Shown: in pieces, positions 1-64,000 of the stretch
How positions within the stretch are numbered: position 1 is the stretch's first letter
Layout: each line of letters opens with the position of its first letter
Assembly (NCBI GenBank): GCA_027487795.1
Contig: JAIYCX010000039.1
Coordinates: 355,811-419,810, forward strand
Length of the DNA: 64,000 nucleotides
Origin: Pseudomonadota bacterium
GTDB lineage: Bacteria; Bdellovibrionota_C; UBA2361; SZUA-149; DAOLCO01
Direction of reading: 5' to 3'
Position numbers and translations under genes: made by a program
Notes under the pieces: model-generated
Seen by the model: the letters and a program-made list of their open reading frames with translations, nothing else
Database searches by the model: none
Told to the model about the DNA's origin: nothing

Positions 1-2
1 TA

Positions 3-1235
3 GGTGGAGAAGATTTCGACTTAAGTATAGTTAACTGGTTAGTTGAAGATTTCAAGAAAGAATTTGGTATCGATCTTAAGAATGATACAGAAGCTCTACA
101 AAGATTAAAAGCAGCTGCAGAAGAAGCTAAGCATGAACTTTCGACTTCTACTGATACTCAAATTAGTTTACCTTTTATAGCATCTGATGCAACTGGGCCA
201 AAGAATTTAAATGTTAAATTAACACGTGCTAAATTTGAACAACTAGTAGCTAGTTTACTTCAAAGATTAGAGGCTCCTTGCAGAACAGCGATAAAGGATG
301 CAGGAATTTCATCCTCTGAAATTCAAGAAGTTATTCTAGTTGGTGGTATGACTAGAATGCCTGCGGTACAAGAAAAGGTTAAGCAAATATTCGGTCGTGC
401 TGCAAGCAAGAGCGTAAATCCAGACGAAGCAGTAGCAATCGGTGCTGCTGTTCAAGCTGGAGTTCTTCAAGGTGATGTTAAGGATGTTCTATTATTAGAC
501 GTTACTCCATTAAGTCTTGGTATTGAGACTCAAGGTGGAATAATGACTAAGTTAATCGAAAAGAATACAACAATCCCATCTAGAAAACAGCAAGTATTTT
601 CCACTGCATCTGATAACCAACCTGCGGTAAGTATACATGTTCTTCAAGGTGAGAGAGAAATGTCTAGTGATAATAAAACACTAGGAAGATTCGATCTTAC
701 AGGTATACCACCTGCACCAAGAGGAGTTCCTCAGGTAGAGGTAACTTTTGATATCGATGCTAATGGTATCGTAAAAGTATCTGCTAAGGATCTTGGAACA
801 GGGAAGGAACAACAGATTCAAATTACTGCAAGCTCTGGATTAACTGAGGCTGAAATTAAGCAGATGGTTAGTGATGCTGAAGCCAATGCAGATCTAGACA
901 AACAAAGAAGAAGCTTAGCAGAAGCTAAAAATAGTTTAGATACTACTATGTACGCTACAGAGCAGATGATCTCAGAATATGCGGATAAAATTGATTCCGC
1001 TACTAAATCTGAAATTCAAACGGCTTTGGACTCCGCTAAATTAGTCGCAGAAAGCGGTACAACCGCAGAAGAGCTAGAAGCGAAGAGATTAGAACTTGAA
1101 AAATTAACACATGCACTTTCAAAGAAAATGTATGAATCAACTGGCCCTGCAGCAGGTGGAGATTCTTCTCAACAAGCTAAGACAGAAAGTGGTGGGGATG
1201 ATGTAGTTGATGCTGATTTTGAAGAAGTTAACTAA
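3..1235 (+). CDS. dnaK: Molecular chaperone DnaK, C-terminal portion (5' end lies outside the window)
   Basis: Open in frame from the window edge ([17 protein letters not shown]...). Substrate-binding domain motif [18 protein letters not shown] and the typical ...[12 protein letters not shown] terminus. Confidence 0.95.
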
Positions 1236-1276
1236 TTCTAATTTTGTTGAAAAAGTCTTTTTAAGGTGACGTTGTT

Positions 1277-2389
1277 TTGAGTAAAAGAGATTACTATGAA
1301 GTTCTTGGTGTAAAGAAAGATTCCGCTCAAGACCAAATTAAAAAGGCTTATAGACAATTAGCTCTAAAGTTTCATCCTGACAAAAATCCTGATAATGCTG
1401 AGGCAGAAGAAAAGTTTAAAGAAGCTACTGAGGCTTATCAGGTATTAAGTAACGAAGAAAATAGAGCCAAATACGATCGTTTTGGTCATGCTGCTTTTCA
1501 GGGAGGATCTGGATTTGAAGGATTCTCAGATTTTAGCTCGTTCGGCGAAGATATTTTTGGAGATATTTTCGGTGCTTTCTTTGGAATGGGTGGTGGTAAA
1601 AGACAAAGGGTCAAAACAGGAAGAGATCTTCAGTATAATTTAGAAATTACTCTTGAAGAAAGCGCTTTAGGTATCAATAAATCTATAAAAATCAGAAGAC
1701 CAGTACCTTGTGAAGGTTGTAGTGGATCTGGTTGCCGTGAAGGATGTTCTCCTGAGCGTTGTAAGCATTGTGCAGGTCAAGGTCAAATAGCTGCGCAGGA
1801 AGGCTTTTTTAGAATTTCAAGACCATGTCCAGTATGTCGTGGACAGGGTCAGATGATTTCAGATCCTTGTCCTTCATGTGGTGGTAATGGTGAAGGGGTA
1901 AAAGAGGGAGAATTATTAGTTAAAGTTCCGCCTGGAATAGATACTGGACAAAAGCTGAAGTTACGAGGTGAAGGCGAAGTAATAAAAGATGGTAGCCCTG
2001 GGGACTTATACGTAGAGATAACCGTTAAGACTCATAAGAAATTTAAAAGACAAAATACAGAAATAATAACAGAAGTACCTTTATCATACAGTCAGGCAGT
2101 ACTTGGAGCTGAAGTAGAAGTACCTACGTTATATAGTAAAGTAAAACTTAAGGTGCCAGCTGGCACGCCTTCTGGTAAAGTGTTTAAATTAAGGGGCCAA
2201 GGGGTTCCTGATATTCAGTCAGGAATTAGAGGAGATCAGCACGTGAAGGTGTTCGTTCTTGTGCCTAAAAAAGTAAACGAAAAGCAAAAGTCTCTCCTAG
2301 AAGAGCTTGCAAAAATTGAGGGAGTCCCAGATATCGATGATCATCACAGTAGATCCTTCTTTGATAAGGTTAAAGAATTTTTTGATTAG
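1277..2389 (+). CDS. dnaJ: Co-chaperone DnaJ
   Basis: J-domain with the HPDKNP motif, Gly/Phe-rich linker, four CxxCxGxG zinc-finger repeats and a C-terminal domain. TTG start. Directly downstream of dnaK. Confidence 0.9.
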   Translation: MSKRDYYEVLGVKKDSAQDQIKKAYRQLALKFHPDKNPDNAEAEEKFKEATEAYQVLSNEENRAKYDRFGHAAFQGGSGFEGFSDFSSFGEDIFGDIFGAFFGMGGGKRQRVKTGRDLQYNLEITLEESALGINKSIKIRRPVPCEGCSGSGCREGCSPERCKHCAGQGQIAAQEGFFRISRPCPVCRGQGQMISDPCPSCGGNGEGVKEGELLVKVPPGIDTGQKLKLRGEGEVIKDGSPGDLYVEITVKTHKKFKRQNTEIITEVPLSYSQAVLGAEVEVPTLYSKVKLKVPAGTPSGKVFKLRGQGVPDIQSGIRGDQHVKVFVLVPKKVNEKQKSLLEELAKIEGVPDIDDHHSRSFFDKVKEFFD

Positions 2390-4196
2390 ATCTTCAGTTA
2401 TTTGTTTACTATTGTTAGTAGCAAGTTGTTATCAAAATAAAAGGCCAATAAATAATACAGAAAATTTTCCAAGTTCGACTAATGCGAATATTATAAAGAA
2501 TAAAAAATCTCCTAAGGCACCTTGGGAAGTTTGGAGACAATCCAATATTAGAAATGAAGATTTTAGAAGGGGGCTTCGTTTAATTAGTGATGGAGAACTA
2601 GAATTCGCAAAGGAATCCTTTATATTAGCTTCTTCTTCACCACTTTCTAAGGAGGAAGAAGAAATAGTAATTTTAAATCTATGTAGTACCTATCTTAAAT
2701 TAGGAGATGGTAAAAAAACTTTAGAATGTATATCTAAATACGCAGTTAAGAGACAAAAAACTCCAGTTCAACTCGATTCTAGATTCTCACTACTTGCAGC
2801 TTATGCATATTGTAGTGTTAATGATATTTCTCAGACCTTAGCTTGGGCTTCTCAATCGCAAAAAAGTGATTCTGGTATTGGGGAAGTTTCTAATGAAACC
2901 AGAAGAATGACAATATTGTATCTTCGCTCAATTGATGACCAGAATTTAGATAAAATGCTGACAGTATGGAAAGATGATAATTATATAAGTTCTCTCATAA
3001 AAGGTGAAAAAACAAGAAGATTACAGGGTGGAAGTATATTTTCCGCAGAAGGATTATTATCCTGGTTTGATAAGAATACCTATAAGCTAGATATAAGTAA
3101 TTTCAAAGCGGACGAAAACTCAAAAAGTAACCTAGAGGAAACTTATTCTAATAAAGAACATAACGATGTTGATATTAAAAACATTAAATTTGGAGCTCTG
3201 CTTCCATTAAGTGGACAATATTCAACACATGGTAAACACGTCAGAGATGGAATAGAACTAGCACTCAGTCAAAATGGTATTTTAACTCCGTTAATTACGA
3301 AAGATTCTAATGTCGGGGCACTAGCGGAATATGAAGCGCTTGCGGCTAATGAAAAAGTTTCATTAGTATTTGGTCCAATGATAGCAAAAGATTCAGAAGA
3401 GGTGACTTCTGTTATTAATAAATATGCTGTTCCATGCGTTTCATTTGCTAAAAAAGCAGGTATCCCAGATATGGAAAGAGGGATGTTAAGAATTGGGGGA
3501 ACACCAGAGAATCAACTTAAAGAATTAGTAAAATTTTCTCAAAATCAATTATCTCTACAAAAAATAGCATTAATTGTTCCATCGGAAGAGGTAGGACAAG
3601 AGTATCGTCAGGCTTTTCAAACTATTTCAACTTCATTTAGTAATTTAGTCTTAGAAAGTTTTATATATGAGCCTAGAAATTTACAGAGTATAGATTCATT
3701 AAGTAACAGATTAAAATTAGCTGGTTTTGATGGCATTATAATTTCAGATACTTTACCTCAAGCAGAACCTCTGATTAGATCAATTAGAGAAATCAATACA
3801 GAGAAACCACCTGTACTACTAGGGACTTCCTTAATTGGTGATCCTACAAAAATAAAAATGTACTCAAATTTAATGGAAGGTATGTTTTTAGTTAGTTTAT
3901 ACGATATTGGAAGTATCGATACTGAACATCTTAAATTTAAAGCTATTTACAAGGCAAAATTTTCTGAAGATCCGGATTTACTTGCTGCCCAATCTTATGA
4001 TGCGGCTAATTTCGTAATAAATACATTAAAGCAAAACTACACAGATAATAATAAAGAAAATGTTTTAAAATCATTCCAGAATGCTCCAAATTTTCAGGGT
4101 ATCACTGGAGAACTTTCTATACTAGAATCTGGTGAGATTTACCGCACACTAACAATACTTAAAGTTGATCGAGGAAAACTCGTATCAATAAGATAG
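2382..4196 (+). CDS. Outer-membrane lipoprotein, LpoA-like penicillin-binding-protein activator candidate: N-terminal TPR-like region plus C-terminal type-1 periplasmic-binding-protein fold
   Basis: A TTG at 2382 gives the signal peptide M-IRSSVICLLLLVASC with an LVAS-C lipobox. The ORF-track start at 2307 overlaps dnaJ. The C-terminal half (FGALLPLSGQYSTHGKHVRDGIELAL...) resembles LivJ-type binding proteins. Length is about 600 aa. Confidence 0.45.
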   Translation: MIRSSVICLLLLVASCYQNKRPINNTENFPSSTNANIIKNKKSPKAPWEVWRQSNIRNEDFRRGLRLISDGELEFAKESFILASSSPLSKEEEEIVILNLCSTYLKLGDGKKTLECISKYAVKRQKTPVQLDSRFSLLAAYAYCSVNDISQTLAWASQSQKSDSGIGEVSNETRRMTILYLRSIDDQNLDKMLTVWKDDNYISSLIKGEKTRRLQGGSIFSAEGLLSWFDKNTYKLDISNFKADENSKSNLEETYSNKEHNDVDIKNIKFGALLPLSGQYSTHGKHVRDGIELALSQNGILTPLITKDSNVGALAEYEALAANEKVSLVFGPMIAKDSEEVTSVINKYAVPCVSFAKKAGIPDMERGMLRIGGTPENQLKELVKFSQNQLSLQKIALIVPSEEVGQEYRQAFQTISTSFSNLVLESFIYEPRNLQSIDSLSNRLKLAGFDGIIISDTLPQAEPLIRSIREINTEKPPVLLGTSLIGDPTKIKMYSNLMEGMFLVSLYDIGSIDTEHLKFKAIYKAKFSEDPDLLAAQSYDAANFVINTLKQNYTDNNKENVLKSFQNAPNFQGITGELSILESGEIYRTLTILKVDRGKLVSIR

Positions 4197-4940
4197 TTGA
4201 TGACTAGCATAAAAAAAGATCTTGAAAATAGTGATTTAACTATAATTATTCCAACTTTAAATGAAGCTGATAATATTGAGTTATTAATTAGCCGTTTGAT
4301 AAATATTATAGATAATAATTTATTTGAAATAATTTTTGTTGATGATTCTGATGATTTATCAACAAGAGAAATTTTAAAGCGAGTCTCTTCTGATGAGGAT
4401 CGGGTTAGGGTTGTTTTTAGAGAAAATCAACGAGGCTTATCATCTGCAATAATAGATGGACTACAATTAGCTAGATATGAATATATTCTAGTGATGGATG
4501 CCGATCTTCAGCATGATGAAAGAATAATACCTAAAATGCTTAATTTAATTAAATCTGATTCTGAATTAGATTTAATAATTGGGAGTCGATATGCTGATGG
4601 AGGTGAAGTAGTGTCATGGAATACTTCGAGACACTTACTAAGTTTAATTGGTAGTATATTTAGTAGAATATTAATTAGAAATAATCTTAAAGATCCATTA
4701 AGTGGTTTTTTTATTATTAGAAAAACTTTTTTTAAGTCTATATCGCCAAACTTAATGCGAAGTGGTTTTAAGATCTTACTAGATATATTTATATCATCTA
4801 GAACCAGACTAAATTTTAAAGAAGTCCCGTTTTCGTTTAAAAGAAGACATAGTGGATATAGTAAGTTGAGTCTTTCTGTAATTGCTTCTTTCTATTTATT
4901 ACTTATTAAGAAAATATTAAAAACTTCCCCTAGATATTAA
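4197..4940 (+). CDS. Family 2 glycosyltransferase, polyprenyl-phosphate sugar synthase-like (DPM1/ArnC/GtrB-like), with C-terminal membrane anchor
   Basis: IIIPTLNEADNI...FEIIFVDDSDD...VMDADLQHD motifs typical of GT2 (DxD). Hydrophobic C-terminus. Confidence 0.7.
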   Translation: MMTSIKKDLENSDLTIIIPTLNEADNIELLISRLINIIDNNLFEIIFVDDSDDLSTREILKRVSSDEDRVRVVFRENQRGLSSAIIDGLQLARYEYILVMDADLQHDERIIPKMLNLIKSDSELDLIIGSRYADGGEVVSWNTSRHLLSLIGSIFSRILIRNNLKDPLSGFFIIRKTFFKSISPNLMRSGFKILLDIFISSRTRLNFKEVPFSFKRRHSGYSKLSLSVIASFYLLLIKKILKTSPRY

Positions 4941-4956
4941 AAACTAACGCTAGGCG

Positions 4957-7215
4957 TTAAAAGCTTCCACTAAGACCAATTAATGCCGATCTACCAGGTA
5001 GTGGTGCTAAATCTTTAATAAATGATGAGTGTATTCTTGCCTCTTCATTGGTCAAATTTAACCCTCTAGCATAAAGCATAAGATTATTTTTTCTTAAATA
5101 CGGCAATGGAAGTTCTAGAGTAGTATTTAGTAATTGATAAGCACTAGTTCCTAGCTCTCCTGGCGCAGTATCAGTTTGAGCAGCTGCAAGTACTCCCTCT
5201 ACAGAAAATGACAATATATCCTCGTATCCATATCTAACTTTAGGCATAAACCTCATTGGAGGTATTCTAGGTAAATCCTCTGAATTACCAGTATTGTAAG
5301 CTTTTACAAAGTCTATTTGTCCACCAATGTCTATTTGATGTCCTGTAGACTCAAAGAAATCATGTACATGTAGATACGATTCTATTTCAAAGCCAATAAA
5401 TCGAGCATCAATTTGATTGTATCTAAATGAATCAAAACCTTCGTATTCTTCTCCCGTTTGGGATAAATTTATATAGTCTGAGTATTCTTGTATAAACATA
5501 TTTAACTGACCGGTTACGATTCCTTTATTCTTTTTTAGAGTAATGTCAGCACCTAATGAACTTTCTATACCTAAGTTAGAATCTCCAAATTCTGCAATTT
5601 GTCTTGCCGCATGAATACCACTTGCATATAGTTCTGTAGCAGCTGGTGCCCTTTCTGTATAAGCGAGAGAGAGACCACCGGTATATGTAGATGAGTCATC
5701 AATTTTCCATGATAATCCTGTAGAAGCGGAGATTGGAATGAAATCTTGATCTTGATTATTACCTTCTGGATTGAGAGATACAGTTTCAATTCTACCTCCA
5801 AATTGTAATGCAAGTTTATTGTCATCCATGAGTTCTAATTCTTCAAAAGCAAAAAAGCCAGGAGCATATCTTTTAGTATTCGGTAGGAAAGCCTCTTCAC
5901 CTTCCGCTGCAAAATCACTAGCTTCAAATTGAGCACCAAAGGTTCCTGATAAATTACCAATTTTACTATGAGTTAACTCAGTTCTGCCTTCAAATGCATT
6001 GTTCTGAAATCTTGTCCCAGCTGTAGCTCCTTCTATTTCTGCATGATCATAATTAGAAAAAGCAGCTGAATACCTTACTCGCTCTATACTTTTAGATAGA
6101 TCTCTAAACTCACCTCTTGAGTCTACTCTGTATTGCTCTAGTTCTATTCTTACACCAGGTTCAGATTCCCCCTCTGAAGTAATATGAGCATGATCCTCAT
6201 CATGATGGTCAGTATCCTCTTCATGCCCAAGTTCTGCTGCTAATTTATGTTCATTTTCTTCTTCATGATGTTCATGTTCCCCGTGTGCATGTGCATGTCC
6301 AGGTACACCATACTTAGAGTTATACCCAGTTACGGACAAACCAAGATACCCTTTATCCCAAACATAACTACCACCTAAGGTAGCTGTTTGTGTTCGTGTG
6401 GAACTGTCTCTTAAAACACTTTTTATCTGATCCTCATCCGAAGTATTTCCGTCAGCATGCTCCTCTAAGTGGTCACTATGGTGGTCGCTGTGATCAGAAT
6501 GATCATCATGCATATCGTGTTCCTCAGATTCTAATTCTCTAATTCTACTGCTTTCTGCAAAACCAGGTATTCTAATATTATCTGTAACTTGATTAAGTCC
6601 AGATAAGCTCCAATTAAAACCTTTGTAACCACCTTCTAACTTTGCAGCACCTGAAAATTCATCATTAACAGTTTGAGTTTTAAGATTATAGTCTCCTCTA
6701 ATTAATTCTTTAATCTGTGTTTTAGGAATATTATTATCAGTTGCATTTACTACTCCTCCAATTGCAGAGCTTCCGTATAATAAAGTTTCTGGTCCTCTCA
6801 GAACTTCAATAGAGTCTGTAGTTAGAGGATTAATAGTCACTTGATGGTCTTCACTAGTATTTGATATATCTTGTGAACCTACACCATTTTTTAGAATCCT
6901 AATCCTTTCTCCTGAATTTCCTCTTATTACGGGCCTACTAGAGCCAGGTCCAAAGTAATTTGAGTTTACTCCTGGTTGTGAGCTCAAAGTTTCACCCAGA
7001 GTGGTCTCTGCTCTTACTCTAATTTCGTTAGAGTCCATAACTGATATTGGGTCTGTGCTATCTAACAAACTCTGATCTCGAGGATCTGCATTTATAGTTA
7101 TAGTTGTCATTTCTTCAGGTTCATTATGATTATGACCCATCTGATCTTCTGCTAAAATATTTAAAGGTGATAATAGCAGTAAGTAAGCTATCTGATTTAA
7201 GTTTATTTTTTTCAT
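4957..7215 (-). CDS. TonB-dependent outer membrane receptor with His/Asp/Glu-rich loops (ZnuD-like; putative zinc or other metal uptake)
   Basis: Plug domain (LRGPETLLYGSSAIGGVVN) and a beta-barrel with the C-terminal ...LSGSF. Two very His-rich inserts (HDMHDDHSDHSDHHSDHLEEH and HAHAHGEHEHHEEENEH...HHDEDHAH). Likely start at MKKINLNQIAYLLLLSPLNILA (signal peptide); the ORF track extends to 7272. Confidence 0.8.
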   Translation of the reverse strand: MKKINLNQIAYLLLLSPLNILAEDQMGHNHNEPEEMTTITINADPRDQSLLDSTDPISVMDSNEIRVRAETTLGETLSSQPGVNSNYFGPGSSRPVIRGNSGERIRILKNGVGSQDISNTSEDHQVTINPLTTDSIEVLRGPETLLYGSSAIGGVVNATDNNIPKTQIKELIRGDYNLKTQTVNDEFSGAAKLEGGYKGFNWSLSGLNQVTDNIRIPGFAESSRIRELESEEHDMHDDHSDHSDHHSDHLEEHADGNTSDEDQIKSVLRDSSTRTQTATLGGSYVWDKGYLGLSVTGYNSKYGVPGHAHAHGEHEHHEEENEHKLAAELGHEEDTDHHDEDHAHITSEGESEPGVRIELEQYRVDSRGEFRDLSKSIERVRYSAAFSNYDHAEIEGATAGTRFQNNAFEGRTELTHSKIGNLSGTFGAQFEASDFAAEGEEAFLPNTKRYAPGFFAFEELELMDDNKLALQFGGRIETVSLNPEGNNQDQDFIPISASTGLSWKIDDSSTYTGGLSLAYTERAPAATELYASGIHAARQIAEFGDSNLGIESSLGADITLKKNKGIVTGQLNMFIQEYSDYINLSQTGEEYEGFDSFRYNQIDARFIGFEIESYLHVHDFFESTGHQIDIGGQIDFVKAYNTGNSEDLPRIPPMRFMPKVRYGYEDILSFSVEGVLAAAQTDTAPGELGTSAYQLLNTTLELPLPYLRKNNLMLYARGLNLTNEEARIHSSFIKDLAPLPGRSALIGLSGSF

Positions 7216-7363
7216 TATTTTTAGATAATTTAAAATTATAATTCGTTTTACCTTATTGCGAATATTTTGCAATAGAAAATTTGAAGTTTACTAGTAGAAT
7301 TTAAATGTTATATCTAATAAAAGAATTCTTTATAATGTTTTTAATAAGTTGGAGTAGAATCTA

Positions 7364-7969
7364 GTGTTTAATATTAAAAAAAATATCATGTTTTTTTTCT
7401 CTATAATGCTAGGTATTAATACTTTCAGTACGGTATTACATTCTGAAGATTTAAAAGTAGAGGATACTTTTAAATCTAAACCCAGTGATCTTTATCTAAT
7501 TCCATTAATAACTAACGATGGTAAAAAAACTACCCTTAAGCAATATGAGGGTAAAGTACTACTGATCTCTAATACTGCTTCTGAGTGTGGCTTTACTTAT
7601 CAGTATAAAGATTTACAAGCGCTGTATATCTCATATCAAGACAAAGGTTTCTCAGTACTTGGTTTTCCAAGTAATGATTTTGGTGAGCAAGAACCTGGAA
7701 GCGATTTAGAAATTAAAACATTTTGTGTGAAAAATTATGGTGTAACTTTTCCATTATTTCAGAAAGGATCCGTTTCTGGTGAAAATATTCAGCCTTTATT
7801 TAAATTGATAAATGAAAATTCTAATGAAGAATTTCAAGGTCCTATAGAATGGAACTTTGAAAAAATAGTAATTGATAAAAAAGGAGTTATTAGAGGTAGG
7901 TTTGGATCTTTTGTAAATCCATTAAATCAAAAAATTACAACTCTAATAGATAAATTATTAGCTGAATAA
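7364..7969 (+). CDS. Glutathione peroxidase family protein (BtuE/GPx-like), secreted
   Basis: Motifs NTASECGFTYQY and FPSNDFGEQEPG. N-terminal signal peptide. Confidence 0.8.
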   Translation: MFNIKKNIMFFFSIMLGINTFSTVLHSEDLKVEDTFKSKPSDLYLIPLITNDGKKTTLKQYEGKVLLISNTASECGFTYQYKDLQALYISYQDKGFSVLGFPSNDFGEQEPGSDLEIKTFCVKNYGVTFPLFQKGSVSGENIQPLFKLINENSNEEFQGPIEWNFEKIVIDKKGVIRGRFGSFVNPLNQKITTLIDKLLAE

Positions 7970-7980
7970 TAAATTTAAGT

Positions 7981-8730
7981 ATGCGAAATATATTTTTAAG
8001 CATAATATTTTTATTCTTTTCTGCATGTCATCCACTAAGCATATTAAAGGGTAGTCCAGCAGAGGATGCAGGATTTTTGCCTTATAGTACTTTATTAAAG
8101 CCTATGCCTGAAAGGGGCCCATTTAATGCGTCTTATATACCTAATATTAATAGATTAGATCAGTTAAAACTATCTTATTCAAAAGTTTTGATTGAGACTG
8201 TTGATGCTGAAATTGCGATATCCAAAATTAAAAAACGAAAGCTACCAAGTTTTATAGAAGAAGAATTAATTTCAGATGTTAAAGAATTGTCTATATACTT
8301 TTTAGCTAAGATAAAAGCTGCTTTTACAGCTACAAAATACAAAAAGTATGAACTAGTTGACACTCCTGATAGTCAGACTTTTATATGGCAAATAGCTTTA
8401 GTTGAAGTATCTCCAAATTCTCCGGAGCTATCTGTCCTGTCAACTATTACTAGTTTTTTTATACCAGGTACTGGAACATTACGAGTTTTTGGAAGTGGTA
8501 GTGTTGCAATGGAGGGAATTGTAAGAGATGGTAGCACAGGAGAAGTTCTTGCACTTTTTAAAGATAGACGAGTAGATAAAACTGCTCCTGTTTCAGTCAG
8601 AGATTATCAACGATATGCACATACTAGAACTAATTTAGATGATTGGGCAGATAATTTTGCAGAACTTGCAGGGACTCCTTCAACTCATAAAGTTGAAGAA
8701 GATCTCCCATTTACTTTTGATCCGCTATAA
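7981..8730 (+). CDS. Hypothetical lipoprotein
   Basis: Signal peptide with FFSAC lipobox. No recognisable catalytic motif. Confidence 0.4.
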   Translation: MRNIFLSIIFLFFSACHPLSILKGSPAEDAGFLPYSTLLKPMPERGPFNASYIPNINRLDQLKLSYSKVLIETVDAEIAISKIKKRKLPSFIEEELISDVKELSIYFLAKIKAAFTATKYKKYELVDTPDSQTFIWQIALVEVSPNSPELSVLSTITSFFIPGTGTLRVFGSGSVAMEGIVRDGSTGEVLALFKDRRVDKTAPVSVRDYQRYAHTRTNLDDWADNFAELAGTPSTHKVEEDLPFTFDPL

Positions 8731-8738
8731 AAAGCCCT

Positions 8739-11552
8739 TTATAACATTGGAACGTCACCAGGTAACCCAAATGAATACTTCTTCATAGCTTTATCTGAAC
8801 TATTCTTAATAAACCATTCCCCTGAATGCTCTCTATAAACAGTGATATCTCCAACTCCGTCCTTATCTATATCAGTTTGACATCCCGGTTGATCACCTAA
8901 GGATCCAAACTTATCTACTATAACTGATCCATTAGCATTTGCAGAGAACCAATCAATTGTATTATTTGAATTTATTCGAGTAATAACTCTATCTTTACTA
9001 GAATCATTATCCATCTTACAACTTAAAGGAGTATCTCCTGGTTGACCCCATGGAAGTGATGAAATTAAAGTCCCGTTTCCATCTTTCACATCCCAAAATC
9101 GTACTAATTGCCAAACCGCAACATATTCATCTTTACCATCTCCATTAAAATCACCAAGTATAGGATCATGTGCCTTTCCGCCTAGTTGTATTTGAGTGAA
9201 TGCTGATCTGGAACCTTGCAATGCTGCTGATCTGTTAAAACCAGAAGTAGATTGTAATGTATAAAACATCCCTATAGATTTACGATAAACTGTAAGATCA
9301 TTTATTCCATCACCATCTGTATCTCCAATCATTGGTAGATCACCTGATAGTCCCCATTGTATCGAAGTAATAACTGAGTAACCACTCCCAGATGTTCTAA
9401 AAAACCATGTCCCAGTACTTGGTCTCCAAACTGCAAGATCAGCCTTCTTGTCTCCATCAAAGTCAGCTACTTTAGGCATATCTCCTGCTAAACCAAGTTG
9501 AAATTCTTTATGCGCCATAAAATCAAATCCAGAACTAGATGTTAGTATATAAAACATTCCATTATTTGGTCTCCATACTATAAGATCGCTCTTACTATCT
9601 CCGTCTATATCTGAGTGAACGTATTTGCTGCTACTAATTATTCCAGTAGAAAATAATATAGCTTTATTATTTCCAATTAAATCCTCTCTCGCTTGATTAT
9701 TTACTACTACAAGACTATCGCCAGAACCACCATTTGCTGGAGTAATAGAGACTGTAGATGAAGCTCCATAATCATATAAAGGGCTACCAGTAAAAGTGTC
9801 TTTATAACTTATACTAATATTACCATTTGAAGTTAGTTTAAGTTGTACTTTAATTTCTTTTTCACTTCCAGCGGTCGAGTTTAAACCATAAGGTACTGAT
9901 ACCCACGTATATATTACAGAATCACTAGTAATTTTTTCCCAAACACCACCATCAGAACTTAATGAAGATGGTATTAAATCGTCGTTAAAAACATTAATTC
10001 CAGAAAATACAGAATTTGCAAAATCAGGTGTGTTGGGAGCATTGTCATTCTGACCTAATGGAATTATTCTACCGTTAGTGGAGACTGCAAATTTATTATA
10101 ATTTCCACCATAGTATGGAAATGTAAATCCTATATTCGAAATAATATAAGCGTCATCAGCTTGAGAGATTCTATTACCTAATTGAGAATCATACTCAGAT
10201 GAAATAGAGCTTAAGTTATAAACTACAGCGTCAGGTAATGGTGCTATCGGTGTCACTTGATTAATTAAAGCACGGTATGCACTAACAATACCTGCTGATC
10301 TAACAAGCCCTGTTAAAGAACTAAGAGGTTTAGAGGTATTCATTATTCTGTTTTTTAGATTACCTACGGTAAGAGATGATTCTCTAGCTAGTAATAATGC
10401 TGCAATACCACTCACATGAGGTGTTGCCATTGAAGTCCCACTTAAATTTGTATAAGTATTTTGTAGATAAGTACTAAGAATTGAAACACCAGGGGCTGCA
10501 ACGTGAACTTTTGTACCACCATAGTTAGAAAAGTTTGCTAAATTCCCTGAAGAATCAACAGCAGCAACAGAAAGTATATTATCAATATTATAATTAGCAG
10601 GGAAACTTGCTGTTACATCGTTATTCGATGAATCATTTCCTGCTGCCGCTACAAATAAAATACCATTATCGTTTGCAGCTTTAATTGCGTTTTCAAGTGT
10701 TTGAGAATAACCACCTCCACCCCAAGAGTTACTTAGAACTCTTAGATTTACTCCTCTTCTTTTCATGTTTATTGCATATTCTATACCTGATATTGCATCA
10801 GCAATAGAACCAGAACCTGAAGCATCTAAAAATTTTATACCCATTACTTTTGTTCTACTAGCTACACCAACAACACCTCTTCCATTGTTTGCTACCCCTG
10901 CAATTGTTCCAGCACAATGAGTACCATGCCCGTTATTATCTATAGGGTTTCCAGATCGAGTAATAGCATTGTATCCATTTACATCATCTACTACTCCATT
11001 ATTGTCATCATCTATGTTATTGCCTGGAATTTCATCAGTATTTACCCAGACATTAGCCTGTAAGTCTTGATGTGTGTGTTCGATACCTGTATCAACAACG
11101 CCAACGACAACACTAGGATCTCCAGTAGTTATATCCCATGCCTCAGGAGCATCTACATCTATATCAGTGCGTCCATTGTTTTGACCTATGTTGTGTAGAC
11201 CCCAAAGTTCGCCCATTCTTGGATCTGATGGCAACGTTAAAGTGTGAACTTTGTAATTTGGCTCAAAAGTGTCAATAGTTCCATTGGCAATCAAATCTTT
11301 GATATATTTATGATTTAAAGTTCTATTTTGTTTGGTAGTTACTAAAGAAGCCCCAACTTCTGGAAAATCTCTAATTTCGTTTAAGTTTAGTTGATTTGAT
11401 AATGAAGAAGCTTGAGAATGACTCAAGTTATCAGAATATTTAACAATATACTGATTTGTTACAACTTCTTGTGCAAATGTATGTGTTGATAACTGTTGAC
11501 TTATAGATATAACAGCTAAATAACCTACTACTTTTAAATACTTATACTTCAT
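8739..11552 (-). CDS. Secreted subtilisin-like serine protease (peptidase S8) with N-terminal propeptide and C-terminal FG-GAP/VCBS-type repeats
   Basis: Catalytic triad motifs VGVVDTGI, HGTHCAGTIAG and GTSMATPHVSGIAALL. Repeated DxDGDxKxDLxVWRPxxGxW units in the C-terminal third. Signal peptide. Confidence 0.8.
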   Translation of the reverse strand: MKYKYLKVVGYLAVISISQQLSTHTFAQEVVTNQYIVKYSDNLSHSQASSLSNQLNLNEIRDFPEVGASLVTTKQNRTLNHKYIKDLIANGTIDTFEPNYKVHTLTLPSDPRMGELWGLHNIGQNNGRTDIDVDAPEAWDITTGDPSVVVGVVDTGIEHTHQDLQANVWVNTDEIPGNNIDDDNNGVVDDVNGYNAITRSGNPIDNNGHGTHCAGTIAGVANNGRGVVGVASRTKVMGIKFLDASGSGSIADAISGIEYAINMKRRGVNLRVLSNSWGGGGYSQTLENAIKAANDNGILFVAAAGNDSSNNDVTASFPANYNIDNILSVAAVDSSGNLANFSNYGGTKVHVAAPGVSILSTYLQNTYTNLSGTSMATPHVSGIAALLLARESSLTVGNLKNRIMNTSKPLSSLTGLVRSAGIVSAYRALINQVTPIAPLPDAVVYNLSSISSEYDSQLGNRISQADDAYIISNIGFTFPYYGGNYNKFAVSTNGRIIPLGQNDNAPNTPDFANSVFSGINVFNDDLIPSSLSSDGGVWEKITSDSVIYTWVSVPYGLNSTAGSEKEIKVQLKLTSNGNISISYKDTFTGSPLYDYGASSTVSITPANGGSGDSLVVVNNQAREDLIGNNKAILFSTGIISSSKYVHSDIDGDSKSDLIVWRPNNGMFYILTSSSGFDFMAHKEFQLGLAGDMPKVADFDGDKKADLAVWRPSTGTWFFRTSGSGYSVITSIQWGLSGDLPMIGDTDGDGINDLTVYRKSIGMFYTLQSTSGFNRSAALQGSRSAFTQIQLGGKAHDPILGDFNGDGKDEYVAVWQLVRFWDVKDGNGTLISSLPWGQPGDTPLSCKMDNDSSKDRVITRINSNNTIDWFSANANGSVIVDKFGSLGDQPGCQTDIDKDGVGDITVYREHSGEWFIKNSSDKAMKKYSFGLPGDVPML

Positions 11553-11736
11553 ACAAAACCCCTAATTACTAACTTTTCTTCATAAGAGAAGTTCTTAAGT
11601 AATCGTCATATCTATCAGAATGCTTTAGCAGGGTTTAATTTAAATCTGTAAATATTCAAATTTATGCAAAAATTTTTTTAATTTAGCGATAACCAAAGGA
11701 GTTTTAAATTAACAAACTAAAATAAAGTATTAAAAT

Positions 11737-12093
11737 ATGTCTTCAATAAGCCATCTAAATGCCATAAATCCAAAAGAAACTAATACTAGTACAGTCACTC
11801 TAGTGAATAGTACTGAGAATCAACAAAATAAAACTCATACATTTCAACAAAGCCTAGACAAGGCTTCTAGTATAGAAAAGACGTTTATAAATGGTATTAG
11901 CGCTCTTGATCAGTCTTTTAGAAGTACAGAAGTTAAAAGCGCAGCATTAGTAAAAAACCTTCCTAGTGAATATAAAGGTCTATTTGAATTACAACTCAGT
12001 GTCTACAAATGTAATTTTCAAACAGAAATCGTTACTAAAGTAGGTGAGTCTGTTCAAGGTGCAATTAAGAAACTCCAAAATCAAGCAGGTTAA
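11737..12093 (+). CDS. Small protein resembling the type III secretion inner-rod / FliE family (SctI/YscI-like C-terminus)
   Basis: 118 aa. The C-terminal LFELQLSVYKCNFQTEIVTKVGESVQGAIKKLQNQ aligns by eye with the YscI/FliE C-terminal helix. Sits immediately upstream of the sctRSTU genes. Confidence 0.3.
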   Translation: MSSISHLNAINPKETNTSTVTLVNSTENQQNKTHTFQQSLDKASSIEKTFINGISALDQSFRSTEVKSAALVKNLPSEYKGLFELQLSVYKCNFQTEIVTKVGESVQGAIKKLQNQAG

Positions 12094-12106
12094 CTAGGGA
12101 TTACAA

Positions 12107-12556
12107 ATGGACTCACGCGTACTTAAATTAGCTAAAATTTCAGAGAATCAAAATTTTTCTACCATTAGTGTTCAGGGTAAAAAATTATTAAATCAACGAC
12201 AAGAAATAGTTAAAAAGCAAAATAATCTAAAACTTGCTGCTGAGCAATTATTAAATGTCTATAGAGAGGTTTCTAATACTGAAGTTCAAGTTGATTCAGT
12301 TTCCTTAAAAGAAAAACATAAGTGGGCAACTCGGGCACTAAATCTGAAGCTTCTAAGTGATGATAAAGCGAATTCTTTAAATTCCGAAATAACAACACTA
12401 GAAAATGCTATTTATAAAAATAATATTAAAAAGCTTAATTCAAAAAATAAACTCAAAGAACAAGACATAAAAATCAAATCCTATAAACAAATTGAATTAA
12501 TTAAAAGGACAAATATTGAGTTAGAAGATTTAATTGAGGTTAAATTATATGTCTGA
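12107..12556 (+). CDS. Coiled-coil protein, possible SctO/FliJ-like stalk component
   Basis: 149 aa, no TM helix, heptad-rich. Position directly upstream of sctR. Confidence 0.25.
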   Translation: MDSRVLKLAKISENQNFSTISVQGKKLLNQRQEIVKKQNNLKLAAEQLLNVYREVSNTEVQVDSVSLKEKHKWATRALNLKLLSDDKANSLNSEITTLENAIYKNNIKKLNSKNKLKEQDIKIKSYKQIELIKRTNIELEDLIEVKLYV

Positions 12557-13334
12557 TTTATTTAATTCAGGAACAGGATCCTCATCTATTCCTTATATTA
12601 TCACATTATTTGCACTTGGTTTATTACCATTAGCGTTAATGGCAACAACTTCATATTTAAAAATATCTGTAGTTTTATCTGTGCTAAGAAATGCTCTAGG
12701 CGGAGGACAGATCCCATCTCAAGCTTTAAGCGGTGTATTAGCGCTTTTAATAAGTGCTTATACAATGAGTCCTGTATTTGAAAAGTGCATAAATAACTTA
12801 TCTGTTGATGCTCAAAATAAGAATATAGTGAAAAATATCCCTAAGACAATAAACTCTTCAAATATAGAATCAGTAATAAATAAAATTAAATTTACTACTG
12901 AGCCTCTTGTCTTATTTTTGAAATTGAATACTGGTCAAAAAGAGAGAATTTATTTTACTTCTTTACAGCTAAATAGATCAACAAAAACACTAGATGATAA
13001 CGAAAAACCAAAATTACTAGATTGTCAGTTAGGGAAGAATGATAAAATATATGACGATGGTTTTGAAAATTGTATCGCTCCACATGAATCTATATCGAGT
13101 TTAGTACTATCTTTTGTAAGTTCAGAATTAAGGTCTGCCTGCACGATTGGGGTTTATTTATTTATCCCATTCTTAGTTGTTGATTTAATAATATCTACAA
13201 TTTTAACGGGAATGGGGATGATGATGGTTAGTCCTATTACAATCTCCTTACCATTAAAACTTCTACTTTTTGTACTAAGCGATGGCTGGAGATCGCTAAT
13301 TGAAAGCTTGGTACTTTCATATAAGGTATTATAG
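12534..13334 (+). CDS. sctR: Type III secretion export apparatus protein SctR (FliP/YscR family)
   Basis: LMATTSYLKISVVLSVLRNALG and the near-invariant FIPFLVVDLIISTILTGMGMMMVSPITISLPLKLLLFVLSDGW. No long FliP-type signal peptide. VSP and LLLF residues match YscR better than FliP. Carries a roughly 45-aa insertion. Confidence 0.8.
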   Translation: MRLNYMSDLFNSGTGSSSIPYIITLFALGLLPLALMATTSYLKISVVLSVLRNALGGGQIPSQALSGVLALLISAYTMSPVFEKCINNLSVDAQNKNIVKNIPKTINSSNIESVINKIKFTTEPLVLFLKLNTGQKERIYFTSLQLNRSTKTLDDNEKPKLLDCQLGKNDKIYDDGFENCIAPHESISSLVLSFVSSELRSACTIGVYLFIPFLVVDLIISTILTGMGMMMVSPITISLPLKLLLFVLSDGWRSLIESLVLSYKVL

Positions 13335-13341
13335 AAAATAT

Positions 13342-13602
13342 ATGGAAAATCTTAGTATTCATATTACCGAAGCGATTAAAATACTTTTAATAGGACTTGG
13401 TATTCCACTAGTACTTTCAGTTTGTTTAGGTTTTTTAACTTCCTTACTTCAAGCAGCTACTCAACTTCAAGATCAAATTTTTTCATTTTTCCCTAAAGTA
13501 GTCTTATTAGCACTTTTAATAATACTCGGTGGAGAATTATTTTTAAATTTATTGGTTGAGAATCTTCAACAATTACTTATCAATATAAGGTATGTAAATT
13601 AG
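13342..13602 (+). CDS. sctS: Type III secretion export apparatus protein SctS (FliQ/YscS family)
   Basis: 87 aa, two TM helices, conserved LxxxQAATQLQDQ motif. Start taken at MENLS after the sctR stop. Confidence 0.75.
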   Translation: MENLSIHITEAIKILLIGLGIPLVLSVCLGFLTSLLQAATQLQDQIFSFFPKVVLLALLIILGGELFLNLLVENLQQLLINIRYVN

Positions 13603-13612
13603 GAAATTTAAA

Positions 13613-14431
13613 ATGACATCTGAATTAAAGCAAATTGATTTTAATTTCATCTATAATTACATATCAGTACTAGCTTTAGTTTCAATTAGATTTGCTACTG
13701 CGTTCTCGGTTATGAAGTCAATTAGAGGTATACTAGGAATGTCTGGAGTGAGTATACTTTCATTATGCTTCTCATTTTATTCTATTGGTACAAACTTAAG
13801 TTTATCAGTATTAAATAATACAAAAACTTTTTTTTATATTTTACTAACTAAAGAAATTCTTATTGGCTTATTCATTGGACTGAGTATGAGTTTAGTTTTT
13901 GAGCTAATACCTTTCTGCGGAAGATTATTTGATACTTTTAGAGGAGTTCAGTTTGCAGAACAAATGGCACCTGAGATGGGACCAAGGGATTCTGAGCTTG
14001 AAGTTTTTGGTGGATACTTAACTTTAGCATTATTTTTTTCGCCTCAAATATTTCCCTATTTTATAGAGTACTTATTTAAGATCAATAAATACTGTGGTGT
14101 TCTTTCAGAACAGGAAAACAATATAATGCTTTTTGAAGGCTTAAAGATTAATGCATCTACTATGTATGGCTTTATAGGGCAGATATTCATAACAGCTATA
14201 TTTGTTACTTTACCGCTAGTTGTATTATCTATGATGCTCGAAATTGGTTTTTCAATCATTTCAAAAGTTTCTCCAAAATTCCAAATAGGTTTAGATCTTG
14301 GTTACTTAAGGGCAGGGGCGGGAGTATTTATACTTTTTGCGGTTATTTTAAATGGGGAGACAGCAGAACAACTCCTCGTTAAGTATATTTCTAGCTATAT
14401 ATATAGTCTCCAGTCTATACTTAAGGTCTAG
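13613..14431 (+). CDS. sctT: Type III secretion export apparatus protein SctT (FliR/YscT family)
   Basis: 272 aa polytopic membrane protein between sctS and sctU. FliR-like hydrophobicity pattern. Confidence 0.7.
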   Translation: MTSELKQIDFNFIYNYISVLALVSIRFATAFSVMKSIRGILGMSGVSILSLCFSFYSIGTNLSLSVLNNTKTFFYILLTKEILIGLFIGLSMSLVFELIPFCGRLFDTFRGVQFAEQMAPEMGPRDSELEVFGGYLTLALFFSPQIFPYFIEYLFKINKYCGVLSEQENNIMLFEGLKINASTMYGFIGQIFITAIFVTLPLVVLSMMLEIGFSIISKVSPKFQIGLDLGYLRAGAGVFILFAVILNGETAEQLLVKYISSYIYSLQSILKV

Positions 14432-14440
14432 GTTAGTCTT

Positions 14441-15256
14441 ATGTCAGGTGAAAAGAACTTTGAACCTAGTCAAAAAAAGCTCAAAAAAGCTAATGAAAGT
14501 GGAAACATAGCTAAGGCTGCTGAGCTAACTGCATTTTCTACCATAAGTTATTGGTATCTATTATTAATATCCTCTACTTGGTGGGCGCACTATATTTTTA
14601 ATTTCTATCATAAAGTATTATCGGAAATTGACTTATTTAGTGAAGAATTGCTAGTATCTAATTTTCGAGAAGGTTCAATCTTGGTGATTTTAGCAATCTT
14701 GGTTTGGGGTATTGGAGCAATGTTATTTACTAGCTTCGCACTCTTACCACAAGTTGGATGTAGATTTACTTTTTCTCAATTAGAGATAAAGTTTTCTTTT
14801 CTCAATGTTGTTAAAGGAATTCAGAGAATCCTAAAAGGACATGAAAATGGAAAAATTTTCATTGGAATGTTTAGTGAGATGATACAACTTATTCTGTTTG
14901 GCTCTATTTGTAGCTTAATTATTTGGAAACAGATTAAGTACCATGTAACATTATCTTTAACCTTGGATGGTTCAGAACCAAATATAATTCTCTTGTTGAT
15001 GAGAGAAAGTTTAGTAAATTGTGTTTTTGAACTGACTATTATTAGTGGTGTTTATAGTATTTTTCGATATTCACTTAATAAAAAGAGACTTAAGAAAGAA
15101 TTGATGATGGATATCGAAGAACTTAAAAAAGAATTTAAAGATGATGAAGGTGATTCTTTAGTTAAGGGACAAAGAAAGTCTTTGCATCATGAAATTCTTG
15201 CTCATGAGATGATAGAGAACGTAAAAAACGCAAAGGTATTAGTGGTTTCAGACTAG
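14441..15256 (+). CDS. sctU: Type III secretion switch protein SctU/FlhB, N-terminal membrane domain plus linker only; ends exactly where the NPTH motif would begin
   Basis: N-terminus MSGEKNFEPSQKKLKKANESGNIAKAAEL matches the YscU/FlhB start (MSGEKTEQPTPKKL...). Four TM helices. The linker ...EELKKEFKDDEGDSLVKGQRKSLHHEILAHEMIENVKNAKVLVVSD is followed by a stop. Confidence 0.8.
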   Translation: MSGEKNFEPSQKKLKKANESGNIAKAAELTAFSTISYWYLLLISSTWWAHYIFNFYHKVLSEIDLFSEELLVSNFREGSILVILAILVWGIGAMLFTSFALLPQVGCRFTFSQLEIKFSFLNVVKGIQRILKGHENGKIFIGMFSEMIQLILFGSICSLIIWKQIKYHVTLSLTLDGSEPNIILLLMRESLVNCVFELTIISGVYSIFRYSLNKKRLKKELMMDIEELKKEFKDDEGDSLVKGQRKSLHHEILAHEMIENVKNAKVLVVSD

Positions 15257-15281
15257 TTGTCACTTTTGTAAGGCCCTAAAA

Positions 15282-17162
15282 ATGAAAAATTTCCTGGATA
15301 TTTTTAAAGAAGAGACTTCTCTTCCAGGTCAGATTAGGTCTATCGCAGCCCAACTAGGGGTTTATTTTAAAGCTAGTCATTTGGTTATTAGTTTATCTGA
15401 TACAGCATTTCTTTCTGCAGTCTCTCCAGTAGAATGGGTCAAAGAAGGATCTATTATTAAAGAAGACATTTCTACTAATCTATTAAAAGAATTAAAACTA
15501 AGACGAATATCTGGTCTTACATATCCTGAACAAAATAGACAAAATTTTATATCAGGAAATAATATTAGTAATAATAATTTCGTACTGTTTGCATTTTCAA
15601 TATCTTCAGGAATACCTGAAATTGAAGTTGCTATAGTAAGAGACGAAGAGTTTACTAGATTAGAGCTTAATTATTTAAATCAAATTCTTTCAGAAATTGC
15701 TCCTTACATTTCTAAAAGTCGTAAAGATTTATTGGGAGAACTCAAACAACAAGAAAAACAATTAACTGCACTTTATAGATTATCTCATGAGTTATCAGCT
15801 TTCTTATCATTAGATGAAATTTATCAGAAAGCATTTGAGATAATGAAATCGGAACTTGGTATTGATAGATTTTGGTTAGGCCTATTAAATGAAACTGGAA
15901 CTCGTTTAATAGGGGCCTCTGCTTTTGGTTCTGGTTGGAAAAGAAAACTTATTGAAATTAACATAGATGTTAGTGGGGACAGACACCCAATTAGTAAAGT
16001 AATACAAACTAAAAGACCTATTATATTAAAAGAAACTGGCTCAATACTTAGAGGACTTGGCATTAAAAGATTTATTTTGAGAAATGAAATTGATTCCGTA
16101 GGTCTTGTTCCATTAGTTGCAGGTGGTCAAGTATTAGGTTTACTTGCTTTTGAAGGTGAAAGAGAAGGAGTTGTTATTTCTAATAAAAAACTTTCATTAC
16201 TTTATAATTTTGCAAGTGAATTAGCTTCCGTTCTATTAGCCAAGAAATTAGAAGAAAGAGTATTAGCTGGGGAAACAATGAGAGCAGCTGGTTTGTTAGC
16301 TTCAGGTATCGCTCATAATTTTAACAATGTACTTCAAGGAATTTTAGGTCAAGCTTCTTTAATAGAGCTTTATTCTGAAAAGCCAGAACAGGTTAAAAAA
16401 TCTAGTGCTATAATTTCGGAAGCTGCAACAAAGGGTGCGAGTCTTGTTAAGCAGTTACTTAGCTTCGCACATTTAGAAGAAGCTGTGCCTAATATACTTG
16501 ATGTAAATTTATTAATTGAAAGAAGTAAGGCGAGCTTTCAAAGAACCTTAAAAAACAAGCAGTATATCAAATATCAACTAGAATCTAATCTTCCAAAGGC
16601 ATATGTAGATTCGTCCCATTTAATTAGAATCATCCAGGTTTTACTTTCTAATGCTAGAGATGCAATGCCTGAAGATGGTAGAGTTGAAATATTGTCTGAT
16701 TATATTGTAGTCGATAAAAATTCACCTCATTATGAAGTACCATTTGGCAGATATGTTCGAATAGGTGTCAGAGATAACGGAATAGGAATGGATTTAGAAA
16801 CTAAGAAAAGATGTTTTGAACCATTTTTTACAACTAAAAATACGGATCCAAGTACAGGCTTAAGTTTATCTGGTGGCGGAATGGGCTTGTCAGCTGCTTT
16901 TGCATTAGCTAGAAAGAACGGAGGTCGATTAGTAGTCGACAGTAGAAAAGGTCACGGCAGTTTGTTTACTCTTTATATTCCTGAAGAATCTGCTTTACAA
17001 AATAAAGTAGCTACAAATAAAGTAAGTCCAGATAAAGTTACCTCAAATAAATCAATTCAGGAAAAAGTCGAAGTAATTCAAACTGAAAATAAAATTGATA
17101 GCACTATTCAAATTGAAAACTTAGAATCAGCTAGTAATATTAAAAATATTAAACATGAATAA
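15282..17162 (+). CDS. Cytoplasmic sensor histidine kinase with GAF-like N-terminal domains (HisKA + HATPase_c)
   Basis: H-box LASGIAHNFNNVLQGILG. N-box LLSNARDAM. G-boxes VRDNGIGMD and GLSLSGGGMGLS. No TM segments. No response regulator adjacent. Confidence 0.8.
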   Translation: MKNFLDIFKEETSLPGQIRSIAAQLGVYFKASHLVISLSDTAFLSAVSPVEWVKEGSIIKEDISTNLLKELKLRRISGLTYPEQNRQNFISGNNISNNNFVLFAFSISSGIPEIEVAIVRDEEFTRLELNYLNQILSEIAPYISKSRKDLLGELKQQEKQLTALYRLSHELSAFLSLDEIYQKAFEIMKSELGIDRFWLGLLNETGTRLIGASAFGSGWKRKLIEINIDVSGDRHPISKVIQTKRPIILKETGSILRGLGIKRFILRNEIDSVGLVPLVAGGQVLGLLAFEGEREGVVISNKKLSLLYNFASELASVLLAKKLEERVLAGETMRAAGLLASGIAHNFNNVLQGILGQASLIELYSEKPEQVKKSSAIISEAATKGASLVKQLLSFAHLEEAVPNILDVNLLIERSKASFQRTLKNKQYIKYQLESNLPKAYVDSSHLIRIIQVLLSNARDAMPEDGRVEILSDYIVVDKNSPHYEVPFGRYVRIGVRDNGIGMDLETKKRCFEPFFTTKNTDPSTGLSLSGGGMGLSAAFALARKNGGRLVVDSRKGHGSLFTLYIPEESALQNKVATNKVSPDKVTSNKSIQEKVEVIQTENKIDSTIQIENLESASNIKNIKHE

Positions 17163-17433
17163 AAAAAATAATACTAATACGGCAGTTTCACTTAGTTACG
17201 ATCCACTAGATATGAATGCCCCAACAGTTTCTGCTATCGGTAGTGGTAAATTAGCTGAAGAAATGAAAAAAATAGCTTTTAAATACAATGTACCTATAAA
17301 AAAATCTTCAAATCTCGCTAATAAGCTTTCTAAAATACAAGTCTCCGAGGAAATTCCAGCTAGTTTATATGATGAAGTTGCTAAAGTGATTTTAAGCACT
17401 AAAAGACCCTTAAAAATAACTAAAAATAAATAG
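17155..17433 (+). CDS. Stand-alone SctU/FlhB C-terminal cytoplasmic domain protein (begins after the NPTH position; PTH motif absent)
   Basis: AVSLSYDPLDMNAPTVSAIGSGKLAEEMKKIAFKYNVPIKKSSNLANKLSKIQVSEEIPASLYDEVAKVI aligns with the FlhB-CC consensus AVALKYDEKKMxAPKVVAKGxG...NVPI...LARxLY...IPxELYxAVAEVL. The ATG overlaps the kinase stop codon (ATGAATAA). Confidence 0.7.
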   Translation: MNKKNNTNTAVSLSYDPLDMNAPTVSAIGSGKLAEEMKKIAFKYNVPIKKSSNLANKLSKIQVSEEIPASLYDEVAKVILSTKRPLKITKNK

Positions 17434-17508
17434 CTAAGAACTAAGTTCTGGTTACTTTTTCAGCTATCAGGTATCTAAAGCAGACATTAATTTAAAGTTT
17501 AAATTGTC

Positions 17509-25957: not shown

Positions 25958-28900
25958 ATGGGGGAATTTAGTAATAAAAATGGGCAGGTTATAGCTCCTT
26001 CCTCTGACATTGAGGTAGGGAAAGACACGCCCTTAACTCTCCCTAGTGCGCCAGATAACAACCAAGATCAAAGTCAAAAAGACTCACTTAGCTTTCCCAA
26101 ATTAGACCCAAATGTCAAACTTAATACAAAATCAGAAAAACTCTTAGAAGAGCTTGCGATCTCCTTAGGCAATGCTAAATTCGACCGTGGCTTTAACATG
26201 ACCTTAGGCCAAGCCACTCACGATAATAATAACTACTCATCTCGACTACAAGTAGCAAATCAACAGATCTCAGATTTAGAACTAAAGATAAAATTTGAAC
26301 TAATAAAAAGTAACACTGCTCCCGAAGAACGAAAAGCCCAATTTGATAAGGTACAAAAATTTGCCGCTACGCGTGAGCATGAAGGACTGAATCAATTCCA
26401 AGCAGCAAAAACTGAGTACCAAAGAAGAACAGTTCAAGAAGCTGAAAAAGCAAGAAGAGAAGGAGGAGCAAGTTACGCACTAGGGGAGGTATTAACAAAA
26501 GCCACAAAATCAGCCTCTAGTCTTATTCCAACAACTAAAGAATCTGTAGAAATATTAAGCAGTGCAATATTCTCAGGCGGGGAAGGAATAGAAAAAGTAA
26601 GACTTAAAAACCTCTCACAAAGAGGAGAGTCCGTTCTTGGAACAACAGAAGAGTTTGCTAAAGGAAGTAATTCATCATTTAGCAATGCAGTCGCCCTAAT
26701 TGGAGTAGGCCTAGCCCCACTAGAGAAGGTATCAGGGATGACCCTAAACCCAGCTCTAGAGAGTGTAGACATTGGCCTTAGAGCCTCAAGAGTTGCAAGT
26801 TATAATACATTTTCGGGTAAGGATGCTCAGATTAATTACAGTGACTATAAAGAGCTAGAAGATAGAGAAGGTCTACTAAAAGCAGCGAAGCTTACTATGG
26901 ACGGTGCAAAGATAGCACTAGGAGCAGCAGCTCTTGGACCTAGCTCTTTGTCTCAATTAAGTCAGCCCATGTTAGTCTCGGGAGGGATGGGGTATGCCGG
27001 TGCCTTATCAGATGAGCTACTATCAAAAGAAGGTTTTAAATTAGGACGCTTTTTAGAGCATGGTTTTACTGGGACAGCAGATAGTTTTCTGTTCATGGGT
27101 GGGATTACGGGAATTGGGCATATAGCAGAGAAGACTGGAGCACTACATAAGATGTCATCTGTAAAGACATTCTTAAGTCTTGAGAATGGCGTTCAGAAGG
27201 AGAAGAAACTAGAGGCTATTCATAAAAGCTTTAAGGGACTAGAGATTACAAATGATGAGGCAAGGTTTGTAAGTAATCTAGTGGGTGAGATGAAAATGGG
27301 GCTAAGTGGGAAAATAGACCTGATTGATTCTCTACCAGATGTACAAAAAAGTCTGAATATTTTTTTAGAGAAGGTAGGAGATTTAAGCGCGCTAGAGATC
27401 TATGAGAAGCTTAAAAAGGATCCAGAGTATAGAAGGATGTTGGCTGGGGCAGTACTTAAGGTTGGAGTATCAGGGTTTGATGCTTTTGATGTTAAGAGCG
27501 GGACTAAGGGGATGGAGAGTCTGGAACAAACAGGAAGGATGGAAGATGGGAAGGAATTAGGGAAGTTTGTATCTTCTAAGAGTGGGAACTTAGAGAGTAA
27601 TGGGGACTTAGATTTTAGAAAAAATGGTGAGAGTATTTCAATTACCAATAGAGGAGAAGTTCCTATAGAAGTTCTTGCAGTTAATGGTAACGAATACAAA
27701 GGGTACTTTACACATACTAGAGATTTCTTTTATTTATTAGATAGAGAAGATCTTTCTTTAGCATACGGGGATATCTTAACATCAAGACAAGAAGTCGATC
27801 CAAACGGGACAGAGCATGTTGAATCATTTGTCGATAAAAATACAAAGCTAATTTTTTCTTATAAACAAAATAAAGAAAATTTATTACAAGAGAAGAAATG
27901 GAGAAGTTCTTTATTAGCACATGAGAATGAAAATAGGTCTGATATACTAGCTGGTAGAGCAGTTGATGAGAGGCGCTCATTTGAAACTCAGTTTCGATTT
28001 TTGGATAAGAATATAGATCAGGTTACTTTAAATAAAAGAATAAATGGTATCTTAGAGAGTAGTTATCTGGGGGCGGAAGGCTTGAGTTTGGCGGCAAGTA
28101 AAAAAGATAATATCGAATCAACTATCAATTTTCCTGAATTAGAATATATTTTAATTAATCTACAAGATCTAGTCAAAGAAGATAATTTTGAAGAAGGTGC
28201 TATTGAAAAACTGGACGATCTAATAACTCCTGGGAGTAGCAAACTAGTTGCACAGGGAATACTTACCTTAATAAGAAACTCTTCAAATCAATTATCTATT
28301 AAGATTTTAGACAACTTAGAGTTAATTTGCGCATATTTGATCTCATGTGATAACAACCAGATATCACGACCTATCTCTGGTATCATAGTATATGAAATCT
28401 TGCCGACGCTCTGTCAGGATACAAATGTTTCTCCATATATAAGATTAAAAGCAAAGACTATTCAAGAGAGACTAGTGTGCGAATCCTACTCATCATCTTT
28501 TGATCCTCGCTCAGTAAATAACGAAATAGGCGGCAAAGCTATATATGAAGATTCACCATTCTTTCCTGAAAGAGTTACTCTAAAAGATATCGCTAGAATT
28601 CGCAAATTAGCCAAGGATACTATATTTATCTGTAGAGAAGACGGCACTCCTGTTGCATTTAGTTATAGTTATGAAAACATTAATTCTGGAGACCCTAACT
28701 TATTGCAGCCTAGGCTATTAAAATCACTGAGAGATGAATTAAAACAGATAGAGCAAGGGGAACTTTCAAATCATATTTTACCTTGGGTAGCAATGGATCT
28801 TTATAGACATGAAGTATTATCTGGATTTTCTGAAGATTCTATAGAAGAATTTATGAACAGGATTATGCCTTCATCAATACCAAAAGAGATGATTACAGAG

Positions 28901-30487
28901 CTAGAGAAGGAATTATTTTATAAAAATATATATTTGCATAGGAGTATATATTCAAAATTAGTAATGATATTAGAAGAATTAGAAGATTCAAAAAAAGTCT
29001 TAACAGATGAAAGCAATGAAGCACCACTCGATAGCCAAAGTAATACCCAAGGTAGTATCGTAAATCCTTATTACTTCGATCCTAGTAAATATAATGAGCG
29101 AGAAAATCTTAAGGCACTGTATTTTAATGAAATGGATAATGAAAAGCTTAAACTAGTAAGACGTGAATTTGCAAATATTTTTCACGAAGAAAACTTTAAC
29201 GATGACCCGCTATATGACTTACTATCTTTAAATGAAGTTTATATATATTCCGATGATATGTACAATGCTCGTAATATTTGGGGAAATTACCTACGTAATG
29301 GACAAGAATCAAGCTTAAGCAAATTTAGGGCAGCTTTAAGAGAACGCTTAGATCACTTAATTTCATTAACAAACCAAACAAGAAGTACTTTCAATATACT
29401 AATGGATCTAGAACAAGAACGTTCGGAAGTATTCCCATTTAAAACTGAACATATTGAAAATCTATACTCCTTATTTCAAGAAGTACATCAAGGACCATTA
29501 AGATCTCATATTGAAGCTGAATTTGATATCGATCTTTCAGAAATAACTTTCAGATCACAGTTATATTTTCTTCAATTTTTACAAACTAGAGATACTGAAG
29601 GATTTATTGCATTTAAAAATGCTTTAAATAAATATCCTAATCAGAAATATAAAATTATAGAAGCCTTTGTTGCTAATGCAGAAAAGGCAACATATGCGAA
29701 ATATTTAATAGCTTTACCAAATAATTTACCAGAAACAATAGTTTCAAAAATCTTAGATAAATATCTCGAAATAATAGAATCCGCACAAGGGCTAGAAGAA
29801 CCACAAATACAAAAAGCCATCCGCTCAGCAAATCACTTTTTACATGCATATTCTATTAAAGCTAGATCTTCGGATAATCCAGAAAAAGTTATACTAAACC
29901 TAAACAAGCTCCATCATGAAATTCTAGCACTAGGAGTCCTAATAAGAGACTTAAGACGCACAGGTGCAATTAGTAATATTACTGATTTGCAAGGTCTTCA
30001 ATTTTCTTCCACATGCTCAAAAGATATTACAGATGATATTCGAAATGAAATAGCTGAACTATATCGCAGTAACTGGGAAAGTGATGCCTCATACAGTACA
30101 GAACATCGTGAAAAAGTTTTAGCAGCTCATGACAGGGCTATGAAGAATCCTGATACAAAGATCTACTCTTTTGAAACTAGCTCAGAAGTTCTAGCTTTTA
30201 TCAGAGTTGATTATCTTCCAGATGGCACAATTCACATGGGGGGATTGAATCAACGTCCAGAATTAGACCTTTCCTCTATAGGTATAACCTTACTCGAAGA
30301 AGTTATAAAACTAGAAAATCTTACTTCTGATATATTTATTGAAGTTACTAAAAAGAAAACTGAATTAATAGTTCAATATGAAAAGCTTGGATTTGTTATA
30401 GAAGCAGACAAAGTTATTATAAATTGGGAAGGAACAGGTGCGGATTTAGTAGTAATGCGCTTGCCTAGAGGTTCAATTATAAAGTAA
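25958..30487 (+). CDS. Very large (1509 aa) protein with C-terminal GNAT-type acetyltransferase domain; candidate secreted effector/toxin
   Basis: Long uninterrupted ORF with host-like AT-rich codon usage. No signal peptide. Ser/Asn/Gln-rich N-terminus. C-terminal GNAT motifs (...IHMGGLNQRPELDLSSIGITLLEEVI... and ...QYEKLGFVIE). Confidence 0.7.
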   Translation: MGEFSNKNGQVIAPSSDIEVGKDTPLTLPSAPDNNQDQSQKDSLSFPKLDPNVKLNTKSEKLLEELAISLGNAKFDRGFNMTLGQATHDNNNYSSRLQVANQQISDLELKIKFELIKSNTAPEERKAQFDKVQKFAATREHEGLNQFQAAKTEYQRRTVQEAEKARREGGASYALGEVLTKATKSASSLIPTTKESVEILSSAIFSGGEGIEKVRLKNLSQRGESVLGTTEEFAKGSNSSFSNAVALIGVGLAPLEKVSGMTLNPALESVDIGLRASRVASYNTFSGKDAQINYSDYKELEDREGLLKAAKLTMDGAKIALGAAALGPSSLSQLSQPMLVSGGMGYAGALSDELLSKEGFKLGRFLEHGFTGTADSFLFMGGITGIGHIAEKTGALHKMSSVKTFLSLENGVQKEKKLEAIHKSFKGLEITNDEARFVSNLVGEMKMGLSGKIDLIDSLPDVQKSLNIFLEKVGDLSALEIYEKLKKDPEYRRMLAGAVLKVGVSGFDAFDVKSGTKGMESLEQTGRMEDGKELGKFVSSKSGNLESNGDLDFRKNGESISITNRGEVPIEVLAVNGNEYKGYFTHTRDFFYLLDREDLSLAYGDILTSRQEVDPNGTEHVESFVDKNTKLIFSYKQNKENLLQEKKWRSSLLAHENENRSDILAGRAVDERRSFETQFRFLDKNIDQVTLNKRINGILESSYLGAEGLSLAASKKDNIESTINFPELEYILINLQDLVKEDNFEEGAIEKLDDLITPGSSKLVAQGILTLIRNSSNQLSIKILDNLELICAYLISCDNNQISRPISGIIVYEILPTLCQDTNVSPYIRLKAKTIQERLVCESYSSSFDPRSVNNEIGGKAIYEDSPFFPERVTLKDIARIRKLAKDTIFICREDGTPVAFSYSYENINSGDPNLLQPRLLKSLRDELKQIEQGELSNHILPWVAMDLYRHEVLSGFSEDSIEEFMNRIMPSSIPKEMITELEKELFYKNIYLHRSIYSKLVMILEELEDSKKVLTDESNEAPLDSQSNTQGSIVNPYYFDPSKYNERENLKALYFNEMDNEKLKLVRREFANIFHEENFNDDPLYDLLSLNEVYIYSDDMYNARNIWGNYLRNGQESSLSKFRAALRERLDHLISLTNQTRSTFNILMDLEQERSEVFPFKTEHIENLYSLFQEVHQGPLRSHIEAEFDIDLSEITFRSQLYFLQFLQTRDTEGFIAFKNALNKYPNQKYKIIEAFVANAEKATYAKYLIALPNNLPETIVSKILDKYLEIIESAQGLEEPQIQKAIRSANHFLHAYSIKARSSDNPEKVILNLNKLHHEILALGVLIRDLRRTGAISNITDLQGLQFSSTCSKDITDDIRNEIAELYRSNWESDASYSTEHREKVLAAHDRAMKNPDTKIYSFETSSEVLAFIRVDYLPDGTIHMGGLNQRPELDLSSIGITLLEEVIKLENLTSDIFIEVTKKKTELIVQYEKLGFVIEADKVIINWEGTGADLVVMRLPRGSIIK

Positions 30488-30489
30488 TG

Positions 30490-31764
30490 CTATAAATCAG
30501 TAATTGTATAAGAATCAGCAGATAATTGCTCTAATACCTTCTCTGATATCATTCCTTCTCTTACTGTAGAATATGGAATTAGAATTTTTGTATTTTTTTT
30601 GGTTTTTGTAATATTTGCAATACCTTCTCTCAGAATATTTATCTCATCATTATAGTTTAAAACTTTTCTATCTATAAGAAAGTTATGAATAAGTGGAACT
30701 TTTTTATCTAGTCTAAATTCTAGTAGAGCTAATATCTTATCATTCCAAATCGCTAGATGGCAGATACTACTATCTGGGATGATAAATTGATCAAGCATTT
30801 TATGTCTACCTTCTGTTACAAGTTTTTCAACAAGGTATTCTCTAGCTCTAAAAAACATATCACTAGTTTCACATTTACGAAGCATAAAACCAGTATTCTT
30901 AATATCAGGCATCGGTGCTTTATTTATTAATAAGAGTAAACTAGTAAGTTCTTCAACTTCATCTGTGGTAAAATTCTCAGCCGCATTAGCTAGTTTATCC
31001 GAAAATATTTCTATTAAATTATTGTAAATACTTAACCCATTATTAGTTAAAGAATAAATCTTCTGTCGTTTATCTCCCTTTGGTGAAAATTTACTAATAA
31101 TATTATTATTTTCAAAATCACTTAGGTATCTAGAAATCTTACTTGTAGAAAAAGGCAGGTTATCATCTAAATCTTTAAATCCTATCCCAGATTTGCTTTT
31201 TGCTATATCATTTAAAATTTGAAACTGAGTTAAGTTAAACTCATTTCCCATATAACTTTCACCTAACATACCTAAGGCAATTACTGCTCTTCTCTGTTCT
31301 GGTGCAAACAATCCTTCCCCTTCGCGAAGTTTTTCAGGGGGTGCTTTTAAGCCATTATTTAGTTTACGAAACAACTCAACCATCCGTAAATGTTCCCTTG
31401 GGGATAGTAAGCTGCAGCCTAGTTGTGAAATACGACTATTTAATTGATCTGCTTCAGTTAGAAGTTTTGTTCCATATTCAGTGAAAACTAAACGACGACC
31501 ACGTTTGTCTTCAAATGTTGTTTCCATACTAAGACAACCCATGCTTACTAGCTGATTTAAAAGTCTTGAAATCTTACTTTTTGAAATTCCTAGTAAATTA
31601 ACTAAGTCACTAGCAGATCTATTTGTATCGTATGCGAGGTGCGATAAAATTATGGATTCAACTGGAGACAAATCAGAAGGCAATAACATCCTAATAGCCC
31701 TCATTTTGCGCTGAGTAAGCAGGATTGAATCATGCAATTGAGTATATATATTTAGTGTAGCCAT
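30490..31764 (-). CDS. Transcriptional regulator with two MarR-type winged-HTH domains and an extra C-terminal domain
   Basis: Two repeats of the wHTH pattern (SDLVNLLGISKSKISRLLNQLVSMGC...RGRRL and FKDLDDNLPFSTSKISRYLSDFENNNII...DKRQKIYSLT). Confidence 0.6.
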   Translation of the reverse strand: MATLNIYTQLHDSILLTQRKMRAIRMLLPSDLSPVESIILSHLAYDTNRSASDLVNLLGISKSKISRLLNQLVSMGCLSMETTFEDKRGRRLVFTEYGTKLLTEADQLNSRISQLGCSLLSPREHLRMVELFRKLNNGLKAPPEKLREGEGLFAPEQRRAVIALGMLGESYMGNEFNLTQFQILNDIAKSKSGIGFKDLDDNLPFSTSKISRYLSDFENNNIISKFSPKGDKRQKIYSLTNNGLSIYNNLIEIFSDKLANAAENFTTDEVEELTSLLLLINKAPMPDIKNTGFMLRKCETSDMFFRAREYLVEKLVTEGRHKMLDQFIIPDSSICHLAIWNDKILALLEFRLDKKVPLIHNFLIDRKVLNYNDEINILREGIANITKTKKNTKILIPYSTVREGMISEKVLEQLSADSYTITDL

Positions 31765-31765
31765 G

Positions 31766-31960
31766 TTCGTATTTTATGATGATAGTTTTATAATAATAGT
31801 TTCATTCCGATATGCAATTATAAACTGGAAGTACTTAGTAATTATAAATCTATAAATAATATAGCTATTTAGACATTCTAAAACTCACATCAATAATCAT
31901 GATCAAATCAGTATAATACTACTAGATCGTCGGTGCGCGATGGGAATTGAAGCGCTGATA
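31766..31960 (+). repeat. Promoter-like repeat A, copy 1 (roughly 195 bp, 55-bp core identical to the copy at 33480-33534)
   Basis: taatagtttcattcc...aatcagtataatactactagatcgtcggtgcgcgatgggaattgaagcgctgata. The core contains an extended -10-like cagTATAAT. Confidence 0.6.
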
Positions 31961-32230
31961 TCTATGGCTCTTCCTAATGTTGAGTTCTTTATATTATTAT
32001 TTGGGTATAAGATTTTTCTGCTGTTCTCTCTTCGGCTGCATTAGAGATGGTTTAATCCCTTGCTCTGGCCGTCTCTTATTCAATTATAAATTTACTTTTC
32101 ATAATTAATTTCAAACAAAGTTAATAATGAAGAGAGAAAGAATAAATTAAGGTTATTGTTTTAAGTGGTTTTAATAAGGTTAGTTATTTACTTGAGCATA
32201 TCTAATCCATATTTTTTATTACGATAAGAT

Positions 32231-32312
32231 ATTCCGTTGAAAATAATATTTGCATTTCATAGAGTTTGAAATATTTTAATTCTATGAAATGCGATTTGCA
32301 TTATCCGGAATG
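32231..32312. promoter_or_regulatory. Nested imperfect palindrome (candidate operator or large hairpin) in the leader of the exonuclease cassette
   Basis: ATTCCG...GCATTTCATAG-(19 nt)-CTATGAAATGC...CGGAAT. Direct repeat CCGTTGAAA at both flanks. Confidence 0.25.
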
Positions 32313-32372
32313 TCCTACCGTTGAAAGGATACGCTATTGAGGGCATTTAATTTGCCCTAGAAAGAAAGTATT

Positions 32373-32891
32373 ATGAAAATTTTTTCAATCGACGCCGAAG
32401 TCGATGGACTGTACGGACCATCGTTCGCCATTGCTGTCACCGTCCGCCAGGACGGTGTAGAAATTGCGAGCTTCCAAGGAAGGATACCTGATGACGGAAT
32501 CAAGGATGGGTGGGTGAGGGAGAAAGTTCTCCCAGCCCTGAGTGACATGAAAGTCACGCATCAGACCACCGAGGCCCTCGAGGAGGCCTTCTGGGCCTTC
32601 TGGAGTGATCAAAAGGAAGGTTCCACCGTGATTGCCCACTGTGGCAGTCCGGTTGAGTCAGGACTCTTTCGGCGATGCGTCGAGAGAAATTTCGCCGAAC
32701 GACAATGGAACGGACCATTCCCACTTCATGAAGTGGGAACACTGCTCCTCGCAGTTGGGGCGGACCCCGGCAGCGTTGACAACTACAACAAAAGGCATGG
32801 CCTAGTCGTTCCCTTTGCAGGGGTGGCGCACCACCCCATGTACGATGCGGCTGCTGCCGCGGTTGCTTGGGAACACGCTATCGCTAAGTAA
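32373..32891 (+). CDS. GC-rich small DEDDh-type (DnaQ/Orn-like) 3'-5' exonuclease, probably horizontally acquired
   Basis: Exo I motif FSIDAEVDGLYG and Exo III motif HHPMYDAAAAA. GC far above the surrounding DNA. Confidence 0.6.
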   Translation: MKIFSIDAEVDGLYGPSFAIAVTVRQDGVEIASFQGRIPDDGIKDGWVREKVLPALSDMKVTHQTTEALEEAFWAFWSDQKEGSTVIAHCGSPVESGLFRRCVERNFAERQWNGPFPLHEVGTLLLAVGADPGSVDNYNKRHGLVVPFAGVAHHPMYDAAAAAVAWEHAIAK

Positions 32892-32940
32892 AGTAAAAAG
32901 CTCTGCTTAGAATAAAAAACTAAGCAGGAGTTAAAATAAC

Positions 32941-32992
32941 TAAACCCACTCAGCCTTGATTAAAGTTAATCTAATTCGCTGAGTGGGTTTTT
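32941..32992 (+). terminator. Rho-independent terminator after the exonuclease gene
   Basis: AAACCCACUCAGC-(loop)-GCUGAGUGGGUUUUU. A second smaller hairpin GCUCUGCUUAG...CUAAGCAGGAG lies at 32900-32930. Confidence 0.5.
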
Positions 32993-33023
32993 CAAAAGGT
33001 ATATAATTATTCTTTCTCTTTCT

Positions 33024-33137
33024 TTATTATCTTTACCTTGACTCCACCCCATTTTGCGATTTCCCATCGCGAGCTTATTTCTTAGCCTAACATAATACGA
33101 AAGTTGTATGTATCTTAGTTTCATCAAAGTGGGGTGG
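33024..33137. repeat. MITE-like 114-bp element with 23-bp terminal inverted repeats, copy 1
   Basis: TACCTTGACTCCACCCCATTTTG ... CAAAGTGGGGTGGGCTGAAGGTA. Second copy at 34693-34806. Confidence 0.5.
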
Positions 33138-33159
33138 GCTGAAGGTAGTATCAAAAAAT

Positions 33160-33355
33160 ATTAAGCACTATATATCCTAATCAGTTCGCTTTCACTATCC
33201 AACCAATTATACTTATCATTAATAGCATCAAGCCCATTTTTACCTAGGCTGATTCTTTTATCTATGTAGGAATAAGAATTCTCTATACACCTTGCCGCAT
33301 ATTCCAGATTACCGGATTCAAAAACGTATCTACAGTTTGTTTTCAGTTCATTATC
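33160..33355 (-). pseudogene. Diverged in-frame remnant (64 codons plus stop) of the C-terminus of the GT4 glycosyltransferase gene at 34820-35998
   Basis: Reverse-complement translation ...NCRYVFESGNLEYAARCIENSYSYIDKRISLGKNGLDAINDKYNWLDSESELIRIYSA* versus the intact gene ...NCGYVFESGSPESAARYIEKAFLSKEERDLLGQNGLKAINDKYNWSISEKELIKIYSA*. Same position relative to the MITE-like element. Confidence 0.55.
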
Positions 33356-33534
33356 ATAATTTTAGAATAATAGTTTCATTCCAGTATGTAAACATATACT
33401 GAAAATACTCAACGATAATAAATCTCTCACTAATATAATAACTTAGATATCCTAAAACTCAAATCAATAATTCCGATTAAATCAGTATAATACTACTAGA
33501 TCGTCGGTGCGCGATGGGAATTGAAGCGCTGATA
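33340..33534 (+). repeat. Promoter-like repeat A, copy 2
   Basis: Same architecture as 31766-31960. Identical 55-bp core at 33480-33534 containing the -10-like TATAAT. Confidence 0.6.
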
Positions 33535-33970
33535 ATCAAAAGGCTGAGAAAGACGGGTAGAGAGTTTGATAAGGTTAAGGCTGCAAGTACTAAGTTAAGA
33601 AAGCAGACCTTACTAAATGTTAAAATTCTAGAGAACAAGCAGTGTTAAAAAACACAGCAGGGGTTCTTTAGAACAAAGGTTTTGTTAAACGTTTGCAAAC
33701 TCAAAAAACATCTTTCTTCTCTATAAAGAAGAATCAATAAATTCTTTTTTATAGAGGATTAAAAATCCTGAGTTTGTGTTCTTTATATTATTATTTGGGT
33801 AGAAGAAAGCATAATTGCTCTTGATAAACTGAGTCACTAAAAGTTTTATAAACTAAGAGACTATAAAAAAACAAAGTGAAAAGTTTAACAAGAGCGGTGA
33901 TTTTTGGTTTTGGTACTCTGCTTTTGAAGAGTACCGAGGTTTTATCGCTCGTAAGAGCGAAGGAGAAAAA

Positions 33971-34561
33971 ATGAGAAAGAAAAAAGGAACCCTGCTTGCT
34001 TATCGCAAGCAGGGTGGTTTTATAACAGAGATTCAATACGGAGAGCACGGTGCTCTTTTTATCGAAAAAGTTGAATGCAGAACTGTTTCAGTTCTGCATT
34101 ATGGTTGGTATCAAGATGGCGGTTATAGGCCGTCTGTCAGATATGATGTCTCACGGACAGCTATGATGTGCCACCATCGGTGGCTGGAAACGGGGTACAA
34201 TTGGACCCCAAAACCAGTGGCCTTTGCAAGGGAGCATTGCGAGGATGTCGAATTATCAATTGCTACCGGCGATGGATATTTCGATTTGCAGAATAGAAAA
34301 GTCTCCGGCTGGTGGCTTTCCGTAAAGGAAGCTACCTTGGAAAGGAACTCTTTTAGAAGTTCCCGCTTTGAGCGGGATTACTTCAAAAGAAATTACCCAA
34401 GAGGTAATTGCCATAATTGCGGATTCGACTTGCAAGAACACTTCCAAAAAATCCGCCAAGATGGCGGATATGTCTACCGACTGGAGGAGGGTTCTTCAAC
34501 CTTCCTGTTTGATTGGGAGGCACATGACCGACCAAGGGTAATGAATACCCTTCTCCCTTAA
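33971..34561 (+). CDS. GC-rich hypothetical protein with Cys/His clusters (possible zinc-binding), probably horizontally acquired
   Basis: 196-aa ORF with about 50% GC. CHHRW, CEDVEL and CHNCGF clusters. Strong AGGAG Shine-Dalgarno. Hairpin-rich 5' leader. Confidence 0.5.
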   Translation: MRKKKGTLLAYRKQGGFITEIQYGEHGALFIEKVECRTVSVLHYGWYQDGGYRPSVRYDVSRTAMMCHHRWLETGYNWTPKPVAFAREHCEDVELSIATGDGYFDLQNRKVSGWWLSVKEATLERNSFRSSRFERDYFKRNYPRGNCHNCGFDLQEHFQKIRQDGGYVYRLEEGSSTFLFDWEAHDRPRVMNTLLP

Positions 34562-34596
34562 AGTTCTCCTAGAAGGGATATAGGCTGAACTGTTTA

Positions 34597-34640
34597 TGAG
34601 CAGTGACAGCCAACGAATGTTGTATGTCACTGCTCTTTTA
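34597..34640 (+). terminator. Rho-independent terminator after the GC-rich hypothetical gene
   Basis: GAGCAGUGACA-(loop)-UGUCACUGCUC followed by UUUUAAAAAU. Confidence 0.5.
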
Positions 34641-34692
34641 AAAATATTTAGGATATGGAAGTCTACTATTCTTTCACTATCTCGATATTTAC

Positions 34693-34806
34693 TACCTTGA
34701 CTCCACCCCATTTTGCGATTTCCCATCGCGAGCAAATTTCTCGGCCTAACATATGACCATAGTCAAATGTATCTTAGCTTCATCAAAGTGGGGTGGACTG
34801 AAGGTA
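34693..34806. repeat. MITE-like 114-bp element with 23-bp terminal inverted repeats, copy 2 (immediately downstream of the GT4 stop)
   Basis: TACCTTGACTCCACCCCATTTTG ... CAAAGTGGGGTGGACTGAAGGTA. Confidence 0.5.
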
Positions 34807-34819
34807 GTATTCAGATATA

Positions 34820-35998
34820 TTAAGCACTATAAATCTTAATCAATTCTTTCTCACTAATCGACCAATTATATTTATCATTAATAGCTTTAAGCCCATTTTG
34901 GCCAAGTAAATCTCTTTCTTCTTTTGATAGAAATGCTTTTTCTATATACCTTGCCGCTGATTCCGGACTACCCGATTCAAAAACGTATCCACAGTTTGTC
35001 TCAAGTACAATTCTTTTTAAAGGTTCTGCATCTGAAACTAACACTGGCTTAGCAAGTGCCATATATTGAAAAAGTTTATTTGGTATGGTGGTATTTATGA
35101 ATTCATTATTTAAATGAGGAACTAAGCATAGATCTGAGTTATATATTAACGTGGGCAACTCACTAAACGAAACCCAACCAGAAAAACTTATACAATTTTC
35201 TAATTTAAGTTTTGTAACAAGTGCTTGCAGTACGCTAAGATAATTTCCTGAACCTACAATTACTAATTTTATAGAATTATTTCCGCGATTACTTAGAATA
35301 TGAATAGCATTGATTATATCTTCTAATCCGCGCTCTATCGTAATCACTCCAGCATATAAAAGTACAAACTCTTTTTGCTTTTCTTTCTTTAACAAAGTAT
35401 TGTCTGTCATAAACTGCTCTAAATCCACAGTATTACTAACAACAAATATTTTATCTGCTGCAATTCCTTGCTTAATTAATCTATCTGCTTGTTCCTCAAC
35501 AACCAAGATAATTTTATCAAATACCTTAACAGAAAACCATTCAACTAATTTTGCTATTCGATAATTTTTAAAAACTCTCGTTTTCCAATCAACCTTACCC
35601 CAGCCCTTTAGTGCTTCTGGATAATTTTCCCACATGTCTAAAACTATAGGGATTCTTAAAATTCTTCCTACAAACCATACTGCTGGAGCTAGTGCGATAT
35701 CTACAACTTGAAGTGCTTGAATTTTATTTTCTATACAAAAAGATACTAATTGAAAAATCCAAAGTGGATTAAAGAAAATTGGAAATTTTAGAATTTTATT
35801 TACTGTTCTACTTTTGAAAGTTGGTATTAGTCTTCTTACATTAATACCATTGTATATTTCATTTGATAGTTTGAAATCACCATAGTTATTACAAAATACG
35901 AAAATTTCATGCCCTGCTGATATAAGGCTTTTTGCTTCTTTTTCTATTCTTTCAGCTGGAGGGAACTCTCCTCCTTGGTATACAATACATATTTTCAT
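34820..35998 (-). CDS. Family 4 (GT-B fold, GT1-type) glycosyltransferase
   Basis: C-terminal EGFGL-type region (…AKPVLVSDAEPLKRIVLETNCGYVFESGSPES…). 392 aa. Confidence 0.75.
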   Translation of the reverse strand: MKICIVYQGGEFPPAERIEKEAKSLISAGHEIFVFCNNYGDFKLSNEIYNGINVRRLIPTFKSRTVNKILKFPIFFNPLWIFQLVSFCIENKIQALQVVDIALAPAVWFVGRILRIPIVLDMWENYPEALKGWGKVDWKTRVFKNYRIAKLVEWFSVKVFDKIILVVEEQADRLIKQGIAADKIFVVSNTVDLEQFMTDNTLLKKEKQKEFVLLYAGVITIERGLEDIINAIHILSNRGNNSIKLVIVGSGNYLSVLQALVTKLKLENCISFSGWVSFSELPTLIYNSDLCLVPHLNNEFINTTIPNKLFQYMALAKPVLVSDAEPLKRIVLETNCGYVFESGSPESAARYIEKAFLSKEERDLLGQNGLKAINDKYNWSISEKELIKIYSA

Positions 35999-36056
35999 TA
36001 ATTTGGATTTCCCATTTAAATCGTGCTATTTGCTTATAAAATATTTAATTAATGAA

Positions 36057-37223
36057 ATGAAGAGACTATTATATATCTCACCTGGACCAGTTCCGCCAAG
36101 TTTAGATAAGAGTTTAAATAAATTCATGGCGTTGTCTGAAATTCTGACTGGTGACGTGCTTGAGCCTATTTGGTGGAATAGCGATAAGGTTGGAATTGAA
36201 AAATTAGGTAAAGATAATTATCCAAATTATCAAATAGGTAATTTTACTTATCGACTATTTCCTCTAGATCGATACCCCAAAGTCTTAAAGAAATTTGTTA
36301 GAATATTTTTCTATATTTTAAAAGCTAGAAAGCTTATAAAAGAAAATGGCTCATATGATTATATTATGACGTATGGAACCAATTCGACTGGTCTTGCAGC
36401 GTGCATAATAAAATTATTATACGGCGGTAAACTTATAGTTGAAATCCCAGGTGTCCCAGAGGATGGTTCTTTATATGATAAAAAAGAAAGAACGATATTT
36501 GATGTAAAAAATCAAATATTTAATAATCTAATGCTATACCTTGTCGGAATTTGGGCAGATATTTTCAAACTACTCTATAAAAATCAATTACATCGTTATC
36601 CAGTTCTCAAAGATAAGTTATCAGCTATATTTCATGATTTCGTTCCTACTCAAAAAATAGAGATGGAACCAATAGCAGATATGGAATATACTGTACTGAT
36701 AGGATATCCGTGGTATCGAAAAGGTGCTGACTTATTAATAAAAGCATTTCATCAGTTTCTATTAGAATATCCTGAAACAGATTTTAAAATAAAAATCATC
36801 GGTTGGATTACAGATCCTGAGTACCTAATAGAATGCAGTAAAGGAGATAAACGAATAGAAATAATCCCTCCAGCCCCGCAATCTGAAATATTTAAGTATA
36901 TAGCAAACTCTAGTTTTTTAACGATCCCTTCAAGAAGTGAAGCAATGGGTCGAGTAGTATTAGAAGCTATGGCTGCATCTAAGGCAGTTTTAGGTAGTAA
37001 CGTAAATGGGATACCAACTTATGTTACTAATAATGAAACTGGTCTGCTTTTTAAGTCAGATGATGTAAATAGTTTGTATGAAAACTTAAAGCTGTTGATC
37101 TTAGATAAAGAACTAAGGCAAAAATTGGGTCAGAATGCTTATAAAGTCTTGAACAAAGAACATAATGAAAAAGCATATGTTAAGAAATTCAAACAAATGC
37201 TTTATTTATTAGATAATAAATAA
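36057..37223 (+). CDS. Family 4 glycosyltransferase (second GT4 of the cluster)
   Basis: EAMGRVVLEAMAASKAVLGSNVNGIPTYVTNNETGLLF motif. Start taken at MKRLLYISPGP; the ORF-track start at 36003 is also possible. Confidence 0.7.
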   Translation: MKRLLYISPGPVPPSLDKSLNKFMALSEILTGDVLEPIWWNSDKVGIEKLGKDNYPNYQIGNFTYRLFPLDRYPKVLKKFVRIFFYILKARKLIKENGSYDYIMTYGTNSTGLAACIIKLLYGGKLIVEIPGVPEDGSLYDKKERTIFDVKNQIFNNLMLYLVGIWADIFKLLYKNQLHRYPVLKDKLSAIFHDFVPTQKIEMEPIADMEYTVLIGYPWYRKGADLLIKAFHQFLLEYPETDFKIKIIGWITDPEYLIECSKGDKRIEIIPPAPQSEIFKYIANSSFLTIPSRSEAMGRVVLEAMAASKAVLGSNVNGIPTYVTNNETGLLFKSDDVNSLYENLKLLILDKELRQKLGQNAYKVLNKEHNEKAYVKKFKQMLYLLDNK

Positions 37224-37224
37224 A

Positions 37225-38712
37225 ATGCCATTCGAAGAAACTTCTCATTTAAGAAAAGCAATTACTGGTGCAAGCTGGTTGGGTATCTCTAAACTTGTTA
37301 GCCAATTAGTTTCATGGACATTTACAATATTAGTGACTAGAATACTCTCTTCTAGAGATTATGGACTGATGGAGATGGCAACAGTTTTCACAGGCTACTT
37401 AGCTTTCTTTGTAGAGTTTGGTATGGGGGCAGCACTTGTTAATAGAACTAACGTATCAAAAGAAGAAAATTCATCAGTTTTTTGGATTCTATTTTTTTGG
37501 GGTAGCATTTTATTCTTACTGGCCTATTTACTAGGCCCAGTTACAGCAAATTTTTATCAAGAACCAGAACTTACTAAGCTTACTCAATTCGCAGGGATAC
37601 TATTTTTACTTTCTTCTTTAATCATTGTTCCAAGAACAATTCTTCAACGTGAATTAAGGTTTAAAGAGCTTGGTTTTATAGAGGCATTATGCACGATTAG
37701 CTCGTGTTTAGTAATGTATTACCTAGCGACAAATAATTTTGGATATTGGACTTTAATATATGGTTATGTTTTTAGAGAAGTCCTTAGCACAGCATGTATT
37801 GCAATAAAATCTAAGTTTTATCCTTTATTACATTTTGATATCAGAGATATAAAACCTTTGATAAGTTTTGGTCTACCGGTCGTACTATCAAGTTCGCTTT
37901 ACTACATATATACTAAATCAGATCGTTTTTTTGGGGGCCAAACGTTAGGCCCTGTTGAATTAGGCTTTTATGCAGTTTCTTTGCAGCTTGCTGCAATCCC
38001 TGTGGAAAAAATTGGCTCTGTTGTGCAAAGTGTTCTTTATCCACTTTTATCAAAAGTAAAGGACGATAAAAAAATATTTTCTGAATATTATTTATCTTTT
38101 ATCTCTTTACTATCAATAATTACAGTTCCCTTGTTTGTAGGTGGTTTTGTCTTGGCAGAGCCTTTAATTTTTAATTTGCTTGGTGAAAAATGGCTAAGTT
38201 CAGTTATTCCCTTTAAATTACTTTTAATCGGGCAGTTAATAATGATCTTATCTGCGCCTAATGCCTTAATAAACAATGCTAGGGGAGAGCCAAAAGTTAA
38301 TTTTTATTTTAATTGTATTTTATGCCCCAGTATCATGTTAGGGTTTTATCTTTCCGCTAGCATGAAAGAACTAAATTATTTAGCACTACCTTGGATTGTT
38401 ATTTATCCATTGTTTCAGTTATTTTTCACGAAATATACTCTAAATAAAGTAAGTTTGAGTTTATTAGATTTATTAAAAATGATCTCACCTTCATTACTCT
38501 CTTCTTTTAACATGGCATTAGTTTTAGAAGCTTTGATTTTCTTGTGTTATAAGAATAATTATAATTTACACACAATTACTGAGCTATTAACACTTAGTAT
38601 TATAGGCGCATTAGTTTATGTGGGTTATTTTTTAATTTTTGACTACAGTTCTATACGTAAGATTATTGCTCTATTTAAAGGAGAGAAGTTTGAACCTCTA
38701 CAAAACAACTAA
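37225..38712 (+). CDS. Polysaccharide/O-antigen flippase (Wzx, MOP superfamily)
   Basis: 495 aa. About 12-14 predicted TM helices. N-terminal pattern typical of polysaccharide biosynthesis protein family flippases. Confidence 0.65.
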   Translation: MPFEETSHLRKAITGASWLGISKLVSQLVSWTFTILVTRILSSRDYGLMEMATVFTGYLAFFVEFGMGAALVNRTNVSKEENSSVFWILFFWGSILFLLAYLLGPVTANFYQEPELTKLTQFAGILFLLSSLIIVPRTILQRELRFKELGFIEALCTISSCLVMYYLATNNFGYWTLIYGYVFREVLSTACIAIKSKFYPLLHFDIRDIKPLISFGLPVVLSSSLYYIYTKSDRFFGGQTLGPVELGFYAVSLQLAAIPVEKIGSVVQSVLYPLLSKVKDDKKIFSEYYLSFISLLSIITVPLFVGGFVLAEPLIFNLLGEKWLSSVIPFKLLLIGQLIMILSAPNALINNARGEPKVNFYFNCILCPSIMLGFYLSASMKELNYLALPWIVIYPLFQLFFTKYTLNKVSLSLLDLLKMISPSLLSSFNMALVLEALIFLCYKNNYNLHTITELLTLSIIGALVYVGYFLIFDYSSIRKIIALFKGEKFEPLQNN

Positions 38713-40456
38713 ATATAATATAGCTTTAATTTTAGTAGCTACTATATTTATTTTTACTACTTTAATTTTCGTATCAGGAATTAATCCAATAACAACCAGA
38801 GGTGAGGGTAGGGAGGGACTTGTTGTTCAGGCTATGGAGAGACAAGAAAATCTTATATTACCTCTTAGAAATGGAGTAGAGATTCCTTCAAAGCCACCAC
38901 TATATCATTGGATATCATATGGATATGATAAGTTAACTAATCTTGATACTATTAAAAATATTGATGTTACATCTATACGAGCACCTTCAGTTATCTCAGC
39001 TAGTTTAATCTTTTTAATTCTCTCAGTCTTTTTATTAAAAAGAGCGCCAAGCATTATTGCATTCTTAACCGTCTCAATACTTTTTTCCTCTTTGGAGTTT
39101 ATCAGGTATTCTACCCAGGGCAGAGTGGATATGGTTTTTACGCTGTTTTTGGCTATTAGTATGATCGGTCTTTATAAGTATAATGAAGAAAAATCTAAAC
39201 TTACATTTATACTTACAACAATTTGTTTATCTTTATCTGCATTAGGTAAGGGTCCTTTTGGTATAATTATACCTCTTTTAATACTTGGTATTTTTATTCT
39301 CTTTGATTTTTCAAAAGAGAATTATTTTGAAAGAATAAAAAAGCTTTTTCCGTTTATACCAATATTTCTATTCTCTATTTTACTCGCATCTATTTGGTAT
39401 TATCTAGCTTATAATATTGGCGGTGAGGATTTTTTAAATACTCAGCTAGGTAAAGAAAACGTGTATAGAGTAGTTAAATCAGATACCATTGAAGTTGGCC
39501 ATAATAAGCCATTCTATTTTTCATTTATATATCTTTTATCAGCAATTCTACCTTGGGCACTTTTTCTACCTAGAATTATAAGCACTATTTTACAGTTAAA
39601 GATATTTAAGGTTATGTTAGCTAAGGATTCTTTATTTAGATTTGCTAGCATTTGGCTTCTTGTTTTTCTTTTTGCTGTCACAGTTAGTGTTAGTAAGAGA
39701 TCTGTCTACTTTCTTCCAGCTCTACCTGCTTTTGCTTATATTTTTGCTATACTTATTAGCAATTCATCTAAAGCTAATCTAAGTAAAATTATACTATCAT
39801 TTGAAAAAGTAATATTTAATATTATTTATATTCTTTCAATTACTTTATTTGTACTTTTAACTATTCTTAGTATTTTATACTTCTCCGGTGTTAGTACTTC
39901 TTCTGTAGTTTCTTTGCTGTCCTTGAATGGGATACAAATTTCTCCGAAAGTTATTTTAATACTTAGCTACATTGATGTATCCCTAATTGGGATCGCAATA
40001 TGTCTTTTATTTTTACTTTTTATTATCAATACTTTTTCAAAGGCTAAAAATAGTTTCTTCAATGAAAGAATTGAAACTGGTGCTTTATACTTCTCAATAT
40101 ATTTTTGTTTTCTTTTTTTAGTTGCTCAGATTAGCATAGCACCTTTGGTATTTGAACAAGAAAATCCTGAAAGTTTTTCTAAGGTTGTAAATCAAGAAGT
40201 TACTAGAGACTCGAAAATATATCAGTACGGCGGTGAGTTTTATGCACTTAGTTTTTATCTAAATAGAGATGTTACGGTAATAAATGATTTTTCTGAGATC
40301 GTTTCAACCGGTCTTTCTACTTATGTTTTAATATCTGAAAAAGATATTAAAAATCTTAAATTACTTGAAAAACACGAGATTATTCAAGTCGCAATAAGTA
40401 ATAGAAACCTTGCTAATAGAGATGGAAAAGTTTTATTAGTGAAGATTATAACTTAA
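38690..40456 (+). CDS. GT-C fold glycosyltransferase, ArnT/PMT-like (GT39/GT83 family)
   Basis: Polytopic membrane protein with the first-loop signature ...RGEGREGLVVQAMERQ...LRNGVEIPSKPPLYHW. TTG start at 38690 preceded by AGGAGA. Confidence 0.6.
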   Translation: MNLYKTTKYNIALILVATIFIFTTLIFVSGINPITTRGEGREGLVVQAMERQENLILPLRNGVEIPSKPPLYHWISYGYDKLTNLDTIKNIDVTSIRAPSVISASLIFLILSVFLLKRAPSIIAFLTVSILFSSLEFIRYSTQGRVDMVFTLFLAISMIGLYKYNEEKSKLTFILTTICLSLSALGKGPFGIIIPLLILGIFILFDFSKENYFERIKKLFPFIPIFLFSILLASIWYYLAYNIGGEDFLNTQLGKENVYRVVKSDTIEVGHNKPFYFSFIYLLSAILPWALFLPRIISTILQLKIFKVMLAKDSLFRFASIWLLVFLFAVTVSVSKRSVYFLPALPAFAYIFAILISNSSKANLSKIILSFEKVIFNIIYILSITLFVLLTILSILYFSGVSTSSVVSLLSLNGIQISPKVILILSYIDVSLIGIAICLLFLLFIINTFSKAKNSFFNERIETGALYFSIYFCFLFLVAQISIAPLVFEQENPESFSKVVNQEVTRDSKIYQYGGEFYALSFYLNRDVTVINDFSEIVSTGLSTYVLISEKDIKNLKLLEKHEIIQVAISNRNLANRDGKVLLVKIIT

Positions 40457-40811
40457 ATTTTTCTTCGTTTATAACGAAATTATCATAGTTACGTCTTGTC
40501 TCGATCGTATTTTCTTTTATAGTTGGAATTACTTGATTATTTTTTTTACTAGATTCACTTAATGCTTTTTCAATTTCTAGTGGTAGGCTTTCTAATTGAG
40601 ATGAAATATGAATAAGTATTTTTTCCACCTTAGCTACTCGCTTGATCAAGTTGTTTCTTTTATTAAACCATGAAAAGAACTCTCTTATGGTTACTAAAAT
40701 ACAAAATGGAACGAAGAATAAAATTAAATAGGTAAAAACATCAGCGTTTCCTGTAACTATATTCGCAAGTAGATTTTTGAGGTCGACGACTGAACCAAGT
40801 AGTTCTAACAT
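40446..40811 (-). CDS. Small membrane protein, hypothetical
   Basis: 121 aa with one N-terminal TM helix and no recognisable motif. Confidence 0.3.
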   Translation of the reverse strand: MLELLGSVVDLKNLLANIVTGNADVFTYLILFFVPFCILVTIREFFSWFNKRNNLIKRVAKVEKILIHISSQLESLPLEIEKALSESSKKNNQVIPTIKENTIETRRNYDNFVINEEKFKL

Positions 40812-40908
40812 GCTATTAATTTCTCCTTAAAATTATGCTTTTAATTTAGCACGTCTGAATTATTCCGTCTAAGGTATAGATAACTTTAGTCGAAGGTGTA
40901 TTGTCCTA

Positions 40909-41277
40909 CTATTCGTCAGACTCATTAGAAGAAAGTTTCTGAAATAAAGCTATCCCATAACTTGTACCTTCTCTTAAAATCTCAGAGAAGCTGTTATTAT
41001 CTTCTTTATATCTTTGATGAGTATTAGTAGTTTTAGTTTCAGACACATTAACATCGGCAAAACTAAATGCACCGTATATAAGAGACCCTAAAATTGTTAA
41101 CTTGATGCCGATTAACGTTAGTTTAAATAATATATATGAGAAAATACAGACTCCAACTAAACCGACAAAACCCGTCAGGATGCCGGGGAGACTTAAAGAA
41201 CCTATGATATTAATTAATTCATTGTTTAATAAAAACTCTGATGAAAATACTACTAGGGAATTTAACAACTGTTCCAC
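40909..41277 (-). CDS. Small membrane protein, hypothetical
   Basis: 122 aa with two TM helices. Confidence 0.3.
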   Translation of the reverse strand: MEQLLNSLVVFSSEFLLNNELINIIGSLSLPGILTGFVGLVGVCIFSYILFKLTLIGIKLTILGSLIYGAFSFADVNVSETKTTNTHQRYKEDNNSFSEILREGTSYGIALFQKLSSNESDE

Positions 41278-41389
41278 GACTGGTACTACTCCTTTTTACA
41301 AAAACATGTAAAGTTTGTATCGGCAATTAATATTAATTTATTGAGTTAAATCTTTAAACACAGATAAAAGTGTTTAAAATAAAGACATT

Positions 41390-42391
41390 TTGAACGTAAA
41401 ATCAAGAAGATATCTAGGGTTATTAGTAGCAATATTATTTAGTGCGGGCTTATTGTACTGGCTAATACGTGATCTGAATTTTTCAGAAGTTGCTAATGAG
41501 CTTAGTCAAATGAACTATATTTATACCATTCCCTGGTTTCTTATCTTTATTTTAGGGAACTACTTAAGAGCAATCAGATGGTCTTTTTTATTAAATGGTA
41601 GAGAAGATATAAAAATACCAGATTTGTTCCACGCCTTAAGTATAGGGAACTTAGGTACTATGTTTTTACCATTCAGGGCAGGGGAGTTCTTGAGACCATT
41701 TTACTTTTGTAAATGGTCTAATAAAAATTTTGCAGAAGTATTTGCTAGTGTCGTAATTGAGCGAATATTTGACGTTATAGGTTTACTATTCGTTTTTTCT
41801 CTGTACTTCTATAAAATTCCCAATTTACCTAATAGTATTTTTCTTGGCTCAATTAGCTTAATTATATTATGCGGGATTTTAATAGCATTCATGTTCCTCT
41901 GCTATCTTGTTCCTACTTTGCCAGTAGTTATTGAAACGTTATTGTTGAAAGTACGTATACCAAAAAAATTAGTTACAAATGTATCATATGTAATTAGTAA
42001 GTTTATTACTGGGGTTTCTTCTATTAAATCTTTGAAACAGCTAGCTATTATTATTGTTCTTAGTTTCTCTATTTGGTTTTCTTATGTAGCATCAAGTTAT
42101 ATAGTTTTATTCTCATTAGCACCTGACACAGCGACTCTTTCTTCTGCCGCTATTACTTGTGTCTTTATAGCTTTATTAATAGCAGCACCAAGCGCTCCAG
42201 GGTTTATTGCAACTTTTCAACTAGGATGTGTGCTTAGCTTAACGGATATTTTTTCCTACAGTAAGGAATTTTCTATCGCCTATTCAATTATATCGCAGGG
42301 TGGTCAATATCTTGGAACTATTATTCTTGGCATAATAGCTCTAAGTTTTCGAGGTGTTAGCTTCTCTAAATTAGTAAAGCAAGACTCTTAA
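41390..42391 (+). CDS. UPF0104 / lysylphosphatidylglycerol-synthase-TM-like (flippase-like) membrane protein
   Basis: LLYWLIRDLNFSEV...YLRAIRWSFLL N-terminal signature. Eight TM helices. Confidence 0.5.
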   Translation: MNVKSRRYLGLLVAILFSAGLLYWLIRDLNFSEVANELSQMNYIYTIPWFLIFILGNYLRAIRWSFLLNGREDIKIPDLFHALSIGNLGTMFLPFRAGEFLRPFYFCKWSNKNFAEVFASVVIERIFDVIGLLFVFSLYFYKIPNLPNSIFLGSISLIILCGILIAFMFLCYLVPTLPVVIETLLLKVRIPKKLVTNVSYVISKFITGVSSIKSLKQLAIIIVLSFSIWFSYVASSYIVLFSLAPDTATLSSAAITCVFIALLIAAPSAPGFIATFQLGCVLSLTDIFSYSKEFSIAYSIISQGGQYLGTIILGIIALSFRGVSFSKLVKQDS

Positions 42392-42407
42392 TCATTAGAT
42401 TTTCATA

Positions 42408-42424
42408 CTGGCATGTAACTTGAA
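42408..42424 (+). promoter_or_regulatory. Weak sigma-54-like -24/-12 element upstream of flgE
   Basis: cTGGCATgtaacTTGAA versus the TGGCAC-N5-TTGCA consensus. The -12 C is replaced by A. Confidence 0.15.
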
Positions 42425-42450
42425 TTACATATTCCTATGTTAAGTAGTTA

Positions 42451-42535
42451 TGTGGTGGTGTGGTGGCTCTTGGCTTAGTGGTGGTTGTGGTGGTGGAGAA
42501 GGGGGGTGCTCTAGTAAAGCGCCCCCTGTGGGGTT
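42451..42535 (+). repeat. G-rich (GTG/GGT repeat) tract with G-quadruplex potential and an embedded 32-codon Trp/Gly/Cys-rich mini-ORF in the flgE leader
   Basis: gtggtggtgtggtgg...gtggtggttgtggtggtgg agaaggggggtgc...gcgccccctgtgggg. Mini-ORF at 42450-42548 encodes MWWCGGSWLSGGCGGGEGGCSSKAPPVGFHY. Hairpin GGGGGUGC/GCGCCCCC. Confidence 0.3.
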
Positions 42536-42579
42536 TCATTACTGATAGATAGTATAACCCAATATGGAAGATTAAATCT

Positions 42580-43842
42580 ATGAGATTGGAATCAAGTATG
42601 TATGCCGGACGTGAGTCATTGATGACTCATGGTACTGCCCTAAATAGCGTATCAGATAACTTAGCAAATTCAAATACAGTTGGATATAAAGATAATAGAT
42701 TAGAATTTGCAGATTTGTTAGCAGGAAGTACGGGAAACTTATATGGCGGACCTTTAGAAACAGGGAACGGTGTAAAAGGTGTAGAAGTAAGAATCAATCA
42801 CGAAGCTCAAGGAACGATTGATAATACCGGAAGAGAGTTGGATACAGCGATAAATGGTCGTGGTTGGTTTGTTCTTGGAGATAAAAATAATATAGCAACT
42901 GCTTATTCAAGAGCAGGGAACTTTTCAACAGATGCTGATGGTAATTTAATTGCGGCTACTGGTGAAAGAATACTTGGATACACTGCAGCAAGCCCAGAAA
43001 CTTTAACTAATATTAACATAAAAAATGTTGCTAGTACTACTACTGCAACTTCGGAAATTATAATAAATGGTAATCTAGACCCAGCCTCAGCATTAGTTGC
43101 AAACTTACCACCTGCAACCAATTTTAGTTCACTAGGTGAGGCGGCATCATTTGTTACTAGCTCACGATCAGTTGATTCCCTAGGGGAGGATAGAGACGTA
43201 ACAATGTATTTTTATAGAACTGGCCAACTAACATGGACAGTTCAAGCTTATGCCGATGGCAAGGATATCGCAGGTGGAACTCCAGGAACCCCTTCTTTAT
43301 TAGGCACATCACAATTAACTATAGGGGCGGATGGCCAACCTTTAGCAGGTGCTGCGCCCTTAAATATTACTCCAGCTTGGGCAGACGGGGCAGCTGCTGG
43401 AGCAATATCAATTGATTTAACAAAGTTTACAGGATTTGCCAGAGGATCTTCAGTAACAAGTACTACACAAAATGGATTGAAAGGTGGTCCAGTTACTGGA
43501 GTCTCATTTAATAATGAAGGGGAAGTAATAGCAAATTTACTTTCAGGAGAAACTACAATTATTGGTTCTCTTGCTTTAGCTAAATTCGCCTCTCCAGATG
43601 GCTTAGAAAGAGTTGGAAATAATAATTTTAGATCTGATGATGGAAACTCGGGAGCTGCTACAATAGGAAGAGCAAATACTGAGGGACTAGGCACAATACA
43701 AGGACAATCACTAGAATCATCAACAGTTGATACAGCAAAAGAATTTATACAGTTAATTCAGTATCAACAAGGCTATAGGGCTGGTTCACAAGTTATTCAA
43801 ATGGCTAATGAACTTATAAGTTCTACCATAAAAATAGCATAA
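42580..43842 (+). CDS. flgE: Flagellar hook protein FlgE (rod/hook family)
   Basis: N-terminal ...SGxxALNSVSDNLANSNTVGYK. C-terminal ...LAKFASPDGLERVGNNNF...GQSLESSTVDTAKEFIQLIQYQQGYRAGSQVIQMANELI. 420 aa. Confidence 0.75.
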   Translation: MRLESSMYAGRESLMTHGTALNSVSDNLANSNTVGYKDNRLEFADLLAGSTGNLYGGPLETGNGVKGVEVRINHEAQGTIDNTGRELDTAINGRGWFVLGDKNNIATAYSRAGNFSTDADGNLIAATGERILGYTAASPETLTNINIKNVASTTTATSEIIINGNLDPASALVANLPPATNFSSLGEAASFVTSSRSVDSLGEDRDVTMYFYRTGQLTWTVQAYADGKDIAGGTPGTPSLLGTSQLTIGADGQPLAGAAPLNITPAWADGAAAGAISIDLTKFTGFARGSSVTSTTQNGLKGGPVTGVSFNNEGEVIANLLSGETTIIGSLALAKFASPDGLERVGNNNFRSDDGNSGAATIGRANTEGLGTIQGQSLESSTVDTAKEFIQLIQYQQGYRAGSQVIQMANELISSTIKIA

Positions 43843-43902
43843 TTTCACTATTTTTATGTCTATGTTATTATCAGATAAATTAAACTGATAATAACCGACA
43901 AA

Positions 43903-45288
43903 ATGACTCATTTCAAAACAGAAGAATTAGACTCTAGAAAAGGAGTTTACGTAAAGACATTTGGCTGTCAGGTAAATGAGTATGATACAGAAAAGATGTT
44001 AATGCTTCTTTCTGAGGAATATAAGAGAGTTCTTACTCCAGAAGAAGCAGAAGTTATATTAATAAATACTTGCAGTGTTAGAGAAAAAGCAGAACATAAA
44101 CTGCATGGTTTGCTTGGTCGTTTAAAACCTTTAAAAGAAACTAATCCAGAACTTGTTATAGGAGTCGGCGGATGTGTAGCTCAGCAAGAAGGTAATAATA
44201 TAATCAAACGAAATAAGTTAGTTGATTTCGTAGTAGGCACACATAATATTTCCTTAGTTCCTTCATTAGTAAAAAATTCTAAAATAGATAGAACTCCTCA
44301 AGTAGCAGTAGACTACAGAGATGAATGGGAAGAACTTCCTGATCGCTTTGATGCGATGCCTGATGAATCCTATATAGTAAAATCTACATTTAACTCTTCT
44401 GTTAGGGCACTTGTCGCGATTCAGCGTGGATGTGACAAAATGTGCACATATTGTGTAGTCCCGGGAACAAGGGGTAAACAAGTAAGCCGTGATCCTAAAG
44501 AAATTTTAAAAGAAATTAATCTAAAAGTAAGAATGGGAGCAAGAGAGGTACTATTATTAGGCCAGACTGTTAATTCTTATGGAGTAGATTTAAATCCTAG
44601 AGTAAAATTTTCTAAGCTAATTCAAGAGATATCAGAAATACCTAATGTTAAACGAATTAGATTTATTTCCCCACATCCCGCAGAGGTTAAAAAAGATTTT
44701 ATTGATCTATACAAAAAGATCCCTAGCCTGTGTCCACATATACATTTACCACTACAGTCTGGGAGTGATAGAATTTTAGGCTTAATGAATAGAAGTTATA
44801 AAACCTCAAGATATCTTCAAATAGTAGAAGAGTTAAAAGAAAAATGCCCTAATATCGCAATAACTACTGATATTATTATCGGCTTTCCCACAGAAACTGA
44901 AGAAGACTTCCTAGAAACCTTAGAGGTTGTTAAAAAAGTAAAATATCACAGTGTATTTTCCTTTAAATATTCAAAACGACCGAAAACCAGTGCTCTTGAA
45001 TTTCATGACGATCAAGAAATTCAAGAGGAAATAAAGCAGAATAGGCTAGTTAGATTACAAGAATTAGTAGGAGAACATGCTTTAAGTCATAATAAGTCGT
45101 ATTTGAATAAAGAAATTGAAGTTTTGGTTGAGAGTACCTTAGAAAATATATATAAAGGTAGGTCTCAGGAGAATGTACATGTTGAATTTTTTAAAGATGA
45201 AGGGCAAACTTTAGATATTAAAATGGGTGATATTATAAAAGTAAAAGTCCTAAGAGCTAGCCCGCATGGACTGAAAGGAACTTGTTAA
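43903..45288 (+). CDS. miaB: tRNA-2-methylthio-N6-dimethylallyladenosine synthase MiaB
   Basis: MTTase N-domain VYVKTFGCQVNEYD. Radical-SAM CxxxCxxC (CDKMCTYCVV). TRAM domain. Confidence 0.9.
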   Translation: MTHFKTEELDSRKGVYVKTFGCQVNEYDTEKMLMLLSEEYKRVLTPEEAEVILINTCSVREKAEHKLHGLLGRLKPLKETNPELVIGVGGCVAQQEGNNIIKRNKLVDFVVGTHNISLVPSLVKNSKIDRTPQVAVDYRDEWEELPDRFDAMPDESYIVKSTFNSSVRALVAIQRGCDKMCTYCVVPGTRGKQVSRDPKEILKEINLKVRMGAREVLLLGQTVNSYGVDLNPRVKFSKLIQEISEIPNVKRIRFISPHPAEVKKDFIDLYKKIPSLCPHIHLPLQSGSDRILGLMNRSYKTSRYLQIVEELKEKCPNIAITTDIIIGFPTETEEDFLETLEVVKKVKYHSVFSFKYSKRPKTSALEFHDDQEIQEEIKQNRLVRLQELVGEHALSHNKSYLNKEIEVLVESTLENIYKGRSQENVHVEFFKDEGQTLDIKMGDIIKVKVLRASPHGLKGTC

Positions 45289-45310
45289 TTTTTCAATGTG
45301 TTAATTATTC

Positions 45311-46063
45311 TTGATGACTAAATCTAAACCAAAAAAAAACGAAGAAATTCCTTCGACTTTAAGCTCGGAGAAAAGTAAGTCTACGAAATCAAAAAAACAG
45401 AATACAGAGCTATCTAAAAAAGAAGTAGTTGAAGTTCACGTTGCTGGTATTGTTCTTGATACTGCCTCTAATACTCCCATAGTAATATTAAAACCTTTTG
45501 AAGAAGAAAAATGTCTTCCTCTATGGGTAGGTATACTAGAAGCAACTTCAATTAGTGATGCATTGCAAGGAGTCGTTTCGCCTAGACCGATGACGCACGA
45601 CCTTATAACTTCAATTATTGAAAATACAGGTATTTTTATTAGTAGCGTATCCATAAATACACTCATAGAAAATACCTTTATGGCGAATTTAGAAGTTTCC
45701 TCTGGAGATGAAATAAAGCTTATAGATTCAAGACCAAGTGATGCTATTGCTATCGCTGTAAGAATAGGCTGTCCAATATATATAGAAAAGAAGCTATTTG
45801 AATCAAGCGGAATTAGTATTACTGAAATCTTTCCAAGAGATCTTGCAAATAAAGGCATGTCTTCTATGAAAGATACTGGAACAATGAATACAAATTTACC
45901 TTCTTCCAAAACAACAAAAGATACTTTAAAAGAAGGTCAATCTTATGATAACTCTACACCAGATCAATACTCTGATGGAATTTTCTTTGTAGAGTTAGAT
46001 GAGGAAAAAATGAAAGAAATACTTCAAGATGTAAAACCAGAAGATTTTAAATATAAAATATAA
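45311..46063 (+). CDS. Bifunctional nuclease (BFN/DUF151) domain protein with C-terminal extension
   Basis: VHVAGIVLDTASNTPIVILK...LPLWVG..EA...RPMTHDL pattern. Confidence 0.55.
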   Translation: MMTKSKPKKNEEIPSTLSSEKSKSTKSKKQNTELSKKEVVEVHVAGIVLDTASNTPIVILKPFEEEKCLPLWVGILEATSISDALQGVVSPRPMTHDLITSIIENTGIFISSVSINTLIENTFMANLEVSSGDEIKLIDSRPSDAIAIAVRIGCPIYIEKKLFESSGISITEIFPRDLANKGMSSMKDTGTMNTNLPSSKTTKDTLKEGQSYDNSTPDQYSDGIFFVELDEEKMKEILQDVKPEDFKYKI

Positions 46064-46073
46064 GTAAAGTGTT

Positions 46074-46781
46074 ATGAGTGATATAGATACAGAATTTTCA
46101 GAAATCCAATCATATTTAGTAGCTAATTGGCAAAAAGTTTTATCTGCAGTTTTTACTTTATGCCTAGGAGCTTGGTTCTATGGTGAGTATAAAGAAACTA
46201 TGAATACAAGATTAGGAGAAGCTTCTTATGGTTTTTCTCAAGCTTCTGAATCTTTGAGTGAAGCATTAAGAGAATTAAAAAAGGACCCTAGTTTAGCAGC
46301 TTCTATTGAAAAAAAAGATACTGCATTATCGAACCTTGAAAGAGTTAAATCTGAGTATCAAGATTCATTCTATGCGATTACTGCAAGTATAAAAAAAATA
46401 GCCTCATTATTAGAGATGTCAGGTAATATCAATGAAACTCCAAAATCTGATCTGTTTAAAGGCGATGGCATTGAGAAGAAGCTATTAGCAGAAGTATCAG
46501 AATTATTATCCATTCGTTCGGAACTAGAAAAAAGTAATAATAATGTCGATGCTCAAGCTAAGGTTATAGAAAAATTAAAATCACTTCTAAATTCTTCAAA
46601 ATATGTAAAAGAAGAAGCCGTTTTGACACTTTCTTCTATCTTGTCATCAAAGGAATTAAAGTCATTATTGGAAGAGTTATCTAAAAACAACCCAGAGTTA
46701 CAAGATAACTTTAACAATCTGTTATCTGATCAAGGTATTCATATTACTCAACAGATAGCTCAAGATAATAGTAAGAAGTAA
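46074..46781 (+). CDS. Hypothetical coiled-coil protein with N-terminal TM segment
   Basis: ORF with Shine-Dalgarno. No identifiable domain. Confidence 0.35.
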   Translation: MSDIDTEFSEIQSYLVANWQKVLSAVFTLCLGAWFYGEYKETMNTRLGEASYGFSQASESLSEALRELKKDPSLAASIEKKDTALSNLERVKSEYQDSFYAITASIKKIASLLEMSGNINETPKSDLFKGDGIEKKLLAEVSELLSIRSELEKSNNNVDAQAKVIEKLKSLLNSSKYVKEEAVLTLSSILSSKELKSLLEELSKNNPELQDNFNNLLSDQGIHITQQIAQDNSKK

Positions 46782-46789
46782 TAATTTAT

Positions 46790-47413
46790 ATGAGTATTCG
46801 TATAAATAAAGTTTATACAAGATCTGGTGATCTTGGAGAGACATCATTAGTAGATGGCTCTAAAGTTAAAAAGACTAATATTCGTTGTCGTTCATTTGGA
46901 GAACTGGACGAACTTAATTCTTGCCTTGGGCTAGTTAAGGAAGAATTAGATATTTCTAAACCTGAGCATAATACCTTAAAAGAAGTAGTTGAATATCTAC
47001 AACAAGAACTATTTGATATAGGAGCTGAAATTGCTACTCCTAACGGATTTAGTTATCCAACTATGTGGATCACTAATGAAAAACATGTTGAGCATTTAGA
47101 ATTACTATGTGATCACTTTAATGAAAACCTTCGTGAACTTAAGTCATTTATATTACCCGGAGGCAGTAAATTAGCTTCATATCTTCATCTTGCAAGAACA
47201 GTTTGTAGAAGAGGGGAGCGAGTAATAGCTGAATTGTTCGAATCAGAATTTAACTTACCAGAAGAAAAATGCTCTAATAGAAATATATTTAGATATATAA
47301 ATAGGCTGAGTGATTTATTATTCGTGTTATCTAGGTATGTCCTAGAAATAGAAAATAAGACTCCACCCTTGTGGATAAGAGAAGCTGACAGAAAAAGGCC
47401 TGTTTTAAAGTAA
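46790..47413 (+). CDS. PduO-type ATP:cob(I)alamin adenosyltransferase (MMAB family)
   Basis: N-terminal KVYTRSGDLGETSL motif. ELDELNSCLGL helix. Confidence 0.7.
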   Translation: MSIRINKVYTRSGDLGETSLVDGSKVKKTNIRCRSFGELDELNSCLGLVKEELDISKPEHNTLKEVVEYLQQELFDIGAEIATPNGFSYPTMWITNEKHVEHLELLCDHFNENLRELKSFILPGGSKLASYLHLARTVCRRGERVIAELFESEFNLPEEKCSNRNIFRYINRLSDLLFVLSRYVLEIENKTPPLWIREADRKRPVLK

Positions 47414-47418
47414 AAATT

Positions 47419-47964
47419 CTACTTCTTGTACTTTTTACTCTTAGGATCAACTTTTGTTTCAGTAGTTTCAGGTACAGTTTCAGATATAGTTTCTTCAGGA
47501 GTATCTACTGCCACAGGCTGGGCAGTTTGAGTGGTTGGTAACACGTCAACAGATGCACCATGTTTAAAAACTAACTCGCCACCTCTATGACTTGTTAAAC
47601 ATGCTAAAATTAAGCTTAGTACTAAGCAAGGAGTATAAACCCAATGTAGAATTTCATTTGGTTTTATAGCTCGAATAATCGAAAATAATATTGTAGGAAT
47701 TAAAGACATTAGAAAAAGTTTTGCTGAAGCTTGATGATGTGAAATAACTTCTTCAGGAACCTGAAATGTAATGTTTGCTCGCTCTGCATCATAAAATCCC
47801 GTATAATAAGTCGCTATTGAAAATATTCCTAGTAAGCATGCCAGATAGCAGGAAAAGACTCTCCAAGTATTTGTATCGCCAAAGAATGCAACTAGCTCAG
47901 TTATAAAAATAACAAAAAGAAGCACTGCTGGAAAACTTGCAAATATAGGATGAAACGGAAGCAT
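47419..47964 (-). CDS. Membrane protein (DUF2231-like), hypothetical
   Basis: Four TM helices. Acidic Thr/Glu-rich tail. Confidence 0.4.
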   Translation of the reverse strand: MLPFHPIFASFPAVLLFVIFITELVAFFGDTNTWRVFSCYLACLLGIFSIATYYTGFYDAERANITFQVPEEVISHHQASAKLFLMSLIPTILFSIIRAIKPNEILHWVYTPCLVLSLILACLTSHRGGELVFKHGASVDVLPTTQTAQPVAVDTPEETISETVPETTETKVDPKSKKYKK

Positions 47965-49221
47965 TTACTTAAATAATTTTTCTATAATACTTAATGACCC
48001 AATAGCCATACCAATCATACATCCTAAATTGGAGAATCCGACAACTAGTAATATTCTTAAGACTCTATTTTTCCATAAGCCAGAAATATTCATACCTGAT
48101 ATAGATGTTATATCATCGGTAATAGTGTCAAAATCATTAACAGTTGGCTTCCTTATTAAAGCTTCAACAAAGCCAGAAACCCATCCAGTAGCAATTCCTG
48201 GATGAATAGCTGCTATTGGGGCTATAAAGCCTGCTGAGAGTATCGATAGGGGATGTCCCAGAGCTATAGCTGCTCCTATCGCGGCACATATTCCAGTGGA
48301 TAAGCACCAAATTCCAATTAACGACAATCCTGCTTGGTAATCAAAGGTAATAAAAATATATATTAATGACAACACTAGAAATGCAGGCATTCCGTATAAA
48401 AGTAACTTAGAAATTAAAGTAGGGGGAGGTAATTTTGATACTTCTGTTCTATCGATATTAGGACTGTGTGAAGTGCTCTCTTGAACTTTAGAAAATAAAT
48501 TCATCATACCGGAAACGTGACCAGCACCGACAACTGCTAAAATAGAATTATTTTTACTAGAAACTGATTCTAAAAGTATTGATGACATATAAGTATCACG
48601 TTCATCAACAATGACTTTTTTTATTTCAGGTAACTTATCAGAAAACTCGTTTAATGCAGATATTAATTGATCTTCTTGCTTTAACTTTTCTATTTCTTCT
48701 TCAGTAATTTCTTCTTCATTATTTGAGCTAAAGCCACTAAATAATATCTTAAAAAGCATGGTCCAAGAGACATTAGCCCAAGCTCTTCTCATTGTTATTT
48801 TAATGTCTCTATCTATTAAAATAATTTCAGAATTAATTTCATTAGCTGTAGAAATAGCAGCACTCATTTCAGCGCCAGGTTCAATATTAAGCTTTTTTGC
48901 TATTCGTTTTTGATGTGCAGATAAGAATAATTGAATAAGTAATACTGCGGACTTTCCTGACTTTATAAGTGTAAAGATATCTGTTTTTTTCCAGCGATCA
49001 GGATTAGTTAGAGCTTCATATCTGCCTTCACAAAGCTCAATAGCAACAGCTTTGGGGCGGTAAAACAAAATTAAAGACCTCACGTCATCCGCACTTTTTT
49101 TACTTACGTGAGCTGTTCCGAAGAGAACAATCTTTCCCTGATCTGGATTACTTGGATCTATACTTATTTCATACAATGGCCCATCAACACTAGGCCCATC
49201 AACTACAGTCTTTGATAACAT
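47965..49221 (-). CDS. TraB/GumN/PrgY family protein with C-terminal TM helices
   Basis: IVLFGTAHVSKKSADDV...AVAIELCEGRYEAL signature. Confidence 0.65.
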   Translation of the reverse strand: MLSKTVVDGPSVDGPLYEISIDPSNPDQGKIVLFGTAHVSKKSADDVRSLILFYRPKAVAIELCEGRYEALTNPDRWKKTDIFTLIKSGKSAVLLIQLFLSAHQKRIAKKLNIEPGAEMSAAISTANEINSEIILIDRDIKITMRRAWANVSWTMLFKILFSGFSSNNEEEITEEEIEKLKQEDQLISALNEFSDKLPEIKKVIVDERDTYMSSILLESVSSKNNSILAVVGAGHVSGMMNLFSKVQESTSHSPNIDRTEVSKLPPPTLISKLLLYGMPAFLVLSLIYIFITFDYQAGLSLIGIWCLSTGICAAIGAAIALGHPLSILSAGFIAPIAAIHPGIATGWVSGFVEALIRKPTVNDFDTITDDITSISGMNISGLWKNRVLRILLVVGFSNLGCMIGMAIGSLSIIEKLFK

Positions 49222-49368
49222 TATAATACTTAATTAGACTTTTAAAATGGTCATCATGCCCGATAAGCTTACTTATAGGGCATCACAGTAGGGCATATAA
49301 TTACTAATTACCCTAGCGCAATACTACCCTAGAGTTCAGATTCTAGGGAGTATTATTTTAATCAAAAT

Positions 49369-51270
49369 TTATAGTCTTGTTTGAATGCCAAAGATTATAG
49401 AAGCTCCGTAAGTTCCGTATCCTGGTATTTCTTGATAATCCTTATCTAATAAGTTCTGAACTCTGATATATGGAGTCAAATAATCAAAACCAGAATATTC
49501 AGTGACTGCATTAACTAAAATATAGTCATCCATATTTTTACCGTCAGAGTCTATTCTATCGGCGATACCAATCACATCTGTTCTTAGTACTAAGTTATCA
49601 ACTGGCAGTACTCGTAGTGACAATCCACCCTGATGACGAGCTCTTCTTGGTAAGACTGAATTCGAATCTCTATTTTCCGAGTCTAAATAAGTATAACTTA
49701 AGGTAGGCTCTACATATTGACTAACTTTAAAAGAAACTTTTGATTCTATACCAGTAGCATATGCACTTTGTATATTCTCTGGAGCATTAGTTAATACGTC
49801 AAAAGAAATTAAATCATCAAAGTTGTTATAAAAAAAAGTTATGTCCGATTTAAAATATGAAGTAGTTGTTTCAAATCCTACATCATAAGATTGACTCTTC
49901 TCAGCATCAAGATTTGGATTAGAAAATCCTGGAAAATACAAATCACTCAGCGTTGGTGCTCTATAACCAGTGCCATAACTTGTATGCACTCTTGATGATA
50001 CAGCTTCAAAACTTTGTGATGCTGTTAATCTGTAAGTAAAGATATTTCCAAACGAAGAATCAAAATCTTCTCTAGCCCCAGCTGTTAAGTTAGTTCCTTC
50101 AAATGGAGAAAACTTTTGATCAGCAAATATGCTATTTATATCCCTACTTTTATTAAATTGCTCTAATGAATTCCCATCGTTTCTTTCATAAGAATAACCA
50201 AGTAAAGTTGTTATATCATCAGAAAATTTAAAAACGTTCTGTTGTTGAACATTATAATTTGTAGATTTAAAAGCATAATTATTAAAGCTAGTTTCTGGAT
50301 CTAATCCCTTAAAATAATCAGAATTATAAGCTAGAACTAAAGTGGGATTAAAAAATATTTTTTCTTCTTTTTCTACTTGACCAAACTTAAGACTAGACTG
50401 TACAGACTCTCTTCTTTGTCTGTAATCTAATGCATCTATAGAGCCAGTAGCAAAATCAAAACCATCTAACTCAGAATTACTTTTAAGATATCTAAAAGTT
50501 GGGGTTATTTCTACATCTTCAATTGTAGCAGTTGCCTTCCCTACTACGCTAGCTGCGGAATATGGATCATTCTCTGGATTATTGTTGGAAGTTTCTGCTA
50601 CAGATGTACCGTGTAGCGAAAACCATGAAGTTCCAATAAAGCCTTTTAGATTTTCAGTTCCTCCTGTAGTGGTAGCTTGATATCTCTGCTCACCATATGA
50701 TCCAGCCTCTGTATTAAGAGTAAGAGATTCTTCATCTGATGGGCCTTCAGTAATAATATTTATTACCCCGCCTAAAGCATCACTTCCATAAAGTGTACTT
50801 TGTGCTCCCTTTAAAACTTCTACTTTTTTAACACCAAGTGAGTTAAAATCAGCGAAATCAAATTGACCACTTAAATTTTCATTAATAGGAATACCATCTA
50901 CCATTACTAGACTTTGACTTGATCCTGCACCTCTTAAAAACACACTGGTAGTTCTACCTGGACCTCCAGATTGAGTTACTTGTAGGCCAGGTACACTTCT
51001 TAGTGTATCAGCCAAAGTAAAATCACGTCTTTCTTTTATTTCCTGTGATTGAACTAAATTATAAGTTGATCCAACTTCTTTAGTTTCCTCTTCGAATCTG
51101 TTAGCAGTAATTATCATTTCGGGAATAGACTCTTCTGAGGCCCCTGAAAGTGTCTCCGCTACACTAAAGTCAGCTAATATTAATTGTGATAAAGGCAAAG
51201 AAGTAAATGCGCAGGCACTAAACATTCTCGCCAATGTTTTTTTGACGTTCATTCCGATTCTCCAGTACAT
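49369..51270 (-). CDS. btuB: TonB-dependent receptor, BtuB-like (cobalamin uptake inferred from the upstream riboswitch)
   Basis: Plug motif VMVDGIPINENLSG...VEVLKGAQSTLYGSDALGGVINI. Beta-barrel. Signal peptide. B12 riboswitch immediately upstream. Confidence 0.7.
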   Translation of the reverse strand: MYWRIGMNVKKTLARMFSACAFTSLPLSQLILADFSVAETLSGASEESIPEMIITANRFEEETKEVGSTYNLVQSQEIKERRDFTLADTLRSVPGLQVTQSGGPGRTTSVFLRGAGSSQSLVMVDGIPINENLSGQFDFADFNSLGVKKVEVLKGAQSTLYGSDALGGVINIITEGPSDEESLTLNTEAGSYGEQRYQATTTGGTENLKGFIGTSWFSLHGTSVAETSNNNPENDPYSAASVVGKATATIEDVEITPTFRYLKSNSELDGFDFATGSIDALDYRQRRESVQSSLKFGQVEKEEKIFFNPTLVLAYNSDYFKGLDPETSFNNYAFKSTNYNVQQQNVFKFSDDITTLLGYSYERNDGNSLEQFNKSRDINSIFADQKFSPFEGTNLTAGAREDFDSSFGNIFTYRLTASQSFEAVSSRVHTSYGTGYRAPTLSDLYFPGFSNPNLDAEKSQSYDVGFETTTSYFKSDITFFYNNFDDLISFDVLTNAPENIQSAYATGIESKVSFKVSQYVEPTLSYTYLDSENRDSNSVLPRRARHQGGLSLRVLPVDNLVLRTDVIGIADRIDSDGKNMDDYILVNAVTEYSGFDYLTPYIRVQNLLDKDYQEIPGYGTYGASIIFGIQTRL

Positions 51271-51294
51271 CCCCCTCGGGACTCTAGATTTATA

Positions 51295-51505
51295 TTAGCC
51301 AATAATGCCTGGTATCCTGGCTTGCAGTCATCCTACTAAGAGACAATCCTTCCCAAAATTTGCTCTATTTAAATAATAAATAGGAAAAAATCAGTGGACA
51401 TGAATAGAGTCTCTATTCGTCGTGCATACAGTTGCGGGGCAGCGAAAGATTTTAACTTTACTTCCCAGAGAGAATATTAATACAGTTAATATTAGTACTC
51501 TCTAT
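51295..51505 (-). promoter_or_regulatory. Cobalamin (AdoCbl) riboswitch in the btuB leader
   Basis: Minus-strand RNA contains GGGAAGUAAAGUUAAAAUCUUUCGCUGCCCCGCAACUGUA (consensus GGGAA..GGUG.AAAUCC...GUCCCGCAACUGUA). The downstream B12 box is AAGCCAGGAUACCAGGCA (consensus AGYCAGGAGACCUGCC). Confidence 0.6.
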
Positions 51506-51603
51506 TCATAAAATTTTTATAATCTTATGAAAAACATAATTGGTGCTAGTTAAAATTAACTAGCATAGAATAACTAACACTATATATATTTATGGTAAAG
51601 TAC

Positions 51604-52749
51604 TTAGTCTTTTTGAGTATTATTAGACTCCGCCGGTAATACGTCTGATGTATTCTTAGTATTTTTTTCTTCTACTAATGGCTTATCTTTTAAAGCCTCG
51701 ATAACTCCTAGTTGTTTCAACAAATCGTTAGTATCTAACTTTTGTACTGATAAACCTGATGAATCGTTTATTACTACAAATTTAGGATTTGCCTTAATCA
51801 ACTGTTCTGCTATCTCCATTTTAAGAATAGCTTCTCCTCCTGGGCCGCTAAGTGCTTCCGTTCTTTTTCTTAGTCCCTCAAGATTTTCTGCACCTACTGC
51901 TTTTATTCTATCGGCTTCTAAAGTTTTTGCTTTTAAATATGAATTTCCTCTCAAAGTAGCTTGATCTTTTCTACCTCTAGCTTCTTCGTTAGCTCTATTA
52001 ACTTTTGCTAAAGCCTCGTTAAATTCGATTTTCTTTTGCTCTATTACAGAGGCAATTCTTTTCTTTTCTTGCTCAGTTTCCTGATTCGTAGCCTGAGTTT
52101 GATCTATTTTTTGTTGATAGCTGTCATCAATACTATCTTTTTTAACTCTTTCAAAACGGTGTCCTTTATAATTAACTGCATCAATTATTATTCCTTCTGC
52201 ATTTAGACGAGCATTCATTGCGACTTTAGTCCTATCAAGCCCTTCTTGTCTTTTTTCTTGTCTGAAAAAATCTCTTGTAGAAAGTGTATTTAAATGAGTC
52301 CTAATATCTGCTCTTGCCACAGCAGATACTAATTCGTGTATTCTCTGTTTCATTTTTGTTTTATCGCCTGAAACATACTGTATAATATGCGCGACTTTTG
52401 TAGGATCGATATGATAGTGAACTGTCAAAGAAAGTAAAACCTCATTTCCGTCTACAGTTCTAGTTTGAACAGCATCATCAAATTTCTTACCGGATTGCAT
52501 GTCCTTATGCTCACCCCAACTTATAGTTTGAACTGTAGTATCTATCTTATATAGTTCTTCCCATGGCATAACTAATACAGCAGGTCCTGGAACCAATACA
52601 GTTGATTTTACTCCGCCACCTAGAAAAGTTGGAAGCTTAACAAATTCTACTCCATATTCTCCTGGTTCTAAAGTTTGATAACCAGTATCACAGGCAGATA
52701 AACCAAATAATGAAATTACCGCTATAATTGTAATTATATAATTTCTCAT
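51604..52749 (-). CDS. SPFH/band-7 domain lipoprotein
   Basis: Lipobox LSAC. SPFH core followed by a long coiled-coil. Confidence 0.55.
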   Translation of the reverse strand: MRNYIITIIAVISLFGLSACDTGYQTLEPGEYGVEFVKLPTFLGGGVKSTVLVPGPAVLVMPWEELYKIDTTVQTISWGEHKDMQSGKKFDDAVQTRTVDGNEVLLSLTVHYHIDPTKVAHIIQYVSGDKTKMKQRIHELVSAVARADIRTHLNTLSTRDFFRQEKRQEGLDRTKVAMNARLNAEGIIIDAVNYKGHRFERVKKDSIDDSYQQKIDQTQATNQETEQEKKRIASVIEQKKIEFNEALAKVNRANEEARGRKDQATLRGNSYLKAKTLEADRIKAVGAENLEGLRKRTEALSGPGGEAILKMEIAEQLIKANPKFVVINDSSGLSVQKLDTNDLLKQLGVIEALKDKPLVEEKNTKNTSDVLPAESNNTQKD

Positions 52750-52750
52750 T

Positions 52751-53908
52751 TTATTTTTCTCCAGTTTTATTTGTAGAAGAAAATTTATCTATCCACTGAG
52801 TCATATTATAAGGATCTATACCAGTTATTATTCCACCTTGTAATGAAGAAATAAATGGAACCATTTTTCTAGCAGCATATATTTTTCCACCTTGAGTAGC
52901 TAATATTTCATTTTTATCTTTTTCTATCGCTGCGGAAGAAATTTCAACAAGTTTATCACCTTTTGCAATTTGTTCTTGTTCGTACTTCTTTGCTTCTTCA
53001 TCTAAAACTTGAACTGTAGACTCTCCTTCTACCTTTAGAACACTAATCTTTTGGCCGTCCCATATAGCTCGTACTTCTTCAGTTTGAGCTCTAGCCTCGG
53101 CTAGTTCACTCTTAGCTGCATTTAATCTTTCTGTGGCATCTTGTAAATTTTTTGCAAAAATTTGATCATCAATATTTTGTTCGGAATAAACATATCTTCT
53201 AATTAGCGTAGCCCAAAGCTCTATTCCATCTTTATTTAAGCCCTTGTTAATTTCTTCAGTAGCTTTAAATGCAGCTTTTTCCCTTAAAGCAGGATTATAA
53301 TAATCTGTTGTTGAAAGTCCACTTAGCCACTGTTTTAAATAATTTTCTGCGTTAGTAGCAAAAGCTACTAATTGTTTATTATAATCTGCAGTATAAGTAT
53401 TAACTAAATCCTTAGGCCCACCGTGTGTTCTGGAAACCTCTTTAACTAATGGAACATCATTATCACCGCCAGTTGCTAGTGTCTGATTTTCTGTAGTTCC
53501 AATTCTTAAGGTAGTTCCTGGTTTGTCAAAAAATCTTACAATTAAGCTAATATCAGTCTTTACTTTAGAACCATCTGTAGTAGGAATTTCTAATTTTGAT
53601 AGAGATAGATCTCCTTCAACTTCTCTGTCATCCATTTGTACAAATTGAAAATCTCGAGGAATTAAAATAATATTTGAAACGTATGGTATCTTCCACTGTA
53701 ATCCTGGATTTAATCCATCTTCCTGATATCCGCCTGTAATAAAACCTGGAATAGAGACTAGATTTCTCCTGATACCAATCATGTTTGGTGGGATTACTTT
53801 TCCAAATACAAAAAAGAATATAAAGAATAAAAATAAAGTCAGCATAGTTAATGTAACAAGTAATGTTACTACTCCGCCTTTTTCGTGATTGTATTGATTC
53901 TTATTCAT
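52751..53908 (-). CDS. SPFH/band-7 domain membrane protein (paired with the preceding lipoprotein)
   Basis: N-terminal TM and coiled-coil C-terminal half. Adjacent to and co-oriented with 51604-52749. Confidence 0.5.
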   Translation of the reverse strand: MNKNQYNHEKGGVVTLLVTLTMLTLFLFFIFFFVFGKVIPPNMIGIRRNLVSIPGFITGGYQEDGLNPGLQWKIPYVSNIILIPRDFQFVQMDDREVEGDLSLSKLEIPTTDGSKVKTDISLIVRFFDKPGTTLRIGTTENQTLATGGDNDVPLVKEVSRTHGGPKDLVNTYTADYNKQLVAFATNAENYLKQWLSGLSTTDYYNPALREKAAFKATEEINKGLNKDGIELWATLIRRYVYSEQNIDDQIFAKNLQDATERLNAAKSELAEARAQTEEVRAIWDGQKISVLKVEGESTVQVLDEEAKKYEQEQIAKGDKLVEISSAAIEKDKNEILATQGGKIYAARKMVPFISSLQGGIITGIDPYNMTQWIDKFSSTNKTGEK

Positions 53909-53966
53909 TTTTCACTTTTAAATATTGTACTTTAACTTATCAACATCCTTATGTTATATGCCTAAT

Positions 53967-54464
53967 ATGAAAATCGCAAATTTACAAGTAGTGCTAGTAG
54001 AACCGAATATACCACAAAATACAGGTACTATTGCTCGCTTACTAGCCGCAAATTGTTTAAAACTACACCTGATTAAACCTTTAGGATTTTCCCTATCAGA
54101 TAAATACTTAAAACGAGCGGGATTAGACTATTGGGAATATGTAAAAATAAATGTACACGAGTCATTCGATGATTTTCTTTTATCAGAAGAAATATCAGAA
54201 ACGGATGTAAACTCAGGTAGGTTAAAAATATTTACAACTAAGGGCGAGAATAATATTTTTTCATGCAATTATAGCGACAACGATATTTTAATCTTTGGCA
54301 ATGAGACTTCAGGTTTATCGGATCTTTATCACGAAAAATTTAAAAACTTTAGATATCTAATTCCAATGATTGAACCCGGTATCAGAAGTCTTAACTTATC
54401 CAATGCTGTATCAATAGTTACATACGAAGCATTAAGGCAATTAAATTTTCAAACTAATGTTTAA
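53967..54464 (+). CDS. trmL: tRNA (cytidine/uridine-2'-O-)-methyltransferase TrmL (SpoU family)
   Basis: VVLVEPNIPQNTGTIARL and SLNLSNAVSIVTYEALRQL motifs. The ORF track begins 42 nt upstream. Confidence 0.75.
   Translation: MKIANLQVVLVEPNIPQNTGTIARLLAANCLKLHLIKPLGFSLSDKYLKRAGLDYWEYVKINVHESFDDFLLSEEISETDVNSGRLKIFTTKGENNIFSCNYSDNDILIFGNETSGLSDLYHEKFKNFRYLIPMIEPGIRSLNLSNAVSIVTYEALRQLNFQTNV

Positions 54465-64000: not shown

What the first reader, a model, noticed from the sequence alone, without database searches (positions are those of the whole stretch)
14441..17433. SctU/FlhB is split exactly at the NPTH autocleavage site, with a GAF sensor kinase gene between the halves
The sctU/flhB N-terminal ORF (14441-15256) stops at ...NAKVLVVSD*, exactly where canonical FlhB/SctU proteins continue with the NPTH autocleavage motif. 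The matching C-terminal domain (FlhB-CC equivalent, AVSLSYDPLDMNAPTV...NVPI...EIPASLYDEVAKVI) is a separate 92-aa gene at 17155-17433 that lacks the PTH residues. The two halves are in different reading frames. They are separated by a complete 626-aa cytoplasmic GAF-histidine kinase gene, and the kinase stop overlaps the C-domain ATG (ATGAATAA), which suggests translational coupling. Canonical SctU/FlhB is made as one chain and self-cleaves at N-P to switch substrate specificity. A genetically pre-split form with a signalling kinase wedged in between suggests a different, possibly regulated, substrate-switching mechanism. I have not seen this arrangement described.
Basis: partly seen in the sequence, partly recalled or inferred. 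Interest (0 to 1): 0.8.

Follow-up and report, generated by a model that had tools for sequence, protein, structure and literature searches.

The report
Two-gene SctU switch enclosing a kinase
In this bacterium, and in more than a hundred related sequence clusters, the type III secretion "switch" protein SctU/FlhB is encoded as two genes that break at the point where the normal protein cuts itself, with a conserved sensor kinase gene always between them; I found no paper describing this.

Summary
ORF 14441-15256 (271 aa) matches Pfam Bac_export_2 positions 2-256 of 335. ORF 17155-17433 (92 aa) matches positions 257-332. Aligned to Salmonella FlhB, the break lies within two residues of the N269|P270 autocleavage bond, and neither piece has NPTH. 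A 626-aa soluble GAF histidine kinase lies between them, and its stop overlaps the C-piece ATG by 8 nt.

It is not an assembly error. A second assembly is identical over 11 kb. Eight divergent lineages (28-46% identity in the N piece) carry the same order: sctRST, sctU(N), PAS/GAF kinase, sctU(C), usually followed by an FHA/YscD-like gene. Of the 148 best 50%-identity representatives found with an N-piece profile, 107 are truncated at the same strand without NPTH, and they separate cleanly from the 41 full-length forms. All pieces are under purifying selection. The kinase core is the best-conserved protein in the cluster.

Most likely this is a functional two-chain SctU of a divergent, probably non-flagellar, T3SS export gate in a Bdellovibrionota-like lineage. 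The two chains would mimic the post-cleavage state, with the kinase co-inherited as part of the system. What the kinase does is inference. No paper describing the arrangement was found. The known FlhX standalone C-domain is the closest precedent. Verdict: new variant of a known kind.

The parts
11737..12093 (+). 118-aa first gene of the operon; probable inner-rod (SctI-like) protein
   Evidence: It is conserved at the same position in L001, L002 and L004 (alignment A3). Its profile aligns with the 136-aa gene of L025 (hhalign E = 1.7e-4). That L025 gene gives a sub-threshold PF17001 YscI/SctI match (E = 2.3e-4, 22 bits against a cutoff of 32.4). The window protein itself has no significant Pfam or PDB hit. 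The assignment is tentative.
12107..12556 (+). 149-aa protein of unknown role, with no hydrophobic segment
   Evidence: It is conserved in position in L001, L002 and L004, though only 23-24% identical (A4). It has no family hit and no TM-like segment, so it is not FliO-like. Its end overlaps the sctR start.
12534..13334 (+). sctR (FliP family) export-gate subunit, with an insertion of about 45 residues
   Evidence: PF00813 E = 6e-49. It passes the NCBIfam NF009438 EscR/YscR/HrcR cutoff (186.5 > 179), whereas the flagellar fliP model scores 130.9 against a cutoff of 217. Gene callers start it at 12549 (261 aa).
13300..13602 (+). sctS (FliQ family)
   Evidence: PF01313 E = 9e-13. Gene callers give 86 aa, starting at 13342.
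13613..14431 (+). sctT (FliR family)
   Evidence: PF01311 E = 7e-20. The SctT model scores slightly above the FliR model.
14441..15256 (+). sctU N piece: four-helix membrane domain, linker and CN helices, ending in the unpaired beta-1 strand KVLVVSD
   Evidence: PF01312 positions 2-256 of 335. It aligns to FlhB residues 8-268. The AF2 model has pLDDT 89.8, four long helices and a coil at the C-terminus. The best structural match is FlhB in the FliPQR-FlhB complex, 6s3l_K. Orthologues of 254-285 aa end at the same strand.
15282..17162 (+). soluble GAF-HisKA-HATPase_c sensor histidine kinase between the two sctU pieces
   Evidence: Pfam domains. Catalytic motifs are intact. It is present between the halves in all 8 lineages examined. 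Its kinase core is the most conserved protein of the cluster. dN/dS is 0.06 between L002 and L004.
17155..17433 (+). sctU C piece (CC domain) without NPTH; its start overlaps the kinase stop by 8 nt
   Evidence: PF01312 positions 257-332. It aligns to FlhB residues 269-344. The AF2 model (pLDDT 84) matches post-cleavage CC chains in the PDB with TM-score 0.75-0.87. Orthologues of 85-120 aa occupy the same position.
17509..18489 (+). FHA / YscD-cytoplasmic-domain protein with a single C-terminal membrane anchor and no periplasmic domain
   Evidence: PF00498 E = 1e-16 and PF16697 E = 7e-12. The only hydrophobic segment is residues 296-326. An equivalent gene follows the C piece in L001, L002, L004, L006, L007, L025 and L026.

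Best explanation
The locus is the export-gate operon of a divergent, probably non-flagellar, type III secretion system in a low-GC, probably Bdellovibrionota, bacterium. The operon reads sctI-like, unknown, sctR, sctS, sctT, sctU-N, kinase, sctU-C, FHA.

**What is shown.** In this whole T3SS family the switch protein SctU is made as two polypeptides that correspond to the two autocleavage products of canonical SctU/FlhB. The N piece carries the membrane domain, the linker, the CN helices and beta-strand 1. The C piece carries the CC domain from beta-strand 2 onwards.

**What is inferred.**
- The two chains reassemble non-covalently by strand complementation, as cleaved SctU does. The gate would then be permanently in the 'cleaved' conformation without any Asn-cyclisation chemistry. 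That would explain why NPTH has decayed in both pieces.
- The PAS/GAF histidine kinase, which is inherited with the gate and translationally coupled to the C piece, is a dedicated component. It probably links a cytoplasmic signal to the supply or engagement of the C piece, or to expression of the system.
For: - **Complementary matches.** The Pfam matches are complementary (positions 2-256 and 257-332) and so are the FlhB alignments (residues 8-268 and 269-344).
- **Folds.** The N piece is predicted as an FlhB-like four-helix membrane domain with an unpaired C-terminal strand. The C piece is predicted as the post-cleavage CC chain.
- **Conserved order.** The same gene order is found in eight lineages: the window, L001, L002/L004, L006, L007, L025, L026 and L027. 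GC content across these loci ranges from 34% to 59%.
- **Family size.** 107 of the 148 best representatives are truncated at the same strand without NPTH. In a neighbour-joining tree all 41 full-length forms make one pure clade, which fits a single origin of the split.
- **Selection.** dN/dS between L002 and L004 is 0.08 (N piece), 0.06 (kinase), 0.22 (C piece) and 0.05 (FHA).
- **Co-inheritance.** Pairwise distance matrices of the N piece, C piece, kinase, SctR and SctT correlate (r = 0.69-0.84). The kinase core is 65-80% identical in the near clade and 34-59% in distant pairs, compared with 58-65% and 38-51% for SctR.
- **Tight spacing.** The gap from the N piece to the kinase is 0-26 nt. 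The kinase and C piece overlap by 4-31 nt in five of the six loci measured; L027 has a 1-nt gap.
- **Non-flagellar flavour.** SctR passes the EscR/YscR/HrcR cutoff. The N piece scores higher on the SctU model than on the FlhB model (125 against 109 bits). SctI-like and YscD_cpl-domain genes flank the gate genes.
Against: - No physical interaction was modelled or measured.
- No SctV, SctN, SctJ, SctQ or secretin gene lies in the window or within 10 kb of the cluster in any relative. Completeness and function of the machine are therefore unverified.
- The window also holds a flagellar hook gene. SctS scores better on the FliQ model, and FliO-like genes occur in the clusters of L025 and L026. A flagellar role is not excluded.
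- The C pieces cluster with other standalone CC proteins, not with the CC domains of the nearest full-length forms. Fission cannot be told apart from recruitment of an FlhX-like gene.
- No cognate response regulator is in the window. No kinase::C-piece fusion was found among 107 hits. The kinase's link to the switch therefore rests on synteny alone.
Confidence: 0.65

Rival explanations
1. This is not a fission. An ancestral sctU lost its CC domain by truncation, and a pre-existing standalone FlhX-like CC paralogue, already linked to a kinase, was recruited to replace it. The functional outcome is the same but the history differs.
For: - Standalone CC proteins are widespread in other phyla. They share the C piece's anatomy: Met, a short basic head, the AVAL.Y strand, and no NPTH.
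- In the CC tree the 11 known-context C pieces sit in a 42-member clade with 31 other standalone proteins and none of the 41 full-length CC domains.
- The best NCBIfam hit of the C piece is the standalone family TIGR00789.
Against: - The N piece stops 1-21 residues (median 4) after beta-1, and the C piece starts just before beta-2. This is what a fission at the cleavage site would give.
- The two pieces are always in the same operon and their distances co-vary (r = 0.69).
- The TIGR00789 score of 58 is far below its cutoff of 117, and barely above the FlhB (55) and SctU (52) scores.
- An 84-column tree has little resolving power.
Confidence: 0.2
2. The cluster is the organism's flagellar export gate (FliPQR plus a split FlhB), not a non-flagellar T3SS.
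For: - A FlgE hook gene lies at 42580-43842.
- SctS scores higher on the FliQ model.
- FliO-like genes precede fliP in L025 and L026.
Against: - SctR passes the injectisome-family cutoff and fails the fliP cutoff. The N piece and SctT score higher on the Sct models.
- The flanking genes are SctI-like and YscD_cpl/FHA, which have no flagellar counterpart.
- No flhA, fliI, fliF or rod gene is nearby in any locus.
- FliO is also reported in Myxococcota non-flagellar T3SS operons (PMC12403147).
Confidence: 0.15
3. The 92-aa protein no longer works with the N piece. It has been taken over as a partner or adaptor of the kinase, and the truncated SctU acts alone.
For: - The C piece is translationally coupled to the kinase, not to the N piece.
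- The kinase core is extraordinarily conserved.
- dN/dS of the C piece (0.22) is the highest in the operon.
Against: - The N piece retains the CN helices and the beta-1 strand, whose only known role is to pair with CC. That strand is nearly invariant across 107 clusters.
- The C piece keeps the full CC fold.
- No kinase::CC fusion was seen.
Confidence: 0.1
4. The stop and the frame changes are sequencing or assembly errors, or the gene is a decaying pseudogene interrupted by an inserted kinase gene.
For: None found. This is the default suspicion for any split gene.
Against: - An independent assembly is identical.
- The same break and the same inserted kinase occur in eight divergent lineages and 107 clusters.
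- Purifying selection acts on every piece.
- The kinase's catalytic motifs are intact.
Confidence: 0.01

Closest known systems
Canonical SctU/FlhB (YscU, EscU, SpaS/Spa40, FlhB; Pfam PF01312)
   Same: The membrane domain, linker, CN helices and CC fold are the same. The gene follows sctRST in the same way. After autocleavage the canonical protein also exists as two non-covalently associated chains that break at the same place.
   Different: Here the two chains come from two genes in different reading frames, 1.9 kb apart. The NPTH motif is absent from both. No self-cleavage is needed or possible. A kinase gene sits between the pieces.
FlhX (H. pylori HP1575; P. putida PP_4329) and NCBIfam TIGR00789 standalone FlhB-CC homologues
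   Same: These are soluble CC-domain proteins of about 85-100 aa that lack NPTH and begin just before beta-2. [quoted passage not shown]
   Different: FlhX co-exists with a complete, self-cleaving FlhB and acts as an accessory or spare part. Here the partner SctU has no CC domain of its own, so the standalone protein is presumably obligatory. It is also always coupled to a kinase gene inside the gate operon. Its TIGR00789 score is below the cutoff.
Myxococcales 'Myxo' or 'needleless' T3SS* (Abby & Rocha 2012; M. xanthus mxan_2434-2464)
   Same: It is a non-flagellar-type gate in predatory bacteria formerly classed as delta-proteobacteria. No secretin or obvious needle gene lies next to it. FliO-like genes occur in some members. 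An SctI-like gene is present.
   Different: The Myxo loci described contain the ATPase, SctJ and SctV next to the gate. Here these genes are absent from the cluster. The papers I read do not mention a split SctU or an embedded kinase. The short forms found here have amino-acid compositions unlike very high-GC Myxococcus. The relationship was not tested by phylogeny.
FliR-FlhB fusion proteins (NCBIfam NF009411; e.g. Clostridium)
   Same: This is another lineage-specific rearrangement of the gate genes that keeps the parts but changes how they are joined.
   Different: It goes in the opposite direction, fusion instead of fission. The FlhB part retains its CC domain.

Membership tests
SctU/FlhB (PF01312, TIGR01404/TIGR00328) | N-terminal membrane domain of four helices that wraps the SctRST/FliPQR core | tested here: met
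   PF01312 positions 2-256. The AF2 model has four long helices at residues 27-61, 68-105, 139-174 and 180-220. The best PDB fold match is FlhB in 6s3l_K.
SctU/FlhB (PF01312, TIGR01404/TIGR00328) | Cytoplasmic C-domain (CN + CC) on the same polypeptide | tested here: not met
   The N piece stops after beta-1. CC is a separate gene 1.9 kb downstream in another frame. Each half scores far below the equivalog cutoffs (125 against 358; 52 against 358).
SctU/FlhB (PF01312, TIGR01404/TIGR00328) | NPTH autocleavage motif | tested here: not met
   The N piece ends VLVVSD. The C piece has NNTN at the aligned position. The relatives L001 and L002 have RETT and VISS there. None of the 107 truncated forms has the motif at that site, whereas most of the 41 full-length forms do.
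SctU/FlhB (PF01312, TIGR01404/TIGR00328) | CC-domain fold (beta-sheet packed by helices) | tested here: met
   The AF2 model (pLDDT 84) superposes on the CC chains of FlhB, PscU, Spa40, EscU and YscU with TM-score 0.75-0.87 and rmsd 1.1-1.5 A.
SctU/FlhB (PF01312, TIGR01404/TIGR00328) | Encoded directly after sctR-sctS-sctT | tested here: met
   The genes are contiguous from 12534 to 15256.
FlhX / TIGR00789 standalone FlhB-CC proteins | Short soluble protein homologous to FlhB-CC only | tested here: met
   92 aa, no hydrophobic segment, PF01312 positions 257-332 only.
FlhX / TIGR00789 standalone FlhB-CC proteins | Reaches the curated TIGR00789 score | tested here: not met
   58.4 bits against a cutoff of 117.35.
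FlhX / TIGR00789 standalone FlhB-CC proteins | Co-exists with a complete, self-cleaving FlhB/SctU | tested here: inconclusive
   The SctU in the same operon is truncated. Whether a full-length FlhB exists elsewhere in the genome cannot be seen from a 64-kb window.
Non-flagellar T3SS (injectisome-type, including the Myxo type) | Core set SctC/J/N/Q/R/S/T/U/V | tested here: inconclusive
   Only R, S, T and U (in two pieces) are present, plus SctI-like and YscD_cpl-like genes. No V, N, J, Q or C was found in the window or within 10 kb in relatives. The rest of the genome is not available.
Non-flagellar T3SS (injectisome-type, including the Myxo type) | Gate proteins closer to Sct than to flagellar models | tested here: inconclusive
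   SctR passes the EscR/YscR/HrcR cutoff, and SctU-N and SctT score higher on the Sct models. SctS scores higher on FliQ. No phylogeny against reference sets was run.
Two-component sensor histidine kinase (HisKA/HATPase_c) | H-box histidine and N, G1, G2 ATP-binding boxes | tested here: met
   HNFNN at residue 345, NARDA at 457, DNGIG at 498 and GGGMGL at 531. HNFNN is conserved in all six orthologues checked.
Two-component sensor histidine kinase (HisKA/HATPase_c) | Cognate response regulator | tested here: not met
   No receiver domain was found in the kinase or in the window ORFs scanned. In L025 a weak Response_reg protein lies next to the cluster on the opposite strand.

The most novel reading that the evidence does not exclude
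The kinase is a structural and regulatory subunit of the secretion gate. It would hold or release the free CC polypeptide, or control its synthesis through translational coupling, in response to a cytoplasmic ligand sensed by its PAS/GAF domains. Docking of CC onto the truncated SctU would then switch export on or change substrate class. That would make it a signal-gated, reversible version of the one-way autocleavage switch, in an undescribed kinase-containing T3SS family of predatory bacteria.
Probability: 0.15. Interest if true: 0.9.

Novelty: new variant of a known kind. Interest (0 to 1): 0.7.

Why it matters
SctU/FlhB autocleavage at NPTH is treated as a near-universal hallmark of type III secretion. 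Why cleavage is needed is still debated.

A large natural family that makes the two products from separate genes, and has lost NPTH, is a natural experiment. It argues that what matters is having two chains and the conformation they adopt, not the cleavage chemistry or its timing.

It also gives a tractable system for asking whether CC association can be regulated. The kinase is invariably embedded in the gate operon and is better conserved than SctR. That points to a direct link between two-component signalling and a T3SS export gate, which I did not find described.

On the practical side, annotation pipelines name both pieces 'EscU/YscU/HrcU family ... switch protein' or 'FlhB'. Profile-based T3SS detectors may score the halves below their cutoffs. 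This family is therefore easy to miss or to dismiss as degraded.

Tried and rejected
- **Wasted look-ups.** Three encoding-contig look-ups failed because of wrong minus-strand coordinates or a different called start.
- **Genome scan.** The GTDB genome scan with the N-piece alignment used very specific patterns and returned one locus, L004, a Bdellovibrionota MAG. It gives no measure of taxonomic breadth.
- **Metagenome scan.** It returned 17 loci. Fifteen are full-length ORFs carrying NPTH, one carries NPSH, and one runs off its contig end. They are 23-27% identical, mostly from high-GC contigs, and useful only as controls.
- **Fusion search.** A search for kinase::CC fusion proteins with a 12-sequence C-piece profile found none among 107 hits.
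- **Organism name.** Cluster look-ups returned no names for the window's proteins.
- **Upstream 118-aa protein.** A profile search against the PDB gave only a chance hit.
- **Promoter and terminator scan.** Counts across the operon were at background level, so it is uninformative.
- **CC-domain tree.** It could not separate fission from recruitment.
- **Literature.** Eight full-text searches and several papers gave no description of a split SctU/FlhB. Thiery et al. 2022 (Cell Reports), on the M. xanthus T3SS*, is not held in the library.
- **Assembly error or pseudogene.** Considered and rejected on the conservation evidence.


Full report
**1. The observation**

The window has 33.6% GC. On the + strand between 11737 and 18489 it carries a tight run of genes:
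- a 118-aa gene and a 149-aa gene
- sctR, sctS and sctT
- a 271-aa ORF (14441-15256)
- a 626-aa ORF (15282-17162)
- a 92-aa ORF (17155-17433)
- a 326-aa ORF (17509-18489)

Pfam assigns FliP, Bac_export_3 and Bac_export_1 to the three gate genes. The 271-aa ORF matches Bac_export_2 (PF01312) over profile positions 2-256 of 335 (E = 4e-42). The 92-aa ORF matches the same family over positions 257-332 (E = 3e-18). The 626-aa ORF has GAF, HisKA and HATPase_c domains. The 326-aa ORF has FHA and Yop-YscD_cpl domains.

Pairwise HMMER alignments to solved structures fix the position of the break. N-piece residues 4-269 align to Salmonella FlhB residues 8-268, so its last two residues, S270 and D271, fall on N269 and P270. 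C-piece residues 5-79 align to FlhB 269-344, with N-N-T-N lying over N-P-T-H. The break is therefore within about two residues of the N|P scissile bond, and the motif is gone from both sides.

The three genes are in three different reading frames. The kinase TAA overlaps the C-piece ATG within ATGAATAA.

**2. It is real and under selection**

- The Logan assembly of run SRR16126830 is identical to the window over 11,098 nt covering the whole cluster.
- A word-indexed search with the N piece found two relatives of 269 aa, 40% and 34% identical. Their contigs show the same order: R, S, T, U(N), a GAF kinase of 909-911 aa, U(C) of 101-103 aa, FHA/YscD, nadC, and a Cu-oxidase_4 gene.
- A GTDB scan added a near-identical copy of one of them, in a MAG labelled Bdellovibrionota.
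- The three N pieces end VLVVSD, VLIVSK and VLVVSE. The C pieces start with a basic head followed directly by the strand AV(A/S)L.Y.
- Between the two close relatives L002 and L004, approximate dN/dS is 0.08 (N piece), 0.06 (kinase), 0.22 (C piece) and 0.05 (FHA).

**3. It is a family-wide architecture, not a peculiarity of this genome**

An exhaustive HMMER search of 1.84 billion 50%-identity representatives with the three-sequence N-piece profile gave 52 hits at E <= 1e-30 and 2,841 at E <= 1e-10.

Of the 148 best representatives other than the queries:
- 107 are shorter than 305 aa. They match over their whole length and stop 1-21 residues (median 4) after the conserved strand [KR]A[KR]V-V/I/L-V/I-V. 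None has NPTH at that site.
- 41 are 340-395 aa. Most of them carry NP(T/S/E/K)(H/R/E) at positions 260-281.

In a neighbour-joining tree of the shared region, all 41 full-length forms make one pure clade. A single split in the tree separates short from long, which fits one origin of the truncation.

I looked at the context of more distant members:
- L006 has an N-piece tail, a 911-aa kinase, a 101-aa C piece and FHA.
- L007, a 59% GC contig, has a GAF kinase, a 120-aa C piece and FHA.
- L025, from the 259-aa class at 50% GC, has R, S, T, U(N), a 1086-aa PAS/GAF kinase, an 88-aa C piece and FHA/YscD.
- L026 and L027, from the 278-aa class, have R, S, T, U(N), a kinase of 951-954 aa and a C piece of 85-91 aa. 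L026 also has FHA.

That makes eight independent lineages, and every one has a kinase between the halves. The gap from the N piece to the kinase is 0-26 nt. The kinase and C piece overlap by 4-31 nt in five of the six loci measured; L027 has a 1-nt gap.

**4. The kinase behaves as a core component**

All orthologues checked keep the H-box HNFNN. The window protein also keeps the N, G1 and G2 boxes.

Percent identity of each protein between loci:

| Protein | Near clade | Distant pairs |
|---|---|---|
| Kinase core (last 330 residues) | 65-80 | 34-59 |
| SctR | 58-65 | 38-51 |
| N piece | 35-46 | 28-38 |
| C piece | 46-49 | 33-44 |

The kinase core is therefore better conserved than SctR. The sensor part varies: one GAF plus an unassigned N-terminal region in the window, and PAS plus two or three GAF domains elsewhere.

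Pairwise distance matrices of the N piece, C piece, kinase, SctR and SctT correlate (r = 0.69-0.84), as expected for genes inherited together.

No receiver domain was found in the window. No kinase::CC fusion was found among 107 C-piece homologues.

**5. Structure**

With 51 homologues, AF2 models the C piece at pLDDT 84. It has strands at residues 9-14 and 24-30 and helices at 32-43, 52-59 and 69-82. Foldseek places it on the B chains, which are the post-cleavage CC polypeptides, of FlhB (3b0z, 3b1s), PscU, Spa40, EscU and YscU. TM-scores are 0.75-0.87 and rmsd is 1.1-1.5 A.

With 67 truncated homologues, the N piece models at pLDDT 89.8. It has four long helices, two CN helices, and a final stretch, KVLVVSD, left as coil. 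Its only meaningful PDB match is FlhB in the FliPQR-FlhB complex, 6s3l_K.

In the solved structures of cleaved SctU-C, strand beta-1 (before the Asn) pairs with beta-2 (after PTH). This is established knowledge from the EscU, SpaS and YscU crystal structures. The two gene products here carry exactly those two complementary elements. That they reassemble is inference. I could not run a complex prediction.

**6. What kind of T3SS**

Evidence pointing to a non-flagellar system:
- SctR passes the NCBIfam EscR/YscR/HrcR cutoff and fails the fliP cutoff. The N piece and SctT score higher on the Sct models.
- The first gene of the operon is homologous to the L025 gene that weakly matches YscI/SctI.
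- The last gene carries the YscD cytoplasmic FHA domain. It has only a C-terminal membrane anchor and no periplasmic ring domain.

Evidence that leaves a flagellar role open:
- SctS scores higher on FliQ.
- Weak FliO-like genes precede sctR in L025 and L026. However, FliO has been reported in Myxococcota non-flagellar T3SS operons (PMC12403147).
- The window contains a lone flgE.

No sctV, sctN, sctJ, sctQ or secretin gene is in the window or within 10 kb of the cluster in any relative. The Myxococcales 'Myxo' loci described by Abby and Rocha have the ATPase, SctJ and the full secretion apparatus together (PMC3459982), so the organisation here differs.

I conclude that this is probably a non-flagellar, possibly 'needleless'-type system. 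It cannot be proven from these data.

**7. Comparison with what is known**

Canonical FlhB/SctU cleaves itself between Asn and Pro of NPTH. Non-cleaving mutants fail to export late substrates (PMC7911332).

Standalone CC homologues (FlhX; TIGR00789) are known. [quoted passage not shown] My own recollection of Wand et al. 2006 is that FlhX permits export when the FlhB CC domain is deleted.

The standalone proteins retrieved here from other phyla share the C piece's anatomy. In a CC-domain tree the C pieces group with them and not with full-length CC domains. I therefore cannot tell whether the arrangement arose by fission or by truncation plus recruitment.

Three things are new relative to FlhX:
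- The partner SctU has no CC domain of its own.
- This is fixed across a large clade.
- A sensor kinase is an invariant insert between the two genes.

Eight full-text searches found no description of this. The primary paper on the M. xanthus T3SS* is not in the library, so prior mention cannot be fully excluded.

**8. Verdict**

It is a new variant of a known kind. It should interest T3SS specialists as a natural 'pre-cleaved' switch with an embedded kinase. Interest 0.7.

Noticed in passing
window 42580-43842 (+): A flagellar hook protein gene (FlgE: Flg_bb_rod, FlgE D1 and D2, Flg_bbr_C domains) stands alone between a lysyl-PG-synthase-like membrane protein gene and a MiaB-like radical-SAM gene. 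No other flagellar gene is nearby. It implies that the organism is, or was, flagellated. That bears on whether the split gate is a second T3SS.
   Followed up: partly
window 15282-17162 and orthologues in L001, L002, L025, L026, L027: The kinase core of the embedded histidine kinase is more conserved than SctR, normally the best-conserved T3SS protein: 65-80% against 58-65% identity in the near clade. Its sensor region varies from one GAF domain to PAS plus three GAF domains.
   Followed up: partly
window 12534-13334 (+): SctR carries about 45 extra residues relative to the FliP profile: 235 residues cover 190 profile positions, and the match splits into two stretches in the NCBIfam models. 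The extra residues form an insertion in the middle of the protein.
   Followed up: no
window 17509-18489 (+): The protein with the YscD-type FHA domain has a single hydrophobic segment at its extreme C-terminus (residues 296-326) and no periplasmic domain. It cannot form an SctD-type periplasmic ring. Ser/Thr protein kinase genes lie close to the cluster in L026 and L027.
   Followed up: partly
window 51290-51514 (-): A cobalamin riboswitch (Rfam RF00174, 56 bits) lies directly upstream of a TonB-dependent receptor gene at 49369-51270. A cobalamin adenosyltransferase gene is at 46790-47413. This looks like an ordinary B12-uptake regulon.
   Followed up: no
window 25958-30487 (+): A 1509-aa ORF has no Pfam match at E <= 1e-4.
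   Followed up: no
window 8739-11552 (-): A 937-aa subtilase (Peptidase_S8) with FG-GAP repeats is transcribed divergently from the T3SS operon, 185 bp upstream of its first gene. Relatives do not share this neighbour.
   Followed up: no
window 30490-31764 (-) and 31765-34820: A 424-aa protein has two MarR-type winged-helix domains. It is followed by about 3 kb containing only two ORFs of at least 100 aa (172 and 196 aa), neither with a family match.
   Followed up: no
C-piece homologues and N-piece tails: The short N-terminal head of the standalone CC proteins is net positive in 98% of 41 sequences (median 10 residues). In the N-piece tails, the first residue after the strand is usually G, N, E, D or S, and the second is K or R in 60 of 106 sequences. 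The meaning of this is unknown.
   Followed up: partly
P0085: One 293-aa representative ends in a Pro/Arg/Ser/Trp-rich stretch, which looks like a frameshifted high-GC full-length gene. This shows that a few 'short' database entries are artefacts. I excluded it from the tree.
   Followed up: no

Follow-up and report, generated by a model that had tools for sequence, protein, structure and literature searches.

What does a 1509-residue protein with an acetyltransferase-like C-terminus do in a bacterium whose genome also encodes type III secretion genes? The question is raised by a giant open reading frame (ORF) in a 64,000-nucleotide stretch of DNA from a Pseudomonadota bacterium, analysed here as a whole and referred to as the window. 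GNAT acetyltransferases are common, and very few of the large multidomain ones have a known role. The initial annotation regarded this protein as a candidate type III effector or toxin with a GNAT warhead. The two genes that proved relevant, and the parts of the larger one, are as follows.

25958-30487, + strand: giant ORF, 1509 aa, ATG start; orphan N-terminal region followed by a helical+GNAT module
25958-29404, + strand: orphan region, residues 1-1149; no domain, homologue or usable model found
29405-29974, + strand: conserved all-helical domain, residues ~1150-1339, with the motif region EFDIDLSEITFRSQLYFLQFL ... FVANAE (alignment A1; AlphaFold2)
30002-30484, + strand: GNAT acyltransferase domain, residues ~1349-1509 (AlphaFold2, Foldseek, family profile)
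30490-31764, - strand: partner regulator, tandem MarR, 424 aa; convergent with the giant ORF across a 2-nt gap

The giant ORF is real and has the extent initially assigned to it. Because stop codons are expected at 0.074 per codon at the base composition of the window, the probability of so long an open frame arising by chance is ~1e-51. The physical traits that had been described also hold. The Kyte-Doolittle maximum is 1.39 and no 19-residue window reaches 1.5; therefore, the protein has neither an N-terminal hydrophobic, signal-like stretch nor a transmembrane helix. Internal repeats were detected neither by self-BLASTP nor by TRF, and the first ~60 residues are indeed rich in Ser, Asn, Gln and Pro (40% of residues 1-60 versus 21.7% across the whole protein).

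The C-terminus is confirmed, indirectly, as a GNAT acyltransferase domain carrying most of the residues that are highly conserved in its family. AlphaFold2 modelled residues 1349-1509 at a pLDDT of ~90, with the mixed alpha/beta GNAT fold. A Foldseek search of this model against the PDB returned 273 chains at E<=1e-3, and the best 50 of these 273 are all GNAT-type acetyltransferases, with target-normalised TM-scores of 0.53-0.82. The motifs A and B recognised earlier map to the strand 4/helix 3 region and the motif-B helix of this genuine GNAT fold. Recovery by profile search was only partly as anticipated: the direct Pfam scan stayed below threshold (no match for the full protein; 13 bits and E 0.13 for the last 196 aa, cut-off 20.7), whereas homologues at 22-31% identity score 21-31 bits on Pfam Acetyltransf_1, above that cut-off, and the family profile matches the solved GNATs PDB 3c26 (at 2e-8), PaiA and Ard1/Naa50. 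The giant protein retains F1414, R1416, N1431, I1441-G1442, Y1474 and G1478-F1479, positions with 65-93% conservation in the family. Its motif A loop (Q/R-x-x-G-x-G/A) reads D-L-S-S-I-G; the terminal I-G is kept (65% and 87% in the family), and the deviations are D1437 in place of R/Q/K (77% of the family) and L1438 in place of G (63%). Judging from the sequence, the domain could be weakly active or inactive, because these two residues depart from the acetyl-CoA loop of the family.

The GNAT part is not free-standing; it is the end of a conserved helical+GNAT module of ~360 aa common to hundreds of proteins. The preceding domain (~1150-1339) was modelled with helices only, at a pLDDT of ~60-87, and sequence searches identified no solved relative of it. 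An exhaustive HMMER search with residues 1115-1509 retrieved 521 proteins, all cluster representatives, at E<=1e-3, 126 of them at E<=1e-10. The matches typically span both the helical and the GNAT parts and lie at the C-termini of the proteins matched. In alignment A1 the relatives are 22-28% identical and have conserved columns in common with the giant protein, on which the module profile scores 354.6 bits. Residues ~1150-1509 are a divergent member of a large uncharacterised family that joins a helical domain of ~190 aa to a GNAT. Family proteins are 800-2300 aa long and occur in MAGs labelled Candidatus Saccharibacteria and Gammaproteobacteria. A broad, non-exhaustive keyword search of the literature found no relevant prior description of the family. 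Several relatives have Gly/Ala-rich hydrophobic segments in their N-terminal extensions, and one paralogue has flanking PemK and PIN genes.

No feature of the locus proved more informative than the tandem-MarR neighbour. As had been noted, it converges on the giant ORF, and it contains two complete MarR/SlyA-like units (aa 15-140 and 172-283). Its C-terminal domain of ~140 aa gave zero matches, and a word-indexed homologue search with the whole regulator returned only itself. The pairing is conserved. Nineteen family loci were retrieved, of which 18 include downstream DNA and form the informative set; a winged-helix regulator gene adjoins the family gene or sits one gene away in 17 of these 18, and likewise in the window. 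The regulator is TrmB-like in 11 loci, where it is convergent and abutting, and tandem-MarR in six, adjoining in five and one gene away in the sixth. All six tandem-MarR partners (at loci L013, L016, L012, L015, L017 and L019) are full-length homologues of the window regulator, with 27-45% identity and E values from 3e-32 to 2e-107; the closest is that of L013 (45%, E 2e-107). The convergent 2-nt-gap geometry of the window pair matches L013 (3-nt gap) and L016. A neighbour-joining tree, built from the modules to see if the kind of partner follows their descent, had a bootstrap support of 23 of 200. This near-obligate pairing suggests a regulated enzyme inside the bacterium, because family genes almost always sit by their own DNA-binding regulator. 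Orthology of the window regulator to the TrmB-like partners was considered and rejected, as the winged-helix part alone aligns (hhalign probability 12.7%). An extra C-terminal domain is present in both partner types.

A short sequence is shared by the upstream regions of the two genes.

25879-25891, no strand assigned: candidate operator AAGTACTTAGTAA with palindromic core AAGTACTT, 67-79 nt 5' of the giant ORF ATG
31829-31841, no strand assigned: candidate shared operator, second AAGTACTTAGTAA, 65-77 nt 5' of the regulator start codon

This 13-mer occurs only twice in the 64 kb, with up to one mismatch allowed, once before each paired gene. It is a single observation, and at least two matches were found in 6 of 100 shuffled windows. 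An equivalent shared site is weak at L013 and absent at L016. The partner regulator may bind the predicted AAGTACTT-containing site upstream of both genes.

The N-terminal 1149 residues resemble nothing that was searched. The first 60 of them are polar and disordered, long helices are predicted at aa ~57-220, and aa 245-390 form a mildly hydrophobic stretch rich in Gly and Ala. Pfam, NCBIfam and PADLOC gave zero matches above threshold for the full giant protein and for four segments of it, and tblastn against plasmids and phages gave none. A word-indexed homologue search with the giant protein returned only the self-match; this type of search also missed the module family, returning the query alone or P0017 alone, and missed a fragment with a 34-residue exact match to the giant protein. 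Exact-sequence look-ups of three proteins of the window returned no record. Single-sequence AlphaFold2 of residues 1-1160 reached a pLDDT of 36, which makes the model unusable. The sole overlap with the orphan region is a metagenomic fragment, P0003 (151 aa, 68% identical), which by eye reaches to ~aa 1070. Comparisons of residues 1-1150 with the family N-domain, the long-form N-domains and the P0004/P0096 extensions were all non-significant, and hhalign of family N-domains against the orphan region gave probabilities <0.5%. The family N-domain of ~440 aa (motif I-A-x-D-A-x-A-x-x-D-x-x-x-L-P-R) was undetected in the giant protein (hmmsearch -5.6; hhalign 0.1-0.3%), the only resemblance to its motif being local, LAKDTIFICREDGTPVAF at aa ~886-903. 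Because this domain is undetectable, the giant protein may not share the biology of the family core.

We propose that the giant protein is a cytoplasmic multidomain GNAT acyltransferase in a two-gene unit with a dedicated winged-helix regulator, an explanation that, taken whole, we rate at slightly better than an even chance. The tandem-MarR partner, a pseudo-dimer in a single chain that carries an extra C-terminal domain, would bind the palindromic AAGTACTT site and thereby control the acetyltransferase gene as well as its own, probably by responding to a ligand. The GNAT enzyme would use acyl-CoA as the donor to acylate an amine, either on a protein or on a small molecule, and the helical domain and the lineage-specific 1150-residue N-region may supply substrate choice, localisation or regulation.

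The effector proposal drew on the proximity of type III genes.

12534-17433: type III export-gate genes sctR, S, T and U
ending at 18489: FHA/YscD-like gene

The export-gate genes are present, at 7.5-8.5 kb from the giant ORF and not at 9 kb as first given. A type III effector would use its polar N-terminus as the export signal, its N-region for host targeting and its GNAT domain to acetylate a host protein. In favour of this, the genome has sctR, S, T and U together with a gene for an FHA/YscD-like protein, the candidate is large, with an orphan N-terminus and an enzymatic domain at the C-terminus only, and GNAT effectors are known from other secretion systems, such as Legionella VipF (PMC10936415). 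Its first 60 residues, polar, S/N/Q/P-enriched and devoid of hydrophobic stretches, appear compatible with a type III signal but are not specific to one. However, housekeeping genes (nadC, Cu-oxidase_4 (laccase-family), asd, truA, tRNA-Leu, secG, DUF445, HEAT-repeat and Fe-ADH) fill the interval, without functional linkage of the giant ORF to the sct genes or to a dedicated chaperone. Its immediate neighbours are the Fe-ADH gene and the MarR regulator, neither of them chaperone-like, and Pfam and NCBIfam detected no eukaryote-like domain in the protein. The catalytic-module family is, moreover, tied to cytoplasmic regulators and occurs in MAGs labelled Saccharibacteria. A type III system is not expected in Saccharibacteria. 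We consider an effector quite unlikely: the enzymatic C-terminus of the earlier proposal stands, and the effector or toxin role is left without positive support and is weakened by its context. Large size, an orphan region, a C-terminal enzyme and a type III genome are together insufficient for an effector call.

Regulator pairing by itself does not exclude export of the enzyme. It is also conceivable, if improbable, that the family is a new widespread two-component system in which the regulator is the direct partner of the enzyme, as its acetylation target or neutraliser, and the hypervariable N-terminal extensions sense or target, one module having been recruited in this AT-rich bacterium with its type III genes as a secreted or membrane-targeted acetyltransferase. 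A toxin-antitoxin-like or conflict module would pair a toxic or defensive GNAT, with a variable sensor N-terminus, with a winged-helix partner that neutralises and represses it. The strict two-gene linkage despite two unrelated winged-helix partner types and varying orientation would fit such a module, as would the extra C-terminal domain of both partner types, the highly variable long-form N-terminal extensions, the singleton clusters of nine of the ten family matches looked up (the tenth cluster has two members), the GC-rich, repeat-flanked, foreign-looking cassettes beside the window pair and the PemK and PIN genes around a paralogue. It nevertheless seems unlikely, given that PADLOC matches generic winged-helix only, that the tRNA-acetylating TacT, AtaT and KacT are not recognisable among the PDB matches listed, that known GNAT toxins are smaller than family proteins by a factor of 5-10 and that tblastn and viral-contig scans found no family member on the plasmids, phages and viral contigs searched. 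A catalytically dead scaffold, in which the GNAT fold would remain only as an acyl-CoA sensor or protein-binding domain within a large protein of structural or regulatory function, could account for the sub-threshold direct Pfam scores and for a motif A that opens with D-L instead of R/Q-G. We regard this as very unlikely, as near-invariant family residues are kept, including Y1474 of motif B, N1431 and the I-G of the pyrophosphate loop. Additionally, the GNAT pyrophosphate loop binds through backbone amides, so that side-chain changes there are often tolerated.

Comparison with known systems places the proposed acyltransferase apart from each of them. The GNAT toxins of TacAT, AtaRT and KacAT are ~170 aa long, with an RHH/DUF1778 antitoxin encoded upstream in the same operon. 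Genetic coupling of a GNAT enzyme to a DNA-binding partner is common to both, but the present family has GNAT proteins of 800-2300 aa and winged-helix partners, most of them encoded convergently. Assignment of the giant protein as a TacT-type toxin was rejected (1509 aa, a convergent winged-helix partner and no PADLOC match). The class I-beta (type III) bacterial GNATs combine a large N-terminal regulatory or effector domain with a C-terminal GNAT (PMC6456759). The giant protein similarly has a single C-terminal GNAT behind a far larger non-catalytic part, but the ACT, cAMP-binding and NADP-binding domains (the three types in PMC6456759) were undetected in it, and that class has neither the ~190-aa helical domain nor an obligate regulator as partner. 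Pat, YfiQ and PatZ are class I-alpha lysine acetyltransferases (PMC12184503, PMC6456759); their NDP-forming acyl-CoA synthetase-like domain is absent from the giant protein (Pfam and NCBIfam) and from the nine family members scanned (Pfam). Legionella VipF (Lpg0103), a small tandem-GNAT protein, is translocated by Dot/Icm, a type IV export route (PMC10936415). The likeness is that of a GNAT enzyme, VipF being a proposed or shown effector of a host-associated bacterium; the giant protein differs in having one GNAT domain, 1350 extra residues and a conserved regulator partner, and no sequence relationship to VipF was seen. The nearest solved GNATs by profile are the protein N-alpha-acetyltransferases Ard1 and Naa50, and PaiA. 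On the regulator side, each half aligns end to end with MarR, SlyA or MgrA structures, and, as with MarR/SlyA repressors, the regulator gene is preceded by a palindromic candidate site. Unlike these, the regulator joins two protomers in a single chain, which continues into a ~140-aa C-terminal domain without relatives.

What is new here is a family of at least several hundred proteins of 800-2300 aa, in which an undescribed helical domain is fused to a GNAT, and its near-obligate coupling to a winged-helix regulator, which is of one or the other of two unrelated kinds. The coupling provides a testable handle on the ligand sensed and on the target of the enzyme, which could be the regulator or a substrate regulated along with it. 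For this genome, work on the regulator and its operator and on partners of the enzyme ranks above translocation assays.

The anomalous GC-rich element reported ahead of the giant ORF is also real.

25562-25746, no strand assigned: long, imperfect GC-rich hairpin in the interval from the Fe-ADH gene to the giant ORF; a T-run comes after it on the + strand

The inverted repeat that forms it is long and imperfect, its fold z-scores are -4.6 and -5.3, and neither it nor the GC-rich cassettes matched Rfam. The hairpin may be a terminator or a boundary element and possibly belongs to the module. A small upstream ORF at 25570-25827 is probably not a gene, because it has no Pfam match and coincides with the hairpin. 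The window pair adjoins GC-rich, repeat-flanked cassettes of foreign appearance.

The C-terminus of the giant protein is a GNAT domain, and the protein is a divergent variant of an uncharacterised helical+GNAT family, with an orphan N-terminal region of 1150 residues. The new element here is the family-level picture, in which a module of a helical domain and a GNAT domain has a near-obligate winged-helix partner. The relevant features of the window are as follows.

12534-17433: type III export-gate genes sctR, S, T and U
ending at 18489: FHA/YscD-like gene
25562-25746: imperfect hairpin of ~185 nt, GC-rich (~55%), between the Fe-ADH gene and the giant ORF
25879-25891: first 13-mer copy, 67-79 nt upstream of the giant ORF ATG
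25958-30487, + strand: giant ORF, ATG start, 1509 aa
30490-31764, - strand: regulator, 424 aa, with MarR/SlyA-like units at aa 15-140 and aa 172-283, both complete
31829-31841: second 13-mer copy, 65-77 nt upstream of the regulator start codon
32373-32891: first GC-rich ORF, 172 aa, 100-nt windows up to 62% G+C
33971-34561: second GC-rich ORF, 196 aa

The initial annotation described the 1509-aa ORF correctly, in both its coordinates and its ATG start. At a window G+C of ~32%, the expected stop-codon frequency is 0.074 per codon, which gives a chance probability of ~1e-51 for 1509 open codons; the giant ORF is therefore a real gene. The 19-residue hydropathy of the protein never exceeds 1.39, so a signal-peptide-like or transmembrane segment is absent, and neither self-BLASTP nor TRF found repeats within the ORF, in line with the earlier description. 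The first ~60 residues had been called Ser/Asn/Gln/Pro-rich, and these four residues indeed make up 40% of aa 1-60 versus 21.7% of the whole protein. A mildly hydrophobic stretch rich in Gly and Ala spans residues 245-390. The GC-rich element reported to precede the gene is the hairpin at 25562-25746, and the tandem-MarR regulator does converge on the giant ORF, with 2 nt between the two stop codons.

The proposed C-terminal GNAT domain proved correct, its motifs being recovered by profile search with the family as a bridge, whereas direct profile searches failed. Pfam and NCBIfam gave no match on the whole protein, Acetyltransf_1 scored 13 bits on the last 196 aa (cut-off 20.7), and phmmer against the PDB returned one weak match, 3c26 (E 0.0014). 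Exhaustive HMMER searching with aa 1115-1509 as the query retrieved 521 proteins at E<=1e-3, of which 126 reached E<=1e-10. The matches typically span ~340 residues and lie C-terminally in ~800-aa proteins, and in eight of the nine top matches scanned the very C-terminal end scores above the Pfam GNAT threshold. Alignment of aa 1150-1509 with 19 family modules is collinear all along, at 22-28% identity, and its profile matches the solved GNATs 3c26 (2e-8), PaiA (6e-8) and Ard1/Naa50 (1e-7). The AlphaFold2 model from this alignment is all-helical in its first half (pLDDT ~60-87) and alpha/beta in its second (pLDDT ~90). With this model, Foldseek found 273 PDB chains at E<=1e-3; all 50 of the matches listed are GNAT-type acetyltransferases, with target-normalised TM-scores up to 0.82.

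Conservation was measured over about 145 family members, and the conserved residues retained by the window protein are F1414 (91%), R1416 (82%), N1431 (92%), Y1474 (93%), I1441-G1442 (65%, 87%) and G1478-F1479 (93%, 89%). It has D1437 at a position that is R/Q/K in 77% of the family, L1438 where G occurs in 63%, and H1426 where Y occurs in 79%. Catalytic activity is plausible.

A typical family member has 800-1000 aa, comprising a conserved ~440-aa N-domain, a ~190-aa helical domain and the GNAT domain; by sequence, the first two match no Pfam family and no solved structure. A minority are long forms of 1400-2300 aa with additional N-terminal extensions, mostly unconserved across long members, the P0004/P0096 pair being the exception. 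Only aa ~1131-1509 of the window protein is common to any family member. Compared with the family N-domain profile, residues 1 to ~1150 scored -5.6 (hhalign probability 0.3%), which is not significant, and they matched neither the long-form N-domains nor the P0004/P0096 extensions. Locally, LAKDTIFICREDGTPVAF resembles the family motif IAxDAxAxxDxxxLPR at a collinear position, without statistical support. Modelling aa 1-1160 with single-sequence AlphaFold2 gave an unusable result (pLDDT 36). The only overlap with the edge of the unique region comes from P0003, a 151-aa metagenomic fragment (68% identical) whose similarity reaches back to about aa 1070 by eye; at least one related organism thus has the same architecture.

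Gly/Ala-rich hydrophobic segments occur in four long MarR-linked members (P0023 aa 254-288, P0096 aa ~691, P0116 aa ~320 and P0004 aa ~757), within otherwise unrelated N-terminal extensions and with Kyte-Doolittle values up to 2.1. The window protein has a less pronounced counterpart at residues 245-390, where values peak at 1.37. Such segments might associate with membranes. Directly upstream of the gene for P0096 (2217 aa) lies a second giant gene, of 2301 aa and without a Pfam match (locus L015, 1-3749; GCA_020434415.1, JAGRAW010000033.1).

The pairing with a regulator was assessed at 19 family loci from genome and metagenome collections.

L001-L007, L009-L011, L014 (11 loci): ~255-330-aa TrmB-like winged-helix gene next, convergent, abutting or overlapping the family gene 3' end
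L013, L016: tandem-MarR gene adjoining, convergent
L012, L015, L017: tandem-MarR gene adjoining, co-directional
L019: tandem-MarR gene at one gene's remove
L018 (P0070): a second copy that shares its contig with the L016 pair; no partner; flanked by PemK and PIN genes
L008: contig stops at the family gene; uninformative for pairing

The module is thus coupled to a dedicated winged-helix protein in 17 of 18 informative loci as well as in the window, and the role is filled by two unrelated regulator types. The tandem-MarR partners are homologous to the window regulator over their full length: the L013 partner at 45% identity over 349 aa (E 2e-107), in a similar convergent geometry (gap 3 nt), and the remaining ones at 27-33% (E 3e-32 to 3e-54). 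A relationship of the window regulator to the TrmB-like partners was rejected, the likeness being confined to the winged helix. The C-terminal ~140 aa of the window regulator received no domain assignment. Of the six long forms examined, all but the L018 exception have the tandem-MarR type, as does the 5'-truncated P0017 of L012. A neighbour-joining tree places the MarR-linked modules roughly together, with poor bootstrap (23/200). The giant-GNAT/MarR pair has surface-polysaccharide genes as neighbours in both the window and the L016/L018 contig (SRR30597359_3479). In the window, at 34820-40456, the set comprises GT4/GT1 glycosyltransferases together with a flippase and a PMT_2 gene; the contig has GT2/GT4 glycosyltransferases along with a Bac_transf gene, a UDP-glucose dehydrogenase and an epimerase. 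This could reflect a shared variable hotspot or coincidence.

The 13-mer AAGTACTTAGTAA, with the palindromic core AAGTACTT, is a candidate operator. With up to one mismatch allowed, the 64 kb contain exactly two copies; 6 of 100 shuffles of the window had at least two matches. The site is suggestive because both copies are promoter-proximal to the two genes at matching distances, and we infer that the regulator may bind it. It is not conserved in L013 and L016.

The hairpin upstream of the giant ORF has fold z-scores of -4.6 and -5.3, is followed by a T-run on the + strand and matches nothing in Rfam; it may act as a terminator or a small RNA, or mark an island boundary. At 31764-34966, two strongly GC-rich ORFs stand within a genome of 32% G+C. 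A ~197-nt repeat precedes each of them (31764-31960 and 33338-33534, 82% identical), its first copy beginning exactly at the regulator start codon, and a ~300-nt repeat follows each (33008-33307 and 34667-34966, 79% identical). Pfam, PADLOC and Rfam gave no match in this region; the 172-aa ORF has DEDD-exonuclease-like motifs by eye. The ORFs with their flanking repeats look like foreign gene cassettes.

The best-supported reading is that the giant protein is a regulated cytoplasmic acyltransferase. We propose that the tandem-MarR protein would act as a single-chain counterpart of a MarR dimer, probably controlling both promoters via the shared palindrome. The GNAT domain would pass an acyl group to an amine, while the helical domain and the lineage-specific N-terminus may supply specificity, localisation or control. 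The nearest solved GNATs by profile are protein N-alpha-acetyltransferases and PaiA, neighbours that hint at a protein or polyamine substrate. The architecture of the giant protein resembles that of class I-beta multidomain bacterial GNATs, although all three regulatory domain types listed for them (PMC6456759) are missing. The acyl-CoA-synthetase-like domain that defines Pat/YfiQ/PatZ (PMC12184503) is likewise absent by Pfam and NCBIfam.

The initial annotation suggested a candidate type III effector or toxin, a reading we find unsupported and unlikely. The polar N-terminus, the large size and the presence of sct genes in the genome are all non-specific, and the family context weakens it. Every gene separating the sct genes from the giant ORF is housekeeping (nadC, Cu-oxidase_4 of the laccase family, asd, truA, tRNA-Leu, secG, DUF445, HEAT-repeat and Fe-ADH genes). 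The missing linkage and the lack of a chaperone gene also weigh against the effector reading, as do relatives in MAGs labelled Saccharibacteria, where a type III system is not expected. A rival to the regulated acyltransferase is a toxin-antitoxin-like or conflict module formed by the giant GNAT and its regulator. Strict pairing with interchangeable partner types and orientations, hypervariable N-termini, clusters of one or two members for all ten matches looked up, the foreign-looking, repeat-flanked cassettes adjoining the window pair and the toxin-antitoxin genes around one paralogue argue for it. However, PADLOC matches were generic winged-helix only, plasmid, phage and viral searches found no copies, and the GNAT toxins known so far are small and differently organised. 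The giant protein could alternatively be a catalytically dead scaffold, for which the sole argument is two atypical motif-A residues.

Elsewhere in the window, a cobalamin riboswitch (RF00174, 56.2 bits) lies at 51290-51514 (-), upstream of a minus-strand ORF at 49369-51270 (633 aa). The sctU gene (14441-17433) is split into two genes at the expected position of the autocleavage motif (NPTH in YscU); NPTH occurs in neither fragment.

14441-15256: first sctU fragment, 271 aa, Bac_export_2 (Pfam) positions 2-256, ending ...VLVVSD
15282-17162: GAF-HisKA-HATPase histidine kinase gene, 626 aa, between the fragments
17155-17433: second sctU fragment, 92 aa, Bac_export_2 positions 257-332, starting MNKKNNTNTAVSLSYDP

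Just upstream of the sct genes are a ZnuD-like TonB-dependent receptor and a 937-aa subtilisin-like protease, at 4957-7272 (-) and 8739-11552 (-); the receptor points to a Gram-negative (outer-membrane) organism.

Follow-up and report, generated by a model that had tools for sequence, protein, structure and literature searches.

A candidate two-cassette array with hairpin-packed units beside a MarR-like regulator and a large GNAT-domain protein

Arrays of small, unrelated accessory genes that run in one direction beside a divergent conserved gene are known from integrons and from CALINs, degenerate integron remnants that lack an integrase, in which hairpin-forming elements lie at the cassette ends and cassette content varies between close relatives. 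The locus described here is alike in all three respects. A second point of reference is the hammerhead clusters and DUF3800-associated RNA motifs described by Weinberg et al. (2017; PMC5737381), which are intergenic as published. We read the segment as a two-cassette array beside a divergent MarR-like regulator and a large GNAT-domain protein (probability roughly 0.55) and lean towards regarding it as one member of an array family that spans Oligoflexia, several CPR phyla and unclassified bins. Cassette arrays with hairpin-packed units apparently constitute an undescribed family, found mainly in CPR (parasitic bacteria) and Oligoflexia. A preliminary description had recognised a two-unit cassette-like array of shared architecture, each unit with its own 5' module, cargo ORF and terminator, and this layout stands. 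The features within the window (the whole 64-kb stretch analysed) are as follows.

25958-30487, plus strand: large protein of 1509 aa with a C-terminal GNAT acetyltransferase domain, conserved array partner
30490-31764, minus strand: double winged-helix (MarR-like) regulator, divergent from the array
31764-31960, plus strand: repeat A, copy 1, the regulator/cassette intergenic region, with TATAAT (31912-31917) and a 5' stem-loop in its core
31936-31946, plus strand: 11-mer CGCGATGGGAA in core 1, with a second copy at 33510-33520 (plus strand)
31972-32012, plus strand: leader motif, copy 1 (exact part 31984-32007)
32373-32891, plus strand: ORF1, 172 aa, predicted DEDDh/RNase T-fold exonuclease-like, with a hairpin-saturated coding sequence
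32899-32995, plus strand: two stem-loops 3' of ORF1 (z -6.6)
32942-32995, plus strand: terminator of unit 1 (second stem-loop 32942-32990, then TTTTT)
33008-33342: repeat Y, copy 1, with inverted-repeat arms 33034-33056 and 33125-33150 and a truncated GT4 3' end
33061-33071 and 34720-34730: complement of the 11-mer CGCGATGGGAA
33161-33352, minus strand: GT4 remnant, in frame and stop-free for ~62-64 codons
33338-33534, plus strand: repeat A, copy 2 (identical core 33479-33534)
33535-33970, plus strand: leader 2 (motif copy 33766-33806, exact part 33778-33801)
33971-34561, plus strand: ORF2, 196 aa, orphan, Cys/His-containing, with Shine-Dalgarno GGAG and a hairpin-saturated coding sequence
34598-34639, plus strand: terminator of unit 2 (arms 34598-34614 and 34619-34635, then TTTT)
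34667-35001: repeat Y, copy 2, with inverted-repeat arms 34690-34715 and 34784-34809 and the intact GT4 3' end
34820-35998, minus strand: intact GT4-family glycosyltransferase (Pfam Glycos_transf_1, Glyco_transf_4), the distal flank

Both repeat blocks proved to be real: a 197-bp block (A, copies 82% identical) and a 335-bp block (Y, 80%) each occur exactly twice in 64 kb, against a chance expectation of 0, and frame two GC-rich ORFs with terminators. No further copies of the core or of the inverted-repeat element were present in the window or in viral or metagenome collections. Repeat A had been estimated at ~195 bp with its last 55 bp identical; the identical run comprises the final 56 bp (31905-31960 and 33479-33534; P ~7e-8 per start), identity outside this core being 74%. 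Repeat Y contains one identical block of 41 bp in a 77%-identity background (P 2e-5 per start). Both runs include the 11-mer CGCGATGGGAA, in inverted orientation relative to each other, and the 11-mer and its complement occupy four sites in total in 64 kb, bracketing each cargo in inverted orientation. Long-range RNA pairing between these sites is thermodynamically disfavoured, so that a shared protein-binding site or a small stem-loop is more likely. The leader motif, initially given as 23 bp, extends to 24 nt of exact identity (31984-32007 and 33778-33801) and to 41 nt at 88%. The cagTATAAT of the core, previously called an extended -10 element, does not qualify as one because TGn is absent, and it has no good -35; we regard the core promoter as putative, a match to consensus only. 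A second conserved promoter-like pair, TAGACA-16-AATAAT, lies just upstream in both copies (31870-31897 and 33444-33471), and no enrichment of promoter-like sites was seen relative to shuffles (17 versus 11.5 ± 3.2). The left end of repeat A coincides with the regulator start codon within ~5 bp, where an unequal crossover at random would not be expected to break; this could hint at a defined site.

Each copy of repeat Y carries an inverted-repeat element with arms of 23-26 nt, which in copy 2 lies 10 nt from the GT4 stop codon. The arms of the 114-bp MITE-like element reported earlier are present; the element gives no indication of being mobile, neither dispersed copies nor a target-site duplication being seen, and "MITE-like" is a description of shape only. 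As proposed, the upstream GT4 end is an in-frame remnant (62-64 stop-free codons, 63% identical in amino acids to the real GT4 C terminus) and the downstream gene is intact, with host-like composition and no excess structure (z -0.6). Over 62 codons the remnant and the GT4 end give a dS of 0.60 and a dN/dS of 0.38, values that do not discriminate between an old duplication and a diverged donor.

The two cargoes are unrelated to each other and, consistent with the foreign base composition noted at the outset, compositionally distinct (GC 56% in ORF1 and 46% in ORF2, against 33.6% for the whole window). The AF2 model of ORF1 (pLDDT 94.5) matched RNase T (4kb0) with a Foldseek E of 7e-5 and gave TM values of 0.6-0.69 to RNase T, DinG-exo and PolC-exo. 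Residues D7, E9, E95, H153 and D158 are invariant, and ORF1 has 141 homologues. ORF1 has no match in Pfam, NCBIfam, PHROG or PADLOC. The fold and these residues agree with the DEDDh exonuclease first suggested, and ORF1 is predicted to be a DEDDh exonuclease-like protein. ORF2, described from the start as a Cys/His protein without assignment, matched only itself in protein-database searches; an open frame as long as this one arose in 1 of 5000 shuffles, and single-sequence AF2 gave a pLDDT of 32. Hairpins followed by T-runs at 32942-32995 and 34598-34639 bear out the strong rho-independent terminators assigned to both units.

The most unusual property of the locus, missed in the preliminary description, is that both units are hairpin-saturated, coding regions included. 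The minimum free energy of ORF1 lies at z -5.9 against dinucleotide shuffles and -5.8 against synonymous-codon shuffles, and that of ORF2 at -8.4 and -7.7, respectively; three control segments gave -0.6, -0.6 and +2.3, and neighbouring genes ~0. When 150-nt windows across the 64 kb are ranked by degree of structure, 19 of the top 34 fall in 32176-34800. Eight perfect hairpins are found in ORF2, where ~1 (dinucleotide shuffles) to 2.5 (codon shuffles) are expected, and leader 2 is extremely structured (z -15.7 over 33499-33970, 12 shuffles). In every genome in which ORF1 was found beside the regulator/large-protein pair, it occupies an island of raised GC with sharp boundaries, whose folding is much stronger than that of shuffled sequence, and equally sharp islands occur at L005, L007, L014, L015, L017, L018, L019, L020 and L028. 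ORF1 homologues of at least 57% identity show z values of -5 to -14 (other shuffle sets reach -17) and a GC content 10-22 points above that of their own locus, whereas distant homologues in Firmicutes and Actinobacteria lie around zero (+1.5 to -3.3) and are mostly host-like in GC. Some of the hairpins covary, with 38 double-change cells against 15 ± 3, a count reached in none of 500 shuffles. The stems are mostly Watson-Crick, and the difference between sense and antisense strands is weak and largely compositional.

The conserved anchor of the array is the regulator together with the large GNAT protein, not GT4. A profile of five large-protein members matched GNAT structures (3fnc, E 1.5e-8) and four of the five matched Pfam Acetyltransf_1, while no domain was detected in the N-terminal ~1200 aa; the gene is host-like (GC 35%) and without excess structure. 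In L005, L014 and L007 the ORF1 homologues are preceded by large proteins to which its C-terminal ~300 aa are homologous. The regulator matches Pfam MarR/HTH_27 at residues 30-97 and 176-254, is homologous to the L005 regulator (E 9e-24), and has homologues upstream of and divergent from ORF1 homologues in L013, L014, L015, L017, L019, L020 and L028. Structured ORF1 homologues have the regulator upstream in seven further genome loci and the large protein in five, and ORF1 adjoins homologues of the pair in at least eight other genomes (Oligoflexia, five CPR phyla and unclassified bins), whereas neither partner occurs at any of the ~40 loci with unstructured homologues. The GT4 3' end had been taken for the target, a view that finds no support, since the cross-genome partner lies on the regulator/large-protein side; with the window GT4 as query, tblastn at E <= 1e-3 found nothing in the related Oligoflexia locus, even though its annotation includes a GT4-family gene. 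Nor has ORF1 reached this site only recently: CPR genomes and a distant Oligoflexia MAG also have it next to the regulator. The window and L013 share 74% identity in ORF1 against ~25% in the regulator and 27% in the large protein, which inclines us to think that ORF1 has been exchanged between phyla.

Related arrays vary by whole cassettes between direct repeats of 118-181 bp, with the same topology as in the window. L014 reads leader, four ORFs, leader, ORF1 homologue, and L017 reads leader, ORF1 homologue, their regulators being 96% identical; in L017 a 2.6-kb insert lies between 118-bp repeats that are 99% identical. Repeated boundary modules are also present in L015, L019 and L020, so that the cassette-style variation anticipated earlier does occur, arrays in other genomes gaining or losing whole cassettes between such modules. 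The comparison loci were found via ORF1 homology, and the status of ORF1 as the "constant" cassette is therefore partly a matter of ascertainment; no close relative of the source genome was found in any collection searched. Several type-III hammerhead-like motifs lie between the cassettes of L014 and L016, and a DUF3800-IX RNA match adjoins the array in L014, L016 and L017. No Rfam family matched the window array at E <= 1.

The topology A-ORF1-Y followed by A-ORF2-Y contains one novel joint (~33335-33345), at which GT4 codon -64 is fused to the left end of A, and the truncated in-frame GT4 end lies at this internal joint only. Judged from the sequence, this geometry would fit one recombination event, and site-specific capture would not be required. 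Each unit would be a self-contained transcription unit, in which a common 5' module (the 56-bp core, with -10 element and 5' stem-loop, plus the 24-41-nt leader motif) precedes the cargo ORF, the terminator and a long inverted-repeat element. From topology only, unit 2 may have been added by recombination between homologous boundary modules, either through unequal crossover or through a single crossover (Campbell type) that inserted a diverged copy of the locus, circularised and carrying a different cargo. Non-functional parts would have drifted to 74-77% identity, either after the event or beforehand, as differences separating donor from recipient. Identity would have been retained in three blocks, namely the leader motif, the core and the inverted repeat's left arm, which marks them as cis-acting elements and argues that both copies are functional.

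A plain tandem duplication followed by a non-homologous swap of one interior, with the hairpins as a neutral by-product of template switching or of a GC-rich donor, would account for the topology, the orphan ORF2, the weak strand asymmetry and the mostly perfect Watson-Crick palindromes that template switching would give. It is an unlikely explanation, since the hairpin excess survives synonymous-codon shuffles, the hairpins covary and recur in ORF1 homologues of at least ten genomes of differing GC while being absent from distant homologues, the islands are sharply bounded and always beside the same two gene families, and the identical blocks of 41-56 bp indicate selection on both units. We rate slightly lower the scenario of the preliminary description, in which a site-specific recombinase successively captures promoter-bearing cassettes at the GT4 3' end and duplicates the target, as for tRNA-targeting islands. 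Its appeal is that unit 2 lies between the displaced remnant and the intact GT4 end, arranged as integration into a gene 3' end would leave them, that an inverted-repeat element ends each unit, that the left boundary of A is sharp at the regulator ATG and that related arrays show cassette turnover. However, ORFs of at least 110 aa within ~15 kb contain no integrase, transposase or other recombinase domain, exactly as first reported, and neither an att core nor an attC site was found. The duplicated "target" measures 335 bp at 80% identity, unlike a short, near-identical att site; the second duplicated block (A) lies outside GT4; arrays in other genomes are tied to the regulator rather than to a GT4 gene; core and element have no further copies in the window or in the viral or metagenome collections; and there is only one joint, so that no recurrent core sequence can be demonstrated.

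It is very improbable that the inverted-repeat elements are MITEs which inserted independently near GT4 ends and mediated the rearrangement, for despite suitable arms and length both copies lie within a continuous duplicated block that runs into GT4 at equal identity, no target-site duplication is visible, no transposase is nearby, and viral and metagenome collections give only 21-24-nt chance matches. A CALIN with the 114-bp elements as attC sites would explain imperfect hairpin elements of ~120 bp after each of two ORFs of the same direction, but is barely credible given that there is no IntI, that reading the sequence revealed no R''/L''-L'/R' boxes and no GTTRRRY at the element 3' boundary, that each cassette has its own promoter-like core, 400-nt leader and intrinsic terminator, and that a duplicated GT4 end directly adjoins each element. 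An assembly artefact joining two strain alleles, conceivable in a MAG whose identical 41-56-bp blocks break short-read unitigs, can practically be dismissed, as the copies of A and Y are 18-26% diverged, k-mer assembly cannot create the unique GT4 remnant/A joint with its ~4-6 nt of microhomology, and the Logan unitigs of two independent runs agree with the sequence at 100%, their ends falling within the identical blocks.

For the array of regulator-linked, hairpin-packed cassettes, our best guess at function is a tentative one: the regulator would control the array promoters, and the hairpins would make the mRNAs resist single-strand-specific RNases, 3' exonucleases or Rho. Such "armoured" mRNAs might permit expression of the array's accessory nucleic-acid enzymes, among which the RNase T-like ORF1 is the constant member, in conditions or hosts where ordinary mRNAs fail.

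Compared with RNase T/DnaQ-like DEDDh 3'-5' exonucleases, ORF1 has a similar predicted fold and invariant N-terminal D-x-E and C-terminal H-x4-D motifs; its middle acidic residue is apparently Glu95 within P-V-E-S-G, and it belongs to a distinct ~175-aa family that is patchy across phyla. The inverted-repeat element resembles MITEs in its ~120-bp length and 23-26-nt terminal repeats, but exists in two copies co-duplicated with the adjacent gene end, without target-site duplication or dispersed copies. Motifs like those of Weinberg et al. are carried by the related arrays L014, L016 and L017, although hammerheads are limited to one lineage of arrays and the array structure, unlike the published intergenic motifs, covers coding regions. 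With tandem duplication or Campbell-type insertion the topology agrees exactly: both boundary blocks are direct repeats with a single new joint, and the truncated gene copy lies at that joint with the intact copy outside, as expected. Here, however, the interiors are unrelated, which requires that the unit inserted or duplicated either brought a different cargo with it or gained one later, and conserved sub-blocks indicate that both copies are functional. Integron arrays and CALINs differ from the window array, which has neither a tyrosine recombinase nor attI/attC architecture, in several further respects: its cassettes carry a promoter-like 5' module, a long leader and a terminator, its boundary repeats are homologous modules of 118-197 bp, its coding sequences are hairpin-saturated, and its conserved partners are a winged-helix regulator and a large GNAT-domain protein.

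Two units built on one plan lie between the divergent MarR-like regulator gene and the glycosyltransferase gene GT4, in the order regulator (-) / A1-leader 1-ORF1-terminator-Y1 / A2-leader 2-ORF2-terminator-Y2 -> GT4 (-), with the following features:

31764-31960 and 33338-33534: the two copies of repeat A, 82% identical, with the final 56 bp (the core) identical
Both leaders (410-440 nt): a shared motif, exact over 24 nt and 88% identical over 41 nt, at differing spacing from the core
32239-32305: imperfect inverted repeat with 28-nt arms in leader 1, 70 nt upstream of ORF1 (z -5.5 for 32176-32325)
32373-32891: ORF1, cargo of unit 1, 56% GC (window overall 33.6%)
33971-34561: ORF2, cargo of unit 2, 46% GC
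33161-33352, minus strand: truncated remnant of the GT4 end, in frame and stop-free, 63% identical in amino acid sequence to the intact end

Behind each cargo ORF come a strong stem-loop with a T-run and then an element of ~120 bp with inverted arms of 23-26 nt. This element, a 10-nt spacer and the final ~62 codons of GT4 make up repeat Y; the second copy of the GT4 end is the end of the intact gene. Every repeat, the core and the inverted-repeat element included, has exactly two copies within the 64 kb, where chance predicts none, and the repeats are real, since unitigs of two sequencing runs match them at 100% and break within the identical blocks. The parts named in the preliminary description, namely repeats A and Y, the leader motif, GC-rich cargo, terminators, the inverted-repeat element and an in-frame GT4 remnant, are thereby all borne out. 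The inverted repeat of leader 1 has no counterpart in leader 2. Housekeeping and polysaccharide-synthesis genes surround the array, and the only tRNA gene of the window, tRNA-Leu(GAG) (22465-22548, minus strand), adjoins secG and is without repeat or island features.

Both units possess their own terminator and -10-bearing conserved core. The hexamer in the core (31912-31917 and 33486-33491) had been taken for an extended -10 (cagTATAAT), but the TG is missing and a good -35 is lacking. Just upstream of the TATAAT there is another conserved promoter-like pair, and shuffled sequence shows no enrichment of promoter-like matches in the real one. We speculate that the cores are promoters under the control of the regulator. 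The ATG of the core also opens a short plus-strand ORF in each unit (31940-32041, 34 aa, MGIEALISMALPNVEFF...; 33514-33648, 44 aa, MGIEALIIKRLRK...); the two have only their first 7 residues in common and no obvious Shine-Dalgarno sequence, and could represent a leader peptide or chance.

Both units are saturated with hairpins, coding sequence included, whereas the neighbouring genes are not.

Folding z-scores and perfect hairpins (stem of at least 6 bp) in the cargo ORFs and neighbouring genes. The z-scores are from 100 shuffles each; expected hairpin numbers run from the dinucleotide- to the codon-shuffle mean.
ORF1: z -5.9 (dinucleotide), -5.8 (synonymous-codon); 5 hairpins, 0.8-1.6 expected
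ORF2: z -8.4 (dinucleotide), -7.7 (synonymous-codon); 8 hairpins, 1.0-2.5 expected
GT4: z -0.6 (dinucleotide), -0.2 (synonymous-codon); 2 hairpins, 1.8-2.0 expected
Regulator: z -0.6 (dinucleotide), -1.0 (synonymous-codon); 1 hairpin, 1.2-1.4 expected
Large protein: z +2.3 (dinucleotide), +2.4 (synonymous-codon); 1 hairpin, 1.4-1.8 expected

Whole units gave z-scores near -10 and leader 2 a value of -15.7, and 32176-34800 holds 19 of the 34 most structured 150-nt segments that a sliding scan identified across the window. Isolated 150-nt segments with z ~-5 also occur outside the array, one in the 3' part of a second glycosyltransferase gene (36976-37125) and two near the gene start at 51604 (51451-51600 and 51676-51825).

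Relatives of ORF1 that are at least 57% identical to it have a GC content 10-22 points above that of their locus and z-scores from -5 to -17, and distant homologues (Firmicutes, Actinobacteria, a phage-like contig) have z-scores of ~0 (+1.5 to -3.3) and mostly host-like GC. A homologue of 65% identity, carried on a phage-like 51-kb Logan contig (L009-L011; numerous small ORFs on the same strand and Cpn10 at one end), has a z-score of +1.2 and zero perfect hairpins, which shows that the protein sequence does not by itself impose the hairpins. An alignment of 13 sequences contains 40 local pairs that are 90% paired, and the hairpins covary, with 38 double-change cells compared with 15 +/- 3 in shuffles (0/500) and 5-17 in slid controls. 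Consensus folding reaches no more than -24 kcal/mol, as against -220 to -300 kcal/mol for single sequences, so that most of the structure is lineage-specific and general structuredness, rather than one specific fold, seems to be selected. Such structure may protect the transcripts from single-strand-specific nucleases or from Rho. G-U pairs did not separate sense RNA from DNA or antisense structure, the asymmetry being mostly compositional.

The 141 homologues of ORF1 fall into no curated family, and ORF1 has no match in Pfam (RNase_T and similar families included), NCBIfam, PHROGs or PADLOC. Its AF2 model, computed with an alignment (pLDDT 94.5, pTM 0.90), predicts a DnaQ/RNase T-like exonuclease fold, and Foldseek searches of the PDB returned RNase T, the exonuclease domain of DinG and the PolC exonuclease (E 7e-5 to 1e-4). 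Residues D7, E9, H153 and D158 are invariant across 39 sequences, as is E95, which, judged by the alignment, seems to occupy the Exo II position of the catalytic D-E-D-D-h set that defines DEDDh exonucleases. ORF2, a Cys/His protein, found only itself in a word-indexed search and only a spurious repeat-motif match in an exhaustive HMMER search, with no match in Pfam, NCBIfam, PADLOC or PHROGs. It is probably a real gene, given its Shine-Dalgarno sequence and the rarity of an open frame of such length in shuffles (1/5000). A single-sequence AF2 model was unusable for assigning it a function.

All related loci were ascertained through ORF1. In an Oligoflexia MAG (L013), a homologue with 74% amino acid identity occupies the same position, preceded by a divergent MarR-like gene and by a large protein whose C-terminal domain is a GNAT. 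This regulator and large protein are only ~25% identical to those of the window. The same three-part layout was found in a 56%-GC metagenome contig and in contigs of Saccharibacteria, Paceibacterota, Komeilibacteria, Nomurabacteria and unclassified bins. In the window, the divergent wHTH regulator and the large GNAT protein directly precede the array (25958-31764) and are homologous to their counterparts at L005 and L014; the neighbourhood is conserved. The large proteins of the various loci are homologues of one another and have a true GNAT domain. In the protein of the window (25958-30487, 1509 aa), this C-terminal domain is all that can be recognised, and comparison with Pfam, NCBIfam, PADLOC, PHROGs and PDB sequences detected none in the ~1200 N-terminal residues. 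Searches of 5.8 billion proteins and of the GTDB species representatives returned no homologue of the regulator, and exact-protein look-ups for close relatives returned only short unitigs from the same samples. GT4 was rejected as a conserved distal flank, as it has no tblastn match (E <= 1e-3) at the Oligoflexia locus L013, though a GT4-family gene is annotated there. A defence-system label was likewise rejected, as PADLOC matches the regulator via its wHTH domain only and the Csx20-like match of one L014 cargo is weak.

Just beyond the regulator, all nine other loci examined have a sharply bounded structured island of 1.5-9 kb; the array of the window is likewise sharply bounded, with GC above that of its flanks and strongly negative z-scores, coding regions included. 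Repeated boundary modules separate unlike cargo ORFs in the window (A, Y and the leader motif) and at five further loci (L014, L015, L017, L019 and L020). Two of these, L014 and L017, have regulators that are 96% identical and differ by whole cassettes: L017 has a leader followed by the ORF1 homologue, whereas L014 has a leader, four ORFs with a hammerhead-like motif (2.2 kb), a second leader and then the ORF1 homologue, its two 181-nt leaders being 97% identical. L017 also has a 2.6-kb insert after the ORF1 homologue, between 118-bp repeats of 99% identity, and L016 contains yet another insert. These indels show that the arrays grow and shrink by whole cassettes between repeated boundary modules, and here the cassette idea of the preliminary description survives. 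The topology is the same as that of A and Y in the window. Three 80-nt leaders run into the start codon in L020, and short hairpin modules are repeated between the cassettes of L015 and L019; no leader motif common to all arrays was found. Cargoes other than ORF1 are almost all array-specific and include a DEAH/HA2 helicase, a TerC protein, a kinase-HD protein and small GNATs.

One hairpin module, GGAGAAGCTTTTGGTTAAAAGCTTCTCC, is nearly the same in L014 (7179-7218 and 7706-7745; unclassified bin) and L015 (2809-2849 and 4473-4513; Saccharibacteria MAG), and the inter-cassette hairpin of L019 has a similar CTTGGTC loop with compensatory changes between its two copies. L014 also encodes a second copy of the regulator (13605-14342, plus strand; 33% amino acid identity to the first), which flanks another structured island, at 10800-13100 and on the opposite strand; the regulator-plus-array unit of this locus is duplicated in mirror orientation. 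Two kinds of RNA motif were detected among the relatives:

L014, 7742-7796 (plus strand): type-III hammerhead-like motif
L014, 11029-11107, 11550-11628, 12520-12573 and 12865-12919 (minus strand): type-III hammerhead-like motifs
L016, 4945-5023, 5464-5542 and 6436-6489 (minus strand): type-III hammerhead-like motifs
L014, 9589-9657; L016, 3503-3571; L017, 12337-12405 (all minus strand): DUF3800-IX RNA motif, above Rfam's gathering score and just beyond the arrays

The hammerhead-like motifs lie between cassettes, have canonical CUGAUGA...GAAA cores (E 5e-7 to 2.5e-4) and fall slightly short of Rfam's gathering score. The internal copy of the 181-nt leader has one of them directly upstream, where cleavage would yield the 5' end of the promoter-proximal copy. 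To our knowledge, the DUF3800-IX class has no known function. The window has neither motif, and a search of 31000-35500 against Rfam at E <= 1 returned no riboswitch, ribozyme, sRNA or other match.

How the second unit arose can be read in part from a single novel joint at ~33335-33345, where the left end of A meets codon -64 of GT4; in copy 1, the left end of A abuts the start codon of the regulator. The resulting A-x-Y/A-x'-Y order, in which the inner joint holds the truncated flanking gene and the intact one lies outside, is exactly what would be left by one unequal crossover or by a single homologous crossover inserting a circularised segment that runs from A to inside GT4. Outside the identical blocks, the copies are 74% (A) and 77% (Y) identical, and comparison of the GT4 remnant with the intact end gives dS 0.60 and dN/dS 0.38. 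The event is thus old, or unit 2 derives from a homologous locus that had diverged, two cases that the 62 codons compared do not tell apart. No relationship exists between ORF1 and ORF2, and the leaders have only the 24-41-nt motif in common; plain duplication is therefore insufficient, and a donor with different cargo or later replacement is required. We infer homologous recombination at the boundary modules as the route by which unit 2 was gained.

Against these backgrounds, the chance of the identical runs is 7e-8 per start for the 56-bp core and 2e-5 for the 41-bp left arm of the inverted-repeat element. The 11-mer CGCGATGGGAA occurs in both core and left arm, in opposite orientation, and is absent from the rest of the window. 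The identical runs, far longer than such backgrounds allow, and the inverted 11-mer thus show selection on the core, the left arm and the leader motif in both units. A long-range duplex or 5'-3' panhandle between the 11-mers is not predicted, with a pairing probability of ~0, because local hairpins win; the simpler reading is that the 11-mer is a common binding site or a small stem-loop.

Taken together, the window may hold a member of a new class of elements, namely arrays that are anchored by a regulator and built of horizontally exchanged cassettes, with selection keeping the whole of each transcript, the coding sequence as well, saturated with hairpins ('armoured mRNAs'); we give this reading a probability of about one in four. 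Armoured messages would survive a nuclease-rich state. The array may bring about that state itself, as an RNase T-like exonuclease is its constant member and the DEAH/HA2 helicase and the kinase-HD protein are among the other cargoes. At its boldest, the reading has the messages acting outside the producing cell. The large GNAT protein could be a dedicated partner in modification, expression or cassette exchange. Synonymous sites spent on dense local hairpins (z -6 to -17, covarying) are very unusual for protein-coding genes, and the islands are GC-elevated, sharply bounded, located beside the same two gene families across phyla and turned over by whole cassettes. The arrays are mostly found in CPR episymbionts, bacteria described as living on other bacteria, or in Oligoflexia, both groups with poorly known mobile elements, and we found no curated family, defence model or full-text paper describing such arrays. 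If real, they would constitute an undescribed accessory-gene platform in these bacteria and a natural system in which mRNA structure protects or controls expression, with several uncharacterised players: the RNase T-like family, the GNAT protein of more than 800 aa and the orphan Cys/His protein.

Among other explanations, neither recent foreign DNA nor a MITE nor site-specific capture targeted to GT4 survives, and such 'foreign GC-rich ORFs' should not be annotated as simple recent transfers into a glycosyltransferase gene. The MITE-like reading holds for shape, in that the element has terminal inverted repeats (26-nt arms at 88% complementarity; DNA fold z-scores of -3.3 and -6.4), but the element shows no sign of mobility: its two copies in 64 kb both lie within Y, and no flanking direct repeat is seen. 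Searches of viral and JGI metagenome contigs with the core and the inverted-repeat element gave no match or only 21-24-nt chance matches. Integrative islands, the model for site-specific capture at the 3' end of GT4, carry an integrase gene at one end and have short, near-identical att repeats that derive from the target gene end only, whereas the duplicate here is 335 bp at 80% identity and the second duplicated block, the 197-bp A, derives from the upstream region of the regulator. In agreement with the preliminary description, no recombinase, integrase or transposase domain was found in any ORF of at least 110 aa within 15282-47413 (~15 kb either side). Arrays punctuated by hammerheads, with self-cleaving ribozymes between cassettes, are matched by L014 and L016 only and not by the window. 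An integron comparison calls for an IntI tyrosine recombinase beside the array (a CALIN, for at least 2 bona fide attC sites), for attC sites with R''-L''/L'-R' boxes and a GTTRRRY at the 3' boundary, and for promoterless cassettes read from a common Pc. The array is without any recombinase domain; its elements (33028-33156 and 34687-34815), with arms TACCTTGACTCCACCCC.../...GGGGTGGRCTGAAGGTA, lack, on reading of the sequence, the boxes and the boundary GTTRRRY; and each unit has its own terminator and a core that is a predicted promoter. Although the arrays thus fail each defining integron feature tested, integrons are the nearest known concept.

What the first reader, a model, noticed from the sequence alone, without database searches (positions are those of the whole stretch)
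31906..31960. Perfectly conserved 55-bp promoter/leader core shared by both cassettes
AATCAGTATAATACTACTAGATCGTCGGTGCGCGATGGGAATTGAAGCGCTGATA occurs identically at 31906-31960 and 33480-33534. The surrounding 140 bp are only about 70% identical. Stronger conservation of the core than of its flanks implies function. It could be a promoter with a conserved 5' leader, a protein-binding site, or a small RNA. The GC-rich portion GUCGGUGCGCGAUGGG is unusual for this genome.
Basis: seen in the sequence. Interest (0 to 1): 0.55.

Follow-up and report, generated by a model that had tools for sequence, protein, structure and literature searches.

The report
Repeated promoter-leader module of a gene-cassette array
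The identical 55-bp sequence is most likely the promoter and first transcribed bases of a control module copied in front of each of two unrelated imported genes, within a little-known kind of variable gene array that also occurs in several distant bacterial groups.

Summary
The 55-mer occurs exactly twice (31906-31960, 33480-33534) and nowhere else in the window or the public collections searched.

It is not the middle of a repeat. It is the 3' end of a 197-nt module (A+core). Similarity stops dead after it, and two unrelated GC-rich cargo regions follow.

A pseudogene fragment (C') inside the tandem unit gives a neutral yardstick of about 76% identity. A 55-nt identical run then has P about 5e-5.

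The core holds a TATAAT box inside a CAGTATAATACT palindrome, followed by a GC-rich hairpin that folds better on the sense strand.

The locus belongs to a conserved architecture found in Oligoflexia and several candidate-phyla lineages:
- a large GNAT-tailed protein;
- a divergent winged-helix regulator;
- an array of variable small genes.

In most of the relative arrays examined, near-identical modules precede unrelated genes. One has a palindrome, a consensus promoter, a near-identical leader and the same abrupt boundary. Some carry hammerhead ribozymes.

Best reading (about 0.55): a regulator-controlled promoter plus conserved 5' leader. No transcript data exist, and full 55/55 identity is more than a promoter needs. 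A recombination joint or an RNA-processing role remains open.

The parts
25958..30487 (+). Large 'platform' protein (1509 aa). The C-terminal ~330 aa are homologous to the GNAT-tailed large proteins next to related arrays.
   Evidence: No Pfam hit for the window protein itself. C-terminus vs L005 large protein E 6e-19, vs L011 E 2e-4. tblastn across loci. A GNAT domain passes the Pfam cut-off in the L013, L014 and L017 homologs.
30490..31764 (-). Tandem winged-helix (MarR-like) regulator, transcribed divergently from the cassettes. Its start codon abuts module copy 1.
   Evidence: Two MarR/HTH_27 regions, residues 30-97 and 176-253. Homologous to the regulator of the syntenic Oligoflexia locus, E 7e-25. 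No other homolog by word search.
31764..31905 (+). Module copy 1, upstream part (A). 74.6% identical to A'. Contains a promoter-like site, TAGACA-16-AATAAT (31870-31897).
31906..31960 (+). Core copy 1. TATAAT at 31912-31917 inside the palindrome CAGTATAATACT (31909-31920). GC-rich hairpin at 31929-31959. 11-mer CGCGATGGGAA at 31936-31946.
31972..32012 (+). D4 box copy 1 (24-nt exact run at 31984-32007), 12 nt after the core.
32373..32891 (+). Cargo 1: 172-aa protein with a DEDDh 3'-5' exonuclease fold, 55-57% GC. Member of a widespread uncharacterised family.
   Evidence: AlphaFold pLDDT 96.7. Foldseek hits to RNase T / ExoX / TREX1 / DinG exonuclease domain, TM 0.62-0.74.
32942..32993 (+). 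Terminator-like hairpin after cargo 1 (13-bp arms, then a T run).
   Evidence: Read from the sequence. Not listed by the scan because the loop is longer than 8 nt.
33034..33150 (.). Hairpin B1: a ~25-bp outer stem enclosing three small hairpins. Carries the 11-mer CGCGATGGGAA on the - strand (33061-33071).
   Evidence: Fold z -4.8 (+) and -3.9 (-).. 88.9% identical to B2, with a 42-nt identical run.
33161..33340 (-). C': neutrally decaying copy of the last 60 codons of the glycosyltransferase gene.
   Evidence: 77% identity. Mismatches by codon position 11/14/18. 22 non-synonymous vs 8 synonymous codon differences.
33338..33479 (+). Module copy 2, upstream part (A'). Contains the perfect palindrome CAGTATGTAAACATATACTG (33382-33401) and TAGATA-16-AATAAT (33444-33471).
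33480..33534 (+). Core copy 2 (TATAAT at 33486-33491, hairpin at 33503-33533, 11-mer at 33510-33520).
33535..33765 (+). Cassette-2-specific 231-nt stretch between the core and the D4 box. Contains a 16-bp hairpin at 33719-33756.
   Evidence: (I11).
33766..33806 (+). D4 box copy 2.
33971..34561 (+). Cargo 2: orphan 196-aa ORF, 46% GC, preceded by AAGGAG.
   Evidence: no homolog. (no family).
34598..34640 (+). Terminator-like hairpin after cargo 2 (17-nt arms, 4-nt loop, then TTTT).
   Evidence: (I13) and the sequence.
34690..34809 (.). Hairpin B2. 11-mer on the - strand at 34720-34730.
   Evidence: Fold z -6.2 and -5.9..
34820..35998 (-). Glycosyltransferase gene that closes the array. Its 3' end is the source of C'.
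   Evidence: Pfam Glycos_transf_1 / Glyco_transf_4. The same frame (regulator ... GT) occurs in the Oligoflexia locus.

Best explanation
The 55-bp core is the business end of a repeated expression module. It holds the -10 region of a promoter, overlapped by a palindromic operator, plus the first ~40 transcribed bases, which fold into a 5'-proximal GC-rich stem-loop. One copy of the module stands in front of each of the two cassettes of a small variable gene array.

The array hangs on a conserved platform: a large GNAT-tailed protein plus a divergently transcribed tandem winged-helix regulator. Each cassette is its own transcription unit: module, cassette-specific leader, foreign GC-rich ORF, terminator.

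The adjacent regulator most likely binds the CAGTAT/ATACT palindromes and so controls itself and both cassettes together. The conserved leader hairpin most likely gives both mRNAs a common 5' end, for stability or for recognition by a common factor.

Shown:
- the repeat, its excess conservation and its position at the module/cargo boundary;
- the sequence features;
- the conserved architecture, and a matching module anatomy in one related array.

Inferred: transcription start, regulator binding and the role of the leader.
For: 1. Exact two-copy repeat with 0 expected. Against the neutral yardstick from pseudogene fragment C' and region A (identity 0.761), P(run >=55) = 4.5e-5.

2. TATAAT at 31912-17 and 33486-91. 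A second promoter-like site, TAGACA/TAGATA-16-AATAAT, would start transcription at the first bases of the core.

3. CAGTAT-N(1-9)-ATACT gives 5 matches vs 0.52 expected. Three of the four distinct sites lie in the two modules, and two of these sit over the -10 box.

4. The hairpin is -15.6 kcal/mol on the + strand. The 55-mer folds to -15.4 on the + strand vs -9.6 on the - strand. Three stem pairs are G-U by my reading of the dot-bracket, which would fit a sense-strand RNA.

5. Each cargo has its own terminator-like hairpin (I13).

6. Module copy 1 abuts the regulator's start codon.

7. Platform homology. The platform sits next to cargo-1 homologs in 8 of the 10 closest loci.

8. Most of the related arrays examined carry 100-280-nt repeats at 82-99% identity, directly upstream of unrelated same-strand ORFs (L014, L020, L028) or between them (L017, L025). 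In L028 the first copy abuts the regulator gene.

9. The L028 module is a palindrome TGTCAAT..ATTGACA, then TTGACA-17-TATAAT, then ~125 nt of near-identical leader that begins with a hairpin, then an abrupt loss of similarity. Its upstream part is only ~70-80% identical. This is the window's pattern.
Against: - No transcript or binding data.
- The TATAAT box has no good -35 (read from the sequence).
- The hairpin is not unusually stable for its composition (z -0.9 to -2.1).
- There are only two identical copies, so no covariation test is possible.
- 55 of 55 identical positions is more than a promoter, operator and simple hairpin would normally constrain at ~24% neutral divergence. This hints at concerted evolution or a denser function.
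- The core shares an 11-mer, in inverted orientation, with hairpin B. The promoter model does not explain that.
- The core has no detectable counterpart in the syntenic Oligoflexia locus.
Confidence: 0.55

Rival explanations
1. Recombination joint. The core at the 5' side, together with hairpin B at the 3' side, is the site at which cassettes are exchanged or added. Its perfect identity is maintained because every exchange re-creates it, not because of expression.
For: - Similarity ends with single-base sharpness at the core's 3' end and begins again at B, so the two elements delimit exactly the variable, foreign (46-57% GC) cargo.
- The cargoes are unrelated. Cargo 1 is a mobile gene also found alone in other genomes.
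- Core and B share CGCGATGGGAA in inverted orientation: 4 exact copies in 64 kb, all in these elements, vs 0.21 expected even when one mismatch is allowed.
- B1 is better conserved than the dead gene fragment next to it (89% vs 77%, P = 4e-4).
- 55/55 identity exceeds what regulation needs.
- The same abrupt leader/cargo boundary recurs in L028.
- Array content differs between closely related platforms (L014 vs L017).
Against: - No integrase, invertase, transposase or HUH enzyme was found among the ORFs scanned, which cover about 14 kb upstream and 15 kb downstream of the locus.
- No attC-type paired core sites.
- The tandem unit carries along a useless gene fragment (C') and the upstream region A'. 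That points to ordinary duplication or Campbell-type homologous recombination rather than clean site-specific insertion.
- No other copies of the core in the public collections searched.
Confidence: 0.2
2. RNA processing or insulating element. The conserved leader RNA is itself the functional unit. It would be a counterpart of the hammerhead ribozymes that occupy the 5' side of cassette genes in related arrays, defining or protecting the 5' end of each cassette mRNA, or acting as a short regulatory RNA.
For: - Type III hammerheads sit immediately 5' of cassette genes on the gene strand in L008/L014 (5 copies) and L016 (3 copies), E 4e-7 to 2e-4.
- A hammerhead opens the L020 module.
- DUF3800-IX RNA occurs in four related loci.
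- In both the window and L028 the transcribed part, not the promoter part, is the best conserved part of the module.
- The fold is better on the sense strand.
Against: - No Rfam family matches the core or B, even at E <= 10.
- The hairpin's stability is ordinary.
- No terminator follows the core, so a discrete small RNA is unlikely.
- Core-B RNA pairing is no better than shuffled controls, and cofolding keeps them apart.
- No covariation data.
Confidence: 0.12
3. No function. The identity is a by-product of a recent gene-conversion or crossover tract between two old repeats.
For: - There are only two copies, both in one tandem array where conversion is easy.
- Complete identity without a single neutral change is typical of conversion.
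- The core is not found in any relative.
Against: - The tract lies at the very edge of the homology, where conversion needs flanking homology on both sides and is least likely.
- It coincides with a -10 box, a palindrome, a GC-rich hairpin and the cargo boundary.
- A second, separate conserved block (B, a 42-nt identical run, P ~1e-3) carries the same 11-mer.
- The same conservation profile recurs independently in L028.
Confidence: 0.1

Closest known systems
Divergent MarR-family promoter/operator regions (a regulator gene transcribed away from its target, with palindromic operators overlapping the -10/-35 boxes; established knowledge of the family)
   Same: A winged-helix MarR-type gene is transcribed divergently from the first cassette. 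A palindrome overlaps the -10 box. The same half-sites recur in the module.
   Different: The regulator is a tandem (two-domain) protein with almost no detectable relatives. The whole promoter-leader module is duplicated in front of a second, unrelated foreign gene. Binding is untested.
Integron gene-cassette arrays (IntI, attI, attC, Pc)
   Same: A conserved platform is followed by a one-directional array of unrelated, often foreign, small genes. There are sharp cassette boundaries and a structured ~120-nt imperfect palindrome (B) after each cassette.
   Different: No tyrosine integrase. No RYYYAAC/GTTRRRY core sites. Every cassette has its own promoter module and terminator, instead of sharing one Pc. 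A duplicated gene fragment lies between the cassettes.
Ribozyme- and DUF3800-RNA-associated gene neighbourhoods (Weinberg et al. 2017, PMC5737381)
   Same: Related arrays with the same platform contain type III hammerheads and the DUF3800-IX motif next to DUF3800 and other small genes. The paper states that no function is known for the DUF3800 motifs.
   Different: The window's own array has no hammerhead and no Rfam motif. The platform (GNAT-tailed protein + wHTH) and the repeated promoter-leader modules did not turn up in the paper passages I read or in my literature searches.
5'-terminal stem-loop mRNA stabilisers (e.g. the ompA 5' UTR; established knowledge)
   Same: A stable hairpin begins within ~10 nt of the predicted transcription start, in the window and in L028.
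   Different: Stabilising hairpins need structure, not sequence. Here every base is identical between copies.
attL/attR direct repeats of integrated elements
   Same: A perfect direct repeat of tens of bp brackets a ~1.5-kb segment with foreign base composition.
   Different: No integrase and no tRNA target (the only tRNA is at 22465-22548). The flanks outside the repeat are also homologous, so the arrangement is tandem units and not an insertion.

Membership tests
Sigma-70 promoter with operator | -10 hexamer close to TATAAT | tested here: met
   TATAAT at 31912-17 and 33486-91. An alternative AATAAT with TAGACA/TAGATA at a 16-nt spacing.
Sigma-70 promoter with operator | -35 hexamer at 16-18 nt | tested here: inconclusive
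   No good -35 for the TATAAT box (read from the sequence). The upstream alternative scores 10/12 and 9/12. Promoter-like sites are only mildly enriched in the region (17 vs 11.1 +/- 3.2).
Sigma-70 promoter with operator | Transcription starts there | not testable with these tools
   No transcriptome data available.
Sigma-70 promoter with operator | Palindromic regulator site overlapping the promoter, with the regulator encoded next door | tested here: met
   CAGTATAATACT overlaps the -10 box. The pattern gives 5 matches vs 0.52 expected, and 3 of the 4 distinct sites lie in the modules. The MarR-like gene abuts module copy 1. Binding itself is untested.
Integron attC / attI | IntI-type tyrosine recombinase adjacent | tested here: not met
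   No recombinase domain in any ORF scanned between 12107 and 49221, nor in the five more distant ORFs checked.
Integron attC / attI | Paired R''(RYYYAAC) ... R'(GTTRRRY) sites 40-140 nt apart in an imperfect palindrome | tested here: not met
   A single RYYYAAC lies in the loop of B, with no partner. No candidate anywhere in 31700-35000 on either strand.
Self-cleaving ribozymes (hammerhead, twister, pistol, hatchet, HDV-like) | Match to the family covariance model | tested here: not met
   No hit in 31700-35000 at E <= 10 or at the gathering score. The same search mode finds hammerheads in relatives L008 and L016.
Self-cleaving ribozymes (novel class) | Self-cleavage in vitro | not testable with these tools
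   Needs an in-vitro transcription and cleavage assay.
Small RNA / intrinsic terminator | GC-rich hairpin followed by a U run shortly after the core | tested here: not met
   No terminator-like site at or just after the core in either copy. The tails are AUCUAUGG and AAUCAAAA.
Integrated element att repeats | Integrase plus a tRNA or gene-end target, with unrelated flanks | tested here: not met
   No integrase. No tRNA within 9 kb. The flanks A/A' and B-C/B-C' are homologous.
Platform-linked variable array (GNAT-tailed large protein + divergent wHTH + small-gene array; defined here) | Homologous large protein and divergent wHTH regulator directly upstream of a same-strand array | tested here: met
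   The gene order is the same in L013, L014, L017, L019, L020, L028 and L011.
Platform-linked variable array (defined here) | Near-identical modules in front of unrelated cassette genes | tested here: met
   In the window. In relatives. L013 and L011 lack such repeats, so the feature is frequent but not universal.

The most novel reading that the evidence does not exclude
The locus is a small member of an undescribed class of gene-capture arrays. The platform is a large GNAT-tailed protein plus a divergent winged-helix regulator. It recruits foreign genes one by one behind a copy of a promoter-leader module. The conserved leader end (here the 55-bp core, with its CGCGATGGGAA hairpin mirrored in hairpin B) is the joint at which cassettes are attached. 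In other lineages the same position is taken by hammerhead ribozymes or DUF3800-type RNAs. If so, this would give a genetic context, and a testable function, to bacterial hammerheads and the orphan DUF3800 RNA motifs.
Probability: 0.2. Interest if true: 0.85.

Novelty: new variant of a known kind. Interest (0 to 1): 0.58.

Why it matters
The 55-bp repeat taken alone is a regulatory detail of one poorly sampled, low-GC Gram-negative genome. It matters because of what it led to.

The architecture recurs in Oligoflexia and at least four candidate-phyla lineages: a GNAT-tailed large protein, a divergent winged-helix regulator, and an array of variable, partly foreign small genes. Most of the arrays examined carry lineage-specific, near-identical 5' modules, and several carry 3' structured elements. 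Several of these arrays carry type III hammerhead ribozymes and a DUF3800 RNA motif. The 2017 survey that described the DUF3800 motifs states that it has no hypothesis for their function.

The window offers a minimal two-cassette example in a non-CPR bacterium. It comes with an internal neutral control, which shows that the leader and the 3' hairpin are kept intact while neighbouring DNA decays. That makes three questions experimentally approachable: how such arrays are expressed, how they are regulated, and how they gain cassettes.

Tried and rejected
1. Further copies.
- Core 23-mer in the species-representative genomes and in viral contigs: none.
- Core 21-mer in JGI metagenomes: none.
- B 27-mer in viral contigs and B 22-mer in metagenomes: none.
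- blastn of the whole locus against phages and plasmids: no match.
- The rest of the window has no partial copies.

2. Known RNA family. Rfam at the gathering score and at E <= 10: nothing on the core or B.

3. Homology of the core and the D4 box to the leader of the syntenic Oligoflexia locus. A permissive local alignment looked collinear. With stricter scoring, 938/1000 and 132/1000 shuffles did as well. Rejected.

4. Long-range RNA pairing of the core with B through the shared 11-mer. The duplex energy of -26.8 is no better than shuffled controls (-24.4 +/- 3.5), and cofolding keeps the two hairpins separate. Rejected as a full duplex. Loop-loop kissing is not assessable with these tools.

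5. Integron attC: rejected.

6. Prophage or ICE att site: rejected (no integrase or tRNA).

7. Import of C' from a diverged functional gene: not supported, because the changes are not biased towards third positions or synonymous codons.

8. Small ORFs that start at the ATG inside the core (MGIEALI..., 34 and 44 aa). They share only the 7 core-encoded residues. The D4 box is inside one and outside the other. Judged fortuitous.

9. Neighbour-based comparison through the MarR-like protein: no homologs by word search.

10. The second member of the GT cluster (P0005/L065) covers only the N-terminal half of the gene, so it does not reach B or the core.

11. Literature searches for a description of the platform or array found none. 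The supplementary text of the 2017 paper is not held.

Full report
**Observation**

The 55-mer is present exactly at 31906-31960 and 33480-33534 on the + strand. There is no third copy in the window even with three mismatches, and none is expected by chance.

The repeat is actually 197 nt long (31764-31960 vs 33338-33534, 82% identity), and the 55-mer is its 3' end. The 142 nt upstream (A/A') are 74.6% identical. Immediately after the last base of the core the two copies have nothing in common. The exception is a 41-nt box (D4, with a 24-nt exact run). It lies 12 nt after the core in copy 1 and 232 nt after it in copy 2.

**Anatomy of the locus**

The two copies belong to two tandem units. In order along the + strand:

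- MarR-like gene (-, 30490-31764)
- A, then the core
- a 412-nt leader
- cargo 1 ORF (32373-32891), then a terminator-like hairpin
- hairpin B1 (33034-33150)
- C' (33161-33340)
- A', then the core
- a 436-nt leader
- cargo 2 ORF (33971-34561), then a terminator-like hairpin
- hairpin B2 (34690-34809)
- glycosyltransferase gene (-, 34820-35998)

C' is a copy of the last 60 codons of that glycosyltransferase gene. The cargo ORFs are 46-57% GC in a ~30% GC background.

B is a ~120-nt element with a ~25-bp outer stem and three inner hairpins. It is strongly structured on either strand (z -3.9 to -6.2).

The ORFs scanned, which cover about 14 kb upstream and 15 kb downstream of the locus, encode no recombinase, integrase or transposase. 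The neighbours are chromosomal housekeeping genes.

**Is the conservation more than neutral?**

C' supplies an internal control. Its 43 differences from the real gene end are spread 11/14/18 over the three codon positions (not significant). They change 22 codons non-synonymously and 8 synonymously, so it is a decaying pseudogene fragment at 77% identity.

Pooled with A/A', the neutral identity is 0.761. Under that rate, an identical run of at least 55 nt anywhere in the 504 aligned positions has P = 4.5e-5. The 42-nt identical run in B has P = 1.1e-3. B as a whole (89%) is less diverged than neutral, with P = 4e-4.

So both the core and B are held constant while adjacent DNA drifts. Gene conversion is a possible alternative, but it is least likely at the very edge of a homology block. 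It also would not explain why the identical tracts coincide with recognisable sequence features.

**What the core contains**

- A consensus TATAAT (31912-17) embedded in the palindrome CAGTATAATACT.
- Upstream, TAGACA-16-AATAAT (TAGATA in copy 2). This would place a start at the first bases of the core.
- Downstream, a GC-rich stem-loop (31929-59). It folds to -15.6 kcal/mol on the + strand. The whole 55-mer folds to -15.4 on the + strand and -9.6 on the - strand. Three of its stem pairs are G-U by my reading. Its stability is ordinary for its composition (z -0.9 to -2.1).

The half-site pattern CAGTAT-N(1-9)-ATACT gives 5 matches in the window against 0.52 expected. Three of the four distinct sites lie in the two modules, including a perfect 20-bp palindrome in A'.

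No terminator follows the core, so a short stand-alone RNA is unlikely. No Rfam family matches the core or B at any threshold.

The 11-mer CGCGATGGGAA, part of the core hairpin, occurs four times in the window. It is on the + strand in both cores and on the - strand in both B elements (0.21 expected even with one mismatch allowed). Each cassette is therefore bracketed by an inverted pair. As RNA, a core-B duplex is no better than shuffled controls. The motif is better read as a shared small hairpin or protein site.

**Context from elsewhere**

The core and B were not found in any public collection searched. The host proteins are singletons at 90% identity.

Cargo 2 is an orphan. Cargo 1 belongs to a family of at least 141 uncharacterised proteins. 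A confident model (pLDDT 96.7) has the DEDDh 3'-5' exonuclease fold (RNase T, ExoX, TREX1; TM 0.62-0.74). The family's invariant D7, E9, H153 and D158 fit that fold.

The genomic context of the closest family members has the same architecture as the window. A large protein on the + strand is followed by a divergent winged-helix regulator (MarR or TrmB type) and then an array of small + strand genes.

- The window's large protein (C-terminal ~330 aa) and its regulator are homologous to those of the Oligoflexia locus (E 6e-19 and 7e-25).
- The large proteins end in a GNAT domain.
- The Oligoflexia array even ends at a glycosyltransferase gene.
- Among 52 loci from species-representative genomes, the platform accompanies 8 of the 10 closest cargo-1 homologs (Oligoflexia, Saccharibacteria, Paceibacterota, Komeilibacteria and unnamed MAGs). 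It also accompanies a more distant Nomurabacteria homolog (41% identity).
- The other two of the closest ten lack it, and tblastn found no platform in the remaining distant Firmicutes, Frankia and Streptococcus homologs.

**Modules in the related arrays**

Self-comparison shows direct repeats of 100-280 nt at 82-99% identity in most of these arrays (L014, L016, L017, L020, L025, L028). L013 and L011 have none.

Mapped on the ORFs, the repeats in L014, L020 and L028 lie directly upstream of unrelated same-strand genes. In L028 the first copy abuts the regulator gene, as in the window. In L017 and L025 the repeats lie between ORFs, and in L016/L014 a 111-nt structured repeat follows the cassette genes.

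The L028 module can be read plainly. It has a palindrome TGTCAAT..ATTGACA, a consensus TTGACA-17-TATAAT promoter, and about 125 nt of near-identical leader that begins with a hairpin. Similarity then breaks off abruptly, well before each ORF. The part upstream of the -10 box is only ~70-80% identical. That is the conservation profile of the window's A+core.

Other arrays put type III hammerhead ribozymes at the 5' side of the cassette genes. L008/L014 has five and L016 has three, with E 4e-7 to 2e-4, just under Rfam's cut-off. A hammerhead opens one L020 module. Four loci contain the DUF3800-IX RNA. The 2017 survey that described the DUF3800 motifs states that no function is known for them (PMC5737381).

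**Interpretation**

The best-supported reading is that the 55-bp core is the -10/operator region plus the first ~40 transcribed bases of a promoter-leader module. The module is repeated in front of each cassette and is probably controlled by the adjacent tandem winged-helix protein. I put this at about 0.55.

What it does not explain is the absolute identity of all 55 positions and the inverted 11-mer shared with B. These, together with the razor-sharp module/cargo boundary seen here and in L028, keep alive a second reading: the leader end and B are the joints at which cassettes are exchanged (about 0.2). Against that reading stand the absence of any recombinase, the absence of attC-type sites, and the duplicated gene fragment C' plus A', which look like the product of ordinary duplication or Campbell-type homologous recombination.

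A third reading is an RNA processing or insulating element that stands where relatives have hammerheads (about 0.12). It is suggested by analogy only. A functionless conversion tract (about 0.1) is disfavoured by the position and content of the tract and by the independent recurrence in L028.

**Novelty and limits**

A repeated promoter/operator/leader is a known kind of thing. The array type it belongs to did not turn up in the literature I could search. It may connect to the open question of what bacterial hammerheads and DUF3800 RNAs are for.

All functional statements rest on sequence features and analogy. There are only two identical copies of the core, so no covariation test was possible, and there are no expression data. 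The host is probably an Oligoflexia-like bacterium. That is an inference from the best hits, not a placement.

Noticed in passing
window 31972-32012 and 33766-33806: A second conserved box (D4, 24-nt exact run GTTCTTTATATTATTATTTGGGTA) lies 12 nt after the core in cassette 1 and 232 nt after it in cassette 2. It occurs nowhere else in the window. Function unknown, and it is not an obvious promoter.
   Followed up: partly
window 33535-33765: A cassette-2-specific 231-nt insert between the core and D4, with a 16-bp hairpin (33719-33756) whose 3' arm contains a T6 run. It could be a separate small transcript or the remnant of an insertion.
   Followed up: no
window 31940-32044 and 33514-33648: Small ORFs start at the ATG inside the core (MGIEALI...). 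One is a 34-aa hydrophobic peptide (cassette 1) and the other a 44-aa basic peptide (cassette 2). They share only the 7 core-encoded residues. The start codon sits in the hairpin stem. Probably fortuitous.
   Followed up: partly
window 33900-34640: The orphan cargo 2 region is studded with perfect GC-rich hairpins, some inside the ORF (33989-34015 with 11 bp, 34074-34100 with 12 bp, 34451-34469 with 8 bp). This is unusual for a coding sequence. The ORF has a good AAGGAG ribosome-binding site but no homolog anywhere.
   Followed up: partly
window 32239-32305: A 28-nt-arm inverted repeat (75% complementary) in the cassette 1 leader, flanked by a repeated CCGTTGAAA.
   Followed up: no
window 51290-51514 (-): A cobalamin riboswitch (56 bits, E 3e-11) directly upstream of a TonB-dependent B12 receptor gene (49369-51270). 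Ordinary.
   Followed up: yes
L008/L014, L016, L020 (related loci): Type III hammerhead ribozymes (just below Rfam's gathering score) sit immediately 5' of cassette genes on the gene strand. One L020 copy has CUGACGAG instead of CUGAUGAG. DUF3800-IX RNA lies next to DUF3800 genes in L008, L009, L016 and L017.
   Followed up: partly
L011/L012 812-7261: Here the platform plus array (806-aa protein, TrmB-like regulator, 6-7 small genes) is inserted between clpP and tig, which are normally neighbours. This suggests the whole unit is itself an island.
   Followed up: no
cargo 1 family (P0007, P0011-P0129; L013-L064): A ~175-aa DEDDh-fold exonuclease family with no Pfam, PHROG or PADLOC model. It is spread over CPR phyla, Oligoflexia, Gammaproteobacteria, Frankia, many Firmicutes and oral streptococci. 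In L018 and L021 it is a lone gene among housekeeping genes.
   Followed up: partly
L013 4373-4383 and 5199-5209: An 11-nt perfect inverted repeat (AGCAGTGGCAC / GTGCCACTGCT, the latter followed by T7) brackets the cargo-1 homolog of the Oligoflexia locus. This recalls the inverted 11-mer of the window, but a match of this size is not improbable by chance (about 0.2 expected).
   Followed up: partly
window 30490-31764 (-): The tandem winged-helix regulator gives weak hits to the wHTH parts of CRISPR-associated Csa3/CasR/CARF3 models in PADLOC (E 1e-8 to 1e-9). This is probably generic wHTH similarity.
   Followed up: no

What the first reader, a model, noticed from the sequence alone, without database searches (positions are those of the whole stretch)
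32373..32891. Foreign GC-rich stand-alone DEDDh 3'-5' exonuclease as cassette cargo
The 172-aa ORF has Exo I (FSIDAEVDGL) and Exo III (HHPMYDA) motifs of the DnaQ/oligoribonuclease-like fold. Its GC is far above that of the host genome. It has its own repeat-derived promoter, a palindromic operator-like leader and a terminator. Small exonucleases carried on mobile cassettes can act in anti-phage defence, anti-defence or nucleotide-signal degradation. Its role in a cassette array inside an LPS locus is unclear.
Basis: partly seen in the sequence, partly recalled or inferred. Interest (0 to 1): 0.55.

Follow-up and report, generated by a model that had tools for sequence, protein, structure and literature searches.

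The report
Stand-alone CRISPR-family DEDD exonuclease gene
A small, clearly imported gene in a low-GC Oligoflexia-like bacterium encodes an exonuclease of the same, still uncharacterised family as the helper enzyme thought to switch off the SAM-AMP alarm signal of type III CRISPR immunity; several of its closest relatives sit on phage contigs, so it may be a captured immune-signal-degrading (anti-CRISPR-like) enzyme.

Summary
The ORF at 32373-32891 is real. It is intact, under purifying selection, and strikingly foreign: GC 55.7% and GC3 58%, against 33% and 20% for the other 47 ORFs. No Pfam, NCBIfam, PADLOC or PDB sequence model detects it. An AlphaFold model (pLDDT 96.9) nevertheless has the DnaQ/RNase T fold. 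The catalytic set D7, E9, E95, H153 and D158 is invariant in the 42-sequence alignment.

The new result is the family. It is a homolog (37-43% identity, E 1e-31 to 1e-45) of the "DEDD" nuclease encoded next to CorA, Cmr and Cas10 genes in type III CRISPR loci. That nuclease is the proposed, untested SAM-AMP phosphodiesterase.

The window protein belongs to a stand-alone branch (at least 53% identity). None of 18 such loci contains CRISPR genes, against 46 of 64 for more distant relatives. Members of this branch lie in phage contigs at native GC, and as GC-rich imports in CPR and Oligoflexia chromosomes, often beside a wHTH regulator. In one locus the gene overlaps by 4 nt an NrN-like (CorA-associated DHH) gene.

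The "cassette array" is a tandem duplication of the local frame, not an integron.

Best reading: a captured signal-degrading or short-oligonucleotide-degrading phosphodiesterase. The substrate is untested.

The parts
32373..32891 (+). 172-aa DEDDh-type 3'-5' exonuclease/phosphodiesterase gene (end includes the stop). Catalytic residues D7, E9 (Exo I), E95 (Exo II, Glu), H153, D158 (Exo III, H-x4-D).
32228..32314 (+). Palindromic leader / candidate operator, 59-145 nt upstream of the ATG. Near-perfect 17-nt inner arms at 32250-32266 and 32277-32293.
   Evidence: z -5.7. Function as an operator is inferred.
32237..32265 (+). Sigma-70-like promoter match TTGAAA-17-TAGAGT (9/12) overlapping the left arm of the palindrome.
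   Evidence: consensus match only
32328..32372 (+). Small hairpin that includes the purine-rich stretch just before the ATG.
   Evidence: part of the MFE fold
32899..32932 (+). First hairpin after the stop codon.
32942..32996 (+). 13-bp hairpin followed by a T run: intrinsic-terminator-like.
   Evidence: z -6.6 for 32885-33000
30490..31764 (-). Divergently oriented 424-aa regulator with two winged-helix (MarR/TrmB-type) domains. Host-like GC (31.5%). Candidate repressor of the gene.
   Evidence: Syntenic counterpart in L002. TrmB-like counterparts in CPR loci.
31773..32012 (.). Left repeats of unit 1: D2 31773-31960 and D3 31972-32012. Copies in unit 2 at 33347-33534 and 33766-33806 (83-88% identity).
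33008..33340 (.). Right repeat D1 of unit 1 (80% identical to 34667-34999). It holds a ~120-nt hairpin element (33033-33152) and an in-frame relic of the glycosyltransferase 3' end (33161-33340, minus strand).
33347..34999 (.). Second unit of the duplicated frame. It carries the unrelated orphan ORF 33971-34561 (+), 196 aa, GC 45.7%, with its own terminator-like hairpin. Its right end is the true 3' end of the glycosyltransferase gene 34820-35998 (-).

Best explanation
The gene encodes a small, metal-dependent DEDDh-type 3'-5' phosphodiesterase. It belongs to a Pfam-less family whose members in type III CRISPR loci are the 'DEDD' accessory nuclease found next to CorA, Cmr and Cas10 genes. That nuclease is proposed to hydrolyse the signal SAM-AMP to SAM plus AMP.

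Shown here: the fold; an intact catalytic set (D7, E9, E95 and D158 for two metal ions, H153 as general base, by analogy with RNase T and Pol III epsilon); homology to the CRISPR-locus nucleases; purifying selection; and foreign composition.

Inferred: it removes the 3'-terminal nucleotide from SAM-AMP-like conjugates or from very short oligonucleotides, and so quenches a nucleotide alarm signal. The window copy belongs to a stand-alone, horizontally spreading branch. That branch sits at native GC in phage and phage-like contigs, where such an enzyme would act as an anti-CRISPR. It has been captured repeatedly in variable regions of CPR and Oligoflexia chromosomes.

In this window the gene is a self-contained transcription unit: a promoter-like site overlapped by an 87-nt palindrome, then two hairpins after the stop. 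It lies next to a divergent double winged-helix regulator that plausibly represses it. The neighbouring 'cassette' structure arose by tandem duplication or unequal recombination of the frame between the regulator gene and the glycosyltransferase gene.
For: Fold: AF2 with 42 homologs gives pLDDT 96.9 and pTM 0.92. Foldseek PDB hits are RNase T, PolC/epsilon exonuclease, DinG exonuclease, ExoX, TREX1, RNase AS and Cas2-DnaQ. BFVD hits are DnaQ/DEDDh exonucleases.

Catalytic and other conserved residues: D7, E9, E95, H153 and D158 are invariant in the 42-sequence alignment. D7, E9 and E95 are 100% in both the CRISPR-linked and stand-alone groups; H153 and D158 are 96% and 100%. Both groups also share G12-L13-Y14-G15, W47, W74, P93-V94, F99, R110, P115 and P117.

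CRISPR link:
- 37% identity, E 7e-31, to the S. mitis protein lying between Cmr6/NprR and Cas1, with CorA downstream.
- 43% identity, E 1e-45, to the Tistrella pTM1 protein next to Cas10 and RAMP genes.
- 46 of 64 loci (>= 6 kb) with relatives at <= 50% identity carry CorA, Cmr6, Cas1 or Cas10.
- Literature: a DEDD nuclease next to corA in S. oralis is proposed as a SAM-AMP off-switch (PMC10600005, PMC11229360).

Stand-alone branch:
- 0 of 18 loci with relatives at >= 53% identity carry those genes (Fisher p 1.6e-8).
- Phage carriage: L061 with terminase and portal, and the same two genes in L062 by homology; a 51,254-bp contig seen in >= 20 samples with ERF and Cpn10; Fusobacterium phage phiFN37, 33% identity, in the block of + strand genes about 1.8 kb past the divergently oriented CI-like repressor gene.
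- Gene GC equals contig GC in those phage contigs, but exceeds the flanks by 0.10-0.26 in most CPR and Oligoflexia loci.
- In the Komeilibacteria locus L009 a 57%-identical homolog overlaps by 4 nt an upstream NrN-like gene (PADLOC DHH_CorA, E 3e-33), with no CorA or Cmr nearby.

Selection: dN/dS 0.06-0.13.

Local unit. Duplication.
Against: No member of this family, including the CRISPR-locus DEDD, has been assayed or solved (in PMC10600005 only NrN and the lyase were tested). The substrate assignment is therefore an inference resting on another inference.

The window holds no CorA, Cas or CRISPR array and no phage or integrase hallmark among the neighbours scanned. Nothing here shows that a SAM-AMP signal exists for the enzyme to meet.

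The NrN-like pairing is a single locus.

Only 1 of 50,697 deposited phage genomes carries a relative.

The regulator-operator link is untested, and no second copy of the half-site exists in the window.

The window protein itself hits no defence or anti-defence model.
Confidence: 0.5

Rival explanations
1. A general-purpose small exonuclease: a nanoRNase/oligoribonuclease-like or RNase T/RNase AS-like enzyme for RNA or DNA end trimming and nucleotide recycling. It would have no specific link to immune signalling. The CRISPR-locus relatives would simply be one recruitment of a broader housekeeping-type family.
For: The closest structural neighbours are RNase T, Pol III epsilon, ExoX, TREX1 and Rv2179c/RNase AS. 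5 of 42 homologs weakly hit PF16473, Rv2179c-like. Many stand-alone copies sit among ordinary chromosomal genes such as FolD, PGA_cap, radical SAM and GrpE/DnaK. CPR and Oligoflexia genomes are reduced and might import such functions.
Against: Housekeeping genes are not expected to keep GC3 of 58-76% in genomes with far lower GC (GC3 about 20% in this window), nor to sit in variable arrays. The distribution is patchy and includes phage contigs. 72% of the more distant relatives with enough flank lie in type III CRISPR loci. Non-catalytic residues (Y14, W47, W74, R110) are shared with the CRISPR-locus group. One homolog overlaps an NrN-like gene.
Confidence: 0.25
2. A component or effector of an unrecognised anti-phage defence system. 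It would be encoded in a defence-island-like variable region controlled by the adjacent winged-helix regulator.
For: The region is variable and foreign. DUF3800 (PADLOC PDC-M04A, E 1e-14) is the neighbour in L056, L003, L005 and L006. A P-loop protein and a 297-aa ORF with an HDIGK motif (read by eye; no Pfam hit) follow the gene in the syntenic L002 locus. DEDD-type diDNases associate with islands and defence systems (PMC11706625).
Against: No conserved partner gene accompanies the exonuclease across loci apart from the regulator. There is no PADLOC hit for the protein itself. It occurs singly in phage-like contigs among small co-directional ORFs lacking Pfam hits, which fits counter-defence better than defence.
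Confidence: 0.12
3. An integron-type or other site-specific gene cassette, as 'cassette array' implies. The ORF would have been inserted by a recombinase at repeat-defined attachment sites.
For: Two adjacent units share flanks and carry unrelated GC-rich cargo. Palindromic elements lie between ORFs here and in CPR arrays.
Against: The shared flanks are the regulator's upstream region and a relic of the glycosyltransferase 3' end, that is, duplicated host sequence. No RYYYAAC/GTTRRRY pair brackets the palindromes (by eye). No integrase turned up among the neighbours scanned. The gene has its own promoter-like site and terminator. Similarity to other loci ends at the ORF borders. CPR arrays have mixed gene orientation.
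Confidence: 0.05

Closest known systems
CorA-associated 'DEDD' nuclease of type III-B CRISPR-Cas (Chi et al. 2023, PMC10600005; Hoikkala et al. 2024, PMC11229360)
   Same: Clear sequence homology over the whole length (37% identity to S. mitis, 43% to the Cas10-adjacent Tistrella protein). Same size (about 170 aa). Same Exo I/II/III residues, including the Exo II glutamate, and the same non-catalytic conserved residues.
   Different: Not in a CRISPR locus: no CorA, Cmr or Cas genes in 64 kb, and 0 of 18 loci for its whole branch. It is foreign in composition and linked to a wHTH regulator or to phage genomes. The activity of the CRISPR DEDD itself is only proposed, not measured.
NrN (CRISPR-associated DHH phosphodiesterase that cleaves SAM-AMP)
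   Same: Proposed to do the same job. An NrN-like gene directly precedes, and overlaps by 4 nt, a 57%-identical homolog in L009.
   Different: Unrelated fold (DHH/DHHA1 versus DnaQ-like).
Viral signal-degrading anti-CRISPRs: AcrIII-1 ring nuclease, and the candidate AcrIIIB4 phage SAM-AMP lyase (PMC12255297)
   Same: Small stand-alone enzyme with cellular CRISPR-locus homologs and phage-borne copies. The logic would be the same: destroy the second messenger.
   Different: Different folds and chemistry (hydrolase versus lyase or ring nuclease). No activity or anti-CRISPR test exists. The window copy is chromosomal, not in a recognisable phage.
RNase T / Pol III epsilon / oligoribonuclease / Rv2179c (RNase AS): the DEDDh superfamily
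   Same: Same fold (TM 0.6-0.7), with DxE and H-x4-D motifs.
   Different: 11-20% identity in the structural alignments. No Pfam exonuclease model is matched. Exo II carries Glu instead of Asp.
diDNases (NrnC-like DEDDy dinucleases of genomic islands; PMC11706625)
   Same: A small DEDD nuclease found in islands and MGE contexts with a suspected immunity role.
   Different: A different subfamily (DEDDy, NrnC-like). No sequence match of the family profile to any PDB chain at E <= 10.

Membership tests
DEDDh (DnaQ-like) 3'-5' exonuclease superfamily | Exo I motif D-x-E at the end of strand 1 | tested here: met
   D7 and E9 are invariant in the 42-sequence alignment and 100% in both locus groups.
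DEDDh (DnaQ-like) 3'-5' exonuclease superfamily | Exo II acidic residue at the start of the helix after strand 4 | tested here: met
   E95 in SPVESGLF is invariant, but it is Glu rather than the usual Asp. Its position after strand 84-88 and at helix 94-105 comes from the model.
DEDDh (DnaQ-like) 3'-5' exonuclease superfamily | Exo III motif H-x4-D | tested here: met
   H153 and D158 (HHPMYD) are invariant in the 42-sequence alignment; in the locus set they are 100% in the stand-alone group and 96% in the CRISPR-linked group.
DEDDh (DnaQ-like) 3'-5' exonuclease superfamily | RNase H-like alpha/beta fold | tested here: met
   AF2 pLDDT 96.9. Foldseek probability 1.0 and TM 0.6-0.7 to RNase T, epsilon, ExoX and TREX1.
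DEDDh (DnaQ-like) 3'-5' exonuclease superfamily | Match to a curated sequence model of the superfamily | tested here: not met
   No Pfam or NCBIfam hit for the protein. Only 5 of 42 homologs hit PF16473, weakly (E >= 0.008).
CorA-associated DEDD nuclease of type III CRISPR | Sequence homology to the nuclease encoded in CorA/Cmr loci | tested here: met
   BLASTP E 7e-31 (S. mitis locus with Cmr6, Cas1 and CorA) and 1e-45 (Tistrella locus with Cas10 and RAMP genes).
CorA-associated DEDD nuclease of type III CRISPR | Encoded next to corA and type III cas genes | tested here: not met
   No CorA, Cmr6 or Cas1 match and no repeat array in the 64-kb window. 0 of 18 loci in its >= 53% identity branch have them. 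The rest of the genome could not be read.
CorA-associated DEDD nuclease of type III CRISPR | Hydrolysis of SAM-AMP | not testable with these tools
   Needs biochemistry. It has not been reported even for the CRISPR-locus enzyme in the papers read (PMC10600005, PMC13294483).
Anti-CRISPR of the signal-degrading kind | Encoded by a virus or mobile element | tested here: inconclusive
   Relatives at 56-67% identity lie in phage contigs and one at 33% in phage phiFN37. The window copy lies in a chromosomal variable region with no phage hallmark among the genes scanned.
Anti-CRISPR of the signal-degrading kind | Inhibits CRISPR immunity | not testable with these tools
   Needs a plasmid-challenge or phage-challenge assay.
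Integron gene cassette | attC site with paired core sites at the cassette end, an integrase nearby, and a promoterless ORF | tested here: not met
   The repeats are duplicated host flanks that include a glycosyltransferase relic. No core-site pair was seen by eye. No integrase among scanned neighbours. The gene has its own promoter-like site and terminator.
Rv2179c-like / RNase AS (PF16473) | Match to PF16473 above the curated threshold | tested here: not met
   The window protein has no hit. Structural similarity only: 4hvj and 6s0m, TM 0.62-0.68.

The most novel reading that the evidence does not exclude
The stand-alone branch of this family may be a new class of phage- and MGE-borne anti-CRISPR enzymes: SAM-AMP (or related conjugate) phosphodiesterases that disarm CorA-type type III signalling. 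Copies would have been captured again and again in regulator-anchored arrays of foreign, GC-rich small genes in episymbiotic CPR bacteria and in Oligoflexia/Bdellovibrionota-like bacteria. Those lineages, or their phages, would then maintain a repertoire of counter-defence genes. The persistently un-ameliorated GC would reflect continual re-import from a phage gene pool of about 55-58% GC.
Probability: 0.25. Interest if true: 0.8.

Novelty: new variant of a known kind. Interest (0 to 1): 0.6.

Why it matters
The CorA-associated DEDD nuclease is a named but uncharacterised player in SAM-AMP signalling. There is no structure, no assay and no Pfam model for it.

This window shows that its family is large (about 1,200 clusters at 50% identity). 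It also shows a distinct, horizontally moving, CRISPR-independent branch in phage contigs and in CPR and Oligoflexia chromosomes. That gives concrete candidates for a second kind of anti-SAM-AMP enzyme besides the phage lyase AcrIIIB4, and small soluble proteins on which to test substrate specificity.

It also exposes an undescribed genomic architecture. A large GNAT-ended protein and a winged-helix regulator are followed by an array of foreign GC-rich genes with palindromic leaders. This is shared between two very different lineages, CPR and Oligoflexia, which are described as living on or preying on other bacteria (my knowledge, not tested here).

Tried and rejected
- Sequence models for the ORF: Pfam, NCBIfam, PHROGs and PADLOC gave nothing usable.
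- PDB by sequence: a single sequence gave only spurious ankyrin-repeat and AcrIIC1 hits. The family profile gave nothing. The CRISPR-locus relatives gave nothing.
- Single-sequence AlphaFold was useless (pLDDT 45.6). This wasted one of the two jobs.
- Rfam on the flanks and on the whole window found nothing in the locus.
- Integron reading: rejected.
- ORF2 homologs: none among 5.8 billion proteins, so it gives no context.
- Fusion partners of longer family members and L009 neighbours: no Pfam hits.
- Cultured phages: only phiFN37 carries a relative. Plasmids: only Tistrella pTM1.
- Second copy of the operator half-site: none above chance.
- The 11-mer CGCGATGGGAA flanks both units in inverted orientation. 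I judged it not significant once the duplication is accounted for (my estimate is about 0.3 by chance).
- Host identity could only be narrowed to Oligoflexia/Bdellovibrionota-like, through Asd homologs. Exact-sequence look-ups returned no names. The 565-kb source contig could not be fetched, so presence of a type III system elsewhere in the genome is unknown.
- diDNase (NrnC-like) membership was considered and rejected, since there is no sequence relation (PMC11706625).
Full report
OBSERVATION

The ORF at 32373..32891 (+) is present as described: 172 aa, ATG start, FSIDAEVDGL at residues 4-13 and HHPMYDA at 153-159.

Its composition is far outside the local distribution. It has GC 55.7% and GC3 58.4%. 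The other 47 ORFs of at least 150 aa have GC 33.4 +/- 2.7% and GC3 20.1 +/- 2.9%. The GC step coincides with the ORF ends.

It is a real gene:
- 141 homologs in a word-indexed search of 5.8 billion proteins.
- 1212 clusters at 50% identity in an exhaustive profile search, 888 of them at E <= 1e-10.
- dN/dS of 0.06-0.13 against three homologs, with dS saturated.
- An independent Logan contig (L001), 100% identical, spans both AT-rich flanks, so the GC island is not a chimeric join.

FOLD AND ACTIVE SITE

No sequence library recognises the protein. Pfam, NCBIfam, PHROGs, PADLOC and the PDB by sequence all failed, including a PDB search with the family profile. Only 5 of 42 homologs touch PF16473 (Rv2179c-like), at E >= 0.008.

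With a 42-sequence alignment (A1), AlphaFold gives pLDDT 96.9 and pTM 0.92. The model has the strand-strand-strand-helix-strand-helix order of DnaQ-like exonucleases.

Foldseek against the PDB returns RNase T, PolC and epsilon proofreading domains, the DinG exonuclease domain, ExoX, TREX1, ERI3, Rv2179c/RNase AS and a Cas2-linked DnaQ domain. Probability is 1.0, TM 0.6-0.7, identity 11-20%. The viral library gives DnaQ/DEDDh exonucleases.

D7, E9, E95, H153 and D158 are invariant in the 42-sequence alignment. In the larger set of locus-encoded homologs, D7, E9 and E95 are 100% in both groups, and H153 and D158 are 96-100%. The Exo II acid is glutamate rather than aspartate. H153-x4-D158 is the DEDDh signature.

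WHAT FAMILY

Relatives at 31-46% identity in Streptococcus mitis, S. oralis and S. cristatus, and in many Clostridia, lie inside type III-B CRISPR loci.

In S. mitis SK95 the order is Cmr6, an NprR-like TPR protein, the 170-aa homolog, Cas1, and further on CorA. PADLOC scores are Cmr6 6e-35, Cas1 5e-60 and CorA 3e-55. In Clostridia the homolog is typically sandwiched directly between Cmr6 and CorA. This is the "DEDD" nuclease that Chi et al. drew next to corA in S. oralis. They proposed it, like NrN, as an off-switch for SAM-AMP (PMC10600005; also PMC11229360 and PMC13294483).

The window protein aligns with the S. mitis protein at 37% identity over 163 residues, E 7e-31. It aligns with a Tistrella mobilis pTM1 protein, which sits beside Cas10 and RAMP genes, at 43% over the full length, E 1e-45.

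Beyond the catalytic residues, both groups share G12-L13-Y14-G15, W47, W74, P93-V94, F99, R110, P115 and P117. That argues for a similar substrate pocket.

No member of the family has a solved structure. In the papers I could read, only NrN and the SAM-AMP lyase were assayed, not DEDD.

A STAND-ALONE, MOBILE BRANCH

I pooled 151 loci from species genomes, viral contigs, metagenomes and look-ups. I screened them with seed-derived HMMs. The result is a sharp split:
- Distinct proteins at least 53% identical to the window protein, with at least 6 kb of locus: 0 of 18 have CorA, Cmr6, Cas1 or Cas10 nearby.
- Those at 50% identity or less: 46 of 64 do (Fisher p 1.6e-8).

A neighbour-joining tree groups the window with an Oligoflexia MAG, CPR bacteria (Saccharibacteria, Paceibacterota, Moraniibacteriota, Komeilibacteria), a gammaproteobacterial MAG and viral contigs.

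Phage carriage is real:
- L061 has a terminase large subunit and a portal protein within 2-5 kb. L062 carries homologs of both.
- P0031 (67% identity) lies in a 51,254-bp contig recovered at the same length from at least 20 samples. It sits among small co-directional ORFs, upstream of Cpn10 and an ERF recombinase.
- L058 and L156 look alike: many small co-directional ORFs with no Pfam hits.
- The cultured Fusobacterium phage phiFN37 has a 33%-identical copy with all catalytic residues. It lies in a block of + strand genes about 1.8 kb past the divergently oriented CI-like repressor gene.

In these phage or phage-like contigs the gene's GC equals the contig's (0.54-0.58). In most CPR and Oligoflexia loci it exceeds the flanks by 0.10-0.26. 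A gene pool of about 55-58% GC is therefore a plausible source.

In the Komeilibacteria locus L009 the homolog (57% identity) overlaps by 4 nt an upstream gene. That gene matches PADLOC's "DHH_CorA" model, that is NrN, the enzyme shown to cleave SAM-AMP, at E 3e-33. No CorA or Cmr gene is nearby. Two unrelated putative SAM-AMP degraders in one operon outside a CRISPR locus is the strongest single hint for the signal-quenching reading. It is one locus only.

LOCAL ANATOMY

The host is Oligoflexia/Bdellovibrionota-like. The best named Asd homologs are Oligoflexia at 69% identity and Bdellovibrionales at 62-63%.

To the left lie housekeeping genes, a 1509-aa protein with no Pfam hit, and a divergent 424-aa regulator with two winged-helix domains. 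To the right lies a polysaccharide cluster: two GT1 genes, a Polysacc_synt_3 flippase and PMT_2.

The same neighbourhood exists in the Oligoflexia MAG L002: large protein, MarR-like gene (-), exonuclease (+), further foreign genes, and a GT1 gene (-). There the flanking proteins are only 26-27% identical to the window's, while the exonuclease is 74% identical.

The gene looks like its own transcription unit:
- A 9/12 sigma-70-like site at 32237-32265.
- That site is overlapped by an 87-nt palindrome at 32228-32314 (z -5.7).
- A small hairpin reaches the ATG.
- After the stop come hairpins at 32899-32932 and 32942-32990, the second ending in a T run (z -6.6).

That the palindrome is the operator of the adjacent regulator is inference. 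No second half-site exists in the window.

THE "CASSETTE ARRAY"

Two units, 31773-33340 and 33347-34999, share flanks at 80-88% identity but carry unrelated cargo. The left flank is the regulator's upstream region. The right flank holds a ~120-nt hairpin element and the 3' end of the glycosyltransferase gene.

In unit 1 that 3' end is an in-frame relic of the last ~60 codons: KTNCRYVFESG...ELIRIYSA* against ETNCGYVFESG...ELIKIYSA*. This is the signature of a tandem duplication, or of unequal recombination between two alleles of the locus. It is not site-specific cassette insertion.

DNA similarity to all homolog loci stops at the ORF borders, 32369-32884. The second cargo ORF (33971-34561) is an orphan.

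A WIDER PATTERN

This part is unexplained. In 9 of the 18 close loci a TrmB-like (CPR) or MarR-like (Oligoflexia) gene lies nearby. Where positions were tabulated it sits 0.9-3.6 kb upstream and divergent, often preceded by a large GNAT-ended protein. The exonuclease is one of several small GC-rich ORFs separated by AT-rich spacers.

In L003 two different ORFs share a 207-nt leader at 94% identity. That leader contains a 74-nt palindrome 110-180 nt upstream of the ATG, an arrangement like the window's although the sequences are unrelated.

Neighbours include DUF3800 (PADLOC PDC-M04A), MJ1673, a small GNAT, and in one locus a weak Gad2-like hit.

Between the window and L002, dS is about 1.6, yet both genes keep GC3 near 0.6. 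The window's own GC3 background is about 0.2. Vertical inheritance with amelioration does not fit. Repeated import or selection for GC is needed.

MECHANISM AND CONFIDENCE

Shown: DnaQ fold, intact DEDDh-type site, homology to the CRISPR-locus DEDD nucleases, purifying selection, foreign origin, phage-borne close relatives, a self-contained unit next to a regulator, and a duplication origin for the repeats.

Inferred: two-metal hydrolysis of the 3'-terminal phosphodiester of SAM-AMP-like conjugates or very short oligonucleotides; signal quenching; anti-CRISPR use in phages; repression by the neighbouring regulator.

I put 0.5 on the signal or short-oligonucleotide phosphodiesterase reading as a whole. 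The rivals are:
- generic exonuclease, about 0.25;
- defence component, 0.12;
- integron-like cassette, 0.05.

Against my reading: nothing in the family has been assayed; the window has no CorA, Cas genes or array; there is no phage hallmark among the scanned neighbours; and only one deposited phage carries a relative.

NOVELTY

This is a new variant of a known kind. The kind, a DEDD accessory nuclease of CorA-type type III CRISPR, is named in the literature. A large CRISPR-independent, horizontally moving branch was not found in the papers I searched. Neither was its capture in regulator-anchored arrays in CPR and Oligoflexia. The search library is limited, so absence there is not proof of absence.

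Noticed in passing
window 33161-33340 (-): In-frame relic of the last ~60 codons of a GT1 glycosyltransferase, paralogous to the true gene end at 34820-34999. It marks the junction of a tandem duplication or unequal recombination.
   Followed up: yes
window 33033-33152 and 34692-34811: Conserved ~120-nt hairpin element with 23-26-nt arms (TACCTTGACTCCACCCCATTTTG / CAAAGTGGGGTGGRCTGAAGGTA). It lies just 3' of the glycosyltransferase stop on the minus strand. The arms are conserved and the loop diverges between the copies. z -4.9, no Rfam match. It could be a terminator or a small RNA.
   Followed up: partly
window 33971-34561 (+): A 196-aa ORF, GC 45.7% (also foreign-looking), with internal GC-rich hairpins and a terminator-like hairpin downstream. 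No homolog at all among 5.8 billion proteins and no family hit.
   Followed up: partly
window 25958-30487 (+) and 30490-31764 (-); L002, L003/L056, L009, L054: A conserved pair: a very large protein with a GNAT-like C-terminus (no Pfam hit in the window copy), followed by a divergent winged-helix regulator. In both Oligoflexia and CPR genomes this pair precedes arrays of small, GC-rich, foreign ORFs with palindromic leaders. I found no description of this architecture.
   Followed up: partly
L009 6781-8522 (Candidatus Komeilibacteria): An NrN-like DHH gene (PADLOC DHH_CorA, E 3e-33) overlaps by 4 nt the exonuclease homolog, followed by a DEAH-type helicase. No CorA or Cmr genes within the 14-kb locus.
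   Followed up: partly
L152/L153 (Logan contigs, 51,254 bp): A likely complete phage genome, seen at identical length in at least 20 samples. It carries a 67%-identical homolog among small co-directional ORFs upstream of Cpn10 and an ERF recombinase. Gene GC matches the contig GC.
   Followed up: partly
L154 562-2691: An exonuclease homolog (64% identity) is followed by a 261-aa unknown ORF and an ORF with a weak Pfam Gad2 (anti-Gabija) hit. This hints that some of these islands hold counter-defence genes.
   Followed up: no
window 32718-32739: A perfect 22-bp palindrome (TTCCCACTTCATGAAGTGGGAA) inside the exonuclease ORF, encoding the conserved FPLHEVG. It is imperfect in L002 and is possibly just codon choice.
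   Followed up: no
window ORF versus L002/L003/L004 orthologs: Synonymous sites are saturated (dS 1.6-3.5), yet GC3 stays at 58-76% in low-GC hosts (GC3 about 20% in this window). There is no amelioration, which implies repeated import or selection for GC-rich codons.
   Followed up: partly
L071 (Tistrella mobilis plasmid pTM1, 396069-410521): A 43%-identical homolog lies divergently next to a Cas10-like gene and three RAMP genes, with a tyrosine recombinase and a type I R-M system beside it. No CorA was detected within 7 kb, so the CRISPR link is not limited to CorA-adjacent loci.
   Followed up: partly
window 51290-51514 (-) and 22465-22548 (-): A cobalamin riboswitch (56 bits) upstream of the 633-aa ORF 49369-51270, and a tRNA-Leu(GAG) gene.
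   Followed up: no
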